Counted from the stretch's first letter, positions 1-61,578 are shown. The stretch: DNA of 61,578 bases from a virus (IMGVR_UViG_3300032047_000009:1-61578), one strand, 5' to 3'. A program made the numbers and translations. The notes: generated by a model from the sequence alone, not told the origin.

Positions 1-2779
1 CGCTAACATTAGAATACCCACTAACTTTGTCATAAGTTAATCTATTTGTCCAACGATTTGAGTTTGAACTACCGTTTTTACCGGATATTTCACCACTACT
101 ATTTACTGTAGCAATAACACCAGTTTCATCAGCTGAATATCCTATTCTATCAGCGTTTGGTATGAAAGCAAGTACTGGATCTGCATTTGTTACAAATATT
201 TCTTTAGTGAAATTTTGTGCTCCACTAGATGTTGTTGCTCTAAAAGTTATTGTGTATTTGTTAGATGGTGAAGGTCTAAATTCTTGGCCATTTACAAGTT
301 TTAATTTTATTACATCTGTATTTCCAATTTGTTCTGCACTAAAATCATTGAAATAACTTTGATTTATATTATCTTCTACCCTTACAACACTTTGAACACT
401 TATAGTTAAATTATTTGTTCCAGGTGTTAATTGCGTGCCATTAGCATCAAAAACTTTGATAATCATTATATGTGAATTACCAGCTGTACTTTCAATAAAC
501 TCATCTAAATCTGCATCATCATTGAGATTTCTTAATACTAAACTAGCGGCACTAGAAGATCCGCCACCAGAAGATATTTTAGAATTTAAATCTGATATTA
601 ATCCACATGTAGATGTTTCATAAAATATATCTAGTTTAGATTTAAATGGCTTTGTTTCAAAAACAGCTAAAGAAGGTGCATTATCTCCTGAAACAGTAGC
701 CTGCTGACCATAACCACCTTTAATTTGTGCAAACAAATACTGTTTGTCTTTATCATAAAACTCTACTTTATCAGCATCCACAATACCAAAATCATCAAGT
801 TTACCTATTGATATAACATTATGTGTAGAAGTTTGTATACCAGTGTCTCCATTTTCTAGTATACCATCTAAAATAACACTACTTGTAGATAAGTTTATAT
901 TACTTCCTTCTGTTACTTCATCTCTAGGTATTTTATTTATATTGTCACCATATATAGGAAAATAACTCATATTATCACCAGTGCCTCCTGTGTTATACCA
1001 AACAACTCCTGGTGTATATACGTTATAATAATCTTGTTCTGTTTGTTTTACTACTATTCTATAAGAATACCAACCTAAAGGGTTAGTATCAGCTTGCCAT
1101 AAAAAAGAACTATCAACACCTTCGTTAAATATAACTTTTAAAGAATCTCCATTTATACTTATTTGCGATCTTTTGTGTTGTATTGATGAACTATGCTGAT
1201 TAGAAAGCATTACAGGTGATTGTCTTCCATATCTATCTGAAAAGACAACACCAACAACATATGTTCTATCTTGCTTTAATGTGTGTCTTTTATATTCTTC
1301 GTAAAGAAATTCATCTTCTTCATTTTTAGAACCAGTACTTAATTCAAAATTTAATCCAGAAGGAGGTAATTCTTTACCTGTAACAAAATTACCATATACA
1401 AGTCTATTACCTGTTATTTCTTGTGCTAATGCTTTTACTGGAACACGATCATAAACTCTGAATGTTTGTGATTCGGGTAACATTTTATAAGGCTCTTCTG
1501 ATCTATATATATAATATAATTCTTTTCTTCTATCGTTAGTAGAACCACTAACTGTGTTATTGATATATTTTTTTATTTTACTTCCAGAAACAACACCGTT
1601 TGTTATTGTAGAAGGATCTTTTCTTAACGTAGATATGTTTTTTATATCTATAGTATCTAAAACCTTTACTGCTAAACTATCTGATTCTTTAAATAATATT
1701 TCTATTTCTTTTATTAATAAGTCACTATAAGGATCTAAAGTAGGTAACATTATTTCTAACTCTAAATAGTTTATAGAATTAACAAATGTAGAAACCTCAG
1801 TTTCTTTATAAGCGTTTTCTTTTTCTGTATTAGTGAATGTTTGTATTTCTGGTACAAAAGCTATTTGAGTGAAGGGTGCAAAAATAGAATAAGTATTATC
1901 TTCAAACCTATATCTATATGAAAATCTAGCAAACTTTTCTTTTAAAAATTCTTTGTCTATACCTGAATCAGCTGCACTATTATCTATCATAGAAGAACCT
2001 ATAATTGATAATTTTTGACCATTGGCTATTGTTACGCTTTCACTTAAAGTTAAAGTTGTAGAACTTATATTATTTATAATAATATCATCATCTAAACTAT
2101 CATGCCTAACTAAAAATTTTTTACCAGCAGCGTGATCAGCGGCTAAAGAAGAATTAGCTGCTGAAATTGTAACGGTAGCGCTATTACTAACAGCACCATT
2201 GACGGTTAAAATATATTTTGGTTTTAAAAATTTAGGTGCACAATATGGTGCATATTTAGCCACACTTATTTTGTCTTCAAAATATTGATCATCTGAATAT
2301 AGATTAGGTCTTTCAACATTAAAAACCCTTGGTTGATTTAAATTATCTGTAAAATATAAAAAACCATCTAAAATATTTACACCGTGTATAGCAAAAGATT
2401 TATTAAAATTAAATCTATAAGTTTTAAATATTGTGGTAGTAGTTGGTGATGAATCTGGGCTATATTTTACAATAGCACACTTTGCACTAGAAGGAGCTTT
2501 TATATTAGAATCAGCGTTTGAAAAATTAGTTACAAAATAGTATACGTTTTTATTTTCAAAATCAACAACATGACCTATAACTTCAGTAGATGATAAATCA
2601 GATTCTATACCACTAACTTTATTATTAGAAAGTATATTTTCTACAACACCTACATCACCACCTTCAGATCTACTAACTTTAATGTTTTTTGCATCAAAAT
2701 ACTCTCCTTCAGGTAGTATCCTAGGGTCTAAATCTTTATTCATTTTACCTTTTATAAAGGTATTTTTAACTTCAGGCAT
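1..2779 (-). CDS. Tail stabilisation/nozzle protein (P22 gp10-like, crAss-like type), runs off the left edge
   Basis: ATG at 2779 gives MPEVKNTFIKGKMNKDLDPRILPEGEYFDAKNIKVSRSEGGDVGVVENILSN, an N-terminus typical of this family. It follows the ring-protein genes. It is absent from the ORF track, presumably because its stop lies outside the window. Confidence 0.7.
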   Translation of the reverse strand, partial: MPEVKNTFIKGKMNKDLDPRILPEGEYFDAKNIKVSRSEGGDVGVVENILSNNKVSGIESDLSSTEVIGHVVDFENKNVYYFVTNFSNADSNIKAPSSAKCAIVKYSPDSSPTTTTIFKTYRFNFNKSFAIHGVNILDGFLYFTDNLNQPRVFNVERPNLYSDDQYFEDKISVAKYAPYCAPKFLKPKYILTVNGAVSNSATVTISAANSSLAADHAAGKKFLVRHDSLDDDIIINNISSTTLTLSESVTIANGQKLSIIGSSMIDNSAADSGIDKEFLKEKFARFSYRYRFEDNTYSIFAPFTQIAFVPEIQTFTNTEKENAYKETEVSTFVNSINYLELEIMLPTLDPYSDLLIKEIEILFKESDSLAVKVLDTIDIKNISTLRKDPSTITNGVVSGSKIKKYINNTVSGSTNDRRKELYYIYRSEEPYKMLPESQTFRVYDRVPVKALAQEITGNRLVYGNFVTGKELPPSGLNFELSTGSKNEEDEFLYEEYKRHTLKQDRTYVVGVVFSDRYGRQSPVMLSNQHSSSIQHKRSQISINGDSLKVIFNEGVDSSFLWQADTNPLGWYSYRIVVKQTEQDYYNVYTPGVVWYNTGGTGDNMSYFPIYGDNINKIPRDEVTEGSNINLSTSSVILDGILENGDTGIQTSTHNVISIGKLDDFGIVDADKVEFYDKDKQYLFAQIKGGYGQQATVSGDNAPSLAVFETKPFKSKLDIFYETSTCGLISDLNSKISSGGGSSSAASLVLRNLNDDADLDEFIESTAGNSHIMIIKVFDANGTQLTPGTNNLTISVQSVVRVEDNINQSYFNDFSAEQIGNTDVIKLKLVNGQEFRPSPSNKYTITFRATTSSGAQNFTKEIFVTNADPVLAFIPNADRIGYSADETGVIATVNSSGEISGKNGSSNSNRWTNRLTYDKVSGYSNVS

Positions 2780-2783
2780 TTAA

Positions 2784-3899
2784 TTAATGTTTTATCTGTT
2801 TTGATTTACCTCTCATTACCTGAGTTAATTCAGGTATATTTATTTCATATAATCTTATTTTAGCTTGCCTCATAGATGCTCTTCTATCTCTCTTATATCT
2901 ATTGACAATATATTCCGGTATATTTGCCATAGTAGAAAGCATTGAATATGCAACATGTTTATATATAGCTTCTTCGGCAAACTTGTGTACTTTCATTTCA
3001 TTGTCAGTACCCATACTATCAGATATATATTTTAATGTTATTAAAGCTCCTCTTAATTCACTACTAAAATTTATAGTACCGTTATATTGATCTATTATAT
3101 ATATACCATTTCTATTCATATGTTGTGGATCTCCACCATATCTCTTTCCAGCTTCAATTAATCTTTCTGATGGAAAGTCACTATTGTAAAAATAGTCATC
3201 ATTTCCATGGGCATATGTTAATTGTGAATTATTAAAACCTTTGAATCTTTCATTAGTAAGAGCTGTTGTTTTAATTATACTACCATTACTGTCATAAGTG
3301 TAGTTAAATTCATCATCTTGAGCAATAGCTTCTGTTGGTTTAGATGTATTAGAACCTTTTGTAATCATATGTTCTATTCCAGAACCATCTATCCAAGAAA
3401 TACTTGTAGCACTAACAAAGTCTTTTGGCATAGGTATAGACAATGTGTGACCAACTTCAACTTCTTGTATTTTTTCTACCTTTGTAATGTCATAAGCAAA
3501 CTCTTGTATACCTCTTTTTGTGTGAAATAATACATCTCTTCTATTTGCTCTATTAATTATTTTCCCTTCGCCTACATATGAAAACATAAAATTATTTACT
3601 ATGTCAGATAAAGATGTGTATCTATATTCGCCATACAATTTTTCTTTTAATTGAACTGTTACAACATCGTTGTTAGATAATGTTATGTTACTTATTGTTA
3701 CTCTTTTATTTGAATTAGTAAAAGATATGTTTGTTGTAGATACAACATTACCATTTATATAGACATAAAAATCTCCTACAGCAGTTGGCGAAGGATCTAT
3801 AGTTGTTATAGTGAAATATTGTGGATCCCCAGTTTCCCATCTAAAGCTTTGGGAACCAGCGTAGTAAGCTTGATCTGTTTGATTATCTAAAAAACCCAT
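2784..3899 (-). CDS. Tail tubular/ring (adaptor) protein with an N-terminal small beta-sandwich domain
   Basis: 371 aa; DVLFHTKRGIQEFAYD, IPMPKDFV, VHKFAEEAIYKHV; position between MCP and the stabilisation gene. Confidence 0.6.
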   Translation of the reverse strand: MGFLDNQTDQAYYAGSQSFRWETGDPQYFTITTIDPSPTAVGDFYVYINGNVVSTTNISFTNSNKRVTISNITLSNNDVVTVQLKEKLYGEYRYTSLSDIVNNFMFSYVGEGKIINRANRRDVLFHTKRGIQEFAYDITKVEKIQEVEVGHTLSIPMPKDFVSATSISWIDGSGIEHMITKGSNTSKPTEAIAQDDEFNYTYDSNGSIIKTTALTNERFKGFNNSQLTYAHGNDDYFYNSDFPSERLIEAGKRYGGDPQHMNRNGIYIIDQYNGTINFSSELRGALITLKYISDSMGTDNEMKVHKFAEEAIYKHVAYSMLSTMANIPEYIVNRYKRDRRASMRQAKIRLYEINIPELTQVMRGKSKQIKH

Positions 3900-3902
3900 T
3901 TG

Positions 3903-4649
3903 TTATATATTTTCTTTATTAAACTTATTCTGCTCTTGTTGTGATGATGATTGTAATACTAAAGGATCTTTTATTACTACACCAACGTAAGATAGTATTT
4001 TTGTAATTAAACTAGGTTCTTCTGATGGATGTAACTCGAAGTTAGTACTATTTGCTGAAGAAAAAGTTATAGAATTATTTGGTCCAGGTGTATTAGAAGC
4101 GTTCCAAGAAGGAGTATTAGGTATTTTAATATAATGTATATTAACATTACCAGTCAAAGTACTAGGAAGTAGTTTAACTGCATCATCTAAATTTGAACCG
4201 TCTGTTATTTGTTGTCTGTAGTATATAGGATAAGAACTACTAGGTGAGATAAGTTTAGAAGATAAAACATAAGGAAGTTCTGATATTTTTATTTCTTCAA
4301 ACTGTGTTAAATTGTCACTTTTATATATAGATATTAACCTATAAAGATCAGTAACATTATCTGTTAAATTTATTAAATCATTTGTTGTATCTATAGCAAC
4401 AGATTTTAATTTTAAAAAATGATCTATTTTTTCTTTTATATTATTTGCTAAATCGCCATAATCGTCATTAGAACCAATAACATTTGATTTTGATAAAACT
4501 CTATTATAATCATAAAAAGTTTTTTCTAATATTTCTAGTTGAGCTTGCTGAGCTAATTTATTAAATTGGCCAGGTGTTAATTGCCCTCTCTGTTCTCTGT
4601 TTAAAATTGTAAGTACAGTTTTGTATATTTTATCTACACTTATAGCCAT
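3903..4649 (-). CDS. Putative head-tail ring protein
   Basis: 248 aa; MAISVDKIYKTVLTILNREQRGQLTPGQFN...FELHPSEEPSLITKIL; synteny downstream of MCP. Confidence 0.55.
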   Translation of the reverse strand: MAISVDKIYKTVLTILNREQRGQLTPGQFNKLAQQAQLEILEKTFYDYNRVLSKSNVIGSNDDYGDLANNIKEKIDHFLKLKSVAIDTTNDLINLTDNVTDLYRLISIYKSDNLTQFEEIKISELPYVLSSKLISPSSSYPIYYRQQITDGSNLDDAVKLLPSTLTGNVNIHYIKIPNTPSWNASNTPGPNNSITFSSANSTNFELHPSEEPSLITKILSYVGVVIKDPLVLQSSSQQEQNKFNKENI

Positions 4650-4670
4650 ATTTTATTTTTTTTTATAATA

Positions 4671-4696
4671 GTTAGGCCACATAAAGCGGCCTAACC
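4671..4696. terminator. Intergenic hairpin (terminator or processing site)
   Basis: gttaggccac-ataaa-gcggcctaac inverted repeat; no clear U-tract on the coding strand. Confidence 0.4.
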
Positions 4697-4707
4697 GTTA
4701 TATGTGA

Positions 4708-5445
4708 CTATTTTAATCTTTTTTCCAATGTTTGGAAAACTTCAACTCCTTCATCTGTCTTAAACCAAGCTGCAAGCGCAGAGTATGGGTTTTCATCAAA
4801 AGGTACAGTCATTAATTTTCTACCATTACTAACCCACTGAAAAGTTCTTTGGTCATTTGATAGTTTTATTATGTTTGCTTCAACGCCTTTTAAACCTACA
4901 TTCCTTAAGTTTACATTTTCATCAGCTGCTAGTTCTAAAAATAATTCTGGATCATTATTAGCAAAAACTAATAAATCTCTTTTTATTTCTTTAGATGTCA
5001 TGTTAGCAACAGAAGATCCAACATTTACTCTTACTATTGCTTCAGCTTCATCTATATTTAAATTTTTAGCTGCATTTAAAGCTTCTATTCTTTGTTCAAG
5101 CTCTACTAAGTCATCTTTAGCCTCTTCTTGTGGATCATACTCAAAGTATAATTTATTTAATCCAGGGTGATATAAAGATAATAATTTTTGTAGTGTTTGT
5201 TTTTGTTTTGGTACTATTAACATACCATCTTCAAATATAATGTGACCTAATCTAGCATCACCTTTGAAATCATCTACAAATGGAGTTTTTTGGTTAACAG
5301 TATATTTTAATTCTCTTTCAAAACCTTGCTCTTCATCAAACCAATATATGTTTTTACTTTTCATTGTAAAGGTTAAAGGAGATAGGTCGTTTTTCAGTAT
5401 ATATGTTCTATCCTTGATAGACCATTTATTTTTTGTTTTTGTCAT
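4708..5445 (-). CDS. Hypothetical virion-module protein
   Basis: 245 aa ORF directly after MCP. Confidence 0.6.
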   Translation of the reverse strand: MTKTKNKWSIKDRTYILKNDLSPLTFTMKSKNIYWFDEEQGFERELKYTVNQKTPFVDDFKGDARLGHIIFEDGMLIVPKQKQTLQKLLSLYHPGLNKLYFEYDPQEEAKDDLVELEQRIEALNAAKNLNIDEAEAIVRVNVGSSVANMTSKEIKRDLLVFANNDPELFLELAADENVNLRNVGLKGVEANIIKLSNDQRTFQWVSNGRKLMTVPFDENPYSALAAWFKTDEGVEVFQTLEKRLK

Positions 5446-5464
5446 GATATAATATAATAAAAAT

Positions 5465-5510
5465 TAATAAAAGTAATAATTACCCCCGTTGATAAAACGA
5501 GGGTAAAAAT
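5465..5510 (-). terminator. Rho-independent terminator after MCP
   Basis: Minus strand reads ttaccctcgttttatcaacgggggtaa followed by a T-rich tract. Confidence 0.55.
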
Positions 5511-5521
5511 TACGTTAAGTA

Positions 5522-6913
5522 TTATGCAAAGTTACCAAACAGTACGAAGTTATTCGCAGCTTGTACAACTAAACATCTTTCTGATAGGTAATGTACCTCC
5601 ATCGCATCAAGATCGCTAGTAGATGCTCCACCAACAGATCCTGTGATCCAAGATTTTAATTTTCTATCATCAGCTTGTGAAGCTCTGTATCTTACGTGTA
5701 AGAAAGGTCTTTTGATGTTTTTACCAAGAATTTGGTCATAAACAGATGAAGTACCCGCTGGTACTAATATACCTGTAACATCAGAAGCAATTTCTCCTCT
5801 AGTAGATGCATCGTTTAAGTATTTCCAGTCAGTTTTGTAGAAGTCATAAGAACCTCTTCTAAAACCAGAAAAACCTAAGTTGATCGCCATATCTTCAGAA
5901 TTATTAAATAATCCCCAAGAAGTACCACCAGAACCATAAGAGTTTTGAGCAGCTAACATATCATCAATATTTAAAGATAAATCTCTATTTAAAAATAATA
6001 CATTTTCCTCAATAGCTCCTTGCTTATCTAATTTCTTAAGCATGTTATCAAAATCAGCTAAATCATCAGAAGCAGAAGAACCGTCAATACCATCTTCATG
6101 GATGTGACCTCTATCTTTTACCGCAGCAAATAAACCTTCAGTTCCTGCGATGTCTGCTAAATTTGTATTAACATTTTTTTCTGATTCAATCATCGCCATT
6201 TCTAAGTAATCCTCGAATCTCTTTCTAGTATCACCTTCAGCTTTGATATACCATAAGTAACCTGACTGACCAGCTTCACCTGTAACTTCAACCCATCCAA
6301 TTTGAGAAGCATCAGATCCAGAGATCTCATATTTATCTTTTAAGATAATTGGGTTGTTAGTGTAAGACTGGAAACTTGGCTTAACCGCTTCGTTCATACC
6401 AGTGTCAGCTTTTTTGAATTCAGAACCGTATACGAAAAGTTTAATTCCAGATCCAGCTGTTAAACCTCCACCAACACAACCAGTAGAGTTTGTGTAACAT
6501 TTAACTGTTATTGCTGATGAAGCAACCGCTGATACATAAGCTTTTACGACAGCTGTACCATCACTTACCACTACGGTTTGTCCTACTCTAATAGCGTGAT
6601 CAGTAAGTCCTGTTATAGAATTTGAACCACTCGAATCAGCTACTAGTGTACCACCTGAGTAAGATAGGTGTAATCTTCCTTGTTCTGACCAAATGATTTG
6701 ATCTGAACTCATAGGCATTTCTGCGCCTACCATTTTTAAAAACCCACCAACAGATCTATCACCGAACTTTTCGATCTCTGCTTCATATAAGTCTGGAAGA
6801 TATTGTTGCGCCCATCCTTTTTCTGCAGCCGATGTAAAGTCAATGTAGTTTGTTGACAAAGTTTGTTTAACTGGAGCTGGAGTTGTAGTTCCGCTCCCTA
6901 ATGTAATTGCCAT
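5522..6913 (-). CDS. Major capsid protein
   Basis: 463 aa; WAQQYLPDLYE, IIWSEQGRLH, GFSGFRRGSYDFYKTDWKYLND; follows portal and scaffold; downstream terminator. Confidence 0.8.
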   Translation of the reverse strand: MAITLGSGTTTPAPVKQTLSTNYIDFTSAAEKGWAQQYLPDLYEAEIEKFGDRSVGGFLKMVGAEMPMSSDQIIWSEQGRLHLSYSGGTLVADSSGSNSITGLTDHAIRVGQTVVVSDGTAVVKAYVSAVASSAITVKCYTNSTGCVGGGLTAGSGIKLFVYGSEFKKADTGMNEAVKPSFQSYTNNPIILKDKYEISGSDASQIGWVEVTGEAGQSGYLWYIKAEGDTRKRFEDYLEMAMIESEKNVNTNLADIAGTEGLFAAVKDRGHIHEDGIDGSSASDDLADFDNMLKKLDKQGAIEENVLFLNRDLSLNIDDMLAAQNSYGSGGTSWGLFNNSEDMAINLGFSGFRRGSYDFYKTDWKYLNDASTRGEIASDVTGILVPAGTSSVYDQILGKNIKRPFLHVRYRASQADDRKLKSWITGSVGGASTSDLDAMEVHYLSERCLVVQAANNFVLFGNFA

Positions 6914-6931
6914 AATTTGTTTTTTTTAAAG

Positions 6932-8116
6932 TTATTTTTTAATTTTAATTCTTAATTTTGAACTATCATCGCCGCTTATAGCTCTCACTTTCATTCCTCC
7001 AGAATCTATATTTTGACCAATCCTTCTAGGATCCATATTAATATTTTTAGCTTCTGCAGACATTTGCTTTATAGCATCTGACTTTCCTTGTTCATAAAAA
7101 TGATTCGCTATTGAATCAGCGTTTCTAGCAGCATAAAGTGCCTTATGATAACCATTAGCATCTTTTAACATGTTTTTGTCATCTAAGAACGTCTCAAATG
7201 CACTTAATATGTTACTTTGTGCTTGTTTAGTTGTCTGAACATCTTTTACGTTGTATCTAAACTTGTTTTCACCAACTTTAAACTCAAAACCTTTGAATTT
7301 ATCACTAAAAACATTATTAGTTTGATTAACAAAATGTTCATTTGACTTTTGCTGCTGAGCAGTTAATTCGTTCTGCTCTTTTTTATAATTATCATAAAAA
7401 TTTATAGCTTCTTTAATTTCCGGAGAAAAATTAGAACCAGATTTTATGTCATTATAGTATTTACTTTTTGCGTTAGCTAAATATTTTTTTGCGCTAGCGA
7501 CTTCTTCTTTGTAGTTTAATTTTTTTCTTCTAATATCTCTTTCTTTATCTATTTCATCATCATAAGAAAATTTATCCTCTAACAAAAAATTGATTTCATC
7601 ATTGTTTAAATGAGGTTTTGTTGATTTGTAGTATTCTAACAATAGGTCATCATCACCTAGTGATTCAACATCAACATTTAATTTTACATAATCCTGTAAT
7701 GTTCCGCCAGTTTCACTCATAAAATCCATGAGTTTCTTAACATCTTCAGGATATTCTAGTTTTACTTCTTCTTGTAAGACTTGACTTTCTTCGGGCTGCT
7801 TTTCTTGTACTTGCCCTTGCTCTTGCACTTGTATGCCATCTTTTTCTTCTTTAATTAATGTTATTACTTCTTCTTGTTCTTGAGGTTCAACTTGTTTTTC
7901 TTCCTCTTTAATCTGTTCAACAGGTTCCTCTTGTTTTTTAGCTTCTTCTACTTTTTCAACAGGAGGTTGTTCAACGGTTTTTTCTTCTGGTTGTTTAGTT
8001 AAATCAACTTTGTAAACGCCATCTTCTTGTTGTCCACTAGTTTGATCGACTAATTCTTGTTCTTTTTCAGCTGTAGACAAATTGTCTTCAACTGGTTTCA
8101 TTTTGATTTCTGACAT
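6932..8116 (-). CDS. Capsid scaffolding protein
   Basis: Acidic E/Q-rich N-terminus and helical C-terminus (ANHFYEQGKSDAIK); lies between portal and MCP. Confidence 0.65.
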   Translation of the reverse strand: MSEIKMKPVEDNLSTAEKEQELVDQTSGQQEDGVYKVDLTKQPEEKTVEQPPVEKVEEAKKQEEPVEQIKEEEKQVEPQEQEEVITLIKEEKDGIQVQEQGQVQEKQPEESQVLQEEVKLEYPEDVKKLMDFMSETGGTLQDYVKLNVDVESLGDDDLLLEYYKSTKPHLNNDEINFLLEDKFSYDDEIDKERDIRRKKLNYKEEVASAKKYLANAKSKYYNDIKSGSNFSPEIKEAINFYDNYKKEQNELTAQQQKSNEHFVNQTNNVFSDKFKGFEFKVGENKFRYNVKDVQTTKQAQSNILSAFETFLDDKNMLKDANGYHKALYAARNADSIANHFYEQGKSDAIKQMSAEAKNINMDPRRIGQNIDSGGMKVRAISGDDSSKLRIKIKK

Positions 8117-8142
8117 AATAAAATATTATAAAATTTAAAAAA

Positions 8143-10560
8143 TTATCTTGGATCAAATTGTTCTAATCCAAATCCACCTAAATTATCAAATCCTGCAGAT
8201 TCAAAATCTTTTGGTGGTTTTCCAGTTTGTCGCTGGTTTATAAGCTCACTTTGTTGTGTAGCTTGTATTTTTGTTCTTTTGTCTTTTCTGTTTTCTTTGT
8301 ATTCTTCTTTATTATTTATCACCTGTGTTTCAGCTTGTTTAAGCTGCATGTTAAGTTGAAACTCGTGAAACATTAATTCTTTTTTAATTTCAGCTTCTCT
8401 TTCAAGCTTTTGTATTTCAAATTGATGTTCTATTTCTGACATTTTAGCTTTACCTTGCATTATCACCTGTTCTTTCTGAGCTTCACTCTGAGCAGCAGCC
8501 TGCGCAGCTTGTGCATTTGATCTGCTTTGAGCTTCAATATTTTCCATTTGAAGTTGTCTATCTTTTTCAAACTTTTTCTTTCTTCTTAGTTTAAGTAATT
8601 GATTAGCAAGTTTTAAATTTTTAACCTCTCTCGCATCAATAGCATCTTCTATTTCTATTTGCTTTTGTTGTAATGCCATTTGAATATTATTTTCAAGAAT
8701 TTGTTTCTGTTCTTCATCTGGAGCTAATTCTAAAAATATACCAAAATCATGCAAATGTAACGTTTGTATTTCTTTTAAACTAGCCACATTAAATTTACCA
8801 ACACCATTTATAAATGCTTGAGTTGTATTTCCATATTGTAACACATCAGAAACTCTTAATGATATTGCTTCTGCTGTTTTTAAAGTTAAATATAATCCAG
8901 CTTGTAAAACATGCCTAGTAGCAACATTTGAATTAGCAGCGGCTATTTTTTGTAAACCTACTAAAGCATTTTTATCAGGCATACTACCATCTCTTGCTTC
9001 ATTTAAACCAGTCACATCTCTAATCATTTGTAAATAATAATTATAAGATTGAATTAAACTAGCTATTTTCTGTCCACCAGAAGATGATTGTAATTCTTGA
9101 ACTGGCATACGACTATGATTATATTCACCATCACCAGTCATAGATCTACCTATAACAGAACCCGTTTGGAAATACATGTTTAATGCTTCTTGTGGATTGT
9201 AATTAGTTCCGTTACCTAAATCTATTTCAGCTATACCATCAGCATCTAAATAAACACCATCCGGTACCATTCTTGATAATACTTGTTGTAATTTTAAATG
9301 AGTCAATTGAACCATATCAGCAAACGTTGTCATTCTACTTACTAAAGATTCTATTTTACCTTTATAAATACGTGGAGCAACAATACTATAAGATAGTTGT
9401 GCTTTTGTTATATCAGAATATGGTCTTGTCATATTTTCTGCTAACTTCCATTTAAGTAGTTTATTTGATCCAATTATTTTGGCACCTTCATAAATAACCT
9501 CTATTGATCTATTTACTTTTTGAAACCTGTTTTCTGCATTTTTTGGTGGATCAAATTGATCAGTCTTTTTTATAGATTTTTGTGAACCAGTTGATGTTTC
9601 TTTAATTTTATAAACTTGATTATTAAATGTTTTATATTCAAAATATAAAATATAAACGTAATTATTATCTGGAGAATCTGCAGAAGAATAAGACTTATTA
9701 TATAACATAGCACTATTGCTAGAGTCTTCTAGTTCTTTAATATCATCACTGTTTAATTCAGGATACTGTTTTTTCAAATCAATCAAGCTAACTCTTTTTA
9801 CCTCTCCTACATAATATATATCATCAAAGTATGGTGATTCAGTATATGAATAAACTAGATCAGCAGGATCTACATAATCTATTTTTATACCTTCAGAAGT
9901 ATTAAAACTATTTTTAACAGCTCCAATACCTAAAACAGCTAAATCATAATCTAATCTCTTTTTTAATAAATCATATTTATTATAGTCAAAAACATTATTT
10001 ATTGCTTCTTCTTCAGCTATTTCTATTGATTGTTTATAATCAAGTTGCATATGAAGTTCTAACTCTTCTTGTGTTTCTGGCAAAGTTTCTCTGTCATTAT
10101 TGTACATGTTAATTGAAAAAGAATCCTGTAACTCATCAAATAATGATTTGTTTTTCATGTCTCTAACAATAGAATCAACATAACTTGTTCTTGTATCTAT
10201 AGAAGCTTGATCTTGAGAATAAGCTTTTATATCATACATTCTTTCTGATATACCATTTACTACAATATCAACAAACTTAGGAATTATAGGTATTGGCTTC
10301 CAGTCTAAATTTAAATATGATAAATCACCATTAATTGATAATTCATCTTTATATTTTTGTATGCTCTGCTCTCCTCTAGCATAAAGCCTTAATCTGTGAA
10401 ATTGATCTCTATTAGCATAGTATCTAACAGAACCTGAATCTCTTTTAAACCATTCAGCTTCTATAGCTTTTGCAACTTCTAAACCATATGTAGATGAAGA
10501 TTTTTCACCATCACTAGCTGATTGGCTAGGAAACCGTCCTTTTGTTATTTGTTTTGACAT
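8143..10560 (-). CDS. Portal protein
   Basis: 805 aa; LNLDWKPIPIIPKFVDIVVNG, IRDVTGLNEARDG, coiled-coil C-terminus; follows terminase. Confidence 0.85.
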   Translation of the reverse strand: MSKQITKGRFPSQSASDGEKSSSTYGLEVAKAIEAEWFKRDSGSVRYYANRDQFHRLRLYARGEQSIQKYKDELSINGDLSYLNLDWKPIPIIPKFVDIVVNGISERMYDIKAYSQDQASIDTRTSYVDSIVRDMKNKSLFDELQDSFSINMYNNDRETLPETQEELELHMQLDYKQSIEIAEEEAINNVFDYNKYDLLKKRLDYDLAVLGIGAVKNSFNTSEGIKIDYVDPADLVYSYTESPYFDDIYYVGEVKRVSLIDLKKQYPELNSDDIKELEDSSNSAMLYNKSYSSADSPDNNYVYILYFEYKTFNNQVYKIKETSTGSQKSIKKTDQFDPPKNAENRFQKVNRSIEVIYEGAKIIGSNKLLKWKLAENMTRPYSDITKAQLSYSIVAPRIYKGKIESLVSRMTTFADMVQLTHLKLQQVLSRMVPDGVYLDADGIAEIDLGNGTNYNPQEALNMYFQTGSVIGRSMTGDGEYNHSRMPVQELQSSSGGQKIASLIQSYNYYLQMIRDVTGLNEARDGSMPDKNALVGLQKIAAANSNVATRHVLQAGLYLTLKTAEAISLRVSDVLQYGNTTQAFINGVGKFNVASLKEIQTLHLHDFGIFLELAPDEEQKQILENNIQMALQQKQIEIEDAIDAREVKNLKLANQLLKLRRKKKFEKDRQLQMENIEAQSRSNAQAAQAAAQSEAQKEQVIMQGKAKMSEIEHQFEIQKLEREAEIKKELMFHEFQLNMQLKQAETQVINNKEEYKENRKDKRTKIQATQQSELINQRQTGKPPKDFESAGFDNLGGFGLEQFDPR

Positions 10561-10563
10561 TAA

Positions 10564-12768
10564 TTATATTATTTTTGAAGAAAATCCTCTGTTATCGTAT
10601 TTTTTAAATCCAAAATCTAGTTTTTTAACTACTTTATCCGCTCTAGGAGTATATAAATGCCTATTACAAGCCATTATAGCTAATCCAGAACTTATAGTAG
10701 CATCAAATTTTGTTCTATTTGTTATATCAAACTTTGACCAATCATTTAATGTTCTATTAAAATACATAGAACCGTAAGATCCATCAGGTTTTATTCCTAC
10801 ATGTTGCTGTATATATGTTTCTATTGCAGCAGCATGAGCTTGTTTAATATCTTCACCTGTATTAGGTATACCACCAACTTCTTTTTCTGTTGTTGATAAT
10901 CTACTATATGTTTTATCAGGTCTATTCATAGAATACCCTCTATAACCTCTTCTTTTTAAGTAATAAAGTAAACGAGGTTTGTTGTTTTCAGCTAATAGTG
11001 GCATCCCATAAAAAACTAAAGACATAAGTACATCTTCAAAGAATATTTCTGCAGTTTGTGGTCTTGCAACATATTCTAAAAAAAATGTATTTATTGGCGC
11101 ATCTTCCATGCTAAATTTAGTTAAACCATGTAAAGAACCTTTAGATCCTCTTCTGTCAACAGTACCTGATATATCATAAGAGTCACAACCAAAAGCACCA
11201 ATATGTTCATTACCTGGTTTTTTAAAACCATTTTTCATTACAACATTGTTTTGTAAATTCATTTGTGGAATCCATGAAATATAAAATCTACCTTTCATAT
11301 CGGGATAAAAATTAACCTCAGTATCCTTAACTCCATTTTTCCATTGAAAATTACCTCTAGTAACAATACCACTACTTTTTAAATCTTCGTTGTAATCTAT
11401 TTGCTCATATAATTTAACTAAGTTAAATATACTATTTTTTGTTTCATCTCTAAAAGCATGTTCCTCTGTTCTTGGAAACTGTCTATAAAACTCATTTAAA
11501 GCATCATGATTGCTTTTTAAACCATCTGCTTCATTTTCCCAATGTTCAATGACCCCGATGTCGATAGTTTCACCATGAGGTCCAATAGCTGCTTCTTTTG
11601 GTGTGTCGAATACAGGTAATCCATAAGTATCAATGAATCCTTCGTAATTCCATTCCATAGGTATAAACAAACTATATAATCCAGAGCGAGTCTGTCCATT
11701 TTTATTTCTTTTTGTGACGTCTGAATCATAATATAATTGTTTAAAATTATTTCCACCTTTATCAAGAGAGTTACTTGTTGAACCCATCATACATTTACCT
11801 ATAATTCTACTACCTAACCTCAAGGTTGTTTTTGTAACCCTCCAGTTATTCAATATGTTTTCTGGTCTTTCCCATTTTCCAGCTTCATCATGTACAAGAA
11901 GTGCAAGCTTTTCACCATCATAACTGTTATCACCCGTATTTTTCCAATCAATGGTTGTATCTAATCCCTCCATTTCTTGAGGTTTATCTTTAGATTCTAG
12001 TCTTTTACGTGTAAATTTTGATGCAGGTACTCTATATGCAAGCTCAGTTTTAGGTCGATCCATACCATCTTGTATAGGTCTAAAAAAAAATGGATAATTA
12101 ATCGATATTGGTACTACTTTATCTGTAAACATTTTTTTAGCATCAGCTCCAGATTTAGACAATATACCATAGCGTGCGTCAGAAGATATAGTTGCTAAGT
12201 TGACAGTTTCTCCTGATGCCATAAATGAAAAACCTGAACGTCTATTTTTAAGATAGCACATTCCATAACATCGTTTATCTGCTTTACATGCTTCCCAGAA
12301 AATAAAGAATAATCTGTTTGCTTCTCTAAAATCAGGTCTTCCGACATCAATTTTTGTCCATTGCAAGTACATATAATGAGTCCCAGTAATATAAGTAGAA
12401 TTGCCCTTATTATTGAACCAATGACCTTCTTCACGTCTCGTAAACTCTCTGTCAATATATTTATGCCATTTTTCTTTAAATTCATTTGGTAGTTCTTTCC
12501 AGTCAAATATACTTTTAATTCTTTTTAGTTCCTTAGGATATTCGTGTTGTTGCCATTTATTGTTTTCATTAGAAACTTTTTGTGTTTTAGGCAATGCTAT
12601 TTTTAAGTTCTGTATGCTATACACATCTCCTATTTCACCTGTTTTACTTATAACTACTAAATCATATTCTTTGTTATAACCATACTCCCATTTTTTTGAT
12701 TTATTCAATCTATTAATAGTAGTTTTTTTAATAGGTTCTATTATTTTATATAAACTTTGTTCGTACAT
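10564..12768 (-). CDS. terL: Terminase large subunit
   Basis: Walker A-like LKNRRSGFS, Walker B LLVHDEAGKW, motif III MGST, nuclease FGCDSYD and KFDATISSG. Confidence 0.9.
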   Translation of the reverse strand: MYEQSLYKIIEPIKKTTINRLNKSKKWEYGYNKEYDLVVISKTGEIGDVYSIQNLKIALPKTQKVSNENNKWQQHEYPKELKRIKSIFDWKELPNEFKEKWHKYIDREFTRREEGHWFNNKGNSTYITGTHYMYLQWTKIDVGRPDFREANRLFFIFWEACKADKRCYGMCYLKNRRSGFSFMASGETVNLATISSDARYGILSKSGADAKKMFTDKVVPISINYPFFFRPIQDGMDRPKTELAYRVPASKFTRKRLESKDKPQEMEGLDTTIDWKNTGDNSYDGEKLALLVHDEAGKWERPENILNNWRVTKTTLRLGSRIIGKCMMGSTSNSLDKGGNNFKQLYYDSDVTKRNKNGQTRSGLYSLFIPMEWNYEGFIDTYGLPVFDTPKEAAIGPHGETIDIGVIEHWENEADGLKSNHDALNEFYRQFPRTEEHAFRDETKNSIFNLVKLYEQIDYNEDLKSSGIVTRGNFQWKNGVKDTEVNFYPDMKGRFYISWIPQMNLQNNVVMKNGFKKPGNEHIGAFGCDSYDISGTVDRRGSKGSLHGLTKFSMEDAPINTFFLEYVARPQTAEIFFEDVLMSLVFYGMPLLAENNKPRLLYYLKRRGYRGYSMNRPDKTYSRLSTTEKEVGGIPNTGEDIKQAHAAAIETYIQQHVGIKPDGSYGSMYFNRTLNDWSKFDITNRTKFDATISSGLAIMACNRHLYTPRADKVVKKLDFGFKKYDNRGFSSKII

Positions 12769-13040
12769 TATTTAGATCTTCTTTCAGCAAAACCTTTAAA
12801 ACTCTGTTCTTTTTTTTCTATAGGTTTATTTTCTAATAAACTTTCTTCTTCCTGTATCCTATTTAGTATTTCAAAAGCATCAAATATAGCTAGTTTTTTT
12901 GTAGCAGCAGCATTCTTTAATCTATCAGCAGATATATCATCATCTGAATCTACTATAGGTTCTTTAGCTACTTTTATTAATTCATCTACAGCTTTATGTC
13001 CAGCTTGGATTATATTCTTTTTCGTGTCCTTGACGTTCAT
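12768..13040 (-). CDS. Putative terminase small subunit
   Basis: 90 aa helical protein (ADRLKNAAATKKLAIFDAFEIL) translationally coupled upstream of terL. Confidence 0.45.
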   Translation of the reverse strand: MNVKDTKKNIIQAGHKAVDELIKVAKEPIVDSDDDISADRLKNAAATKKLAIFDAFEILNRIQEEESLLENKPIEKKEQSFKGFAERRSK

Positions 13041-13581
13041 ATTTTATACAAATTGATTTAATTGGAACTCTATATAGTCTTTCGTTATCTATAATAAATT
13101 CATATTCACTATTTGGAGTAAATCCAATTAGTGTATTTTTTTTAATAATTTTATTGTTTTCTATATACTTAACGATACCTATTAATTCACTTTCCTTTTC
13201 TGTAGAAAAAAACTTATTTTTTTCAATAGGTTTTACAAAACAAAAATCATCAATTGATTTCCATGTTTTATTTTGTTTATACATGAAAATTTGATCTAAA
13301 TAAATAAAATACTTATTTTCTTTAAAGTAAGATGAACTATCTACTTCTTCACCTCTTATATTATTATATCTTCTAAATATATTATGATGAACTATTACTT
13401 CATCTCCTATTTTTATATTTGTTTTTATGTTTTTAGGTACAGATAATATAATTGCATTTCTATTAACATATCTATGATCTTGTATCTCGGTATTTAATAT
13501 TAAGTTTTTTTCACCTACTTTTTTAATATTATTATATCTTGATTTAATAGGTTCAACAATAAAAGCATATAAACTTTGCAT
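12994..13581 (-). CDS. GroES-like protein, probably two tandem GroES-type folds
   Basis: FIVEPI..ILSVP..IKIGDEVIVHH, then FCFVKPI..IGIVKY..LIGF..EYEFIIDNERLYRV. Confidence 0.5.
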   Translation of the reverse strand: MQSLYAFIVEPIKSRYNNIKKVGEKNLILNTEIQDHRYVNRNAIILSVPKNIKTNIKIGDEVIVHHNIFRRYNNIRGEEVDSSSYFKENKYFIYLDQIFMYKQNKTWKSIDDFCFVKPIEKNKFFSTEKESELIGIVKYIENNKIIKKNTLIGFTPNSEYEFIIDNERLYRVPIKSICIKYERQGHEKEYNPSWT

Positions 13582-13799
13582 TAATATTGTAAATTATATT
13601 CTACACTAACAGCCATATTTTTATTAAAATCTTTCCAAGGTAGTATTTCACCTTGTTTTTTTATAAATATACTAAATTTTTCTTCTTTTTCAATAATATC
13701 ACATATAATATGGCCACCATATACTTCTTGGCCAACTGCATAGTGCATTGCAGAGTCTTTATAGTCTCTGCCTACACTTATTTTTCTAATTAAATTCAT
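13581..13799 (-). CDS. Hypothetical protein
   Basis: 72 aa, coupled to its neighbours. Confidence 0.6.
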   Translation of the reverse strand: MNLIRKISVGRDYKDSAMHYAVGQEVYGGHIICDIIEKEEKFSIFIKKQGEILPWKDFNKNMAVSVEYNLQY

Positions 13800-13802
13800 A
13801 TT

Positions 13803-14264
13803 TTATTTTTTAAATATACTTGCTGCTTTTTCTCCACTTCGTCCTCCAAAATAAGCTAATACAACTGACATCATAACTTTTTCAAAAGTATCGTTCCATG
13901 TTTCACCTATATGGAATGGTATTGATTCTACACTATCTAATATACCCGCTAATGAAAATATAACAATACACCACACTAAAACTAGCGGACGTACGTTTTT
14001 TGAAAGCCATGAATCTGACATAGAATCTGCTTGCCATCTTGAAGTGATGCTTTCCATTTCTTTATTTTGTTGTTCAAATATAAGCTGTTGTAATTTTATT
14101 TTATCGTCATTACTTACGTCAGATTTACCTATTGCTGCTATAGCTTCTGCTGGTGTTGAAGCTCCACTAATTAAATTACCTAAAGTAGGGTTTACTAACG
14201 ATGCAGCACCAAATAAAAGTTTACCTACAGTAGTTTGTGCAAATTTCTTTTTTTTATCACTCAT
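13803..14264 (-). CDS. Putative 3TM-type holin
   Basis: RWQADSMSDSWLSKNVRPLVL, TM helices, C-terminal AYFGGRSGEK. Confidence 0.6.
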   Translation of the reverse strand: MSDKKKKFAQTTVGKLLFGAASLVNPTLGNLISGASTPAEAIAAIGKSDVSNDDKIKLQQLIFEQQNKEMESITSRWQADSMSDSWLSKNVRPLVLVWCIVIFSLAGILDSVESIPFHIGETWNDTFEKVMMSVVLAYFGGRSGEKAASIFKK

Positions 14265-14270
14265 TTTATT

Positions 14271-14423
14271 TTATTTATATGGAAACATTTCATTTAAACG
14301 TTTTTTTCTACCTTCACAACCACATGGAATATTCAAACCTTTAGAAACTTTATCTACAATAGTTTTAATGCCACTGGCTTTTGTTATTTTTTCTACAGTA
14401 TCTCCTAAACCTTTTGATTTCAT
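14271..14423 (-). CDS. Small Cys-containing phage protein (50 aa)
   Basis: MKSKGLGDTVEKITKASGIKTIVDKVSKGLNIPCGCEGRKKRLNEMFPYK; fills the gap; below the ORF-track cutoff. Confidence 0.7.
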   Translation of the reverse strand: MKSKGLGDTVEKITKASGIKTIVDKVSKGLNIPCGCEGRKKRLNEMFPYK

Positions 14424-14426
14424 ATT

Positions 14427-15818
14427 TTAATCTAATATTGATTGTAAAAATTTTATTCTATTTCTTTTAGCTAATCCTGGATCTTCTTTTTTATTTTCTT
14501 CTTGGAAGTCTATTCCTCTAAAAAGCATTCCTCCTTTAAATTTACCTTCTTTTTTTGATTCTAACAAATTTTGCTCAAACCATGCACCAAACTCCATGTT
14601 TTGGTTTTTATAAGGATTAGGACCCCTTGTTGAAAATTTGGTTTTATAAGCTAAACCTAAAACAGCATCTAAACCAGAAAGGTGAGTTGGGTTTGTAGGT
14701 GATTCTTGACCAAAAGCAAAACCACGTGTTCCTGGGGCTATTGTTGGCACTTTACCTACAGGATACTCTGTTGCGTGTAAACCTTCATGTAACAATATGT
14801 TTTCAACATTGTCAATACTTTCTGAAGGGAGGAAAAATGCTGAACCCGTACCTCGATTTTGAGCCATTCTATGACTTAAATGAATTGTTTTTGAACCAAC
14901 ATCATATGAACCTATAGTGCCAAGGCCTGTGAATTTTCCTTTTTCATCATGAAAAACAGGTCTCGATAAACCAAAGTTTAATTGTTCCTCTAAATTATAT
15001 CTATTAAAATCTCTAGCATGATATGAATACTTATCTGTGTTATATTTTCCTCTAGATTTATCTAATTCATTTACTTTTATAAAATCTTTATCCTTTGTGT
15101 CTAAAACGGTTCTATAAATATTTTCTGGATAATATTTATCATAATATTTATCATACGCGTAGTATCCTTGTCTAGGATTATGTTGAATTTGATACGTATT
15201 TTCATTTTCTTCACTTCGATAAGAATAATATTTTTGATTAATATTAGAAACTGAATCTTTAGGTTTTATTTTGTTTCTAATGTTAATGAAATTATCTATT
15301 TTATCAAGTATACGATTATTGTATGATTCTTCTGATAATACACTATATGTATCAAAATTTACATTTTCATTTATTAATTTAACAAGCTTTTTATTTCTTT
15401 CTTCTGAAAATCTTTTAATTAATGCATTGTTTTTTATTTCACCTAAATTAAAGTTTAGTATTGTACGATTCTTGTGATAATTAGGATCATATCTTTCTAT
15501 GCTCTCACTTTTTTCTATACCTTCTTTATTAAAAAAATCTCTATATCTTAATGCTAATTTTAATCTATTAGATTCTTTTATTTTTAAATTTGATTTTGAA
15601 TTTTTTTCAAAAAATTGTTTATAATTTTGATATTCTTCTTGCGTGGGCGCTTTGTCAAAATCTATATTATCAGAAAAATATGTTCTTTTATCCTCGTATT
15701 TAGGTAGTTTGTTTTTATCAATTCTTTTAGTTACCAATGAATTAACAGATCTTTTTAATCTTGGTTTGGCTTTAAATTTTTTTAATAATTTAAGTATATT
15801 AGGATCTAGTTCTTCCAT
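14427..15818 (-). CDS. Hypothetical protein with a C-terminal zincin-like HExxH motif
   Basis: GSYDVGSKTIHL...ENILLHEGLHATE. Confidence 0.5.
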   Translation of the reverse strand: MEELDPNILKLLKKFKAKPRLKRSVNSLVTKRIDKNKLPKYEDKRTYFSDNIDFDKAPTQEEYQNYKQFFEKNSKSNLKIKESNRLKLALRYRDFFNKEGIEKSESIERYDPNYHKNRTILNFNLGEIKNNALIKRFSEERNKKLVKLINENVNFDTYSVLSEESYNNRILDKIDNFINIRNKIKPKDSVSNINQKYYSYRSEENENTYQIQHNPRQGYYAYDKYYDKYYPENIYRTVLDTKDKDFIKVNELDKSRGKYNTDKYSYHARDFNRYNLEEQLNFGLSRPVFHDEKGKFTGLGTIGSYDVGSKTIHLSHRMAQNRGTGSAFFLPSESIDNVENILLHEGLHATEYPVGKVPTIAPGTRGFAFGQESPTNPTHLSGLDAVLGLAYKTKFSTRGPNPYKNQNMEFGAWFEQNLLESKKEGKFKGGMLFRGIDFQEENKKEDPGLAKRNRIKFLQSILD

Positions 15819-16682
15819 TTATTTTTTTGATAATTTATACTTACCTTTTTCTTCTTTTATATATCTTCTATCATATATTTCAAATTCATCTACTATACTT
15901 TCTAATGGTCCTTTAAAATCATACTTATCATATATAGATATATATTTTTCTTTTTTATCTTTATCATATCCAACACTAACTTGAAAATTTTGTAGTGGAT
16001 CTATTCCTTCAAATTTATCAGATTCCATAAAACCTTCACGTATATAAGGAGTAAGTCCTTCCACATTTACAGTATCACCTACTTTTTTATTTTCTATTTT
16101 TTTTAACAATTTTTCATAATCAATAACATCATCACTTAAAGCATAATATTTAGCATTAGGGTTTTTTGATTTAGTAGGTTTGTATTTATTTTGCTTAATA
16201 ATATATTTATTTTTAGTTTCTAAACCTAAAGACATAGCCCAAGCTTCATCACCTATTGTGTAGTCACCATCTTTATCTAAAGAAGGAGGAGTTGTGTTAT
16301 TTATTCCTAATTTTTTACCCATTAAACTAATCATTGTAGTTGTCATAGTAGTGATGTTTGGATAACTCAAGGGTCTTACGTTATCAAATATAAACTGTTT
16401 ATTCTCTTTTGATATATCAGAAAAATCTGTGTATTGAGACATTTTATCCATTATAAAATCGCTAACATTGTCCACTGCTTTAGCACCACGCTTTAATGCT
16501 GGAAAAACAATATCATCATCTAAAACATTACCGCCTCTTCCTGAATTAGAAAATTGTAAATCTTGAGTTTCTTTTATTTGATTTTTAATTAAACTATTAC
16601 CAAAACCTATATTATTATTTATAGATTTATTTTTTTTAAAGTTTTTTATAAAATCAAATATTTCAGGATCAAAGTTTTCCAC
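15819..16682 (-). CDS. Hypothetical protein (GTG start)
   Basis: 287 aa; C-terminal YISIYDKYDF..FEIYDRRY; N-terminus resembles that of 14427..15818. Confidence 0.55.
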   Translation of the reverse strand: MENFDPEIFDFIKNFKKNKSINNNIGFGNSLIKNQIKETQDLQFSNSGRGGNVLDDDIVFPALKRGAKAVDNVSDFIMDKMSQYTDFSDISKENKQFIFDNVRPLSYPNITTMTTTMISLMGKKLGINNTTPPSLDKDGDYTIGDEAWAMSLGLETKNKYIIKQNKYKPTKSKNPNAKYYALSDDVIDYEKLLKKIENKKVGDTVNVEGLTPYIREGFMESDKFEGIDPLQNFQVSVGYDKDKKEKYISIYDKYDFKGPLESIVDEFEIYDRRYIKEEKGKYKLSKK

Positions 16683-16795
16683 TATTTTTTCTTATTAGGA
16701 ACGCAATTAGGAACATTTCTACCACCTTTTTTTTTCATACCTACCATTTGGTAACCTTTCCAACATGGATTCTTTTTTGATTTCTTTTTTGCCAT
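16682..16795 (-). CDS. Small basic protein (37 aa)
   Basis: MAKKKSKKNPCWKGYQMVGMKKKGGRNVPNCVPNKKK; ATG at 16795 preferred over the ORF-track start. Confidence 0.65.
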   Translation of the reverse strand: MAKKKSKKNPCWKGYQMVGMKKKGGRNVPNCVPNKKK

Positions 16796-16805
16796 AATTA
16801 TAATT

Positions 16806-17063
16806 TTAACATTTCCAACGTCTTCTAGCTGCTTTGCCTCTTTCACCTGTCCAACCTTTTGATCTAGCACAAAAAGATTTTCTACGTTTAGCTGCTTTGC
16901 TGCCTTTTTTTACTTTGCCTGTTACAGCGGTTTTTAATTTACTACCAGGGTTGTTTTTTCTATACTTTTTTACACCAGCTTTAGTCATACCGGCGCCTTC
17001 TTTAACAGTACGAAAGTTTCTACTTTTACCTTTAGTAGTTTTTCTTACTCTTTTTGCAGGCAT
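16806..17063 (-). CDS. Small Lys/Arg-rich protein
   Basis: GMTKAGVKKYRKNNPGSKLKTAVTG..RRKSFCARS..ARRRWKC. Confidence 0.7.
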   Translation of the reverse strand: MPAKRVRKTTKGKSRNFRTVKEGAGMTKAGVKKYRKNNPGSKLKTAVTGKVKKGSKAAKRRKSFCARSKGWTGERGKAARRRWKC

Positions 17064-17137
17064 TATTTCTTAGATTTTTTCTTAGATTTTTTCTTTGAGA
17101 TTTTTTTAACTAATTTTGATTTTTTTCCGTAAGGCAT
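17063..17137 (-). CDS. Protamine-like 24 aa peptide
   Basis: MPYGKKSKLVKKISKKKSKKKSKK; its stop overlaps the next start (TAATG). Confidence 0.55.
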   Translation of the reverse strand: MPYGKKSKLVKKISKKKSKKKSKK

Positions 17138-17154
17138 AATTTTAATTTTAAGGT

Positions 17155-17595
17155 TTAACGTTCTTTATCTTTTATCATATCATCAAAAGCTTTATTAAAA
17201 ACTTTATCAGTATATGATTTATTTTTATAAAAAATATTTTTTCTAGTAACAGGTACATCTTCATCACCTAATAGTATTCTGTAAACTCTACTAATTAATT
17301 GTTTTGTTTTAAAAGAAACACAGTATATGCTATATTTTATAGTTGTTCTATTTCTATTTCTCCAAACATCTATCCAACCCTCGTTTCTTAATCTTTCCCA
17401 ACGATGTTTATCCCAACTATATGTGTAAACACCATCTTTAAAATCTTTTATAGAAAATCTATTCAAACAGTCTAAATATATAAGAAGTTCTAAGTCCGCT
17501 TCTTTTATTTTATATGTTTTACAAGCCCACTTTCTAACTATTCTATAGTATTTTAATATTTGTAATTCTTTTAAATCACTTGAAGAAAGTTTCAT
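17155..17595 (-). CDS. Hypothetical protein, possibly winged-helix
   Basis: 146 aa, directly downstream of groES. Confidence 0.55.
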   Translation of the reverse strand: MKLSSSDLKELQILKYYRIVRKWACKTYKIKEADLELLIYLDCLNRFSIKDFKDGVYTYSWDKHRWERLRNEGWIDVWRNRNRTTIKYSIYCVSFKTKQLISRVYRILLGDEDVPVTRKNIFYKNKSYTDKVFNKAFDDMIKDKER

Positions 17596-17849
17596 ATAAC
17601 AATAACAACATCTTGTTGTCTAATAACATAATATGTTTTATCGTTATATTCGACCATATGGCCAGCATGTTTATCATAATAAATTTTATCATTTGGTTTT
17701 AAACCATCTGTTTGGTTACCAACACTTATTACGTGACCTTTTAAATAACGTATATCTTTTTTATCATTATTAGTTAATATAAGTCCATTAACTTTTTTTG
17801 ATTCTTCTTTTATTTTTTCTATTATGATGTAATTATTTATCGCCTGCAT
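17592..17849 (-). CDS. groES: Co-chaperonin GroES
   Basis: MQAINNYIIIE..NGLIL..GHVISVG..LKPNDKIYY..YYVIRQQDVV; overlaps the groEL stop. Confidence 0.85.
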   Translation of the reverse strand: MQAINNYIIIEKIKEESKKVNGLILTNNDKKDIRYLKGHVISVGNQTDGLKPNDKIYYDKHAGHMVEYNDKTYYVIRQQDVVIVI

Positions 17850-19392
17850 TCATTCTCATATTAGAAATTACACAATCTGCAGATATTATAGTACTAACAA
17901 CACTAACTGCATTTTTTAAAGCTGTTTTTGTAACTAATACAGGATCTATTATTCCAGCCTTTAACATATTAGTTTCTTTACCATTTACAACATTTATTCC
18001 AAATCCTTTTTTATTACTTTCTAAGTATGGTAAACCAGCATTTTCTATTATAACAGAATAAGGATATTTTATTGAGTTTAATAATATTTCTTCTCCTACA
18101 TTTTCAGCTTTAATTTTTTGTGATGCATTTAAAAGTGCAACTCCACCTCCTGGAACAATACCTTCTTGTAGCGCTGCTTTAGTTGCATATATCGCGTCTT
18201 CAACTCTGTCTTTTTTTTCTTTTAACTCTACTTTTGAATTAGCACCAACTTTTATAATAGCAACAGAACCTGTCAACATTGCTATTCTTTGTTCTAATTT
18301 ATTTTTTATAAAAGCATTAGTCTCTGTTTCTATTTTGCTATACACACTTTTTATTCTTTCTTTAGCTTCTTCATTAACTTCATCTATAGTAAGAACAGTG
18401 TTTTTATCATCTGTAATGGACTTTAAGCATTCACCTAACACATCAGGTTGGATTAAGTCTAAATCATCTCCTAGTTGCTCATCTATTATTTTAGCCCCAG
18501 TTAAACAGGCTAAATCTTCTATCGTATCTCTTTTAGTAGAAGCAAAACCAGGAAGATCAACAACGTTAACCCTAATATTACCTTTAACTTTATTAGTTAA
18601 TAATGCAGACATAGGCTGTTGATCTACAGAAGCCACAATTAATAAACTTCTTTTTGTTTTAATTATATGTTCTAATACAGCTTGTATTTTTCTAATATTA
18701 GTAATTGGAGAAGCTACTATTAATATATAAGGATTATCTAAAATAGATTTATCTTTATTTTCGTTTGTAGTTAAATGATTTGATTTCAAACCAGAGTCAA
18801 ACTGTACACCTTCTACGTTTTCGTAATAAGTTTTTTCAGTTTCTGACTCTTCCATTAATACAACTCCATTTTTACCCACCTTATTGTAGGCATCAGCAAT
18901 TATAGAACCTAAAATACTATCATTGTTAGCCGATATAGTGCTAACATCTTTAAGTTTATCATGTTTAACATCAATAGATATTTTATCTAAGTAATTATTT
19001 ATTTTAAATAAACCGGTTTGTAAACCTAGTTTTATATCTCTTATGTTATATTTTTCTTTTTTACAATTTTTTAAAAGTGAGTAAGCAAGGACGGTTGCCG
19101 TAGTGGTACCGTCTCCTGCTTCTTTCACTGTGTTTTTAGCAGCTTCTTTTAAAAGTGTTGCTCCTATATTTTCTAAAGGATCAAATAATATTACTGATTC
19201 AGCTACGGTTACACCATCTTTAGTTATAACCGGTTTACCTAATGAATCTTCATATATTACACATTTTCCTGAAGCTCCTAGTGTAGACTTAACAGCTTGT
19301 GTTAATTTTCCTACACCTATCATTATTTTATTGTTAGCATCTGCCCCGAAGGACAAATCTTTAACTATCTCACTTGGGTTATTATATTCCAT
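17833..19392 (-). CDS. groEL: Chaperonin GroEL (phage-encoded)
   Basis: VITKDGVTVA, AGDGTTTATVLA, ELKEKKDRVEDA, GIVPGGG, GIIDP; no GGM tail. Confidence 0.95.
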   Translation of the reverse strand: MEYNNPSEIVKDLSFGADANNKIMIGVGKLTQAVKSTLGASGKCVIYEDSLGKPVITKDGVTVAESVILFDPLENIGATLLKEAAKNTVKEAGDGTTTATVLAYSLLKNCKKEKYNIRDIKLGLQTGLFKINNYLDKISIDVKHDKLKDVSTISANNDSILGSIIADAYNKVGKNGVVLMEESETEKTYYENVEGVQFDSGLKSNHLTTNENKDKSILDNPYILIVASPITNIRKIQAVLEHIIKTKRSLLIVASVDQQPMSALLTNKVKGNIRVNVVDLPGFASTKRDTIEDLACLTGAKIIDEQLGDDLDLIQPDVLGECLKSITDDKNTVLTIDEVNEEAKERIKSVYSKIETETNAFIKNKLEQRIAMLTGSVAIIKVGANSKVELKEKKDRVEDAIYATKAALQEGIVPGGGVALLNASQKIKAENVGEEILLNSIKYPYSVIIENAGLPYLESNKKGFGINVVNGKETNMLKAGIIDPVLVTKTALKNAVSVVSTIISADCVISNMRMNAGDK

Positions 19393-19419
19393 TTAATTTA
19401 ATTTTATTGGTAAGTGGTT

Positions 19420-19716
19420 TTATTTAAAGCTCTTTACTACTTTAGGTCCTTTTAAAAACTCTAATTTTTTTTGATAATGTTCAATACTTCCATCAATAGC
19501 AGCCTCGCAGCTGTCTACAGTTTCACGTCTTGTAACATCTATCCATTTGGATTCATCATTCAGGTCTTTATGTTCTGCTTGAAAAAACCCGTTAGGTAGT
19601 TGAACTATACGCCAGTTTTTTTTCTCAACGATGTGTTCCCAAAGCTTTCTGGTTCCTTCGGGTATTCCTTGGGTACTATTGTTCCCCCAGGAATAGGTTT
19701 TATAAAAATAGGTCAT
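19420..19716 (-). CDS. Hypothetical protein
   Basis: 98 aa; WRIVQLPNGFFQAE, WIDVTRRET. Confidence 0.6.
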   Translation of the reverse strand: MTYFYKTYSWGNNSTQGIPEGTRKLWEHIVEKKNWRIVQLPNGFFQAEHKDLNDESKWIDVTRRETVDSCEAAIDGSIEHYQKKLEFLKGPKVVKSFK

Positions 19717-19746
19717 GGTTAATGGTTAATATAGGTTTTATCTATA

Positions 19747-20031
19747 TTATGCTTTCTTTAATACTTCTGGTCCTACAATTTCTTCGCCACCTTCTTCCTC
19801 AATGGGTTCGAAATTACCAGTTTGAATATCAATTTTAATTTTTCCGTACTTTTCTTCTAGCTTAGCTTGAAACTTTTGCAAGTCGCTTTGAACTTCAGCA
19901 GCAGCGTGGTTGAGCTGGTGTTTTTGGAGTTCTAGGTTTCCAATTTGAGAAGCAGCATTATTTAGTTTTCCTACATAACCTTGCAATTCTTCTAATTGGT
20001 CTTGGCTGATTTTGTTTTCTTGGTTTTCCAT
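19747..20031 (-). CDS. Coiled-coil hypothetical protein (possible fibre chaperone)
   Basis: Heptad-rich; LEEKYGKIKIDIQTG. Confidence 0.55.
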   Translation of the reverse strand: MENQENKISQDQLEELQGYVGKLNNAASQIGNLELQKHQLNHAAAEVQSDLQKFQAKLEEKYGKIKIDIQTGNFEPIEEEGGEEIVGPEVLKKA

Positions 20032-20071
20032 AATTTTAATGTAATTTTAATTTAACTTAATTTAATTTAAT

Positions 20072-20413
20072 TTACGCCCAAGGTAATTCCTCGATTTCGA
20101 CGTTTTTTGGTGTTTTTTGTTCGTTAATGTTTTTAATAATAACTTCCTGCATATGTTCTACAGGGTGGTTTGCTTTTGCCCATTCTATCACGTCAGCTTC
20201 AGTAACCTCGGCTAATGCAGTAAAACTTTCAGAGTCAGGCGCACTTATTGGGCAGGCGCCTGAAAATTCAGCAGTGTAAAAATTATCATCAGAATCTTTT
20301 TCACTATCTGTTCCTACGTATTTAAAATTTACGTGTGTAATCACATCCGACAAACCGTCGAGACTGGGTGCCTTTTTCATAGCCGTGATGCCCCATGTGT
20401 AAGTAATTGCCAT
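20072..20413 (-). CDS. Tail-fibre-associated small protein
   Basis: MAITYTWGI..FTALAEVTEADVIEW..LPW; directly follows a fibre gene. Confidence 0.55.
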   Translation of the reverse strand: MAITYTWGITAMKKAPSLDGLSDVITHVNFKYVGTDSEKDSDDNFYTAEFSGACPISAPDSESFTALAEVTEADVIEWAKANHPVEHMQEVIIKNINEQKTPKNVEIEELPWA

Positions 20414-20454
20414 AATTTTTGTTTTTTTATTTATTAATTTTAACTATTTATTAT

Positions 20455-20480
20455 TATCACCTGTTTTTGCAAGTATCTAA
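20455..20480 (-). promoter_or_regulatory. Putative late promoter, copy 2
   Basis: Minus strand reads TTAGAT-N6-AAAAACAGGTGATA, matching the copy upstream of 36087. Confidence 0.4.
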
Positions 20481-20494
20481 TTTTAGTGAATATA

Positions 20495-23400
20495 CTAATT
20501 ATTTTCTAAAGTTTCAAGTCTTGACTTCAAGTCATCTATAATTGCTTGTTGCTCTTGTATTGCCTTAGTTAACACCGGAACCATTTTTTCATATGTTATA
20601 CCGTAATGATCTTGGTCAACAATTCTATCAACAACTAAATTAGTTTTATTAGCTACATCATAGCCAAACGATTTTTCAACAACTTCAACTTCTTGTGCTA
20701 AAAACCCTAGTGTTAATTCTGGTAACTTGTTAGTTCCATCAGGTGTTCTATCTTCATAGTCTGATCTTTTGTCCCATCTGTACGTAACAGGATTAAGTTT
20801 TTTTACAAATTCTAATCCTAAATCTAAAGGATTAACATCTGTTTTATCTCTTGCATCTGAATTTACTGTCCAGCTAATCTGTATTCTTGCTGTAGTATGG
20901 TTTTCATTACCCATATGTATTTGGTTACTACCACTTGTTATCCCAGCTATAGACTGGTAAGGGGACTGATAACCTGTTCTACCAGCATTTTGACCAAATA
21001 ACAAGTTATTGCTTCCAGAAGTTACATTGTAACCCGTTGCGTCACCCATAGCTATATTACTACCACCACTACTTAAATTACCTAATGCCGCATAACCGTA
21101 AGCAAAGTTTCTACTACCAGTACTACAACCCCCTAGTGCCTCAACACCAAACGCTGCGTTGTTAGTACCAGATGAAATAGCATTCATAGTGGTGCTATTA
21201 CCCATTCTTATATTATTAGCAGAACCATGCTGTGTATAATTAAATTGCAACGCGTTTAAAACACTAGTTGATCCGGGGTCTGTATAATAACCAGTGTTAT
21301 TATAATCATAAAATATAGTACCTCTAATATCACTAGTTGTAACTAGTCTTCCACCACCCCAAGACCCTTTGTAACTACCACCCTCTATTATTAGCAGACC
21401 GTGAGAAGCTAAGTTGTTAGCCCCACCTTTAGTCCCAGCATTCTGGTGTGACCAATATAAACCATATGCATTTCCAACTGAGTTACCATCGTTTGGAAGT
21501 TTATATGAAGCGCCCATATTAAATATGGTTTGTATTCTATAACTTGAGTATAATCCAGTAACACCAACACCATAATTATCACCAAAAAGAAGACCACCAG
21601 CACAACTCATAGTGTTAAGATGAGTGTGACTACCGAAGTCGCCGTAATAAGCAGTGTTTGTATCGTAATATATAGGTACTCTTAAATCAGGTGCATTCAT
21701 TAATCTACCTGAATTATCAATATAAGATACATCACTACCGTCTCTTCTGAATTGAACAATTCTGTTTGATGAAGAATCTGCAACTATATACCATCTATTT
21801 GAATGGTATTGTATTTTACCTGCACCACCTGGATTACCTGTCCAAGATGATGATGCTGAAGATAATATAGAAGAATTTGTAATATTTATTGCGCCATGAC
21901 CAGCATTACAATCAATTACACCAGCAGCTGTTATTGAACCTCTTATATTTATAGTATTACCACTCTCACCAATAAACATTTCTTGACTACCAGTATCACC
22001 ATACCAATGTTGCGCTTGCAACACGTAAAAAGCTGTATCCCATCTTGGCGCCGCTTGTTTTGAACTACTTTGTATTTTATTTATGTTACTTGTACTATTT
22101 GCATCCACATAATAAGACGTGTCATTTGAATCATATAATCGATCAGAATATAAACTTCCACTTCCATAATTGTAACCTAATACAGCAGCCTGAGAAAGTG
22201 TTGTTGTAACTTTTTTACTTGAAGAAGGCTCTGTTGAATTAACAACTGTCAGTGCTCTATTTCTTGAACCTCCGCCAGCATCTCTTACTCTTACTTCAAA
22301 TGAATTCCAATAAGATATTCTTGGCCACCAAAAAGCAAGTTTATTATCAGAATGATTAAAAACTTTTATTTGGTTAGTAGAAGTTAAGTGTTTTCCATAA
22401 CTAATACCACTGTGGTTAATTATAGTATTATTATACAAATATCCTTGAGCTTTAAAAGCGAAAGGTGGCTCTCCTGAATAACTTTTACCGGTAACTTCTA
22501 TAATATAAGATGCTCCATTGGTTGCATTAGCCGGAATGTCAGTTGTTACTAAAGTACCACTAGCAAAGTCTGAGCCTGAGTGTTTACAATGTATAAATTC
22601 ACTACCATTGTTATTTTGGGCATGATATAATCTAGATGTTCCAGCGGGATCAACATAATAATTCGTATCATCTGAGTCGTAGAATATAGGTGATCTTAAT
22701 GAGTTAGTACCAATTAAATAATCATAAACTGTCGCAACACCGCCGCCGCTAACGTGGAAAGTATTGGTACCTGAAGCGTTTCTAAAATGTACATATGCGG
22801 CAGCTTGTAAATACCAAGAATCACTATGATACTGCATTTTACCTCCAACTTCACCAGACCAAGAATTACTAGTTTGTCGCCAATCGCCAATGGTTTTTAA
22901 TGCATTTCCGGCAGAAGCGGAAGGATTTAAAAAGTATGAGGTATCATTTGAATCATAAAATACAGGTGCTCTATAAGAGTTACCTGCGTATCCTATTCTA
23001 CCGGTATAAACATCATTAGTATCTAGTTGAACATACCAGGGCCAAACGCCACTTATTTGTGTGTAGCTAGTAGAATCAACTGGCGCACCAAGTACGTAGA
23101 ATCTATTTGAATTATTATGTAATGCTACTGACCTATGGTTTGTATCCCTAAAATATATTGTAGGGTCACCACTTCTTAAAACTAATTGTGCATTATTCAA
23201 ATAAGAGTTTGTATCAGTTGAACTGTAAAATATAGGTGCTCTATATGAGCCATTTTCTTGACTATATCCATTAAATAATACTTGTCTAGTAGCGTTATGT
23301 GAGGTTAAATACAAGTTATGTCCTGTTACCATACCAAAATAAGCACCACTATGACCAGTGTGAGTATACCAAGTAGACAACATTGAGTCAGCATCTTGTC

Positions 23401-24745
23401 CAACATCTATTTTAGCGTGTACATTGTCTACAACATTTAATCTAGCTCCCCAAGTACCTGTATTTGAACTATAAGATGAACTATCACCTATGTTAACATA
23501 TTGTCTAAATTTTCCTGATGTAGATGTGCTTGCGGGGTCTATGTAATAAGTAGTATCATTAGAGTCGTAAAATACAGTCGCTCTAACATCACTGTTTACA
23601 ACAAGATTGCTTCTTGTGATATTAACCTGACCATTATGCAATATGTTCATTGCTGTTTTAGAACCTGTAGCATATGAATCAGTTGTAGAAAAATACATCT
23701 TAGTACCATAACTACCATCTGATCTAATATATATACCTGCTTGCGCATTTGTACCATTAGAAGCATCAGAAGCACCAAATGTTATTGCCGCTCCTGCGTG
23801 GTCAGTGGCACTATTAGGGTCTAAATGTAATGCACCTTTTCCTGTGCCTTGGGTGGTAGCATCCCAAACCGTTCCTGCATTCAAATCTAAAGTAGATAAA
23901 TTACTGCCACCTGTTACAGTAATATCTCCTGAAAAAGTTGCATTTTGTGACGTATCTAGCACAAGTGCTGTTGTGCTATTAGTTAAAAATGAAATTGGAG
24001 AGTTTGTGCTAGTTCTTATACTATTTTGATCTATTCTTAATGTTTGTGTTGGACTTTGTAAAACTAAAATTGCATCACCAGAAGCAGGATCTACTGTTAT
24101 ACTACTACCAGTTGTTGTTATATTCCCTGCAAAAGTTGCATTACCAGTAAACGATGGTGAAGCTAATGGTGCTTTCAAAGCAATACTATTTGTAACTGTT
24201 GTGCTAAAGTTTGCATCATCACCTAGAGCTGCTGCTAATTCATTTAATGTATTTAAAGTTCCAGGTGCTGAATCAACTATTAAAGCAACCCTTGCATCAG
24301 CTCTTGCGTCTGTATAATATAAATTTGTTCCTTCACTTAAATCACTAGTTGATTTACTACTTAAATCTAAGTTACTACCAACTTGTAATGCAATTCTAGC
24401 GTCAGCTCTTGCATCTGTGTAGTATAAATTACTACCTTCAGTAATATTTGATGTATTCTGAGCAGGCATTGTAAATGACATAACACCTGTTGTACTATTA
24501 TAACTTAAGGAACCAGTACCGCTAATTGCTGCTCTAGCTCTTGCATCAGTATAATATAAATTTGTTCCTTCAGATAAATCTGATGTGCTTAAGCTACCTA
24601 TTCTTGAATCAACTCTAGCATTAGTAAAAAATAACTTATCACCTTCAGCAATGTGAGATGTTGTTATACCGTGACTTGAATGTAAGTGTCCCTGGGTTAT
24701 TGAACCCGCTTTTATAAAATCACCTGTTACTTTAGTTAATGCCAT
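20495..24745 (-). CDS. Tail fibre/spike with C-terminal intramolecular chaperone (peptidase S74)
   Basis: TSDLSEGTNLYYTDARA repeats, LNTLNELAAALGDD, about 7 RAPIFYDSNDT-like repeats, SDARDKTD..GFLAQEV..LTKAIQE. Confidence 0.85.
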   Translation of the reverse strand: MALTKVTGDFIKAGSITQGHLHSSHGITTSHIAEGDKLFFTNARVDSRIGSLSTSDLSEGTNLYYTDARARAAISGTGSLSYNSTTGVMSFTMPAQNTSNITEGSNLYYTDARADARIALQVGSNLDLSSKSTSDLSEGTNLYYTDARADARVALIVDSAPGTLNTLNELAAALGDDANFSTTVTNSIALKAPLASPSFTGNATFAGNITTTGSSITVDPASGDAILVLQSPTQTLRIDQNSIRTSTNSPISFLTNSTTALVLDTSQNATFSGDITVTGGSNLSTLDLNAGTVWDATTQGTGKGALHLDPNSATDHAGAAITFGASDASNGTNAQAGIYIRSDGSYGTKMYFSTTDSYATGSKTAMNILHNGQVNITRSNLVVNSDVRATVFYDSNDTTYYIDPASTSTSGKFRQYVNIGDSSSYSSNTGTWGARLNVVDNVHAKIDVGQDADSMLSTWYTHTGHSGAYFGMVTGHNLYLTSHNATRQVLFNGYSQENGSYRAPIFYSSTDTNSYLNNAQLVLRSGDPTIYFRDTNHRSVALHNNSNRFYVLGAPVDSTSYTQISGVWPWYVQLDTNDVYTGRIGYAGNSYRAPVFYDSNDTSYFLNPSASAGNALKTIGDWRQTSNSWSGEVGGKMQYHSDSWYLQAAAYVHFRNASGTNTFHVSGGGVATVYDYLIGTNSLRSPIFYDSDDTNYYVDPAGTSRLYHAQNNNGSEFIHCKHSGSDFASGTLVTTDIPANATNGASYIIEVTGKSYSGEPPFAFKAQGYLYNNTIINHSGISYGKHLTSTNQIKVFNHSDNKLAFWWPRISYWNSFEVRVRDAGGGSRNRALTVVNSTEPSSSKKVTTTLSQAAVLGYNYGSGSLYSDRLYDSNDTSYYVDANSTSNINKIQSSSKQAAPRWDTAFYVLQAQHWYGDTGSQEMFIGESGNTINIRGSITAAGVIDCNAGHGAINITNSSILSSASSSWTGNPGGAGKIQYHSNRWYIVADSSSNRIVQFRRDGSDVSYIDNSGRLMNAPDLRVPIYYDTNTAYYGDFGSHTHLNTMSCAGGLLFGDNYGVGVTGLYSSYRIQTIFNMGASYKLPNDGNSVGNAYGLYWSHQNAGTKGGANNLASHGLLIIEGGSYKGSWGGGRLVTTSDIRGTIFYDYNNTGYYTDPGSTSVLNALQFNYTQHGSANNIRMGNSTTMNAISSGTNNAAFGVEALGGCSTGSRNFAYGYAALGNLSSGGSNIAMGDATGYNVTSGSNNLLFGQNAGRTGYQSPYQSIAGITSGSNQIHMGNENHTTARIQISWTVNSDARDKTDVNPLDLGLEFVKKLNPVTYRWDKRSDYEDRTPDGTNKLPELTLGFLAQEVEVVEKSFGYDVANKTNLVVDRIVDQDHYGITYEKMVPVLTKAIQEQQAIIDDLKSRLETLENN

Positions 24746-27700
24746 TTATTTGATTTTTTAATGTTTTTACTTCTTGAGTTAATTCTTGCATTGCTTTTAT
24801 AAGCATAGGCACGAATACTGAATATTTTACTGATTTAGTTGGTGTTTCTGTATCACCGCATTCATATACTAACCCTGGAAATATTTTTTCTAATTCTTGT
24901 GCTACTACACCTATTTGTTTAGTTGGTGCGTTCGTTTCTTCGTTTATATCATCTATATAATTAAAGTTTACAACTCTTACTTGATTTATTTCATCTAGCT
25001 TTGGTGTAGCGTCTACAATATTTTCTTTTAAATTTATGTCTGATAATTGCCCATAGCTATTGTTACTATTTTGAATATTACCATTGGAATATATTTTTAT
25101 TCTTTCACTAGCACCACTATTAGTTGCGCCTAAAAAAAATCTACCTGAGGTATTCGCGCTCGTGGACCTATGTAAAACGTTTATACCATATACATTTCCA
25201 CTACTAGCGTGACTATATATCATAACCGTAGGTTGGTCAGCTGCACTGTTAGTTATGGAGTGAAAATTATAAGCGTTCCAAGTTGTATTACCATTGTTTG
25301 TTAACTTACTATAACCACCACTAGTAACAAACATGGTATCGTTCCCCATATTGTTTAGAGTAAAATAATTACTACCTGAATCAAAAGATAAATTACAATA
25401 TTGAGTGCCATCACTTTGTGAATCAATAAAATTTAAATAAGCTTTATTTTCATGTGTATTATATATGTTTATTGCATTTCCCCCTGCCACTTCCACATTA
25501 ATTTTTGCCGTGGGGTTGTTTGAATAGTTGTCCCAAGTCAACGATCCATAATTTGCAACATTAAGATGTGAAGTGCTAGCAGGATTTACATAATATCCAG
25601 TATCATTTGAATCGTAAAATATAGTACCTCTTACGTCACTATCACCCCTAAAGCTAAGCGACGTTGTTATCACGTCCCCATAAATTCTTAATAAATGATC
25701 CGCACCCCAATGTCCTATTGTTACGTAGTTGTTATTACTTCCAGCAGAAGCATAATTATATCCTATATAACCGGAATTTTTAGTACTACCTTCTTTTCCT
25801 ATAACAAATATATTAGCCTGACCAGCCGTCATATTAGTGGTAAATAATTCACCCGAATGAATAAATGCAGATGATGATGGGTTGTCTATTTCTAACGTAG
25901 CAGCATTTGCGGTACCAGTGCCTTGTAATTTTAATCTATAAAATACAGATTGGTTACTCGGATACGTATAATAACCCGTGTTTGATGAATCGTAAAAGAT
26001 AGGCGCTCTTAAACTACCAGTAGCAGTTGTATGACCCTGGTAATCAACCCTAAACCTTTCGGCTAAATTTGACGGGTTACCTGGGTCATTTGTTGAAGCA
26101 TTATTTGTATAAACTACAAAAGCACCAGAACCCTCTTTTAGCTGTGAATTTGCATTCCCATTATGTCCAACTTCAGCACCTATTCTAACTTGTGGCCAGT
26201 CGTTATCATTATCGTCTTCAAAAATAAAATCAATAAATGTTTTTTGAGTATCTAAATCCGCACCTACATCATTGTGTAATGTTAAAAATGTTGAGGAGTC
26301 TGCACTTGTTAAATATTTAATTAATGTTGTATCTTGAATACGTATTTGACTATATCCTTCCCCAATTTGCAATATGCCTCCATCTGTAGCACCTTCCAAA
26401 GCTCTATGGCCATTAAAATATATTCTATTGTTACCACCAAGGAATGAAAGGCCTTGTGAGGCACCATTTATGGTAGTTCCATTTGCATCAACCATAAACA
26501 CATCGCTACCACCCCCAGTACCTGCTGTGTTTACAGTAAATTTTCCGCCAGAGCCAGATGAAATACCAGCTTGAACCCACCCTGGTTTGGTTGCATGAGA
26601 ATGTGAATATAATTTTAATCCACCACCATATCCAGCAGAGCCCCCTCCGGCTTGGATGGTCATTGATCCTGTTCCAGTATTCGTATTATTGGTGAAAATA
26701 TAATGATTAACTGGAGTTGTAGTTCCTGTTGAGGGTAATATAAATCTTGTTGCGTTTACTTGTCCTGCAAAAGTTGCTACTGTCGGTGATAAAGTTAGTG
26801 CATCTGTATTTGCACCTAACGACCAATCAAACCATCTCATTATTAATGTGTCTGTACCACCTCTAACTATCCATCTATCGTTAACGTCTGTAAAACTATT
26901 TGTATCTACAATTTTTAATTCAGGCGAAGTACTACTTATTGTTATATCGCCCGTTACAGTTCCCCCTGCTAGTGGTAAATGTCCAACTTGAGAATACGTG
27001 TAAGCGGTATCCCAATTGCTATCTTTTCTTGTTCCTGCCCCAGTTCCTGAAGCGGGTTTAGAATATATACCTTCGTTATACATTAACTTGCCATCAGCAA
27101 GTATTGTCATTGTACTTTCAGTACCACTAATTACAAAGCTTTCAGCACTTCCATAAGAAAGACTATTAGCGTGATTGTAAGCAAAAGTCCCCTTTTGATC
27201 GAGGCTTGGAACAATAGAGCTAAAAACAATTTTGGCATCTACCGCATCTGTGGTAGCATGTATGGTTAACCCATCATTCGATTCAATTTTAACACTACCT
27301 GCAAAAGTTGCGGCATTATCTGCACCTGCTATTGTAAAGACATCAGCGCCTGCTGTTTCATTTCTTACAGTAAATGTTTCATTATTAGTTCCAATACTGA
27401 AATTTCTTGCTACACCTTGATTATCTGTTAAATTTAATTTAGGATATGTTTTACCACCTATTGTAATATCACCTGAAAATACTCCATTACCTGTTACTCC
27501 AATTCCTGTGCTTGTAGTTTCAAACTTTGTATTTCCGTAATGTTTTAATTGTACACTTCCAGCACCACCATTAACTACTATATATTCAGCAACTCCCCCA
27601 CTGCCATCATCACTTCTAAAAATAATATTACCATCATCTGCATATTGTGTAACAAATAAACCGCCAGTATGGTTTTCAAAATTATTATTACCTGATGTTG

Positions 27701-29147
27701 AATTATGATATAATCTTATATCGTTATTACCACCTAAGCGAAGTTCAACGTTATCATCAAAACGCATTAGTTTATGTACAAAAATTCTTTCAACACCACC
27801 ATCAATTGTCAAGTAATTATCTCGGCCACCGCTGCCATTATCACTTTGGAATATAATATCTGAATCATCTGCATCGTTTCTAATTATTAGGTTTCCAGTA
27901 GAGTTTCCTATAATAGAATTTGTAGCATCGTGAATTAAAAATAGATCTCCACTTCCACCTAAACTTAACGTAGTGCTATCATTAAAACCTACATTACCCG
28001 TAAAAGTTGTAGCACCAAAGCTATTAGAATTTCCTGCTGCTGTTACACTTGCTGAAAAAGTTCCTGTTGAAGCTGATAATGCCGCTATAGTCGTATTTCC
28101 AAAACTATTTGAATTACCACTTGCGGTTATACTTCCTGAAAAACTAGCAGTTGTTCCTGTCAATCCTCCAGTTAATGTTCCACCAGCCAACGGCAGTTTT
28201 GTTCCAATACTATTGGCGGTTGTAGTTGCAAAATTTGGGTCATCACCTAAAGCCGCCGCAAGTTCATTTAAAGTGTTTAATGTTGCAGGCGAAGAATCAA
28301 CTAAATCACTTACCGCAGTATCTACATATGTTTCTGTAGCTAAATCAGATATTGTTACAGCCTTTACACCAGCTAAATCTGTTAATTCAGAATCCATTAA
28401 AGCACCAGCAGCAGTTACATTTGCTGTGTCTGTTACATCAGCAGAAGCCTCTATTGCATTTAACTTAGTATGATCAGCATCAGTAAATACATTTGAATCA
28501 GTTGCCGCTTCAACAGCTGCTCTAATTTCAGCATTTGTTTGATCCGCTGTAGCGTTAGCTTCTATGCCATCTAATTTAGTTCCATCGACAGAAACATCTC
28601 TACCATCAAACGTACTGTTAGTGGTTATAGCTCCTGTTATCGCACCACCCGCTAAAGGTAAGTGCCCAACTTGTGAATACGTATAAGCCGTGTTCCAGTT
28701 TGAAGAATTATTTGTAGTTATGCTATACACACCCGATCCATTGGTTGTCATTAAACCAGCAGATGCAAAATCTGTATCATATAAAATATCATCAGCAGCT
28801 GTAACGCTACTAAAAGATATAACTTCTATGTCACTTGAATTTGGTGGAGCGGTGCTAAAGGTAAGAGTTGTACCGCTTAAAGAATAATTATCTTTATGCT
28901 GGTATACACCGTCTATATACACTTGTGTTTTATTTTCGTTGTCTATACTATTGGCTAAAGTAAAAGCAGTTGTGCTGCCATTGCCAGTAAAACCATCTTG
29001 GTATATAACACTTGCAGAAGTAGTAGTATTTATCCAGTTTACACCAGATCCAGTTGAAGACAATACTTGTCCACTGTTCCCTATGTCTCCACTAGAATCA
29101 TATACTCCTGCGGCTATTTTTATATCGGTTAAAAACTTTTTAGCCAT
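24732..29147 (-). CDS. Tail fibre with C-terminal intramolecular chaperone (peptidase S74)
   Basis: G/T/S-rich; LNTLNELAAALGDD; SDINLKENI..IGVVAQELE..LIKAMQEL. Confidence 0.85.
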   Translation of the reverse strand: MAKKFLTDIKIAAGVYDSSGDIGNSGQVLSSTGSGVNWINTTTSASVIYQDGFTGNGSTTAFTLANSIDNENKTQVYIDGVYQHKDNYSLSGTTLTFSTAPPNSSDIEVISFSSVTAADDILYDTDFASAGLMTTNGSGVYSITTNNSSNWNTAYTYSQVGHLPLAGGAITGAITTNSTFDGRDVSVDGTKLDGIEANATADQTNAEIRAAVEAATDSNVFTDADHTKLNAIEASADVTDTANVTAAGALMDSELTDLAGVKAVTISDLATETYVDTAVSDLVDSSPATLNTLNELAAALGDDPNFATTTANSIGTKLPLAGGTLTGGLTGTTASFSGSITASGNSNSFGNTTIAALSASTGTFSASVTAAGNSNSFGATTFTGNVGFNDSTTLSLGGSGDLFLIHDATNSIIGNSTGNLIIRNDADDSDIIFQSDNGSGGRDNYLTIDGGVERIFVHKLMRFDDNVELRLGGNNDIRLYHNSTSGNNNFENHTGGLFVTQYADDGNIIFRSDDGSGGVAEYIVVNGGAGSVQLKHYGNTKFETTSTGIGVTGNGVFSGDITIGGKTYPKLNLTDNQGVARNFSIGTNNETFTVRNETAGADVFTIAGADNAATFAGSVKIESNDGLTIHATTDAVDAKIVFSSIVPSLDQKGTFAYNHANSLSYGSAESFVISGTESTMTILADGKLMYNEGIYSKPASGTGAGTRKDSNWDTAYTYSQVGHLPLAGGTVTGDITISSTSPELKIVDTNSFTDVNDRWIVRGGTDTLIMRWFDWSLGANTDALTLSPTVATFAGQVNATRFILPSTGTTTPVNHYIFTNNTNTGTGSMTIQAGGGSAGYGGGLKLYSHSHATKPGWVQAGISSGSGGKFTVNTAGTGGGSDVFMVDANGTTINGASQGLSFLGGNNRIYFNGHRALEGATDGGILQIGEGYSQIRIQDTTLIKYLTSADSSTFLTLHNDVGADLDTQKTFIDFIFEDDNDNDWPQVRIGAEVGHNGNANSQLKEGSGAFVVYTNNASTNDPGNPSNLAERFRVDYQGHTTATGSLRAPIFYDSSNTGYYTYPSNQSVFYRLKLQGTGTANAATLEIDNPSSSAFIHSGELFTTNMTAGQANIFVIGKEGSTKNSGYIGYNYASAGSNNNYVTIGHWGADHLLRIYGDVITTSLSFRGDSDVRGTIFYDSNDTGYYVNPASTSHLNVANYGSLTWDNYSNNPTAKINVEVAGGNAINIYNTHENKAYLNFIDSQSDGTQYCNLSFDSGSNYFTLNNMGNDTMFVTSGGYSKLTNNGNTTWNAYNFHSITNSAADQPTVMIYSHASSGNVYGINVLHRSTSANTSGRFFLGATNSGASERIKIYSNGNIQNSNNSYGQLSDINLKENIVDATPKLDEINQVRVVNFNYIDDINEETNAPTKQIGVVAQELEKIFPGLVYECGDTETPTKSVKYSVFVPMLIKAMQELTQEVKTLKNQINGIN

Positions 29148-29161
29148 GTATTTTATTTAAA

Positions 29162-30190
29162 TTATCCTATTTTACTAACAAGAACTCTCATGTCAGTTGA
29201 TGCTGGTGCCGAGGCAAAACTAATTGTAACTTGATTAACTGTATTTCTTGTAACGTCTGCAAAAACAGTTTCGTTATTTGTTAGATCATATATTTGTACA
29301 ATAACGTCTTTAGTATTAAAACCGTGTGTTAACGCAAAAGATGTTGCAGATCCATCACCTATAGTGAATGCTTTTGTACTGTTTTCTACTACTTGTATTT
29401 TCTTATATGTTGAACCATCTTCAGTTATTTGCCATATATTATTAGCTTCATTCCATCTTAATGCAACATTTGTTTCATCTCCTCTTTCTACTTCTATACC
29501 CGCATTTTCAGTAGCTGTAGAACCAGTAAAATTACTATTTAAAGTAATTATATTATCAGCTAAATTAATTGTTTCTGAATTTACAGTAGTTGTCGTTCCT
29601 GATACCGTTAAGTCTCCTGTTACTACAAGGTCATTACCTATTGTAACATCATCGGGTAAACCTATAGTTACTTTATTATTAGAAACTAATGTTGTTACTT
29701 CATTAGCAGTTCCTTGAAAAACTAATGTATCACTTCCTACAGATACTACATCTGTATTAGGCGTGCCTTCAGCATCACTTATTGTTAAATCTGTACTTAT
29801 TGAAGCCGTACCAGCAGCTGTTAATTGACCTTGTGCATTTACTGTAAATGTTGGAATTGCTGTTGCTGAGCCATATGAACCAGCAGTAACAGATGTGTCT
29901 GTAATAGCAATGTCATTTGCATTTGCTGTAATACCAGTTCCACCGATAACATTCAGTGTTACAGCTCCGTTTGTTCCACCACCAGTCAAACCGGTTCCAG
30001 CGGTTATACCTGTTATATCACCAGTTAGATCTATCCAGTTTGAACCATCTGAAACAAAAAGCTTGCTAGATCCAGTATTAAAATATACTTGACCAGCTGA
30101 TGGGCTTGAAGGAGCAGAACTATTAGGATGAAGTGTAGCATTTTGTAATTGATTATTTGCTAAATCAATATTACTTAAATATTTTGCCAT
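29162..30190 (-). CDS. Tail fibre/adaptor structural protein
   Basis: AGTGLTGGG, GSYGSATAIPTFTVNAQGQLTAA, GDLTVSGTTTTVNS; C-terminal small beta-sandwich. Confidence 0.7.
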   Translation of the reverse strand: MAKYLSNIDLANNQLQNATLHPNSSAPSSPSAGQVYFNTGSSKLFVSDGSNWIDLTGDITGITAGTGLTGGGTNGAVTLNVIGGTGITANANDIAITDTSVTAGSYGSATAIPTFTVNAQGQLTAAGTASISTDLTISDAEGTPNTDVVSVGSDTLVFQGTANEVTTLVSNNKVTIGLPDDVTIGNDLVVTGDLTVSGTTTTVNSETINLADNIITLNSNFTGSTATENAGIEVERGDETNVALRWNEANNIWQITEDGSTYKKIQVVENSTKAFTIGDGSATSFALTHGFNTKDVIVQIYDLTNNETVFADVTRNTVNQVTISFASAPASTDMRVLVSKIG

Positions 30191-30199
30191 AGTTTTATT

Positions 30200-30898
30200 T
30201 TAGTTTAAATATGCAGTACCTGAAGTGTCTGCACTAAATGTTATTGTTAAATTACTTAAAGAGGTGTATTGTACATCACCATAAACAAGATTATTACCAG
30301 TGTCTACAACGCTTACACTTGGATATTTATTTAATGAATGATTTATATCCCAAACAGTTTGAGCTGATATTTGTTTAACAGCTGTTTTATCAGAATTTTG
30401 AAACATTGCGGTCATGTTAGCTTGATCACCACCTGTTAAAGTGCCATTGCTAGCTAACGCGTCTACAGTTAGTTGTATTACATCGTTTGTTAAAAAATTA
30501 ATCGTTTGAACTCTATAAACTCCAAAACTTAATGTATCACTAGAATTATATATAGTTAAAACACCATCTTTAGACCTTATTTCATCTAAATATGTTTGTA
30601 CATTTCCATTTTCAGCATTTATTTTATTTAAATAAACTGTAGTTACAGCTGAAAAAGGTGTATTTGTAGTACTATTATTATTAAAAGAAACTAATCCTTG
30701 ACCTAAATTAGAATAACTTTGATTTTGATCATATTTATAAACAAATATATTACCTAATATATTAGATTGTTTTGCTAAATAGTTATTTATTGTTTCAATT
30801 GAAAAGTTTCTAGTAGCTTTTGATGTGAAATCAGTTCCTAATAAAGAATCATCTTTTATTATTTCGTTGTCTTGTGTGTATTTACTTATTCTTGCCAT
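30200..30898 (-). CDS. Tail adaptor structural protein
   Basis: MARISKY N-terminus; C-terminal WDINHSLNKYPSVSVVD..LTITFS..GTAYLN. Confidence 0.6.
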   Translation of the reverse strand: MARISKYTQDNEIIKDDSLLGTDFTSKATRNFSIETINNYLAKQSNILGNIFVYKYDQNQSYSNLGQGLVSFNNNSTTNTPFSAVTTVYLNKINAENGNVQTYLDEIRSKDGVLTIYNSSDTLSFGVYRVQTINFLTNDVIQLTVDALASNGTLTGGDQANMTAMFQNSDKTAVKQISAQTVWDINHSLNKYPSVSVVDTGNNLVYGDVQYTSLSNLTITFSADTSGTAYLN

Positions 30899-31278
30899 TA
30901 ACTTGGTTTTTGTGGATATGTTATATTATTTATATCTACAGTAGAAGGTAGATCCCTTAACTGTTGTCTATATGTTGACCATTCTTGTTTTTTATCATTA
31001 CTTAATGGTGAATCTGAAAATTGTGTCCAATCACATGATTTTAATAAATTATTTCTTTCAGATCTTAATATAGCGTATTTTTTGTTATTTATTTCAGTAT
31101 CTGTAAAAGGTATTTCAGTATGCGTACCATCTACAACTCTACATCTAACGCTATTTGCTTTTTGCCATTGTTCTTCTGTTAGTACAATATTAGGTGTAGG
31201 TATATCTTTACCGTGTATTTCTTCTGTATAAAAACCTGTATAATCACCGTTTTCATCGTATGTTGCGTAATAATTCAT
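30898..31278 (-). CDS. Tail fibre assembly chaperone
   Basis: LRSERNNLLKSCDWTQFSDSP..WSTYRQQLRDLP..YPQKP. Confidence 0.8.
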   Translation of the reverse strand: MNYYATYDENGDYTGFYTEEIHGKDIPTPNIVLTEEQWQKANSVRCRVVDGTHTEIPFTDTEINNKKYAILRSERNNLLKSCDWTQFSDSPLSNDKKQEWSTYRQQLRDLPSTVDINNITYPQKPS

Positions 31279-31288
31279 AAATTATATT

Positions 31289-34200
31289 TTAATCACCAAA
31301 AGCTATCCACCAAAAATCATGTGGACTATCTGTTACAGCCACAAAACTATTTTTACTTACACTATAAGCATAGTTTGCCCCATCTCCAGATCTACTATTT
31401 CTATTACATGTAACACTAACAGAATTACACCTTGTAGGAAATGCTGTAGGAAAAGTTACAGTAACATCTTCAACACTACCAGTTTGATAACCCCATTTCA
31501 TAAAAGTACCTGATGGTAATTTTTGAGAGTGTTTTTGATAAGTTGTGCTACTCGTACTACTCGTGCTTGCTGTTTTTGCAAAATCCCAAGATTCTCCATC
31601 AACTTCTAAACCACCTTTAACCTCTACATAATCACCGGTTATATCTGTTCTATCTATTTTAAAATAGTATGCCGAACTACTAGCAACCTGTATTCCTTGA
31701 TCTGTAATTTCTGTTTGATTTGCTGTTTTTGCAAAAGCTACATTTGTATCGTTTATATCAAAAGTGCTACCAGGAAAAATAACATAACCAGAACTTAAAA
31801 AACCAACTCTTTTCCAATAAAATCTTAAATATAAGTTATCAGATGATCCAGTTACGTTAAAAGTGAAATTTACAGTTCTTTGCGTAAAACTTAAATCTGA
31901 TCCAGCACCACTATCTGATGCACTATTTAAAAATTTATCTGCTATTATTTCTGTAAATGATGTGTTTGTAGATATTTGAGCTCTTAATTCTATATATACT
32001 AAACCAGAAAAATTAGCACTTGTAGATGCAAAAGCATTTAAAGCATTTGTTGTTATACTTCCTGTATATGTACCAGTTCTGTCACCGGTACCAAAACTAG
32101 CTTGTTTATATAATGTACCAGATGTTTTAAATAAAGAATCTGTTATATTACCTATTGTAGTGTAATTAGAAGACCAACAAGAAAATTGCAAGTCATTCAT
32201 TGTATTAAACGTTGCAGTAACTAAAGAAGTTAATGCAGATAAGTTACCTTGTCTAACTTGTAGTTTAGGTGTACCACTAGTATCATTTATTATTAAACCT
32301 TGATCTGGATCTAATTCTACTCTATCAGAAGAAGATTTTATTTTATCTGTATTTATTGTCCAACCACCTATATTACCAGAACCAGCACTAAGTTCACCAG
32401 AGAAACTTCCAGTAACACCGTTTAGCGGAACATTCAGTTTTAATTGATTGTTATCTAATACAAATGGCGTTGCTGTAGTTGTGCTAGATTTTATAATAAA
32501 CTTGTCTGTTTGAAAAGTTACTGATGATACATCTGTTGTTGTTCCATCAGCAGCCAATATAGACATACCGGTTACTACATTTCCAGCTGTAGCTTGTAAT
32601 GAATACCTAGATTCTGCAAAACCTTCTACAGTAGATATACTACTCGTGTTAGCTATAATATCTGCTCTTAGTCCAGAGTTATCATCACCACCTACTAATG
32701 CACTAAGGGTTGTAACCGAAGATGCTGAAGCAAAATCAGAATTAGTTGTAGTTGTAAAAACATCATTAGCAAAAGCCTCACTAACACTAACAGCAGTAAA
32801 AGTTCCATCAGTATTATCGTATCCTGTGAAAAAGTTTGATGCTAAACTATCTATTTTAGTTGCACTAGCAGACTCGGCATCTGATTGTGCTGTGTTTATA
32901 ACTGTATTTAAAGTATCTGCAACACCGGTTATTTGATTGCTTGAATTAAACGTAAACTGTGTTTTTAATTCTGTGACATCCGATGCTGAAGCTAGACTTG
33001 CGTTTGTTATTGCATCTCCAGCGTGAGTAGTTACTGCTGTTGATAAAGCACCTGTTATATCGTCAACATCATTGTTAGAATCAAAACTAAATACTGCTTC
33101 TAATTTATCTAAAGAATTAGCTGTAGCTTGGACAGCACTTGATGCCGCATTGTTTATAGATGTATTTAATGCGCCGGCCACACCGCTAACATCGTCGTTT
33201 GCATCAAAAGTAAAAACAGCTTCTAACTTAGTGACATCTGATGCTGTAGCACTTATGTTGGTTGCATTAGTACTTATATCATCGACGGCATCGGATAAAC
33301 CCTGAACAGTATTGCCTGTTCTAGGATCTACTGTTAACGTCCAAACATTAGGTGTTCCAGAAACAAGTATATATGGTTTGTTGTCATCATTTGCATCATA
33401 CCAAACCGAACTAACTGGCTCTGTAACGGCTGGAGCTGAATTTTGCCTAAAAATTTTAGGTTTCAAGCCTATGGCTGTTGTGTTATTAGCTATAGCAGTT
33501 GCATTAGTTGATGCAGCTGAAGCATTTACGGCTATTCCACCGTCTTGGCTAGCAACCCATGTGTTTGTTCCACTAACGTCTTTTAATACATAGGGTTTAT
33601 TACCATCATTAGTATCATACCATATTGAACTTAGTGGGTTTGTAATAGCAGGAGCATCATCCTGAGAGAAGACTTTTGGTCTTAAATTAGCAGTTGCTTG
33701 AGCGGTTGCAATAGTTGAATCTACAGTTGCGGTCCATGTATTAGTTCCACTAACATCTTTCAACATGTAAAGTTTGTTACCGTCATTTGTATCGTACCAT
33801 AATGAGTTTAATGGTACTGTTATAGCTGGAGCATCATCTTGTCTAAATATTAATGGTATAGAGTCTTGTGCTGTTTTATTACTAGTTACTGTTGATGATA
33901 AGTTAGTTATTGATGTAGCATTAGCTGTATTAGCTGTTGAATTTGCTGTAATAGCTGTTTCCGCGTCACTTATAGATTGTGTATTAGTTGCTATTCTACC
34001 ATCAAATGTTGCTGTCCAAACTTTTGGAGTTCCTGCAACTAATATATATATCTTATTATCATCATTACTATCAAACCATATTGAACCAGTTGGGTTATTA
34101 GCGGATGGCTCTGCATCTTGTCTAAAAGTTAAAGGTTTATTATTTACAGTAGTTGTTAATGTTGTTACATCACTAGATGATGCAAAATCAGTATTTGTGG

Positions 34201-35845
34201 TGGTAGTAAATATATCGTTTGCAAATGCTTCAGTTAATGTACCAGCTCCTGTTGCATTATTGTAATTTGTAAAAAATTTAGCCCCTAAAGTGTCAACTTT
34301 TGCCGCAGAAGCAGATTCTGCATCACTTCTAGCTGTATCTATAGCTGTGTTTAGTGATTCTGAGCCATTTACACCCGTTATATTGTTACCTGTATATGTA
34401 AATTGAGATTGAAGTTCTGTAATTTTAGCCGCTTCAGAAGAAATAGCCGTAGAATTTGTTGTAATAGCTGTATTTGCTGATGCTAAAGAGCTAATATTTG
34501 TAGCTATTCTTCCATCTGTAGATTCTGTCCACACATTTGGGCTGCCCGACACCAAAACATATACTTTATTATCATCATTTGTGTCAAACCATATAGATCC
34601 AACCGCTTCAGTTACATCTGGAGCGTCATCTTGCCTAAAAATATCAGGTTTTAAGTTAAGATTTGATGTTAATGTTGTTACTGAAGCTGCAGAAGCAAGT
34701 GCGGCATTAGTAATTGCTGCATTTGCACTAGTATTTACAGCTGTTGCAAGACCTCCTCCTGGTGTCATACCATCTACATCACCATTACTATCAAAACTGA
34801 ACACAGCTTCAAGTTTATCTAAGTCACTAGCAACTGCTCCGGCAGCAGAAGTAGCAGTACTACTAACACTTGTTGATAAAGCACCAGCAATTCCGGTAAT
34901 ATCTGTGCCTGTAAATGCAAATTGTGACTCTAATTCTGTTATTTTTGTTGCCCCTGATGATATATTTGTTGCATTTGTGCTTATTTCATCGTTTGCACTA
35001 GCTATAGATGTTACTGCAACACCAATTCTTGAGTCGTCTGTTAAAATCCAAGCTGTTCCGTTAAATATATACAGTTTATTTTCATCATTTGTATCATACC
35101 AAAGTGAATTTGCTGGCATATTACTTGTTGGTGGCTCGTCGTTTTGTCTAAAAACTCTAGGTCTTAATGCTAAACTACTAACATTATCACTTATACTAGT
35201 TACGTTGGTGCTTATATTAGCTGCGTTTGCCGCTATACTAGCATCTACTGTAGCTGTCCAAGTTTTTGTGCCACTTACATCTTTTAATATATATAATTTA
35301 TTACCATCGTTAGTGTCATACCACAGAGAATTTAATGGAACAGAGGTAGCTGGGGCGTCGTCTTGTCTAAAAATTAAAGGTATTAAATCTTGTGATGCTT
35401 TGTTTGTTGTAACTATACTTGTTAAAGAGGTAAGCTGTGCCGCCGAGGCGTAATCTGTAGATGCCGATGTGTTTAATATTGAATCAGCAAATGATTGAGA
35501 TAAACTCGTGAGGTTACCATTACTGTCAAATGTACCAAAAGTAGAAGCTAGATTAACAGCATATGTAGCTGTAGCAGATATACTATCAGCATTTGTAGAT
35601 ATACTAACATTAGCTGTAGCTAGTGCATTAGTATTCGTAGTAATACTAGAAGACATGCTATTTAAATTATAATTAACCTCACCTATAGTAAATGTGTTGT
35701 TAAGGTAATTAGATAACTCGTCTAACGTTATATTATTCGTTATGTATATAGAACCATATTGACCTTCACCCTCGTAAGAGGAGATCACTAGTTGATCCTC
35801 TGCCCTTAATAGTTCGTCTCTATTGTAACTGCTTATTCTGGCCAT
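31289..35845 (-). CDS. Long repetitive tail fibre
   Basis: 7 FRQDDAP..WYDTNDGNKxY..W modules alternating with coiled coils; C-terminal KLPSGTFMKWG..FPTAFP..FWWIAFG fibre-tip domain. Confidence 0.8.
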   Translation of the reverse strand: MARISSYNRDELLRAEDQLVISSYEGEGQYGSIYITNNITLDELSNYLNNTFTIGEVNYNLNSMSSSITTNTNALATANVSISTNADSISATATYAVNLASTFGTFDSNGNLTSLSQSFADSILNTSASTDYASAAQLTSLTSIVTTNKASQDLIPLIFRQDDAPATSVPLNSLWYDTNDGNKLYILKDVSGTKTWTATVDASIAANAANISTNVTSISDNVSSLALRPRVFRQNDEPPTSNMPANSLWYDTNDENKLYIFNGTAWILTDDSRIGVAVTSIASANDEISTNATNISSGATKITELESQFAFTGTDITGIAGALSTSVSSTATSAAGAVASDLDKLEAVFSFDSNGDVDGMTPGGGLATAVNTSANAAITNAALASAASVTTLTSNLNLKPDIFRQDDAPDVTEAVGSIWFDTNDDNKVYVLVSGSPNVWTESTDGRIATNISSLASANTAITTNSTAISSEAAKITELQSQFTYTGNNITGVNGSESLNTAIDTARSDAESASAAKVDTLGAKFFTNYNNATGAGTLTEAFANDIFTTTTNTDFASSSDVTTLTTTVNNKPLTFRQDAEPSANNPTGSIWFDSNDDNKIYILVAGTPKVWTATFDGRIATNTQSISDAETAITANSTANTANATSITNLSSTVTSNKTAQDSIPLIFRQDDAPAITVPLNSLWYDTNDGNKLYMLKDVSGTNTWTATVDSTIATAQATANLRPKVFSQDDAPAITNPLSSIWYDTNDGNKPYVLKDVSGTNTWVASQDGGIAVNASAASTNATAIANNTTAIGLKPKIFRQNSAPAVTEPVSSVWYDANDDNKPYILVSGTPNVWTLTVDPRTGNTVQGLSDAVDDISTNATNISATASDVTKLEAVFTFDANDDVSGVAGALNTSINNAASSAVQATANSLDKLEAVFSFDSNNDVDDITGALSTAVTTHAGDAITNASLASASDVTELKTQFTFNSSNQITGVADTLNTVINTAQSDAESASATKIDSLASNFFTGYDNTDGTFTAVSVSEAFANDVFTTTTNSDFASASSVTTLSALVGGDDNSGLRADIIANTSSISTVEGFAESRYSLQATAGNVVTGMSILAADGTTTDVSSVTFQTDKFIIKSSTTTATPFVLDNNQLKLNVPLNGVTGSFSGELSAGSGNIGGWTINTDKIKSSSDRVELDPDQGLIINDTSGTPKLQVRQGNLSALTSLVTATFNTMNDLQFSCWSSNYTTIGNITDSLFKTSGTLYKQASFGTGDRTGTYTGSITTNALNAFASTSANFSGLVYIELRAQISTNTSFTEIIADKFLNSASDSGAGSDLSFTQRTVNFTFNVTGSSDNLYLRFYWKRVGFLSSGYVIFPGSTFDINDTNVAFAKTANQTEITDQGIQVASSSAYYFKIDRTDITGDYVEVKGGLEVDGESWDFAKTASTSSTSSTTYQKHSQKLPSGTFMKWGYQTGSVEDVTVTFPTAFPTRCNSVSVTCNRNSRSGDGANYAYSVSKNSFVAVTDSPHDFWWIAFGD

Positions 35846-36087
35846 TATTTTGTGTTATATTTTTTTGTACCCTTACCGTGTCCACTTCTATTTTTCTTCC
35901 TAGATATGAATTTCTTTGCATTGTGATCATAATCTAGCCCATCTAAGTTTCTACCTTTCTTCTTAGCAGCGCGTCTAAGTCTTTGGTTTTCGGCCTTCAT
36001 TCTTCTTCTACGAGGAGTTTTTGCTGTAGCCAAATCTCTTTTAGCTTTAGCCAGTCTTGCTTTCTTACTAAGTTTCTGTTTTGCCAT
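35845..36087 (-). CDS. Small basic protein, first gene of the leftward block
   Basis: Arg/Lys-rich; DYDH..NR resembles a degenerate HNH fragment. Confidence 0.6.
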   Translation of the reverse strand: MAKQKLSKKARLAKAKRDLATAKTPRRRRMKAENQRLRRAAKKKGRNLDGLDYDHNAKKFISRKKNRSGHGKGTKKYNTK

Positions 36088-36095
36088 AACCCTTA

Positions 36096-36121
36096 TATCA
36101 CCTATTTTTAGGAGGTTTTAA
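36096..36121 (-). promoter_or_regulatory. Putative late promoter, copy 1
   Basis: Minus strand reads TTAAAA-N6-AAAAATAGGTGATA, 8 nt upstream of the first late gene. Confidence 0.45.
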
Positions 36122-36272
36122 ACATAGGGGTTTTGTATAATACCTATACTTTACGGTACAGCTATCAATACCAAAACGACTTGTAAAAGGCCCACGGGCC
36201 GTTGTTTACCTCCATTTTGTCTAGAACTTTTAGCTTTTACCTAGGGCTTGTTATTAGTCCTTATGCTATACA

Positions 36273-36314
36273 CAGACGAGTCACGAGCAGAGTAGAGCAG
36301 ACGAGTCACGAGCA
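36273..36314 (+). repeat. Direct repeat cagacgagtcacgagca x2 (25-bp period)
   Basis: Identical 17-mers at 36273 and 36298. Confidence 0.9.
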
Positions 36315-36326
36315 TCTTTATATAAT
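36298..36326 (+). promoter_or_regulatory. Early promoter P1
   Basis: CAGACG-17 bp-TATAAT. Confidence 0.75.
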
Positions 36327-36361
36327 ATATATAATTAATAAATAAATCTAAATAAATAATT

Positions 36362-36619
36362 ATGAAAAAAGAATCAAGTAATCCAAGTGTTAAACAAACT
36401 AAACTAACTACTAAAAGGTTTGTGATCAGAAAGAATCTAATCGGTAAGAATGTAACGATTGAATTCAAAACAAAAGAAGGTAAGACATTCAAGTATAATC
36501 ATGACAAAGTATATAGTAGTAACAAGAAAAGGTTTGAAGGTATGAACTGTTTCAAGAAGTATAAGTCATACACTGCAACAAACAATGTACCAACATTTGC
36601 AAGAGACTTCCTACTGTAG
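36362..36619 (+). CDS. First early protein, paralogue A
   Basis: TKRFVIRKNLIGKN..YNHDKVY..CFKKYKSYTATNNVPTFARD. Confidence 0.75.
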   Translation: MKKESSNPSVKQTKLTTKRFVIRKNLIGKNVTIEFKTKEGKTFKYNHDKVYSSNKKRFEGMNCFKKYKSYTATNNVPTFARDFLL

Positions 36620-36647
36620 GGAGTTTCTTTTGGGTAAAGCGAAGCAA

Positions 36648-36671
36648 AGGGGAGTGTAATGCTCCTCTTTG
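36648..36671 (+). terminator. Hairpin/terminator after paralogue A
   Basis: ggagt-gtaat-gctcc hairpin followed by tcttt. Confidence 0.4.
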
Positions 36672-36707
36672 TGTGTATAGCACAGACAGGTAACGAGCGA
36701 AGAATAA

Positions 36708-36736
36708 CAGACACAATACGAGCAAGTGACTATAAT
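36708..36736 (+). promoter_or_regulatory. Early promoter P2
   Basis: CAGACA-17 bp-TATAAT; a second CAGAC-N5-ACGAGC unit lies 25 bp upstream at 36683. Confidence 0.8.
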
Positions 36737-36771
36737 ATAAATGTAACTAATTAATACTAAATATATATACT

Positions 36772-37005
36772 ATGAAAAATTCTATTATTAAAACAAAAAG
36801 ATTTGTAATCAGAAAATCTTTACTTGGCAAGAACTCAATTATTCAATTTACTAACAAAGAAGGTAAGTCTTTCAAGTACAATCATGATGAAGTGTACAAA
36901 GTAAACAAAAAGCATTTTGATTCTATGAAGTGTTTTGAAAAGTACAAATCATACACTGCTACTAATAACATGCCAACCTTTGCTCGAGATCTAATAATCA
37001 AATAG
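36772..37005 (+). CDS. Early protein, paralogue B
   Basis: TKRFVIRKSLLGKN..YNHDEVY..CFEKYKSYTATNNMPTFARD. Confidence 0.75.
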   Translation: MKNSIIKTKRFVIRKSLLGKNSIIQFTNKEGKSFKYNHDEVYKVNKKHFDSMKCFEKYKSYTATNNMPTFARDLIIK

Positions 37006-37074
37006 CAATAGTAACTGTACTGCTCCGCTTTGCGGAGTATGTATAGCAAAATGGCAGAGCGAAGTGAAGAATAG

Positions 37075-37120
37075 TGTGACACTAGCCACTAATATACCTT
37101 ATTATACTGCCTTATGTCAC
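37075..37120. promoter_or_regulatory. Spaced inverted-repeat site A (TGTGACA-N33-TGTCAC)
   Basis: Second similar copy at 43316-43361. Confidence 0.55.
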
Positions 37121-37204
37121 CTTTTTTCAATAATCTCACAGCATCAGGCGGAGCTTTATACCTCCTAATACCTCTACTACACTTAAATAAACAATCCACC
37201 TTTG

Positions 37205-37233
37205 CAGACATAATACACAAGTAATTATATAAT
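37205..37233 (+). promoter_or_regulatory. Early promoter P3
   Basis: CAGACA-17-TATAAT. Confidence 0.8.
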
Positions 37234-37261
37234 ATATATAACTAATCTTAATTAACATACT

Positions 37262-37474
37262 ATGATAATAAAAAAGTCAAGTAAATCCAAAAAACCATTC
37301 ATTAAATTCAACCACACTCGTCACTTTGGTTTCCAAATTGGTAAGTTACCAAAAAGACTATGTGATGTGGAGTCTAAGAATCCAATTCACTCGTGGTTTA
37401 ACTACAAAGGTTTCACATTTATCAGTGAACAGAACTTCATAAATCCAATCACTGGTCAGATAACAATAGAATAA
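37262..37474 (+). CDS. Hypothetical early protein
   Basis: 70 aa, downstream of P3. Confidence 0.65.
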   Translation: MIIKKSSKSKKPFIKFNHTRHFGFQIGKLPKRLCDVESKNPIHSWFNYKGFTFISEQNFINPITGQITIE

Positions 37475-37478
37475 TACT

Positions 37479-37607
37479 ATGAAATATATATCACCAATTA
37501 CAGGTAAAGAAGTATCAAAGAAACAATACTTTGAGATAATGTTTGGCGTAGAGTTTATGCAAAGCAATAATAAAGGAACTTTAATAGAATATAATTATGA
37601 GAAATGA
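37479..37607 (+). CDS. Hypothetical early microprotein (42 aa)
   Basis: MKYISPITGKEVSKKQYFEIMFG..; fills the gap. Confidence 0.5.
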   Translation: MKYISPITGKEVSKKQYFEIMFGVEFMQSNNKGTLIEYNYEK

Positions 37608-37827
37608 AATTAAATTATTAAGAGAAACAAAAGAAACTGTATCAGTGGATCCAGTAACTTATACTGAATTCTATGATTTATCAGGTAATGAATTTATATA
37701 CGAGGATGGTGTCTTAAAAGATATATTAATAGGTAATAAACACATTCATATCTTTCACGAGGGTGATATAGAAATAGATGATGTATCTGTTGAAGCAAAT
37801 GGAAATTGTGTTGTAGTAAGAGTATAA
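37597..37827 (+). CDS. Hypothetical acidic early protein
   Basis: 76 aa. Confidence 0.6.
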   Translation: MRNEIKLLRETKETVSVDPVTYTEFYDLSGNEFIYEDGVLKDILIGNKHIHIFHEGDIEIDDVSVEANGNCVVVRV

Positions 37828-37832
37828 AATTA

Positions 37833-37861
37833 CAGACATATAACAAGAGTAATAATATAAT
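37833..37861 (+). promoter_or_regulatory. Early promoter P4
   Basis: CAGACA-17-TATAAT. Confidence 0.8.
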
Positions 37862-37878
37862 AAATAAAAATAATAATT

Positions 37879-38064
37879 ATGTTAATCAAGAAAAAAATCG
37901 TAAATGAGTGTACAGATACCATACTAGACAGTATTTATGAGAATCTTACCGAGTACATGTTTGAGTATGGTAATTATTCAGAAACTGATGACAAGTTTTC
38001 AAAAGACCATAGTAATTATATGGAAGCAGTTATCAAAGAATTATATAAAAGAATAAATAAATGA
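37879..38064 (+). CDS. Hypothetical early protein
   Basis: 61 aa after P4. Confidence 0.6.
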   Translation: MLIKKKIVNECTDTILDSIYENLTEYMFEYGNYSETDDKFSKDHSNYMEAVIKELYKRINK

Positions 38065-38182
38065 AAGAATTATTAGAGGAAATATACTTTCACATTAAAA
38101 TGTTACAAGATGGTAATATAGATAATGATGATTTTAGTAATGCAATAGAACAAGTGTGGGAACACTATTATTATAATAAATT

Positions 38183-38350
38183 ATGAAATATAAAATGAGT
38201 GACTATAAATTAGTAGATATAATACTAAAGATAGTTTTAATAGGTTTAGCGATAATGTGGGTGTTAGGTGTGGTTCAGTTATTTTACCACCTTATAACTA
38301 ATCCATCAGCTCTAGATAATGCAACGTTTGGAATCTTTGATACAATATAA
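38183..38350 (+). CDS. Small membrane protein
   Basis: MKYKMSDYKLVDIILKIVLIGLAIMWVLGVVQLFYHLITNP.. Confidence 0.5.
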   Translation: MKYKMSDYKLVDIILKIVLIGLAIMWVLGVVQLFYHLITNPSALDNATFGIFDTI

Positions 38351-38351
38351 T

Positions 38352-38471
38352 ATGGAAAAATGTAAATTCTGTGGTGGTTATGATTTAACTTATCATCAAT
38401 ACTTTATAATGGATTCTGTTTGCTCTGAATGTGGCGAGTGGCAGGACGGTAATACAATACAATATGAATAG
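38352..38471 (+). CDS. Zn-ribbon microprotein (39 aa)
   Basis: MEKCKFCGGYDLTY..CSECGEW. Confidence 0.6.
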   Translation: MEKCKFCGGYDLTYHQYFIMDSVCSECGEWQDGNTIQYE

Positions 38472-38697
38472 TTGTGGATTTTGTGGTGGCTATGAATTAA
38501 TTTATAGTTGTCCAGAGTGTGGAGATCTTAAAAAACAAGATGTGTTTTCATTAGATTGCTCTTATTTTAATAAAAACTTTACATCTATTGCTGATCTTAT
38601 AGAGTATATAACAGTTAATGGTATGGATCCAAACTATGAAATAACTAAAAATGGTAAACACACATATCAAAAAGCAATAAACTTAATACAATTTTAA
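38464..38697 (+). CDS. Zn-ribbon-containing hypothetical protein
   Basis: ATG at 38464: MNSCGFCGGYELIYSCPECG.. Confidence 0.6.
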   Translation: MNSCGFCGGYELIYSCPECGDLKKQDVFSLDCSYFNKNFTSIADLIEYITVNGMDPNYEITKNGKHTYQKAINLIQF

Positions 38698-38979
38698 ATG
38701 GAAGAGTATACTAAAAAACACGAGCATAGGGGTATAGATTATTATTATTTAGAGTGGAAAACTTGGAATGATAAAGACGCTAATGGTTACATATGTAAAA
38801 ATGAAAGGTTGTTAAGTGGTTTAAACTTAGTACAGTTTGGTATGCCTACAAAATACTTAATGAAACAAAAGATTAATGATTTACTTGATTACAAGCATAA
38901 GTATTTAGAAGATCAAGAGCAATATGATAGAGCAGCTGAAGAATATATGAGTAAAATAGGTACTGAAGGCGATGGTTAA
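38698..38979 (+). CDS. Hypothetical early protein
   Basis: 93 aa. Confidence 0.6.
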   Translation: MEEYTKKHEHRGIDYYYLEWKTWNDKDANGYICKNERLLSGLNLVQFGMPTKYLMKQKINDLLDYKHKYLEDQEQYDRAAEEYMSKIGTEGDG

Positions 38980-38981
38980 TA

Positions 38982-39010
38982 CAAACATAAAACGACACTA
39001 AAAATATAAT
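38982..39010 (+). promoter_or_regulatory. Early promoter P5
   Basis: CAAACA-17-TATAAT. Confidence 0.75.
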
Positions 39011-39044
39011 ATAATAAATTGTTTAACTTAAATATAATACTATT

Positions 39045-39341
39045 ATGACTAAATCAGAATTACAAATTTCGCATTACAGAGAAGTTCAAGACATTATAGA
39101 TCGTTTTCAAAACGGCAACTTTAACTTATACTCATTAGAGTGGAAGTTAGATGATTTATATCTTGAAGCTTTAAAAAACAACATAGCACTGCAAGATGTA
39201 GATGTTATTGTAGAGGTTTATAAAATTAAATCTTTAGCAAATGCTAGAAACAAACTAGAAGAAACTACAGAAGAAATAGTTGATGAGGTTACTGATGCTT
39301 TATTAACTAATACAATAGATATAATATCTGGTACGGAATGA
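39045..39341 (+). CDS. Hypothetical early protein
   Basis: 98 aa after P5. Confidence 0.6.
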   Translation: MTKSELQISHYREVQDIIDRFQNGNFNLYSLEWKLDDLYLEALKNNIALQDVDVIVEVYKIKSLANARNKLEETTEEIVDEVTDALLTNTIDIISGTE

Positions 39342-39562
39342 AGCTAATAAATGTAACAACACACGGTAGTTTACAGTTTAGACTAGATGACAATAGAATA
39401 GCTGTATCATGTAATAGTGGGTATATAAGAATAAATACCCACCATCGCAATATGTTTAATGGTTTAAAAGTTTTCTATCAAATGAGAAAACAAAAAATAA
39501 TGTGTCCAAGAAAAAGATACAAGTTTATAAAAGATTTTAATTCTAGGATATGTACAAAGTAA
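39338..39562 (+). CDS. Hypothetical early protein
   Basis: 74 aa, ATGA overlap with the previous gene. Confidence 0.55.
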   Translation: MKLINVTTHGSLQFRLDDNRIAVSCNSGYIRINTHHRNMFNGLKVFYQMRKQKIMCPRKRYKFIKDFNSRICTK

Positions 39563-39708
39563 GAACAGTAGACATATATAAATGTGAGATGTGCAAGGGA
39601 GGTATGACATCAGAAGAATATTTCTTTTGTGATATATGCCCTGACTGTAGAGATTATGATGAGTACGAAGAAACAAACGAAAGCGTGTATAGCAACGGCG
39701 GAAAATAA
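39550..39708 (+). CDS. Cys-rich microprotein (52 aa)
   Basis: KCEMCKG..FCDICPDC. Confidence 0.55.
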   Translation: MYKVRTVDIYKCEMCKGGMTSEEYFFCDICPDCRDYDEYEETNESVYSNGGK

Positions 39709-39710
39709 TA

Positions 39711-39739
39711 CAGACAGATAACAAACAAGTAAGTATAAT
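39711..39739 (+). promoter_or_regulatory. Early promoter P6
   Basis: CAGACA-17-TATAAT. Confidence 0.8.
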
Positions 39740-39755
39740 ATAATAAATAAAAAAT

Positions 39756-40145
39756 ATGAAATTAAAAGTTTTAAAAAATGGCGACGAATTTTATATCGGC
39801 GGCACATTCAAGTTAGCATCTCTTTACAATGTACGTTATATTGATTTAGTTGATGCGTTAGGCGAACCCACATTACCCGAAACAACATTAGATAATAAAA
39901 CACAAGTTTGTTGGGTGTTAGAGTATGACAACAACCTGTATACTATCTATGATTATAGAATGACTGACAGAGAGTTTGTATTAAAACATAACAAAATGTG
40001 GTCTATTGGTGGTAGAAAAAGCTTACCACTTGAAGTTGAAGATAAATTAATAAATAAAATTAAAAAAGGTCAAATTGGCGGTTTATTTATGCATCACGAT
40101 TTAAAATGGTATGCACAAGATTTACAAAGCCAAAAAGTAACATAG
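39756..40145 (+). CDS. Hypothetical early protein
   Basis: YIDLVDALGEPT..KTQVCW..TIYDY..WSIGG. Confidence 0.7.
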   Translation: MKLKVLKNGDEFYIGGTFKLASLYNVRYIDLVDALGEPTLPETTLDNKTQVCWVLEYDNNLYTIYDYRMTDREFVLKHNKMWSIGGRKSLPLEVEDKLINKIKKGQIGGLFMHHDLKWYAQDLQSQKVT

Positions 40146-40230
40146 TCAGACGAGTAGCTTAATTAGGTGTGTATGTGAGTCCTTATGGAAATCGGAAGTG
40201 TATTACACGCACATAAGTGAATAGCTGGCA

Positions 40231-40390
40231 GAGAGGTGGCGGCATACAGGTCACGTTAGGTAGATCGGTACAATTACACATTAATTTATAATTAATAGTA
40301 ATGGTAATTTAATTACTGTACCAGTACAAAACAGAAATTGTGGATAAATGATAATACTAGGTAACTACCTGTCCACAACTGGTGCCTCTC
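40231..40390 (+). ncRNA. Candidate structured RNA directly upstream of the tRNA (alternative: origin-like element)
   Basis: Closing stem gagagg(40231)/cctctc(40385); internal stems ggtaca/tgtacc and ttgtgga/tccacaa; no ORF. Confidence 0.35.
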
Positions 40391-40394
40391 ATAA

Positions 40395-40467
<73 letters not shown>

Positions 40468-40565
40468 CTACAGACTGGTGAAGTTAGTCACACGTTGCAT
40501 TCACCGTGAGAAGCTTACGACATTGCTCACAGGTTGGTCGCCACTCTAACATTAAATAATTAAAT

Positions 40566-40778
40566 ATGGCAAATATGAGTTACTGCAGGTTTGAAAACAC
40601 TGCAAAAGCATTACAAGACTGTGTAAACGCTATACAGGATAGAGAAATAGATAATTTAAGTACTTACGAAGTAAATGGCTTAGCGGAAATACAACTGCTT
40701 GCTATGGATATAGTAGCTTTACAAGACGAAATAGGTGAAATAATAGATCATAATAAAGAAAGATATATTACAGATTAA
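40566..40778 (+). CDS. Hypothetical protein
   Basis: MANMSYCRFENTAKALQDC. Confidence 0.7.
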   Translation: MANMSYCRFENTAKALQDCVNAIQDREIDNLSTYEVNGLAEIQLLAMDIVALQDEIGEIIDHNKERYITD

Positions 40779-40799
40779 TAACTTTAGTAAACATATAAT
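40771..40799 (+). promoter_or_regulatory. Early promoter P7
   Basis: CAGATT-17-TATAAT with the conserved AC at +11/12. Confidence 0.65.
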
Positions 40800-40805
40800 A
40801 TATAT

Positions 40806-41291
40806 ATGAATATATTTTATCTACATAAAGACCCAGCAGAAGCGGCTAAACTACAATACAATAAACACGTAGTAAAAATGATTTTAGAATCAGCACAAAT
40901 GTTATGTACAACACATCACGCACTTGGCAATGGACACAACGCGCCTTATAAAAAGGCTCACTTAAACCACCCTTCAACTATTTGGGTTAGAGAAAATGCT
41001 TTGCATTATGATTGGCTTTGGAACCATATGGTTGCTTTAGGACGAGAGTATACTAAACGTTACGGTAAACACCATTTGTCAATACAAAAAATGATAGACT
41101 ATGAGATGTGGTCATATCCATATAATATACCTTATAAATCATTCGAAGAACCTCCTCAGTGTATGCCTGATCAGTACAAACACAAAAGTGCTATACACGC
41201 TTATTGGCAGTATTATATTGCAGAAAAAAGTAATGTAGCTCACGAATCAGAAAATATATACAAAAGTATTCCAAGCTTTATACAGACATAA
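40806..41291 (+). CDS. Pyrimidine-dimer DNA glycosylase family protein
   Basis: MNIFYL..KHVVKMILESAQML..YKKAHLNHPSTIW..EYTKRYGKHH..PPQCMPDQY. Confidence 0.75.
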   Translation: MNIFYLHKDPAEAAKLQYNKHVVKMILESAQMLCTTHHALGNGHNAPYKKAHLNHPSTIWVRENALHYDWLWNHMVALGREYTKRYGKHHLSIQKMIDYEMWSYPYNIPYKSFEEPPQCMPDQYKHKSAIHAYWQYYIAEKSNVAHESENIYKSIPSFIQT

Positions 41292-41311
41292 AACAAACAG
41301 AAACATATAAT
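41283..41311 (+). promoter_or_regulatory. Early promoter P8
   Basis: CAGACA-17-TATAAT. Confidence 0.8.
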
Positions 41312-41317
41312 AATAAT

Positions 41318-41506
41318 ATGAATATTGAACCAATAGATGCTGAAAGCATTAGGCGAGCTTTTTTAGAAATTAATACTAGTTCAGAATATATTTTTAACGA
41401 GTATATATCGTCAGGTGTTAGTGACAAAAGGCTGTTAAACTATCTTGAATTAACATGCGATAACTTACAAGAGTTATTGTTTAAAATACAAAAAAAGTAT
41501 GAATAA
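41318..41506 (+). CDS. Hypothetical protein
   Basis: 62 aa after P8. Confidence 0.55.
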   Translation: MNIEPIDAESIRRAFLEINTSSEYIFNEYISSGVSDKRLLNYLELTCDNLQELLFKIQKKYE

Positions 41507-41849
41507 TAAAAACAAAGTATTAAAACATTATGGTGCAAATATTACAGATGTTTGGAATAATGTAGATCATGTAGACATGGTATTTGAATCTGTGTACACT
41601 GCAGATAGTTATAATGTTTACTGGATGCACGAGCCTAGTGATATGGCTTTTAACCCTGAAAGTATATTTTATTATGCAAGTAGTTGTTCTGATGATATAA
41701 AAAACTGTATTAAAGATGGTTTAAGCTTGTTTGTTGATTCAGAAATATATGATGAGTGTTACTTTGATGACGAGTTCGAAGATATGTGGGACGATATAAA
41801 AAACGAACGTGATTCACCATTTGTTTCATATCACGAAAACAAAAAATAA
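41499..41849 (+). CDS. Acidic hypothetical protein
   Basis: 116 aa, D/E-rich. Confidence 0.6.
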   Translation: MNNKNKVLKHYGANITDVWNNVDHVDMVFESVYTADSYNVYWMHEPSDMAFNPESIFYYASSCSDDIKNCIKDGLSLFVDSEIYDECYFDDEFEDMWDDIKNERDSPFVSYHENKK

Positions 41850-41987
41850 TGTTGTTAGATGCAAAAAAATATCAAATAGATCTGTTAATCAAAACAACTG
41901 AAATTGATCAAATCTGGGCCATGTATAAAGACCTGGGAGACCGAGAGTCGGTCGAATATATTGAAAATAAATATAAAATTAATTAAT

Positions 41988-42191
41988 ATGAGAAAATTTA
42001 GTAGGTACAAACAAAACTTATCAAGAGTTGGTAATAAAATATACTCTTACAGTACAAACGTAGCAACCGTTGAATATCCTAATTTAGTACAACATGGCTG
42101 GTGGAGTGTAACAACACAAAAACATATAAATTTCGTAGCAAGAGAATTAAACTTAAATATAATTAAAGATTATGGACATCAAAACGATTAA
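41988..42191 (+). CDS. Hypothetical protein
   Basis: ATG at 41988: MRKFSRYKQNL..IYSYSTNVA..WWSVTTQKHIN. Confidence 0.6.
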   Translation: MRKFSRYKQNLSRVGNKIYSYSTNVATVEYPNLVQHGWWSVTTQKHINFVARELNLNIIKDYGHQND

Positions 42192-42396
42192 ACATTTAAC
42201 ACAAGAAACTCAGCCTTATTTTTTCGATGAAAAAACTATGCAATTTTTTAATCAAAAATTATCTGATTTTACTATCGAACAACTAACATCAACAACATAT
42301 TTAATATCTGCACCAACTTATTGGGACGGTCATTTGATGGGTTATACAAAAAGAGTATTTAATACGGAGACTAACGATTTAGAACAAACAGATTAA
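42172..42396 (+). CDS. Hypothetical protein
   Basis: PYFFDEKTMQFF motif; 74 aa. Confidence 0.6.
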   Translation: MDIKTIKHLTQETQPYFFDEKTMQFFNQKLSDFTIEQLTSTTYLISAPTYWDGHLMGYTKRVFNTETNDLEQTD

Positions 42397-42397
42397 A

Positions 42398-42583
42398 ATG
42401 GATTTAACATTAGAAGAACAAGATTACTATAAGTTATTAGATGAACTTCGTTTTGTTATAAGTGAAGTTAAAGACGAACAAATAACTAAAGATGAATTTA
42501 TAGATACAATTGAAGATATTTATAAAGAAAATTATTATACAAATTATTTAAAGCTTGCTAAAAAAGTACATAAAAATGTTTAA
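42398..42583 (+). CDS. Hypothetical protein
   Basis: 61 aa, acidic. Confidence 0.55.
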   Translation: MDLTLEEQDYYKLLDELRFVISEVKDEQITKDEFIDTIEDIYKENYYTNYLKLAKKVHKNV

Positions 42584-42926
42584 ATATTTACATATAGTAC
42601 TGATAATCAGTGAGTTAGTTACAGCTACAATATATCACGCTGTGCCTGCTCAAACTGATGACACACCTTTTATAACAGCTAGTAACTCTAAAATAAATCC
42701 TGAAAATCCACAGGGTCATAGGTGGATAGCTGTATCGAGAGATCTTGAAGCTTTAGGTTATACCTTTGGCACAAAAGTATGTGTTGAAGGAACTGGTATT
42801 TTTGATGGAGATTGGATTGTTCAAGATCGCATGAATAAAAGATGGAAAAAACGTATAGATTTTTTAGTTAATGAAGAAATAAAATATGGTAAATGGCAAA
42901 ATGTAAAAATAGAAATAGTATATTAG
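42576..42926 (+). CDS. 3D-domain (MltA-like) peptidoglycan lytic enzyme
   Basis: Hydrophobic N-terminus; TIYHAVPAQTDDTPFITAS, WIAVSRDL, FGTKV, VQDRM, RIDF. Confidence 0.75.
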   Translation: MFKYLHIVLIISELVTATIYHAVPAQTDDTPFITASNSKINPENPQGHRWIAVSRDLEALGYTFGTKVCVEGTGIFDGDWIVQDRMNKRWKKRIDFLVNEEIKYGKWQNVKIEIVY

Positions 42927-42946
42927 CGTGTATAGCAAACGCGATA

Positions 42947-42975
42947 CAGACTAAAAACGACACATTTTGGATAAT
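42947..42975 (+). promoter_or_regulatory. Early promoter P9
   Basis: CAGACT-17-GATAAT with the conserved AC. Confidence 0.6.
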
Positions 42976-43215
42976 ATAAACGATGATAAATTAGATAAAT
43001 TAGCTGAATTAATAATTGATAAGTTATTTGAAAAGCACAATCAATGGTATTTAATTGCAGAAAGAGAAGATCAACTTTTAGGCGAATTAGCTAGATTACA
43101 TACTATTATGGCTATGCACGAGCACAATGAAGAATATATGAAAGCTGCAGTTATTAAAAATAAAATTGATATTTTAGAACATCGTATTGATAAGTTAAAC
43201 GGAATCAAAGATTAA
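42967..43215 (+). CDS. Hypothetical protein with a UVR-like C-terminus (start uncertain)
   Basis: EEYMKAAVIKNKIDIL; the TTG start overlaps P9. Confidence 0.5.
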   Translation: MDNINDDKLDKLAELIIDKLFEKHNQWYLIAEREDQLLGELARLHTIMAMHEHNEEYMKAAVIKNKIDILEHRIDKLNGIKD

Positions 43216-43315
43216 AATAATTTTCATAGAAAATTTATGTTTTATTAGTTAATGTTTAGTTTTGGTTATACACGTATTGAGGGTTTAATAATCTTTGACT
43301 CAATACAAACCAAAA

Positions 43316-43361
43316 TGTGACAATAGGGAATAAGATAATAATAATACAGGCTAATGTCACA
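43316..43361. promoter_or_regulatory. Spaced inverted-repeat site B (TGTGACA-N32-TGTCACA)
   Basis: Right arm overlaps the ATG of the HTH gene. Confidence 0.6.
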
Positions 43362-43998
43362 TTTGAGAATGAATTTTTTATTTTCAAACAGAATAATTAC
43401 TAGAAGGTATCCTGTTTTAGATAAACCTACACATGTTTTTGATTGGGGTTGGTTTTATGAAAACGGCACTTATGAATATTATTCTCTGTTTTCGTATGAA
43501 AAATCTATTATAAGAAGTTATAGATCTTTAAAATGGCACCTTTTAGTTATAAGGTATTTAAATGATAATTTAGAAAACAAAATGTTTGAAAAAATAGCAA
43601 AACATATATCAAAAAAGAAAAATGGTTTTACAACTTTTGATATTGATGATAGCAGTTTTATTAGAATAATGAACGAAATATTGAACCATGATTTTGAGTT
43701 TGCACCTAAGAATAAAAGACGTAAAGTAATATTTAAAGATGGTTGTGGTTTAACAAAAAGTCAAAAATTAAGCATAACAGGAAAATTAATAGGAAGAAAA
43801 AATAGTGTCAATAATAGTGACCTATATGAAATAATGTTATATATTCATGATACAAGTGAAAAAATAACAATAAAAAAGCTTGCAAAAGCTTTAAATGTTT
43901 CTTCAAGAACAATACATAGAAATATGGATTTGAACTTGAAAACAGAAAAAAACCTATTAAATGAAGAATTACAACGTAGAAAACTATGTGCGTTATAA
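43354..43998 (+). CDS. C-terminal HTH DNA-binding protein (regulator or replication-initiator-like)
   Basis: ITIKKLAKALNVSSRTIHRN. Confidence 0.65.
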   Translation: MSHLRMNFLFSNRIITRRYPVLDKPTHVFDWGWFYENGTYEYYSLFSYEKSIIRSYRSLKWHLLVIRYLNDNLENKMFEKIAKHISKKKNGFTTFDIDDSSFIRIMNEILNHDFEFAPKNKRRKVIFKDGCGLTKSQKLSITGKLIGRKNSVNNSDLYEIMLYIHDTSEKITIKKLAKALNVSSRTIHRNMDLNLKTEKNLLNEELQRRKLCAL

Positions 43999-44719
43999 AA
44001 GAGATTACAGCGTATGTGAATTAGAAGATAAACCTTGGATAAAATATACAAGAGACGAATTAATTATAGTACTTATGCCATACGCAGAAAAATTATGTAG
44101 ACAGTTTTCAACAGCAGATAGAGCTTCTGGTGTTATGAGCATGTTAGATATTATGCAAGAGGCTTTTTATGGTTTAACTGCTGCTGTAGATCGTATTGAC
44201 TGGTCTTTGATTATAAATAAAGATGTTGAAGAAGACGTTAGAAAACAAATTAAAGGTTTTGTTAAAAAAAGAATTTTAGGTTCTGCTAGAAGAAATATAG
44301 ACATGAATAGAGGCGATATTAGGATACCAGAACATAAGTTAAACGAAATAAGACGTTCTGATGGTAGAGATAAAAAAATGATACAAATGTTTTTTAACTC
44401 TGTTTTTCTAAGTATGGACGATGAAAATGATAAAAGAACAACAAATGATTTTGAAGATAAATCTATTTTGTATAATATTAATATTCTTAACAAATATATA
44501 TTATCTTTGATGAAACAACATTTGAACGATAAAGAGTATGATGTGTTACGCATGAGCTTTGGATTAGATTGTGATAAAATTCCTGCTAAAAAAATAGCTG
44601 AACTTTTAGAAATTAAAGGTGTTGCTGACTTTGTAAGGGTTTCACAAATAAAAAGAGAAGCTATAGATAAGCTTATAGATAATATAGATCCTGATCAAAT
44701 AATAGATTTTTTAAATTAA
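43961..44719 (+). CDS. Phage sigma70-family sigma factor
   Basis: Region 2 LDIMQEAFYGLTAAVDRID and IRIPEHKLNE; region 4 LNDKEYDVLRMSFGL..IAELL..RVSQIKREAIDKL. Confidence 0.85.
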   Translation: MKNYNVENYVRYKRDYSVCELEDKPWIKYTRDELIIVLMPYAEKLCRQFSTADRASGVMSMLDIMQEAFYGLTAAVDRIDWSLIINKDVEEDVRKQIKGFVKKRILGSARRNIDMNRGDIRIPEHKLNEIRRSDGRDKKMIQMFFNSVFLSMDDENDKRTTNDFEDKSILYNINILNKYILSLMKQHLNDKEYDVLRMSFGLDCDKIPAKKIAELLEIKGVADFVRVSQIKREAIDKLIDNIDPDQIIDFLN

Positions 44720-44733
44720 TTAAATACTTATAT

Positions 44734-45168
44734 ATGAATACCCAGAAAACCAAATCCCAAATTTTAAATGAGTTATATAAAAAATATAACTTACACGACC
44801 AAGACACTTTTAAATCCCCTCAAGGTTGGACAATAATAACTAGGTCAGGCATTGATAAAATTCAAGCTGTTGCAGACATAGATATTACTTATAAGCTTGA
44901 GGAATATACCCCTGGTAAATCCGCGGCAGTATTAGCACACTCAAAATGGAATAACAGAACTCTTGAAACCTTTGGCGAGGCTAATGAAAAAAACTGTAGA
45001 CAAAGTTATGTATTAGCTATGGCTGAGAAAAGAGCAATGTCACGTATTGTATTAAAACTAACTGGTTTTTATGCTTTAGGAATTTTTGGACAAGATGAAT
45101 CTGAAGATTTTATTGATGCGTCTAAATACAAAAAAATAGTTGATGGAGTTAAAAGAAACAAACTATGA
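44734..45168 (+). CDS. Putative single-strand annealing recombinase
   Basis: IITRSGIDKI, ETFGEA, AMAEKRAMSR..GQDE; next to exonuclease and SSB. Confidence 0.5.
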   Translation: MNTQKTKSQILNELYKKYNLHDQDTFKSPQGWTIITRSGIDKIQAVADIDITYKLEEYTPGKSAAVLAHSKWNNRTLETFGEANEKNCRQSYVLAMAEKRAMSRIVLKLTGFYALGIFGQDESEDFIDASKYKKIVDGVKRNKL

Positions 45169-45920
45169 ATATAAAACAACATAAAGAGTGGTGCGAGCTT
45201 TTAAGAGAAGATAAATACTATTACGGAGAGTTTGGACAAAAGTTTTTAAGTTACAGCAAAATAGGTACATTGTTGACTAATCCTAATAAGTTTAAAGAAA
45301 CAACAGAAAAAAATGTTAACATGCTTATAGGCGGATATTTACACACAATAATTCTTGAACCTGAAAAAGTTAAAAACTTTAAAATAATAGATGCATCAAC
45401 AAGAAATAATAAGTCATATAAAGAAATATCAGGAGGAGAACTTTGTTTGTTACAACATGAAGCAGACAAAGTAGAATTGCTAAGAGATATTTTAATGAAT
45501 AATGATGTTTGTAAAGATCTTATACATGGTAGTGGAAAAAATTCTAAAAATATAATTTATGAAGAACCTGGTATAGGCGAAATACATGGCAACCTTTGGA
45601 AAGGTAAAGCCGATATATTAAATAAAAACGAAAAGCTTATCATTGATATTAAGACTACTTCAGATATAGAAGGTTTTAAATATAGCGCTCGTAAATTCAA
45701 TTACGACGCTCAAGCTTACATATATAGAATATTATTTGGTTATGATATGATGTTCTTGGCAATAGATAAAAACACACATAAAATTGGTATATTTGAATGT
45801 TCAGAAGATTTTTATAATTTTGGAGAAGACAAAGTTTTAAAAGCTACTGATATGTATGACTTATTTTATAAAACAGAAGGATTTGATCCTTCACAATATT
45901 TTGAAACAAAAACCCTTTAA
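45165..45920 (+). CDS. PD-(D/E)XK exonuclease (RecE/ExoVIII-like)
   Basis: LSYS, IGGYLHTIILEP, WKGKADIL..IIDIKTT..YDAQAYIY. Confidence 0.85.
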   Translation: MNIKQHKEWCELLREDKYYYGEFGQKFLSYSKIGTLLTNPNKFKETTEKNVNMLIGGYLHTIILEPEKVKNFKIIDASTRNNKSYKEISGGELCLLQHEADKVELLRDILMNNDVCKDLIHGSGKNSKNIIYEEPGIGEIHGNLWKGKADILNKNEKLIIDIKTTSDIEGFKYSARKFNYDAQAYIYRILFGYDMMFLAIDKNTHKIGIFECSEDFYNFGEDKVLKATDMYDLFYKTEGFDPSQYFETKTL

Positions 45921-45930
45921 ATTTTAAATT

Positions 45931-46236
45931 ATGGCAAGTATAATAAACTCAAGTATTAATCTTAGTGAAATACCTAAGGAAAAAATTATTAACGGAAAAA
46001 AAGGTAAATATTTACCTATAACAATTACGTTAAACGACGAACAAGATAAATTTGGTAATAATGGACCTATTATCGTTCAACAAACTAAAGAAGAAAGAGA
46101 ATCAAAAGTTGAAAAGAAATATTTAGGTAATGTAAAAGTTGTTTGGACTAATGGAACCAACGTTGAACCAAATAAAGAAATGGCAGCTCCACAGCAAATA
46201 ACTAACGATAATAAAGAAGACGATTTACCATTTTAA
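45931..46236 (+). CDS. Single-stranded DNA-binding protein
   Basis: GKKGKYL..DKFGN..YLGN; acidic DDLPF tail. Confidence 0.75.
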   Translation: MASIINSSINLSEIPKEKIINGKKGKYLPITITLNDEQDKFGNNGPIIVQQTKEERESKVEKKYLGNVKVVWTNGTNVEPNKEMAAPQQITNDNKEDDLPF

Positions 46237-46249
46237 AAACTAAAAATAC

Positions 46250-47974
46250 ATGCACGTTAATGACGTAGAAATCAATGGATTTACGATTGATAATTTTAAT
46301 CAACACAATTTAGATGTTGGCAAAACCCAAGGTATTTGTCCTAACTGCTCGCACAACAGAAAACCTAAAAACAAAAAAAATAAATGTGCTTCATATGATT
46401 GGGAAAGAGGTTTAGGCACCTGTCACAATTGTAATACTACTTTTCAGTTACACACATACCATAGAAAAGGAGAAACAGAAAAAGTGTATGTAAGACCTGA
46501 TGCTATAGATGTAGTTGATCCTGAAGAATTAGGTTCAAAAGTATATCAATGGTTTAATAAAAGAGGAATATCTCAGCAAACTCTTAATGATTTAAACATC
46601 ACTGAGGGTTCTGAGTATATGCCTCAAACAGGTAAACACGAAAACACAATACAGTTCAATTACATAATGGGTAATGAACTAATTAATATAAAATATAGAG
46701 ATGGTCACAAAAATTTTAAGCTTTATAAAGGAGCTGAAAAAATCTTTTATAACATTAATAGTGTTGTTGGATTTGATCAGGTATATATTGTTGAAGGAGA
46801 AATGGATGTTCTTTCGTTCCACGAGGCGGGCATATTCAATGTGGTTAGTGTACCTAACGGTGCTACGATCAACAATAATAATCTTGATTATCTTGATAAT
46901 TGCATTGATTATTTTTTAGACAAAGAAAAAATTATAATAGCTGTTGATCAAGATGAAGCTGGAGAAGCTTTACAACAAGAATTAATTAGAAGACTTGGAG
47001 CTGAAATATGCTACATTATTAACTTTGATGATGTTAAAGATGCAAATGAATACTTATTAAAATATGGAAAAGAAAAATTACGAGAAACAGCGTTTAATCC
47101 AAAACCAGTACCTCTTGAAAATGTTACAACTTTTAAGGACATTGAAAATGAAGTTACCGATTTTGTTAAAAATGGTTTCAAACCTGGTTATCAAATTGGT
47201 ATACGTAATTTTGATGATATTTTTAGTACTTATACTAGTCAGTTTATCACTGTTACTGGCATACCATCTAGCGGAAAGTCAGACTTCGTTGATCAAATGG
47301 TAGTTGGTTATAATATTAATTACAATTGGAAAACAGCTTTTGCATCACCAGAAAACGCTCCTACATATTTACACGCACATAAAATATTAAGAAAGTTTTG
47401 GCAAGGCATGCCAACCAGACATGATATTAATAGTGAAAAGTGGAATAAATTATCACAACATGTAAATGATAATTTCTTTTTTATTGACATGGAAAGATAT
47501 ACTTTAGAATCAGTATTAAGAAAAGGTGCTGAATTAGTTAAAAGAAAAGGTATAAAGTGTTTAGTTATAGATCCTTTTAATAAAATAAGGGATGTAGATA
47601 CAAAAACAGAAGACGTAAACAGGTATACAATGGAATATTTAACTAAAATAGAGACTTTTTGTAAAAAATATGATACATTAGTATTTATTATAGCACATCC
47701 TACAAAAATGTATAGAGATAAAGAAGGCAATATAGAAGAACCTACAATGTATAATATTAAAGGCGGAGGTGAATGGTATGATGCTTCTTATCACGGTATT
47801 TTAGTTCATAGAGATTATGAAAACAAAACAGTAAAAGCTAAAATTTTAAAAGTAAAATTCCAAAATTTAGGTGAAAACGGAGCTGAGGCAAACTTTACAT
47901 GGGAACCAAAATCAGGAAGTTTTATTCCATTGATAACACAGCAAATTAATGAGAAAGAATTACCGTGGGAATAA
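46250..47974 (+). CDS. Primase-helicase (T7 gp4/Twinkle-like)
   Basis: CPNC/CHNC zinc finger, TOPRIM IVEGEMD and DQDEAG, KDANE, Walker A GIPSSGKS, LVIDPFN, AHP. Confidence 0.92.
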   Translation: MHVNDVEINGFTIDNFNQHNLDVGKTQGICPNCSHNRKPKNKKNKCASYDWERGLGTCHNCNTTFQLHTYHRKGETEKVYVRPDAIDVVDPEELGSKVYQWFNKRGISQQTLNDLNITEGSEYMPQTGKHENTIQFNYIMGNELINIKYRDGHKNFKLYKGAEKIFYNINSVVGFDQVYIVEGEMDVLSFHEAGIFNVVSVPNGATINNNNLDYLDNCIDYFLDKEKIIIAVDQDEAGEALQQELIRRLGAEICYIINFDDVKDANEYLLKYGKEKLRETAFNPKPVPLENVTTFKDIENEVTDFVKNGFKPGYQIGIRNFDDIFSTYTSQFITVTGIPSSGKSDFVDQMVVGYNINYNWKTAFASPENAPTYLHAHKILRKFWQGMPTRHDINSEKWNKLSQHVNDNFFFIDMERYTLESVLRKGAELVKRKGIKCLVIDPFNKIRDVDTKTEDVNRYTMEYLTKIETFCKKYDTLVFIIAHPTKMYRDKEGNIEEPTMYNIKGGGEWYDASYHGILVHRDYENKTVKAKILKVKFQNLGENGAEANFTWEPKSGSFIPLITQQINEKELPWE

Positions 47975-48218
47975 AGGTTATGTTGTCAGATATGGTAAAT
48001 ACACACCAACAGAAGACGAACACAAAGCATATAGATGGTGTATAGCAAATGGAATTATAATATGGCCTGAATCAAAAATGGCCGATGAATGGCGAATTGA
48101 AATTAAGTTAAATAAAAAAAAATATTACTCACCACAGGCTTATAAAAAAATAGAAGTTTGGGAGAAAATGTTTGAATATTACAAATATTATTATAATAAA
48201 TATGAAAAGAAAATATAA
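47949..48218 (+). CDS. Hypothetical protein
   Basis: 89 aa. Confidence 0.55.
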   Translation: MRKNYRGNKGYVVRYGKYTPTEDEHKAYRWCIANGIIIWPESKMADEWRIEIKLNKKKYYSPQAYKKIEVWEKMFEYYKYYYNKYEKKI

Positions 48219-48843
48219 AAACGCAAACGAAGCATATGAAAGTTTATTAGATGAAATAATAATCTATGGTGTTGATTTTGATGATACTAAAGCAATTTTT
48301 AATCGTGGTTTTTATATAACAAATCCACTCGACAACCATATTACTAATAAACAAAGAAAATGGAAATTAGATTATGCCGAAGCTGAGTGGCAGTGGTATT
48401 TGTCAGGAGATCCTAATATTAAAACTTTAGGTGAAATATATGGTAAAATACCTCCTATATGGGAAAAAATGGCTGATACTGATGGGAACGTTAATAGTAA
48501 TTATGGTTGGCAATGGCAACGTAATTATCAACTCGATTACGTTGTTGCTAAACTAAAAGATAATCCGAACACGAGACACGCTGCTTTAACTATATACGAT
48601 TGTAAAGAATTTGAACAATATAGAAACGATACACCTTGTACTTATGCAGTTCAATTTACAATATTAGATAATAAGCTGAATATGTCCGTCTATATGCGTT
48701 CTAATGACATCTGGTACGGCTTTTGCAACGATCAATATCAATTTTCATCATTACAAAAACTAGTTGCAGAAAGGGTTGAAATCAAAGTTGGCTGGTATTA
48801 TCATCACGCACATAATTTACACTTATATAACAATAAACTTTAA
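48202..48843 (+). CDS. Thymidylate-synthase-fold enzyme, dCMP hydroxymethylase (T4 gp42)-like
   Basis: IW..GNVNSNYGW, catalytic DTPCT, MRSNDIWYGFCNDQ (Asp where ThyA has Asn), NLHLY. Confidence 0.8.
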   Translation: MKRKYKNANEAYESLLDEIIIYGVDFDDTKAIFNRGFYITNPLDNHITNKQRKWKLDYAEAEWQWYLSGDPNIKTLGEIYGKIPPIWEKMADTDGNVNSNYGWQWQRNYQLDYVVAKLKDNPNTRHAALTIYDCKEFEQYRNDTPCTYAVQFTILDNKLNMSVYMRSNDIWYGFCNDQYQFSSLQKLVAERVEIKVGWYYHHAHNLHLYNNKL

Positions 48844-48848
48844 AAAAA

Positions 48849-49625
48849 ATGTATTATATTTATCATATTCCAAAAAAAAAAATAGGTGTTACTTCAAACC
48901 CTAAAATAAGAGTAGAAAAAATACAAGGTTATAAACCTAGAGAATATGAAATACTATTAAAAACAGAAGACATAGATGAAGCTTCAAAAAAAGAAATAGA
49001 ATTACAAAAAAAATATGGATACAAAATCGATACTCAATTATATAAGAATCTTAAATTTAATAAAAAAATGAAAATAAACATCACTGAGCAGACAACAACA
49101 TTTCCATTACCAGTTAACAAGTTAAAAGGTAGACTTATGGACCACATTGGATTAAAATGGCAACATCCAGAGTTTGGTACTTTTGAATTAACAAATGAAA
49201 ATATACCTTGGATACAAAAAAATGCTTTATCGTCTCAATACAGTAAAGACAGATGTTATATTTATAACAAAGCTTTTTATGAAGCTTTTCAAGATGAAAG
49301 TCCCGCTGAAACAAAATCACAAACACCTAACAGAGATATATTTCCACTGATAAGAGATTGGGCTAGAAAAAGAGGTATATTTGACAAAGGTAATTCCCAC
49401 ACGCAATATGTTAAATTAATGGAAGAGTCTGGAGAACTAGCTCAGTCTTTATTAAAAAAAGATAAAGAGGGCATAAAAGATGCTATAGGTGACATGGTAG
49501 TTGTTTTAACAAATTTATCACAACTAGAAGGTATGTATATTGAAGATTGTATACAGTTCGCTTATAATGAAATAAAAAACAGAAAAGGCGAAATGTCTAA
49601 CGGAACTTTTGTAAAAAAATTATAA
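48849..49625 (+). CDS. Fusion of an N-terminal GIY-YIG-like segment and a C-terminal MazG-like NTP pyrophosphatase
   Basis: YYIYHI..KIGVTSNPKIRV; WARKRGI..QYVKLMEESGELA..IKDAIGDMVVVL..AYNEIKNRKG. Confidence 0.7.
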   Translation: MYYIYHIPKKKIGVTSNPKIRVEKIQGYKPREYEILLKTEDIDEASKKEIELQKKYGYKIDTQLYKNLKFNKKMKINITEQTTTFPLPVNKLKGRLMDHIGLKWQHPEFGTFELTNENIPWIQKNALSSQYSKDRCYIYNKAFYEAFQDESPAETKSQTPNRDIFPLIRDWARKRGIFDKGNSHTQYVKLMEESGELAQSLLKKDKEGIKDAIGDMVVVLTNLSQLEGMYIEDCIQFAYNEIKNRKGEMSNGTFVKKL

Positions 49626-49626
49626 T

Positions 49627-49869
49627 ATGAATAAAAAAGAAATTAATTTTAGAGATCCTGTTGTAGAACGTGTAGTTGATAAGTTTATTCAAAGATCAAA
49701 CGTTGGTTTTGAAAAATATGGTCAAACTTTAGAAACTGAAAGATTATCTAAAATAAAAAGCTTAAAAGATTATTTAAATGATGTTCAAGAAGAACTAATG
49801 GATGCAATACTATATATACAAGCTGCGCGCGAAGATATTGATGATATATTAAATAAAAAAAATGATTAA
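49627..49869 (+). CDS. Small all-alpha NTP-pyrophosphatase-like protein
   Basis: RSNVGFEKYGQTL..VQEELMDAILY. Confidence 0.55.
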   Translation: MNKKEINFRDPVVERVVDKFIQRSNVGFEKYGQTLETERLSKIKSLKDYLNDVQEELMDAILYIQAAREDIDDILNKKND

Positions 49870-50320
49870 GCGTCATAGGAAAAAAAGTAAAAAAAAAGGT
49901 CCTGTACAGGCTAAAAAAAGCAAATATGATGGGATAATGTTTGCCTCTGGCCTTGAGAAATACATGTATAAAGCTTTAAAACAGGCTAAAATAAAATGTA
50001 AATATGAGGGAGAAACTTTTGTTTTAAATAATGGTTTTTATTTTGAAAACGAATGTTATGAAAGAATGTCTAATGGCAAGGGTGAATTTAAAAATAGAGG
50101 CAAAAAAAGAATATTACCCATAAAATATACACCTGATTTCATAGGTAAAGATTATATTATAGAGTGTAAAGGAAGAGCTAATGAATCTTTTCCAATGAGG
50201 TGGAAAATGTTTAAGCTTTTAGTTAGTATACAGTTTCCTAATTATAAATTGTTTAAACCACAAAATCAAAATGAATGCGACCAAGTAGTCAAAATAATAT
50301 TAGAAACCAAAAAGGTTTAG
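49862..50320 (+). CDS. Endonuclease I-like Holliday junction resolvase (T7 gp3 type)
   Basis: FASGLE, YEGE, YTPDF..IIECKGR. Confidence 0.75.
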   Translation: MIKRHRKKSKKKGPVQAKKSKYDGIMFASGLEKYMYKALKQAKIKCKYEGETFVLNNGFYFENECYERMSNGKGEFKNRGKKRILPIKYTPDFIGKDYIIECKGRANESFPMRWKMFKLLVSIQFPNYKLFKPQNQNECDQVVKIILETKKV

Positions 50321-50475
50321 CAAGAAGAAAATATGCAGAAAGAAAAATTGACAAATACATAAATTGGTCAATTAAAACTAAAGGTTATATTAAGTATTCT
50401 GAAATAAGAAAAATTCACGATAAATTTAACATAAAATGTTATGTATTATCAAATATTAAAAAACATAAATTTTAA
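50275..50475 (+). CDS. Hypothetical protein
   Basis: 66 aa, basic. Confidence 0.45.
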   Translation: MRPSSQNNIRNQKGLARRKYAERKIDKYINWSIKTKGYIKYSEIRKIHDKFNIKCYVLSNIKKHKF

Positions 50476-50478
50476 AAT

Positions 50479-50631
50479 ATGAAAAAAGAAAAAAAAGAAT
50501 TACAATGGGAGATTAGTTTTGGCACTTATAAAGGTGTGTTAATAGGCTATAGAAATTATAACGAAGAAGATTTAATAAATCATGTTTTCTATTTACCTTT
50601 TGTAGATGTTTGTTTAACCATAGTAAGATAA
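50479..50631 (+). CDS. Hypothetical microprotein (50 aa)
   Basis: WEISFGTYKGVLIGYR..HVFYLPFVDVCL. Confidence 0.55.
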   Translation: MKKEKKELQWEISFGTYKGVLIGYRNYNEEDLINHVFYLPFVDVCLTIVR

Positions 50632-50632
50632 T

Positions 50633-51610
50633 ATGAAAGCACCTATATTTACTGAAAGAATACCTTATAAGCCTTTTGAATATCCTGAGTATTATAATGA
50701 TGGTTGGTTAAAGCAAGCTCAAGCGTTTTGGTTACACACTGAAATACCCATGTCAGGTGATTTAAAAGACTGGAACGAAAAGCTAAATGATAAAGAGAAA
50801 AACTTAGTAGGTAATATACTATTAGGTTTTGCACAAACTGAATGTGCTGTTTCAGATTATTGGACACAAAAAGTCGTAGGTTGGTTTCCTAAACACGAAA
50901 TACAACAAATGGCCATGATGTTTGGTTCACAAGAAACAATACACGCTGTGGCTTATAGTTATTTAAATGAAACACTTGGGCTCGAAGATTACGAAGCTTT
51001 TTTACATGAACCTGCCACAGCTGCTAGATTTGATAACCTTGTAGCTTATGAAGGTAATGATCCTGTAGGTATAGGTAAATCACTAGCTACGTTCTCAGCT
51101 TTTGCAGAAGGTGTTAGTTTGTATTCTGCGTTTGCTGTGCTATACAGCTTTCAAATGCGTAACTTACTAAAAGGTATTGGGCAACAAATGAAATGGTCTG
51201 TAAGAGATGAATCATTACATAGTAAAATGGGATGTCAATTATTCAGACACATGTGTTCTCAAATACCGGGACTAAAAGAACAATGTAAAGAACATATATA
51301 TGACGCAGCTTTAACCATGCATAATGCTGAAATGACTTATATATCTAAATTGTTTGAAATGGGTGATATTGAAGGAATAACAAAATATGACCTTCAACAT
51401 TTTATTAAAAAACGTACAGGTGATAAAATTAAAGAATTGGGTTATAAAGCAGAGGGAAAATTTAAGTTTGAATATGACCAAAAGTCAATTGATAAAATGG
51501 CTTGGTTCGACCATCTTACTGGGGGTCACACTCACACTGATTTTTTCGCTATTAGGCCGACTGACTATAGTAAGGCAAATGAAGGAGAAGATTTTGAAGA
51601 TATTTGGTAA
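50633..51610 (+). CDS. nrdB: Ribonucleotide reductase class I beta subunit
   Basis: FWLHTEI, QETIHAVAY, AEGVSLYSAF, VRDESLH, TDFF..PTDYSK. Confidence 0.93.
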   Translation: MKAPIFTERIPYKPFEYPEYYNDGWLKQAQAFWLHTEIPMSGDLKDWNEKLNDKEKNLVGNILLGFAQTECAVSDYWTQKVVGWFPKHEIQQMAMMFGSQETIHAVAYSYLNETLGLEDYEAFLHEPATAARFDNLVAYEGNDPVGIGKSLATFSAFAEGVSLYSAFAVLYSFQMRNLLKGIGQQMKWSVRDESLHSKMGCQLFRHMCSQIPGLKEQCKEHIYDAALTMHNAEMTYISKLFEMGDIEGITKYDLQHFIKKRTGDKIKELGYKAEGKFKFEYDQKSIDKMAWFDHLTGGHTHTDFFAIRPTDYSKANEGEDFEDIW

Positions 51611-51620
51611 AAAATAATAT

Positions 51621-53342
51621 ATGTGGAATAATAATTGGAAAAAAGGTGTTGATTACCCAAGCTGGGGAGACACTGATGTATACAAGAAAACAATATCAGG
51701 AGGATATTTATTAAAAAACGAAACTCCTAGAGAAGCTTACACTAGGGTTTGTGAAACTGTAAGTAAACGTTTAGATCGTCCAGAAATGGCTAAAGATTTT
51801 TTTAGTTATATATGGAAGGGTTGGTTGTGTTTAGCCTCACCCGTGTTATCTAACACTGGAACAGACAGAGGTTTGCCTATATCTTGTTTTGGTATTGATG
51901 TAGGAGATAGTATATATGAAATAGGTATGAAAAACCTAGAGATGATGTTACTCGCAAAACACGGCGGCGGAGTTGGCATCGGACTAAATATGATTAGACC
52001 CGCCGGAACAAAAATAACTCAAAATGGAACATCTGACGGAACTGTACCTTTTTGTAAGATATACGATTCAACAATACTCGCAACAAATCAAGGATCTGTC
52101 CGTAGAGGAGCTGCAAGCGTTAACATTAATATTGACCACCCCGATTTCGAAGAGTGGTTGGATATACGAGAGCCAAAAGGCGATGTTAATAGACAGTCAC
52201 TCAACTTACACCAGTGCGCTGTGGTCGGCGATAAGTTTATGCGAAGACTTGATGCTGGAGATAAAGAATCGAGAAGATTATGGGGAAAACTGTTACAAAA
52301 GCGAAAAGCAACTGGAGAACCTTATATCTTATTTAAAGGAAATACGAACAAAGCTAACCCAGAACATTACATCAAACACGGTTTAAAAGTTCACATGACA
52401 AACATATGTAGTGAAATAACATTACATACTGATGAATCACACTCGTTTGTGTGTTGTTTGTCTAGTTTAAACATAGCTAAATATGATGAGTGGAAAAACA
52501 CTAATCTTATTTATGACAGCATCTGGTTTTTAGATGGTGTGTTAGAAGAATTTATACAAAAATCAAAAGGTAAAGTTGGATTTCATAATTCAGTAAGATC
52601 AGCAGAAAAAGGAAGAGCAATTGGCTTAGGTGTTTTAGGTTGGCATACTTACTTACAAGAAAAAGGTTTACCGTTTGAAGGATTATTATCACAATATGAA
52701 ACGAGAAAAATATTTAGTCAAATTAAAATTGAAAGCGAAAGAGCCTCTATGGCGTTGGCTGAGAATTTCGGGGAACCCCTTTGGTGTCGTGGTTCTGGCA
52801 TGCGCAATACTCATTTACGCGCTATTGCTCCTACTGTCAGCAATAGTAAACTTAGTGGAAATGTTTCCCCTGGTATCGAGCCTTGGGCTGCAAATGTATT
52901 TACTGAACAAAGCGCGAAAGGTACTTTTATACGCAAGAATCCTACGCTTAAGAAAGCTTTAAAGAAATACAAGTTAGATACAGATAGGGTTTGGAATAAA
53001 ATTTTGAGAGATGGAGGATCTGTTCAAGGGGTAAAAGAATTAGAAAAAATTACCATTGGAAAATTTGATACACCATTAAAAGAGGTTTTTAAAACATTCA
53101 AAGAAATAAACCAATTAGAGTTAGTAAATCAAGCAGGAATAAGACAACAGTATATAGATCAATCTGTAAGTTTAAATTTGGCTTTTCCTAGTATAGCTAC
53201 ACCAAAATGGATAAATAAAGTTCACATGGAAGCTTGGAAGAAAGGAATAAAAACTCTTTATTATGTTAGAACAGAATCTGTGTTAAGAGGAGACATAGCG
53301 GAACAAGCAATGGATGAAAATTGTTTAGCTTGTGACGGATAA
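51621..53342 (+). CDS. nrdA: Ribonucleotide reductase class I alpha subunit (short, no ATP cone)
   Basis: ISCF, GGGVG, TNICSEI, IAPT, IDQSVS, IKTLYY, terminal CLAC. Confidence 0.93.
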   Translation: MWNNNWKKGVDYPSWGDTDVYKKTISGGYLLKNETPREAYTRVCETVSKRLDRPEMAKDFFSYIWKGWLCLASPVLSNTGTDRGLPISCFGIDVGDSIYEIGMKNLEMMLLAKHGGGVGIGLNMIRPAGTKITQNGTSDGTVPFCKIYDSTILATNQGSVRRGAASVNINIDHPDFEEWLDIREPKGDVNRQSLNLHQCAVVGDKFMRRLDAGDKESRRLWGKLLQKRKATGEPYILFKGNTNKANPEHYIKHGLKVHMTNICSEITLHTDESHSFVCCLSSLNIAKYDEWKNTNLIYDSIWFLDGVLEEFIQKSKGKVGFHNSVRSAEKGRAIGLGVLGWHTYLQEKGLPFEGLLSQYETRKIFSQIKIESERASMALAENFGEPLWCRGSGMRNTHLRAIAPTVSNSKLSGNVSPGIEPWAANVFTEQSAKGTFIRKNPTLKKALKKYKLDTDRVWNKILRDGGSVQGVKELEKITIGKFDTPLKEVFKTFKEINQLELVNQAGIRQQYIDQSVSLNLAFPSIATPKWINKVHMEAWKKGIKTLYYVRTESVLRGDIAEQAMDENCLACDG

Positions 53343-53396
53343 AATTTGGAAGAAGCGCGCGTGAGGAAATGAGTGGTAGGTGGGATCCAAATAGTT

Positions 53397-53425
53397 AAAA
53401 GGGGGATTAATTAACCCCCTTTTTT
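53397..53425. terminator. Bidirectional terminator at the convergence point
   Basis: aaaa-ggggg-attaattaa-ccccc-tttttt. Confidence 0.8.
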
Positions 53426-54061
53426 CATTATTACCTTTGTTGAATTAACAATATCTCTACCGGACCTATTGTTATTATAATTATTAATATCTTGCCTAGG
53501 TGTTATTTTAGATTCAAATCTATTTGGATTTTCTCTTGGCTCAACTTTTATGTTATTATTCCAACTTCTGGAAACATTATTAGGATTTTTATAAATTCTT
53601 TCTTCTCTATAATCTACTTTCTTTCTTAATTTATTTGCTATAATATCTACATTTGCTGTTCTTCTTCTTTCTTTCATTATAGCTATACTACGAGGCTCTT
53701 CATACATATAATATCTTGGTATTCTATAATTAAAATAAGGGTATCCAAAAGCCCAATCGTACCAAAAATTATGTCTATTCCAATACATATCAAAAGAATT
53801 AAACGGATTCCAAAATCTAGCAAACGACGCAGACGAGTAAAATGAGAACGGCTGATTAGATGCAAACTTAGCGTAGTTCCATCTAAACGTAAAGCTATCT
53901 CTCATCTTCCAACTTAATCTTGTATAAGATAACGTATCTATCTTTACAGTGCTAGGCACTTTTAATACTACAAACTTAGTAGGCTTATGGTTGATAGTAG
54001 ATAATTGAACAGCTCCACACCCTGTTAATATTAATAATAAAATTAAAATATATTTTTTCAT
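53411..54061 (-). CDS. Lipoprotein with a W/Y-rich core and N/R-rich tail
   Basis: Lipobox MKKYILILLLILTG|C. Confidence 0.65.
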   Translation of the reverse strand: MKKYILILLLILTGCGAVQLSTINHKPTKFVVLKVPSTVKIDTLSYTRLSWKMRDSFTFRWNYAKFASNQPFSFYSSASFARFWNPFNSFDMYWNRHNFWYDWAFGYPYFNYRIPRYYMYEEPRSIAIMKERRRTANVDIIANKLRKKVDYREERIYKNPNNVSRSWNNNIKVEPRENPNRFESKITPRQDINNYNNNRSGRDIVNSTKVIMKKGG

Positions 54062-54513
54062 ATAACCATATATTTAGTTTTACCATCTTCTTTATAAGCT
54101 TTTAAACATCTTTTTCTATTTGAATCGGCATCTACATAGCTCACGTGTACCCAGTCTGGGTTTTGATCGGTACCAAACTCCCAAATCATTTGATCGTAAT
54201 CTAAGTTTGCTTTTATATATTGGTACATATCAGCATTAGACATATAACCATATGTATCATCTAAATCCATTGCTCTTCCTTGGCAATGTTGTGATTTTGA
54301 ACTTCCGCCAATTGCTTTATTTAATTCTTGTGAACGAAAGAATGAATTAATTTTAATTGGTCCATTAACATGTTTTCTTAATGGCTCAAATATCTTCTCA
54401 GCAATTAATTCCATGTTCTGTAATTCATACTCACCAGGTGTATTATCTATACCTTTTCTAGTTGCTGTTGCACTAAACGTTGCTTCTTTTTTACTAATGT
54501 GTTTGCTAATCAT
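54058..54513 (-). CDS. Peptidase M15 endolysin
   Basis: INSFFRS..LNKAIGG..SQHCQGRAMD..WVHVSY. Confidence 0.85.
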   Translation of the reverse strand: MISKHISKKEATFSATATRKGIDNTPGEYELQNMELIAEKIFEPLRKHVNGPIKINSFFRSQELNKAIGGSSKSQHCQGRAMDLDDTYGYMSNADMYQYIKANLDYDQMIWEFGTDQNPDWVHVSYVDADSNRKRCLKAYKEDGKTKYMVI

Positions 54514-54516
54514 TTT

Positions 54517-55929
54517 TTATAATTTAAATTTACCGCCTATTGTTATTGAATATGTTAATGGAAATGAGTCTGTGCTTTTAGCTACATTAAAACCTAAATT
54601 CATTCTAAAGGTTTTAGTTATAGAAAAATCAAAGTTAGCACCACCCACAAATAAAGCGTGCTCATTAAAAACAAATCCATTATCTAAAGTACTGTAACTC
54701 ACTGGTGTTAGTGCGGTAGCTAACATGGGTGATACAGTAAATCTTTTAAAATTGTAAGGCTTAGTGCCAAACACTACAAAGGCTGGCATTATGTTCCACT
54801 CGCCTTGACTGTATAAAATATTATTAGAAGCAGATATACCTCCAACAAATCCTTTCCACTTATTTTCTTTTTGGCCAATATATACATTACTAATACCGAG
54901 GGACATATTGTAAACACCATACATATACATTAATCCAGCTGATAATGTTTGTACGTTTGCAATACTACCTTTATCATAATAATGACCAAACACATATTCC
55001 TTACCATCTTCTATAATTATCACGGGTACTTTTTTATCGTATCTATGGAATGTATGACCTCTTGATCCACTTAAACTAAATTGTTTTAAGTTATCCCATA
55101 TCATCATGTTTGCAGAGTAATTGAACTCACCATTCATAGATGATTGTGCAAAGCCAATACCTATAACTTGATTTGCTGCGCCATCTAATCCTGACATACG
55201 CATTAAATTAGCAGATATAATTATAGGGTTTGTGTTTTTCTTTTTCTTTTTTTTATCTTCTTCTTCCTCTTCTTCTTCAGTTTCCTCTTCCTCTTTTTCT
55301 TCTTCTTCTTCTTCTTCTTTCTCTTCTTCCTTTTCCTCTTCTTTTTCTTCCTCTTGTTCTTCTTCTTTTTGTTCTTCTTCATTATCGCTATCGTCAGAAT
55401 CATCAGAGTCGCCGCTATCATCACTATCATCAGAATCGCCACCATCATCTCCTCCATCATCACTATCGCCTCCCCCATCATCAGAGTCACCACCACCGTC
55501 GCTGTCTCCTCCACCATCTGAATCGCCGCCGGAATCACCACCACTGTCTCCAGTGTCACCACCACTATCTCCTCCAGAATCAGAACCACCCCCTGAATTA
55601 TCAGTCGATCCACTTCCGCTAGAATCAGAACTATTATTTGTGTTTGATGTAGATGTTTGCGTAGTTGTTTGCGTGGTCTGTGCTGTTGAGCATGCTGACA
55701 ATGCATACCACCAAGCGTAAGTTTGCTCCATCCAAGTTCTTAATGCGCCACTGTAAAAATCATTAGCAGTAAAAGTTTTTGTTCTATTATAAAAGGATAC
55801 TGTTGTGTATCCTTCCATTTGAATTGAAACTCTTTTAATCTCTCCGGTACATCTATCCGCAAAGGCTTGTACTAATGTTTGAGAATATATACTTGAGGAA
55901 AATAATAATAATATTATTATTTTTTTCAT
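54517..55929 (-). CDS. Exported protein with a G/D/S-E low-complexity linker and a predicted outer-membrane beta-barrel
   Basis: Signal peptide; alternating amphipathic strands; C-terminal YSITIGGKFKL. Confidence 0.6.
   Translation of the reverse strand: MKKIIILLLFSSSIYSQTLVQAFADRCTGEIKRVSIQMEGYTTVSFYNRTKTFTANDFYSGALRTWMEQTYAWWYALSACSTAQTTQTTTQTSTSNTNNSSDSSGSGSTDNSGGGSDSGGDSGGDTGDSGGDSGGDSDGGGDSDGGGDSDDGGGDSDDGGDDGGDSDDSDDSGDSDDSDDSDNEEEQKEEEQEEEKEEEKEEEKEEEEEEEKEEEETEEEEEEEDKKKKKKNTNPIIISANLMRMSGLDGAANQVIGIGFAQSSMNGEFNYSANMMIWDNLKQFSLSGSRGHTFHRYDKKVPVIIIEDGKEYVFGHYYDKGSIANVQTLSAGLMYMYGVYNMSLGISNVYIGQKENKWKGFVGGISASNNILYSQGEWNIMPAFVVFGTKPYNFKRFTVSPMLATALTPVSYSTLDNGFVFNEHALFVGGANFDFSITKTFRMNLGFNVAKSTDSFPLTYSITIGGKFKL
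55230..55640. repeat. Low-complexity coding repeat (GGDS, DDS, poly-E, poly-K)
   Basis: (tct)n and (cca/tca)n runs inside the 54517..55929 gene. Confidence 0.9.
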
Positions 55930-56648
55930 TAATGATCAAATATCTTTTTTCTTATCATTCGTTTAACGACTTTAGCAACCGCAGTTTCTAAAGCTTTTTT
56001 AGTCGATGTACCAATTGATGATTGGTTGAACTTAACATCTTCTAAATTCTCATTATTTAATAAAGTTAACTCTCTTGTTGTTGTAGCTTTACCTAAGCCA
56101 GACCCGGTCATGTATAATCCAGTTTCAGAATCAACAAGCTTAACCTGCAGACCTAATCTTGTAACTAATTTATTTTTAATACCGTCTTTTAAATTAACAG
56201 TTTCATCTTCTGATATACTGAAATCGTATACCTCTATATAACAAAAGTATTTAGCTAAAACTATTTTACCTATAGGATTTATTACATTAGCTGTAAAACC
56301 TTTCTCACTTGCTTTGAATTGTTTAATCATTCTGTCTTTTATTTCATCTCTTGTTTCTACAAACTCAAAACGAAACGTTTCATCTAAGAACGCTACAGTT
56401 ATATTAGTTAAACCTAATCCAACCCTATAATCACCTAATTCAGGATACTGATTTAATATTTCTTCAGTAACACCAATGTTAAGCAAGGCTACAGATACGG
56501 GGTCACCATTATATTCTGGTACACTCCATATAGATTCTCTTGACTCAAAGCTACCAACGTAATCTTCGGTTGTTGTTTTTCCAATTACTTGACTATGAAC
56601 AGAAGCCACAGCCGATACAAATATCGCACATAGTATAAATTTTTTCAT
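55929..56648 (-). CDS. CsgG-like (curli transport channel family) protein
   Basis: Signal peptide; VGLGLTNITVAFLDETFRFEFVE..AKYFCYIEVYDF..LGLQVKLVDSETGLYMTGSG..KKALETAV, matching the CsgG layout. Confidence 0.7.
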   Translation of the reverse strand: MKKFILCAIFVSAVASVHSQVIGKTTTEDYVGSFESRESIWSVPEYNGDPVSVALLNIGVTEEILNQYPELGDYRVGLGLTNITVAFLDETFRFEFVETRDEIKDRMIKQFKASEKGFTANVINPIGKIVLAKYFCYIEVYDFSISEDETVNLKDGIKNKLVTRLGLQVKLVDSETGLYMTGSGLGKATTTRELTLLNNENLEDVKFNQSSIGTSTKKALETAVAKVVKRMIRKKIFDH

Positions 56649-56649
56649 G

Positions 56650-56880
56650 TTACCAATCTATTTCTCTTTCTTCTTTCTTTGGTTTTTGTATAACTGTTTT
56701 AGTTATAACCAAAGTATCTTTTACAACACTCGGGGGTATTGTTATTGTTTGTTCCATTGTTGGTGGAGGTGAATCATCTTCAGGGCTAAATATGGCTTCC
56801 ATGTTAGCTATGAGTATTCCACCAGCTGCAGTTATAATTAAACCTACTGTAGCTATTATTTGATTTTTTAATTCCTTCAT
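56650..56880 (-). CDS. Single-TM protein with a Pro-rich linker
   Basis: IIATVGLIITAAGGILIA then DDSPPPT..PPSVVKDTLVI. Confidence 0.6.
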   Translation of the reverse strand: MKELKNQIIATVGLIITAAGGILIANMEAIFSPEDDSPPPTMEQTITIPPSVVKDTLVITKTVIQKPKKEEREIDW

Positions 56881-56881
56881 A

Positions 56882-57241
56882 TTACTTCATTGAAAAGGTT
56901 TGTCGACCTATGAATTGATTGTTTTTAGTATACAGCTCCACGGTGTATGAGCTAACTGGCAATGAATTAACGTATATATTTAATATGTTATCTCCTTCTT
57001 TGCCTTTTATTATTTCTTGATTAATTATAGTATTTGTGAAATCTAATATTTTAATTCTATAATCACCATCAGAAGGTAACTTAGTATTTATTCTTACTTT
57101 ATCTTGTACTATATAGCTTTCAAGTTTTAAACCTACAGCTTGAGGCATAAATAAAGATTGTGGCACTTCTTGTATTGGTCTTTCATTGTATACCTCCGTG
57201 GTACAACTTATAAATAAAAATAGTATAAAAAGTTTTTTCAT
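56882..57241 (-). CDS. Lipoprotein made of a T9SS type-A CTD-like Ig domain
   Basis: Lipobox ILFLFIS|C; KVRIN..YRIKILDFTNTII..GDNILNIYVNSLPVSSYTVEL. Confidence 0.6.
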   Translation of the reverse strand: MKKLFILFLFISCTTEVYNERPIQEVPQSLFMPQAVGLKLESYIVQDKVRINTKLPSDGDYRIKILDFTNTIINQEIIKGKEGDNILNIYVNSLPVSSYTVELYTKNNQFIGRQTFSMK

Positions 57242-58866
57242 TATTGTATTTTTAAAATTACTTTAGTTCCATCGCTTGTAACAGCATCTGTTGTTTTAAA
57301 ATAAATTAAACCCGATGCATTTGTTACGGTTTGTTTTGTATTAAATATAATTTTATAAGGTTTACCAACCTTGATGCTTTCTTGGTTCTCTACACTAATG
57401 CTACCAAAATATAATTTATTATCGCGCTCTGTTGCAAAATTAGTTAATAGATTGCCTGTATCGAATTGAACCTCTTCAAATTCTAATATAGTATCGTCAA
57501 ACTGAATTACAAATTGCATGCCCGCTAAATAATCTTTTTCGAGCTCAACTAATAATTCCACTTTATCGTTAACTAAACTTGTTGAAATATCTAAATCTAA
57601 ATTTTCAATTTTACCCTGCACACTAGGCATCCTTGGAATTCCTTCGTCATCGTCTTCAACAATAGGCTCAAAAGAATGTGAAAAATCTACATCTCCAATA
57701 AGTCCGTGACCAAAATCAAAAACCTTATTAGAATCAGTAGGTGTAAAATGTTTTTTTTGTCCGAAATAATAATCGTCCGTAGCATACCCATATTGAGTTT
57801 TTTCACCCCAAATATCTTTAGCACCGTTAGTAGAGCTGGTAAAATATTCACTAATGTTTTCGTCCATTATGTGGCTTAGCATAACGTAGGAATCATCAAA
57901 GTCTACGTTGCCACTATTATTAACCTCTCCTAATAAAGATTGTAGAGCGTGCGTAAACGTACTTGCTGAACTACTTGGGCTAGAACCAGCGCCAATAGCC
58001 TCTTTAAATACTAAAAATACATCAGTAACAGTGACCACATCATCTAACCAATCCGACGCTAATTCATTATCAACAGTAATGTTAATATTGTATTTAACAT
58101 CGTTTTCTAAACCGGTTACAATAGCTTGGGAATTAGCATCAAAGTTACCACTAGCTATACTATTATTATTACTTAATATATCGTATTTGTAATGTGTTGG
58201 TTTGTCGTTCTCTGTTTTAAGATTTATAGTAACACTACCCGCATCACCACCTTCAACGTTCGATAATGTTATTTTTTGCTGCATTGCATCAACATCGTAT
58301 TTTGTTGATGTTGAATTATCCTCAGCTCTCATCCAGTTAAGATGTGTTACATTATTATAATTACTGTAGTTAGTATTAATCTTATCTTTAATTTTAAAAT
58401 CAACTTCAATTAAAGTATTATTATATGTTATACCTACACCATCTTGAATCGTTATTCTTTCAACTGACCAATCGTTATCCGTGGGATATGAATTAGTATC
58501 TCCTTGAACTTGTGTTCTATTAAACCAACCGTGTAAATATTGTGCTGAAAGATTATCTTCATCATAAGTGCTTAAAACCTTATATTTATAACCGTCCCAG
58601 TGTGTTAACGATGTTTGTGCGTTTGTGTTAGCTGAGTTATCGGTTACTTTAAATCTATGAGCAATCTTTTGTAGCAATTTGTTATTGTACTCATAATCAA
58701 ATATATACAAGTTGGGATCTACATTTTCTGTAACCTGTATTGTATTAAACTTTATTGTTATAGTATCACCAACCGCAAAATCCTCGGCGTTTGTGTAACT
58801 GTGATCAAGTTTTAAGTCTTGCGATAAACAGAATAATGGTAATAATAAAAACAATAGTTTTCTCAT
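57241..58866 (-). CDS. Exported protein with cohesin-like and dockerin-like domains
   Basis: Signal peptide; VGDTITIKF..FDYEYNNKLL; DVVTVTDVFLVF and GEVNNSGNVDFDDSYVML; C-terminal LAGMQFVIQFDDTILEFEEV. Confidence 0.6.
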   Translation of the reverse strand: MRKLLFLLLPLFCLSQDLKLDHSYTNAEDFAVGDTITIKFNTIQVTENVDPNLYIFDYEYNNKLLQKIAHRFKVTDNSANTNAQTSLTHWDGYKYKVLSTYDEDNLSAQYLHGWFNRTQVQGDTNSYPTDNDWSVERITIQDGVGITYNNTLIEVDFKIKDKINTNYSNYNNVTHLNWMRAEDNSTSTKYDVDAMQQKITLSNVEGGDAGSVTINLKTENDKPTHYKYDILSNNNSIASGNFDANSQAIVTGLENDVKYNINITVDNELASDWLDDVVTVTDVFLVFKEAIGAGSSPSSSASTFTHALQSLLGEVNNSGNVDFDDSYVMLSHIMDENISEYFTSSTNGAKDIWGEKTQYGYATDDYYFGQKKHFTPTDSNKVFDFGHGLIGDVDFSHSFEPIVEDDDEGIPRMPSVQGKIENLDLDISTSLVNDKVELLVELEKDYLAGMQFVIQFDDTILEFEEVQFDTGNLLTNFATERDNKLYFGSISVENQESIKVGKPYKIIFNTKQTVTNASGLIYFKTTDAVTSDGTKVILKIQ

Positions 58867-59327
58867 AGTTTTAATTTCTTAATAATGTTTTCGGATAATT
58901 TTTTTAACGCAACGCTTACACTATTTTGTGTAAACTTACCTTGTTCATTTAATAAAATTAAAGATGTAGTTATATCTTTTGATGTGCCTTTTACTTTTAC
59001 TTTTTTCTTTTTATATTTAGCAATAGCAATTATTTCGGTTTGACTCGATGATTTGCTATACAACGCAATATTTGACTGAGTACGTTTTACATCAAAATAA
59101 ATTAGTTCAACATCTAAAACATTTTTACTTCTATCATTTAAGTTATAATCTTGATCCTGAACCACTTCCTCTAATATGTTTTTCAAACCAAACCCAACGT
59201 TCTTATTGCCGACTAAAGGACCAGTTTGAATTGAATTTTTTATATCGTTTATTTTAATATCTTGTGCAGATATTATTGTACAAAACAATAAACTACTTAT
59301 TAGATTGATTTTTTTTATGTATGTCAT
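58863..59327 (-). CDS. Exported alpha/beta protein, distant CsgG/LptE-like
   Basis: Signal peptide; VGFGLKNILEEVVQD..LDVELIYF..VSVALKKL parallels VGLGLTNI..KKAL of the CsgG-like gene. Confidence 0.5.
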   Translation of the reverse strand: MTYIKKINLISSLLFCTIISAQDIKINDIKNSIQTGPLVGNKNVGFGLKNILEEVVQDQDYNLNDRSKNVLDVELIYFDVKRTQSNIALYSKSSSQTEIIAIAKYKKKKVKVKGTSKDITTSLILLNEQGKFTQNSVSVALKKLSENIIKKLKL

Positions 59328-59457
59328 ACCATCGGGCTATTGTAAAACCTATAGAAACTAACAATAATATTATTTTTAATATTGTTTCCATCTCTGTCAT
59401 AGATAGTGTAAGTGTTGCACCATTAAAGGCCATTAGTTTAATATCTTGCCATTCCAT
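59293..59457 (-). CDS. Small holin-like membrane protein (54 aa)
   Basis: MEWQDIKLMAFNGATLTLSMTEMETILKIILLLVSIGFTIARWYDIHKK. Confidence 0.55.
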   Translation of the reverse strand: MEWQDIKLMAFNGATLTLSMTEMETILKIILLLVSIGFTIARWYDIHKKNQSNK

Positions 59458-59459
59458 AG

Positions 59460-61578
59460 TTAATTATATTTTTTTCTTTTTGAATATCTGCTTGATGCAG
59501 AGTTGTTTGGTCTAATTTTTCTTGTTTTTCTTTTACCTTTTGATCTTATAGAGTAATAACTATCATCTGGTTCAAAGTTTACGGTCCACCTGTTCCAACC
59601 AGATAATAATGCTATTTTTTGCCATGTTTCTGTTTCAACATCTAAAGCGTCTTTAACGTTTCTAGCTTTTGAAACAACCCTATCTAAGGGCACATTAAAA
59701 AATGAAGCAGAGCTACCTATCATATCTAATACAGGATTTTCTATAGATATACCCATTTTTTTAAAAGATTTTTTTTTATACTTGTAATCTGTCAAAGCAT
59801 CATACATGTCTCTATATTTAATACCTATTGAAGGACCAATATTAAAAACTTCACCTATAATTGCAGCCACATCAAATTGTCCTTTTCCTTCCTCAACTTT
59901 TTTGTTTTCGTCATATAACTTTTTACTAGCATTTTTTACCATTGAAAAAATAGCACCTTTAATGCCCGTACCTCTAACTAATGTATCTAACATGTTGTTT
60001 GCTATATAACTTATTTTTCTTTCATTTCTTTTTGTTTCTTCGTCTTCATCTTCTCCTGGAAATAACATACTAAATAAACCTTGTTGTAATGCAGCAAACA
60101 TCATATTTTGTAAAAATGAATAATATAATATTTTACTTACTTTTTCTTTTGGATTACCTCTACCATTTATTAAATCTAAACCGGCTTTTTCTATTAATCT
60201 AGTATATTGCATTGGTGTGTTTTGAAATGATAATATCCATTTACCAGCGGTGCTAGTCTGTTGCATTGATAATCTATCAGCTCTTGCAGACTGTTGTGTT
60301 TCTTCAGTAACCTCTTGAAAATCTATAAAAGCTTTTCTTTCTGCTTCTACTTTTGAAAAACCTTTTGCTGTATATGTATTTATTCTATTTCTGTAAAAAC
60401 TAGCTCCACCCGCGGCAATCGCAAAAGCATCACCAGCTTTAGTAAAAACAAAACCTTTTTGTAAAACTAAACCTAAAACACCTTTAAATCCTTTATTTCT
60501 CTTAATTGCATCAGCAATCTCTGCCTCGTTAACATCAGTTCTTAAACCTCCCCTTCTTTCTTTTAAAAAATCAGAATACATTATGTATTTGAAATCTTTT
60601 GCCCATTGTGTAGGGTTTCCTACCAACGCCTTGCCAAAATGATATATATTGTTGTCTGACCAATTAATATAATTAAAAGTAGATAATGTTTGTAGTGATG
60701 CTGTTCTAGTGTTTAAAAACATTGTGGACGCAACAGAACCTCTCACCCAATTTAACGCTCCATTCATGAAACGATCATTTTTGTTTGAGAGTTTTCCAGT
60801 TTCCATTCTAGTTAAAATATTTAGTAATGCTTTTAAATACTTCTCACCATAAGTTGCTCTTATTTTATTTATATTGTTTTCACTAAAAATAGCATTTTTA
60901 TTCTCAATAAAAGGTCCTAAGAATTTTTTCCTTGAAAGTTGATCTATTGATCTAAGTATATCTTGTCTAATAGTATCAGTTTGCCATGAGTTAACATCTG
61001 GATCTATCCAATATGAATCTTGTCTCATAATACTAGATAAATTACTAGCATATTTTAACATTTTATTACCTGGATATGTTATTATTTTTCCTTTTATTTT
61101 TTGTAGCGTTGCATCATTAACACCAGGAACTTTAGAACCATTTTTAGTATAGAGGTATATTCTTAATGCTTGATCATAGTTAAAACCAGAAATTCCAGTT
61201 TCTTTCTCCATTTCTTTGTGGAAATTAGGATTATCTTTTAAAAACTGTTTATATTTTCTACTAGATAATTGTCTAGATATATCTAATGACATTACTGCTT
61301 TACTAAAAGGTTTTATTAAGTTATCAGTAAAAAATTCTAATTGTTTTTCTCCTTTTTTTCCTTTACCAAGAAAACCATAAAGAAGACCAGCTAAATCTTG
61401 TGCAGAGTGATCCATTATTCTCCACATTTTTTTTCTAGTAGTAGCCAAATTTTTTGAAGTTGCAACATCAATTATGTCATCTAAAGAATATCTTTTATCT
61501 TTTGCCGACAACATTAAACCCATTTGTGATTCTAATTTCAATGTTTTTACTTCATCATTAAAATTAACTTGACTTAAC
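59460..61578 (-). CDS. C-terminal part of a very large virion (ejected core-type) protein, truncated by the right edge
   Basis: Frame stays open to 61578; helical; EETQQSARADRLSMQQ, FQNTPMQY. Confidence 0.55.
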   Translation of the reverse strand, partial: LSQVNFNDEVKTLKLESQMGLMLSAKDKRYSLDDIIDVATSKNLATTRKKMWRIMDHSAQDLAGLLYGFLGKGKKGEKQLEFFTDNLIKPFSKAVMSLDISRQLSSRKYKQFLKDNPNFHKEMEKETGISGFNYDQALRIYLYTKNGSKVPGVNDATLQKIKGKIITYPGNKMLKYASNLSSIMRQDSYWIDPDVNSWQTDTIRQDILRSIDQLSRKKFLGPFIENKNAIFSENNINKIRATYGEKYLKALLNILTRMETGKLSNKNDRFMNGALNWVRGSVASTMFLNTRTASLQTLSTFNYINWSDNNIYHFGKALVGNPTQWAKDFKYIMYSDFLKERRGGLRTDVNEAEIADAIKRNKGFKGVLGLVLQKGFVFTKAGDAFAIAAGGASFYRNRINTYTAKGFSKVEAERKAFIDFQEVTEETQQSARADRLSMQQTSTAGKWILSFQNTPMQYTRLIEKAGLDLINGRGNPKEKVSKILYYSFLQNMMFAALQQGLFSMLFPGEDEDEETKRNERKISYIANNMLDTLVRGTGIKGAIFSMVKNASKKLYDENKKVEEGKGQFDVAAIIGEVFNIGPSIGIKYRDMYDALTDYKYKKKSFKKMGISIENPVLDMIGSSASFFNVPLDRVVSKARNVKDALDVETETWQKIALLSGWNRWTVNFEPDDSYYSIRSKGKRKTRKIRPNNSASSRYSKRKKYN

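Follow-up and report, generated by a model that had tools for sequence, protein, structure and literature searches.

The window analysed here, a stretch of 61,578 nucleotides, is an IMG/VR virus record whose phage context is given by terminase, portal and tail fibre genes. No integrase was found among the 25 large ORFs scanned (small ORFs lay outside the scan), and the genome is apparently of the lytic type. Positions 54517-59327 hold, on the minus strand, six co-oriented and translationally coupled ORFs, g1 to g6. The initial annotation had described six tightly coupled, envelope-targeted genes in this region, and all six ORFs were recovered at the same positions. Neighbouring genes are joined by ATGA or TAATG overlaps or by gaps of 1-3 nt, and each product carries, as judged by eye, a signal peptide, a lipobox or a membrane anchor at its N terminus. 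The hydrophobic N termini of g1, g2, g5 and g6 are, again by eye, followed by a glutamine. A glutamine directly after a signal of the signal-peptidase-I type is described as the Bacteroidetes Q-rule (PMC5837995), and its occurrence after all four such signals is, at the level of sequence, the signature of a Bacteroidetes host. The fold names used below derive from profiles, models and relatives; for g2 and g5 the copies in the window gave zero Pfam matches, and g1 and g3 match only below curated cut-offs. We found no published description of the six-gene module.

Table 1. Features of the module and its flanks in the window, in order of position.
Feature	Position	Strand	Basis or remark
Terminator-like hairpin	53402..53419	-	7-bp stem, 4 GC pairs, then T-rich tail; follows the 216-aa lipoprotein gene
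Basic, aromatic/Asn-rich lipoprotein, 216 aa	53411..54061	-	ATGA-coupled to endolysin; last gene of the unit
M15 peptidase endolysin	54058..54513	-	Starts 3 nt past g6; PF08291, E 2.9e-16
g6, protein with C-terminal outer-membrane beta-barrel, 470 aa	54517..55929	-	Alignments, AF2, Foldseek, VIA-align
g5, exported CsgG-fold protein, 239 aa	55929..56648	-	AF2, Foldseek, VIA-align, profiles
g4, single-pass membrane protein, 76 aa	56650..56880	-	One hydrophobic helix, alignment of homologues
g3, lipoprotein with T9SS-CTD-like/DUF3244-like beta-sandwich, 119 aa	56882..57241	-	Lipobox FISC, Pfam
g2, exported protein, 541 aa	57241..58866	-	Family alignment, Pfam, PDB profile matches
g1, small exported CsgG-fold-like protein, 154 aa	58863..59327	-	hhalign, PF03923
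Holin-like small membrane protein, 54 aa	59293..59457	-	Overlaps g1 by 35 nt

The module is flanked by the holin-like gene and the M15 endolysin gene, in agreement with the lysis-region location first proposed, and translational coupling extends past g6 through the endolysin and the terminal lipoprotein gene. The holin-like ORF consists, by eye, of a single hydrophobic stretch with a charged C terminus; its match in PHROG is weak (phrog_920 holin, E 0.08), and tblastn found relatives at 15 of the 35 IMG/VR loci that had been collected with g5. The endolysin matches phrog_894 endolysin with an E value of 3.4e-30. For the terminal lipoprotein, family searches including Pfam and PHROG gave no match and relatives occur at just 3 of the 35 loci; the hairpin that follows it is a consensus match only. 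Directly upstream of the unit lies a large same-strand gene, 1414-1748 aa long in relatives, with no family match in Pfam or PHROG.

The most conserved gene of the module is g5 (median identity 81% versus 42-62% for the other five), and a CsgG fold is well supported for its product by structural modelling as well as by sequence profiles. The best Foldseek matches of the AF2 model (pLDDT 78.5, pTM 0.71) are CsgG structures (4uv2/4uv3, E about 1e-6, TM 0.5-0.57), with 240 columns aligned to the membrane-bound form 4uv3_A, and VIA-align superposes the model on CsgG 6lqh_A with a Z score of 13.6 and an rmsd of 2.8 over 178 residues. The g5 family profile matches the CsgG sequence in the PDB (E 6.5e-4), and 15 of 35 distant relatives scanned exceed the Pfam CsgG (PF03783) cut-off. 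g5 finds P0242 at 8.8e-21, which in turn matches Pfam CsgG at 1.9e-17, so that the sequence support for the fold is transitive. The g1 family aligns with the g5 family in hhalign over 130 columns (probability 94.2, E 1.1e-7), and Lipoprotein_16 (YajG-type) matches 11 of 12 g1 homologues (best E 4.3e-6), with a score of 22.1 bits, under the 25-bit cut-off, for the copy in the window. These comparisons support g1 as a short CsgG-fold-like relative of g5 with weak Lipoprotein_16 similarity, and both CsgG-like assignments of the initial annotation were borne out. The CsgG-type pore that it had also envisaged fared less well. The g5 product has a signal of the signal-peptidase-I type and no lipobox, unlike CsgG. 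The first hairpin of the family is five residues shorter than that of CsgG and has a charged tip (SISEDETVN-LKD-GIKNKLVT), the second is modelled by AF2 at low confidence, and the hairpins look too short and polar for a pore of this type.

g6 comprises a two-cysteine N-domain (residues ~17-95), a 154-residue acidic, Ser/Thr/Gly-rich linker (42% D+E, 47% S/T/G/N) and a barrel of the 12-strand type (~237-470). Residues 237-469 are all-beta in AF2 (pLDDT about 70-87); Foldseek matches the barrel to KdgM (E 5.4e-7) and FapF (about 1e-6), and VIA-align gives Z scores of 22.5 for NalP, 21.4 for EstA, 20.7 for AIDA-I, 19.5 for KdgM and 18.8 for FapF. In 18 of 27 homologues the sequence ends in F or Y, and none of the 27 matches a Pfam barrel family. 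Both N-domain cysteines, 53 residues apart, are invariant or nearly so, a pattern that fits a periplasmic disulphide. With AF2, Foldseek and VIA-align agreeing on the barrel predicted earlier, the modelling gives good support for g6 as a small beta-barrel outer-membrane protein that holds its two-cysteine N-domain on a long acidic tether. g4 is well supported as a proline-rich peptide that is anchored in the membrane and ends in an invariant tryptophan: an alignment of 16 homologues shows a Pro/Ala-rich charged tail in which the C-terminal W76 is invariant. Family searches with g4, including Pfam and PHROG, gave no match.

These structures bear on whether the module could be a true secretion channel, in which g5 would form a CsgG-like oligomeric pore, or g6 a translocator of the FapF or autotransporter kind, and an unfolded substrate, for instance the g6 N-domain or a polypeptide of amyloid-like or adhesive nature, would be exported independently of host systems. 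CsgG is indeed the best structural match of g5, near full length, the g6 barrel resembles the polypeptide translocators NalP, EstA, AIDA-I and FapF, and g6, with an N-domain and a long linker ahead of its barrel, is laid out like an autotransporter or FapF. However, the g5 hairpins and the missing lipid anchor argue against a pore, similarity to 12-strand barrels is generic, with the porins KdgM and NanC scoring equally well, and no CsgA/B/E/F or Fap partner was matched in Pfam, the lack of curli partners having been noted at the outset. In autotransporters, a distant cysteine pair argues against passage through a narrow barrel, and the g6 pair would, by analogy, suggest periplasmic folding instead. 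We therefore consider a secretion channel unlikely.

g2 combines a variable N-terminal half with a dockerin-like Ca-loop/helix segment (~275-335) and a C-terminal cohesin-like domain (~410-541), and is the fastest-diverging gene of the module (24-96% identity). Of the cohesin/dockerin assignment made initially, the first part stands: Cohesin PF00963 is found in 7 of 12 homologues (best E 8.2e-6; the window's own copy is unmatched), the family profile matches PDB cohesins (4ums, E 0.0019), and hhalign relates g2 to the cohesin and CTD protein of locus L042 with a probability of 92.4. The same profile reaches dockerins only at E 0.13 and 0.61. Sequence comparison thus supports a cohesin in the g2 family, and a dockerin-like segment weakly. 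For g3, all 14 homologues keep the lipobox Cys13, DUF3244 is matched by 11 and Por_Secre_tail by 7 of these (best E 1.3e-7), in line with the T9SS-CTD-like lipoprotein originally described. The window's g3 scores 9.5e-5 and 0.021, respectively, both under the cut-offs, and the hhalign comparison of the family with a bona fide CTD is not significant (probability 2.5). An acidic pair at +4/+5 past the lipid cysteine in 7 of the 14 homologues resembles the surface-export signal C-X-K-(D/E)2 described for Bacteroidetes (PMC5080379); the window's g3 (C-T-T-E-V) has no convincing signal of this kind.

In sister phages, profile matches give good support for g2 and the CTD being one polypeptide with a true T9SS sorting domain. 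Both immuto gp015 (Cohesin 5.9e-9, Por_Secre_tail 2.4e-8) and the L042 protein (5.3e-9 and 1.9e-11) exceed the cut-offs for the two domains, and 16 g2-like ORFs of 628-634 aa align through the CTD, all 16 in loci without a separate g3. Because the sister-phage cohesin protein presumably uses the host T9SS, the module is probably not the self-contained machine that had been suggested, one that might serve outer-membrane lysis, superinfection exclusion, aggregation or defence against grazing. The window's own g2 has no CTD and may remain periplasmic.

C-type lectin domains (Lectin_C) are present in one g2 paralogue and in immuto gp013. Lectin-like g2 heads could make infected cells (or, were the phage temperate, lysogens) adhere to one another, to particles or to algal glycans, and such an adhesion or aggregation moron would pay through host ecology, not through lysis or exclusion. 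Cohesin-dockerin modules are classic surface scaffolds, and the variable, rapidly diverging g2 head and the lectins also speak for this. HfaB-type relatives of CsgG are described as anchoring an adhesin (PMC6707917). As part of a late/lysis unit in a genome of apparently lytic type, the module would nevertheless have little time to yield an ecological benefit, and we judge a moron of this sort improbable.

Relatives of g5 are encoded on at least 522 IMG/VR stretches; cellular relatives lie in differing, uncharacterised gene contexts. In all 35 loci the module genes are collinear on one strand, all six being detected by tblastn in 20, and profile searches of a wider set of 80 loci found g1 in 73, g2 in 79, g3 in 49, g4 in 78, g5 in 79 and g6 in 76. 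This collinearity, together with the profile matches, makes the module more than chance. The module also occurs in the isolated Flavobacterium phage immuto. As judged from sequence, tailed phages of marine Flavobacteriia share it as a conserved module of the late operon; the folds named at the outset are predicted, the genes are syntenic elsewhere, and no characterised host operon was matched. It is very improbable that the products are virion structural proteins or chance ORFs with no envelope system. The unit does lie directly downstream of the large same-strand gene, but all six products bear export signals or anchors, one being an outer-membrane barrel, two having CsgG folds and one a lipobox, synteny is kept across the 80 loci, and there is no significant PHROG structural match (the best is a tail terminator for g1, E 0.044).

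A lysis gene lies within 3.5 kb of the module in 34 of 41 loci, and four unrelated kinds are represented: M15 (13 loci), Amidase_2 (6), PG_binding+GH19 (7) and Phage_holin_4_1 (8), with one member of each cluster checked in Pfam. The wider set has a lysis-type BLAST match within 6 kb in 72 of 80 loci, and in L026 the endolysin, an amidase, lies inside the module. This association fits a lysis role at least as well as a coat, and a lysis accessory is the main rival to a display complex. Such an accessory would be an envelope-spanning complex that helps to breach or detach the outer membrane after endolysin action, as a Bacteroidota-specific spanin equivalent or helper, with g4 in the inner membrane and, in the outer membrane, the g5/g1 rings, the lipoprotein g3 and the g6 barrel, whose long tether would lie in the periplasm. 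The module lies between the holin-like gene and the endolysin, with translational coupling on either side, the window shows no spanin-like pair, and g4 as an inner-membrane anchor could, with g6 or g3, span the periplasm. However, seven relatives with the module (L018, L019, L020, L025, L036, L027 and L034) also encode a separate spanin-like pair, so that the module does not simply replace spanins. Four complete loci (L029, L031, L032 and L033) have no lysis gene within 3.5 kb, the immuto endolysin is about 6 kb off, and late-operon ends are commonly also sites of accessory genes. Furthermore, g4 lacks the coiled-coil periplasmic domain of an i-spanin, g3 is a folded sandwich, unlike a short Pro-rich o-spanin, and membrane fusion offers no obvious task for a lectin/cohesin/T9SS-tagged protein. 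We regard a lysis accessory as possible, if doubtful.

The function we infer instead, with a probability of roughly 0.42, is that of a late-made outer-membrane anchor or display complex that would remodel the surface of the infected cell. Near the time of lysis, the cell surface would probably be altered by an assembly of the six exported proteins at the host outer membrane. Fused forms of g2 and g3 would reach the surface through the host T9SS, whereas in the window's phage lipid anchoring would bring them there; at the surface, cohesin-dockerin contacts may produce a coat or a layer of adhesin. g5, g1 and g6 would provide an anchor or assembly platform, possibly linked to the inner membrane via g4, akin to HfaB placing holdfast anchors or the PelC ring serving the PelB barrel, and g5 would not act as a free-standing CsgG pore. 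Co-transcription of the module with the holin and endolysin would make the coat a late product. Purely as speculation, the likeliest benefit would be that receptors on dying cells and their debris are masked, so that progeny are protected and superinfection is excluded; changed adhesion would be an alternative. Precedents are described for phage-encoded T9SS cargo (PMC7468147), for phage proteins secreted with Q-rule signals (PMC10367356) and for a CsgG-like protein, HfaB, as the hub of an outer-membrane anchor complex (PMC6707917).

Among known systems, the CsgG curli channel (PF03783; 4uv3, 6lqh) shares its fold with g5 across about 180-240 residues, g1 being a shorter relative, and is linked to g5 by sequence through intermediates; the absent lipobox, the shorter, charged first and uncertain second hairpin, the lack of csgA/B/E/F genes and of a Pfam match for the window's own g5 set the module apart. 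Spanins (Rz/Rz1) and exclusion lipoproteins (T5 Llp, Cor, TraT) are, like the module products, envelope proteins, with genes that lie within or next to lysis or tail modules, two-component spanins being pairs of an inner-membrane anchor and an outer-membrane lipoprotein, and TraT is a weak structural match of g5 (VIA-align Z 8.2). The module, in contrast, has no coiled-coil i-spanin, short Pro-rich o-spanin or embedded genes, and comprises six genes, not one or two. The 12-strand barrels (NalP, EstA, AIDA-I, FapF, KdgM/NanC) superpose on the C-terminal domain of g6 at Z 18-22.5, and autotransporters and FapF share its domain order, whereas Pfam barrel families match none of the g6 homologues, the passenger-like domain has only about 65 residues with two conserved cysteines, and the pore-internal helix is not confidently modelled. 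With the cellulosome, the g2 family shares matches to Pfam Cohesin and PDB cohesins and a duplicated dockerin-like Ca-loop/helix upstream; it differs in having no attached enzymes, in holding both modules in one polypeptide, with a dockerin match that is not significant, and in its Gram-negative host and viral context.

The PelC-PelB exporter (5t0z, 9h80) likewise pairs a CsgG/LptE-type lipoprotein ring with a separate beta-barrel, and PelC ranks among the structures next most similar to g5 (VIA-align Z 9.0-9.8; Foldseek E 1.3e-6); PelB, however, is a larger barrel that exports polysaccharide and matches g6 only at Z 10.3, and the module has no polysaccharide genes. The 'Cryophage' genes are described as carrying type-A T9SS sorting domains, with a presumed hijack of the host T9SS (PMC7468147), and similarly tagged cargo occurs here in immuto gp015, L042 and the 16 IMG/VR relatives. 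The cargoes described there (PMC7468147) are single enzymes, whereas here a cohesin protein belongs to a fixed multi-gene module and the window's CTD-like part is a separate lipoprotein, g3. The HfaB complex of the Caulobacter holdfast has unrelated partners, HfaA and HfaD, is cellular, not viral, and is likened to the module by description, not by sequence; as described, it shares with our preferred display complex a non-curli, CsgG-like outer-membrane hub that is needed to place surface anchors or adhesins (PMC6707917).

IMG/VR classes the window, a virus record of 61,578 bp, as linear, with a CheckV completeness of 56%. Its gene content (terminase, portal, virion and tail-fibre proteins, GroEL/GroES, primase-helicase and ribonucleotide reductase) identifies it as a tailed phage. 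In the structural region lie a GroEL chaperonin gene (phrog_5725, E 8.6e-129) and a gene for a GroES-like co-chaperonin (phrog_13932, E 2e-18). Large genes are truncated at both ends, the left one (2-2779) matching the N-terminus of a 1474-aa virion structural family (phrog_14478, E 5.7e-60) and the right one (59460-61577) encoding the C-terminal portion of a protein that in relatives has 1414-1748 aa and lies ahead of the holin. The two ends share no similarity, which ruled out that they are halves of one gene in a circular genome, and the record is therefore a fragment.

The six minus-strand genes for exported proteins (g1-g6, the module) belong to a tightly packed unit that spans 59457-53411 on the minus strand, with joins made by ATGA/TAATG overlaps or gaps of 1-3 nt and a terminator-like hairpin after the last gene. 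These overlapping or near-zero junctions, together with the terminal hairpin, indicate that the six genes are real. The initial annotation had placed them in a lysis cassette, and this was borne out by the coupled junctions, the holin-like ORF upstream and the endolysin downstream. A sigma-70 promoter scan returned 44 sites against 45.5 expected, i.e., no excess. In RNA libraries (4 runs, 3 studies), contigs reach 17-25 of the 30 bins of 53400-59500, a presence that is no proof of transcription, and they bridge several gene junctions of the unit, which does not in itself prove a single transcript; uncovered bins are uninformative. The lipoprotein that closes the unit is basic (pI 10.2), contains many Trp, Tyr, Phe, Asn and Arg residues, has no family match and is present in only 3 of 35 related loci.

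Coordinates of the lysis unit, the chaperonin genes and the spanin-like pairs of two related loci (L018, L027)
Feature	Coordinates	Strand	Remarks
Holin-like ORF	59293-59457	-	first in unit; 35-nt overlap with g1
g1	58863-59327	-	154 aa
g2	57241-58866	-	541 aa
g3	56882-57241	-	119 aa; lipobox
g4	56650-56880	-	76 aa; one hydrophobic helix
g5	55929-56648	-	239 aa
g6	54517-55929	-	470 aa
M15 endolysin	54058-54513	-	PF08291 E 2.9e-16, 60 bits against a 23.2-bit cut-off; phrog_894 E 3.4e-30
216-aa lipoprotein	53411-54061	-	last gene of unit; ATGA-coupled to endolysin
GroEL and GroES-like genes	17833-19392 and 12994-13581		PHROG matches
i-spanin-like protein with overlapping protein	L018:10801-11139 with L018:11033-11455; L027:10622-10927 with L027:10851-11321		

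By eye, g1, g2, g5 and g6 show hydrophobic N-termini followed by Q. In Bacteroidetes, substrates of signal peptidase I are described as carrying a Q at this point, the "Q-rule" (PMC5837995), and one account notes the rule for phage proteins (PMC10367356). When compared directly with family databases, the window's own proteins matched almost nothing. In Pfam, g1 matched PF03923 (1.4e-4) and g3 matched DUF3244 (9.5e-5) and Por_Secre_tail (0.021), all under the curated cut-offs, and Pfam, PHROGs and NCBIfam gave no credible match for g2, g4 or g5. Matches of g6 to Mpp10, CIS_TMP, Presenilin and other Pfam families fall within its acidic linker, a stretch of low complexity, and were discarded as artefacts. 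Nothing was returned by NCBIfam for the unit proteins, by PHROGs for g1-g6, by the PDB for the g5 sequence or the g1 profile, or by isolated phages for the region (megablast) or for g2 (tblastn). The names given to g1-g6 therefore rest on relatives, profiles and models. Pfam, PHROGs and NCBIfam showed no csgA, csgB, csgE or csgF among the unit's ten proteins.

With g5 as bait we fetched 35 IMG/VR loci, and in all 35 the module genes are collinear on one strand. By tblastn, g1 was detected in 32, g2 in 33, g3 in 33, g4 in 21 and g5 and g6 in 35 each, with all six present in 20. Median identity was highest by far for g5 (81%), against 42-62% for the others (g2 down to 24%), a comparison biased by the use of g5 as bait. 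A profile scan found g5 relatives in at least 522 IMG/VR stretches; the 80 loci retained extend down to 54% identity, and the HMMs built for the six families matched g1 in 73 of these, g2 in 79, g3 in 49, g4 in 78, g5 in 79 and g6 in 76. In an isolated phage of Flavobacterium, vB_FspM_immuto, the module corresponds to gp013-gp018, and gp015 is labelled a cohesin domain-containing protein in GenBank.

Scanning genome contigs with an 11-sequence subset of the alignment placed g5 relatives on ten MAG contigs. Three of these, from Bacteroidota (L039, L040 and L042), hold a phage-type module beside endolysin genes. MAGs of Ignavibacteriales, Cloacimonadota and Nitrospinota instead encode a CsgG-Pfam lipoprotein followed by a protein with a barrel-like end, and the neighbours of such pairs include caspase-like, cyclase or T9SS-cargo genes; the CsgG-like copy of one such locus, L047, had no Pfam match of its own. 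In hhalign comparisons of the g6 family with the barrel-like neighbours, probabilities were 7 at locus L046 and 0.7 at L047, so that homology was not demonstrable there, and 96.6 at locus L045, through the N-domain. Homology of the cellular pairs with g5 and g6 is therefore shown only at L045, through the N-domain. That the block might match a characterised host operon, an outcome foreseen in the initial annotation, found no counterpart among these cellular contexts.

Several comparisons bear on the identity of g5. A phmmer search of 1.84 billion representatives yielded 214 relatives at E<=1e-3, and at this threshold 5391 clusters of the protein collection belong to the family. Of 35 relatives scanned, 18 matched Pfam CsgG (PF03783) at E<=0.01 and 15 lay above the cut-off, with values of 1.9e-17 and 5.6e-24 for two of them (P0242 and P0338); the window's own g5 gave no PF03783 match at E<=1. 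With the family profile, CsgG of E. coli was recovered from the PDB (E 6.5e-4). An AF2 model built from 42 sequences (pLDDT 78.5, pTM 0.71) had CsgG as its best Foldseek match (E ~1e-6, TM 0.5-0.57 over 212-245 columns), and VIA-align likewise ranked CsgG first (Z 13.6, rmsd 2.8, 178 residues aligned), 3 above the runner-up among Cj1090c (10.5), PelC (9.0-9.8), LptE (8.5) and TraT (8.2). The nearest named clusters in the ESM Atlas are CsgG/HfaB (0.93-0.94). The g1 family aligned to the g5 family in hhalign (probability 94.2, E 1.1e-7, 130 columns), in agreement with the earlier suggestion that g1 is a small CsgG-like protein, and PF03923 weakly matched 11 of 12 g1 homologues.

The modelled g5 shares the alpha/beta fold of the CsgG family and departs from CsgG in several respects. 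Like the phage clade generally, it has no lipobox, its signal ending in ...ASVHSQ without a Cys, while distant relatives do carry a ...GC lipobox. In the profile alignment its hairpin 1 (134-173) falls 5 residues short of that of CsgG, and the tip is charged, and the region equivalent to the second hairpin (195-207) is poorly modelled (pLDDT 53-63). On account of the missing lipobox, the short charged hairpin and the poor second-hairpin model, g5 is filed as a divergent CsgG-fold protein and not as a curli channel. A true secretion channel of the CsgG or FapF type is unlikely, a reading weakened by the polar hairpins of g5 and by the lack of a substrate gene. Among the 35 g5 relatives scanned, four distant cellular ones are fused to a caspase-like Peptidase_C14 domain and two to a Ser/Thr kinase (P0255, P0257, P0304, P0338, P0280 and P0305), and caspase-SH3 genes adjoin the CsgG-like gene in Nitrospinota MAGs; this fused or caspase-linked subfamily may be a periplasmic scaffold rather than a pore.

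The product of g6 has three parts: an N-terminal domain of ~65 residues with two conserved cysteines, a linker of 154 residues (42% D+E, 47% S/T/G/N; 103-320 residues in relatives) and a C-terminal domain of ~235 residues (237-469), which AF2 models as an all-beta barrel (pLDDT ~70-87). Foldseek matched this barrel to KdgM (5.4e-7) and FapF (~1e-6). The best VIA-align matches were likewise 12-strand barrels: NalP (Z 22.5), EstA (21.4), AIDA-I (20.7), a COG4313 channel (20.0), KdgM (19.5) and FapF (18.8). The last residue is F or Y in 18 of 27 homologues, and L in the window's copy. From the modelled barrel and the aromatic C-terminal residue of most homologues, g6 is predicted to be an outer-membrane beta-barrel protein, and since none of the 27 homologues matches a Pfam barrel family, it represents a new barrel family at the sequence level. 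Type Va autotransporters combine a beta-helical passenger, an alpha-helix that runs through the pore and a PF03797 barrel. In g6, the barrel fold matches those of NalP, EstA and AIDA-I, PF03797 is not among the matches of the 27 homologues, the N-domain is small with two conserved Cys, and the linker helix has a pLDDT below 50. In 16 aligned sequences of g4, a single membrane helix follows a short N-terminus and leads into a charged tail that is rich in Pro and Ala and ends in an invariant Trp. Many relatives encode an extra membrane protein of 58-80 aa between g4 and g5 that ends in ...NATFG(I/V)FD... (e.g., L013:7756-7998, L025:7754-7969 and L036:7792-7989); the window lacks it, with g4 and g5 1 nt apart.

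In the alignment of 12 g2 homologues (A1), a variable N-terminal half is followed by a conserved loop-helix pair resembling a dockerin and by a conserved C-terminal domain. Cohesin (PF00963) matched 7 of the 12 (best E 8.2e-6), the window's copy being without a match, and the family profile reached PDB cohesins with E-values of 0.0019-0.05, dockerins scoring no better than 0.13 and 0.61. Pfam found no dockerin in the window's g2 or its homologues, the loop and helix motifs being visible in A1. The lipobox Cys of g3 is invariant in 14 of 14 homologues; DUF3244 matched 11 of them and Por_Secre_tail, the T9SS type-A C-terminal sorting domain (CTD), matched seven (best E 1.3e-7). The window's g3 is a stand-alone lipoprotein that scores 15.5 bits against the 27-bit cut-off of PF18962 (E 0.021) and does not itself qualify as a CTD. 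An acidic pair at +4/+5 after the lipid Cys occurs in 7 of 14 g3 homologues and the exact C-X-K-(D/E)2 in two, the motif described as a surface-export signal of Flavobacteriaceae lipoproteins (PMC5080379); in the window's own g3 it is not convincing.

In the immuto phage, gp015 combines a signal peptide with Cohesin (5.9e-9) and Por_Secre_tail (2.4e-8) domains, both above the cut-offs, as does the g2-like protein of the Bacteroidota contig L042 (5.3e-9 and 1.9e-11). The g2 family aligned to the latter in hhalign (probability 92.4), and 16 g2-like ORFs of 628-634 aa from distant IMG/VR loci align with it end to end, through the CTD; all 16 are in loci without a separate g3. Judged from sequence, there are two forms of the module, one with a cohesin protein that ends in a CTD and one with a separate downstream gene for a CTD-like lipoprotein. 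The window's module is of the second form, its CTD-like sandwich lipoprotein gene adjoining g2. This complementary pattern of fused and split CTD suggests that g2 and g3 act together and that the cargo is bound for the cell surface. The g3 family did not align significantly with the L042 CTD in hhalign (probability 2.5), and g3 was not found as the C-terminal domain of a longer protein in 161 candidates, which is weak evidence. One report of a phage-encoded T9SS cargo calls it unusual (PMC7468147). One g2 paralogue carries a C-type lectin domain; it is part of a tandem pair in the related locus L031 (3269-4861 and 4863-6773), which also encodes two tandem g3-like lipoproteins, so the cargo part of the module can be duplicated.

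Lysis genes lie close to the module in most loci. BLAST clusters, with one representative of each checked in Pfam, placed a lysis gene within 3.5 kb in 34 of 41 module loci (M15 in 13, Amidase_2 in 6, PG_binding_1+GH19 in 7 and Phage_holin_4_1 in 8); four complete loci had none (L029, L031, L032 and L033) and three others were too short. In the 80-locus set, a lysis-type BLAST match lay within 6 kb in 72 and a peptidoglycan-hydrolase-like match was found in 60, two of the query families being unverified as hydrolases. In L026, an Amidase_2 endolysin gene (2707-3198, E 4.7e-17) is inserted in the module itself, between g4 and g5. As the link is kept across unrelated endolysin types, it reflects either function or a location that both have in common where the late operon ends. 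Such linkage favours a lysis accessory that helps to breach the outer membrane, the main rival of the surface-coat reading given below and a rather unlikely one; it is weakened because several relatives also have separate spanin-like pairs and a lectin/cohesin/T9SS-tagged protein has no obvious role in membrane breach. Nor do the small proteins resemble two-component spanins: g4 has 76 aa, no coiled coil and a Pro/Ala-rich tail, and, in contrast to an o-spanin, g3 is a folded sandwich of ~100 residues; the genes adjoin each other without being embedded.

Downstream of the endolysin, relatives encode an i-spanin-like membrane protein overlapped by a 140-156-aa protein that lacks a lipobox and whose signal is of the signal-peptidase-I type. 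In L027 and a further locus, L034, the latter ends in ...YRLF or ...YKLF, as small outer-membrane proteins do, and it may be a barrel-type outer spanin partner of Bacteroidota phages.

We consider it probable that the module products form an outer-membrane or surface complex. In the mechanism that we propose, g5 and g1 would form rings or scaffolds beneath the outer membrane and, with the g6 barrel, make up a platform. The conserved cysteine pair makes a periplasmic location probable for the N-domain of g6, which would hang on the long acidic tether; g4, through its Trp tail, may connect the platform with the inner membrane. At the surface, g2 and g3 would be displayed, and cohesin-dockerin contacts together with lectin-like heads could build a coat. 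Coupling of the unit to the holin and endolysin implies that such a coat would be made late, at the time of the lysis genes. Its purpose is more tentative: we favour, at somewhat less than even odds, that it hides receptors on debris and dying cells or excludes other phages. Taken as a whole, a widespread virus-encoded outer-membrane machine of Bacteroidota phages, in which two CsgG-fold rings, a tethered 12-strand barrel, a Trp-tailed connector and a lectin/cohesin-dockerin coat that partly hijacks the T9SS are switched on with holin and endolysin, has in our estimate a probability of roughly 0.3. If this is true, lysis and surface remodelling would be parts of a single programme.

A description of the module was not found in the open-access literature. 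The parts are of known kinds, and it is their fixed combination in a phage lysis unit that is not described. A UniProt entry names a CsgG in an uncultured phage, and in one survey of marine phage sequences csgG tops the list of "virulence genes" by abundance, no mechanism being proposed (PMC7003362). The present comparisons show that the gene is no stray curli component; it is the conserved centre of a fixed envelope module of six genes that is linked to lysis cassettes and to T9SS-tagged cohesin proteins. Flavobacteriia are major degraders of algal carbon. How phages deal with the outer membrane during infection and release is, to our knowledge, poorly understood outside Proteobacteria; should the module remodel or breach this membrane, it would show how phages of Flavobacteriia accomplish the step, and the CsgG fold would gain a new use. 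The isolated pair of immuto and Flavobacterium sp. LMO8 makes direct testing possible.

Among known systems, a functional parallel is HfaB, a CsgG-like protein described as needed to place holdfast anchor proteins (PMC6707917). For the proposed platform of g5/g1 and g6, PelC-PelB offers a close functional parallel.
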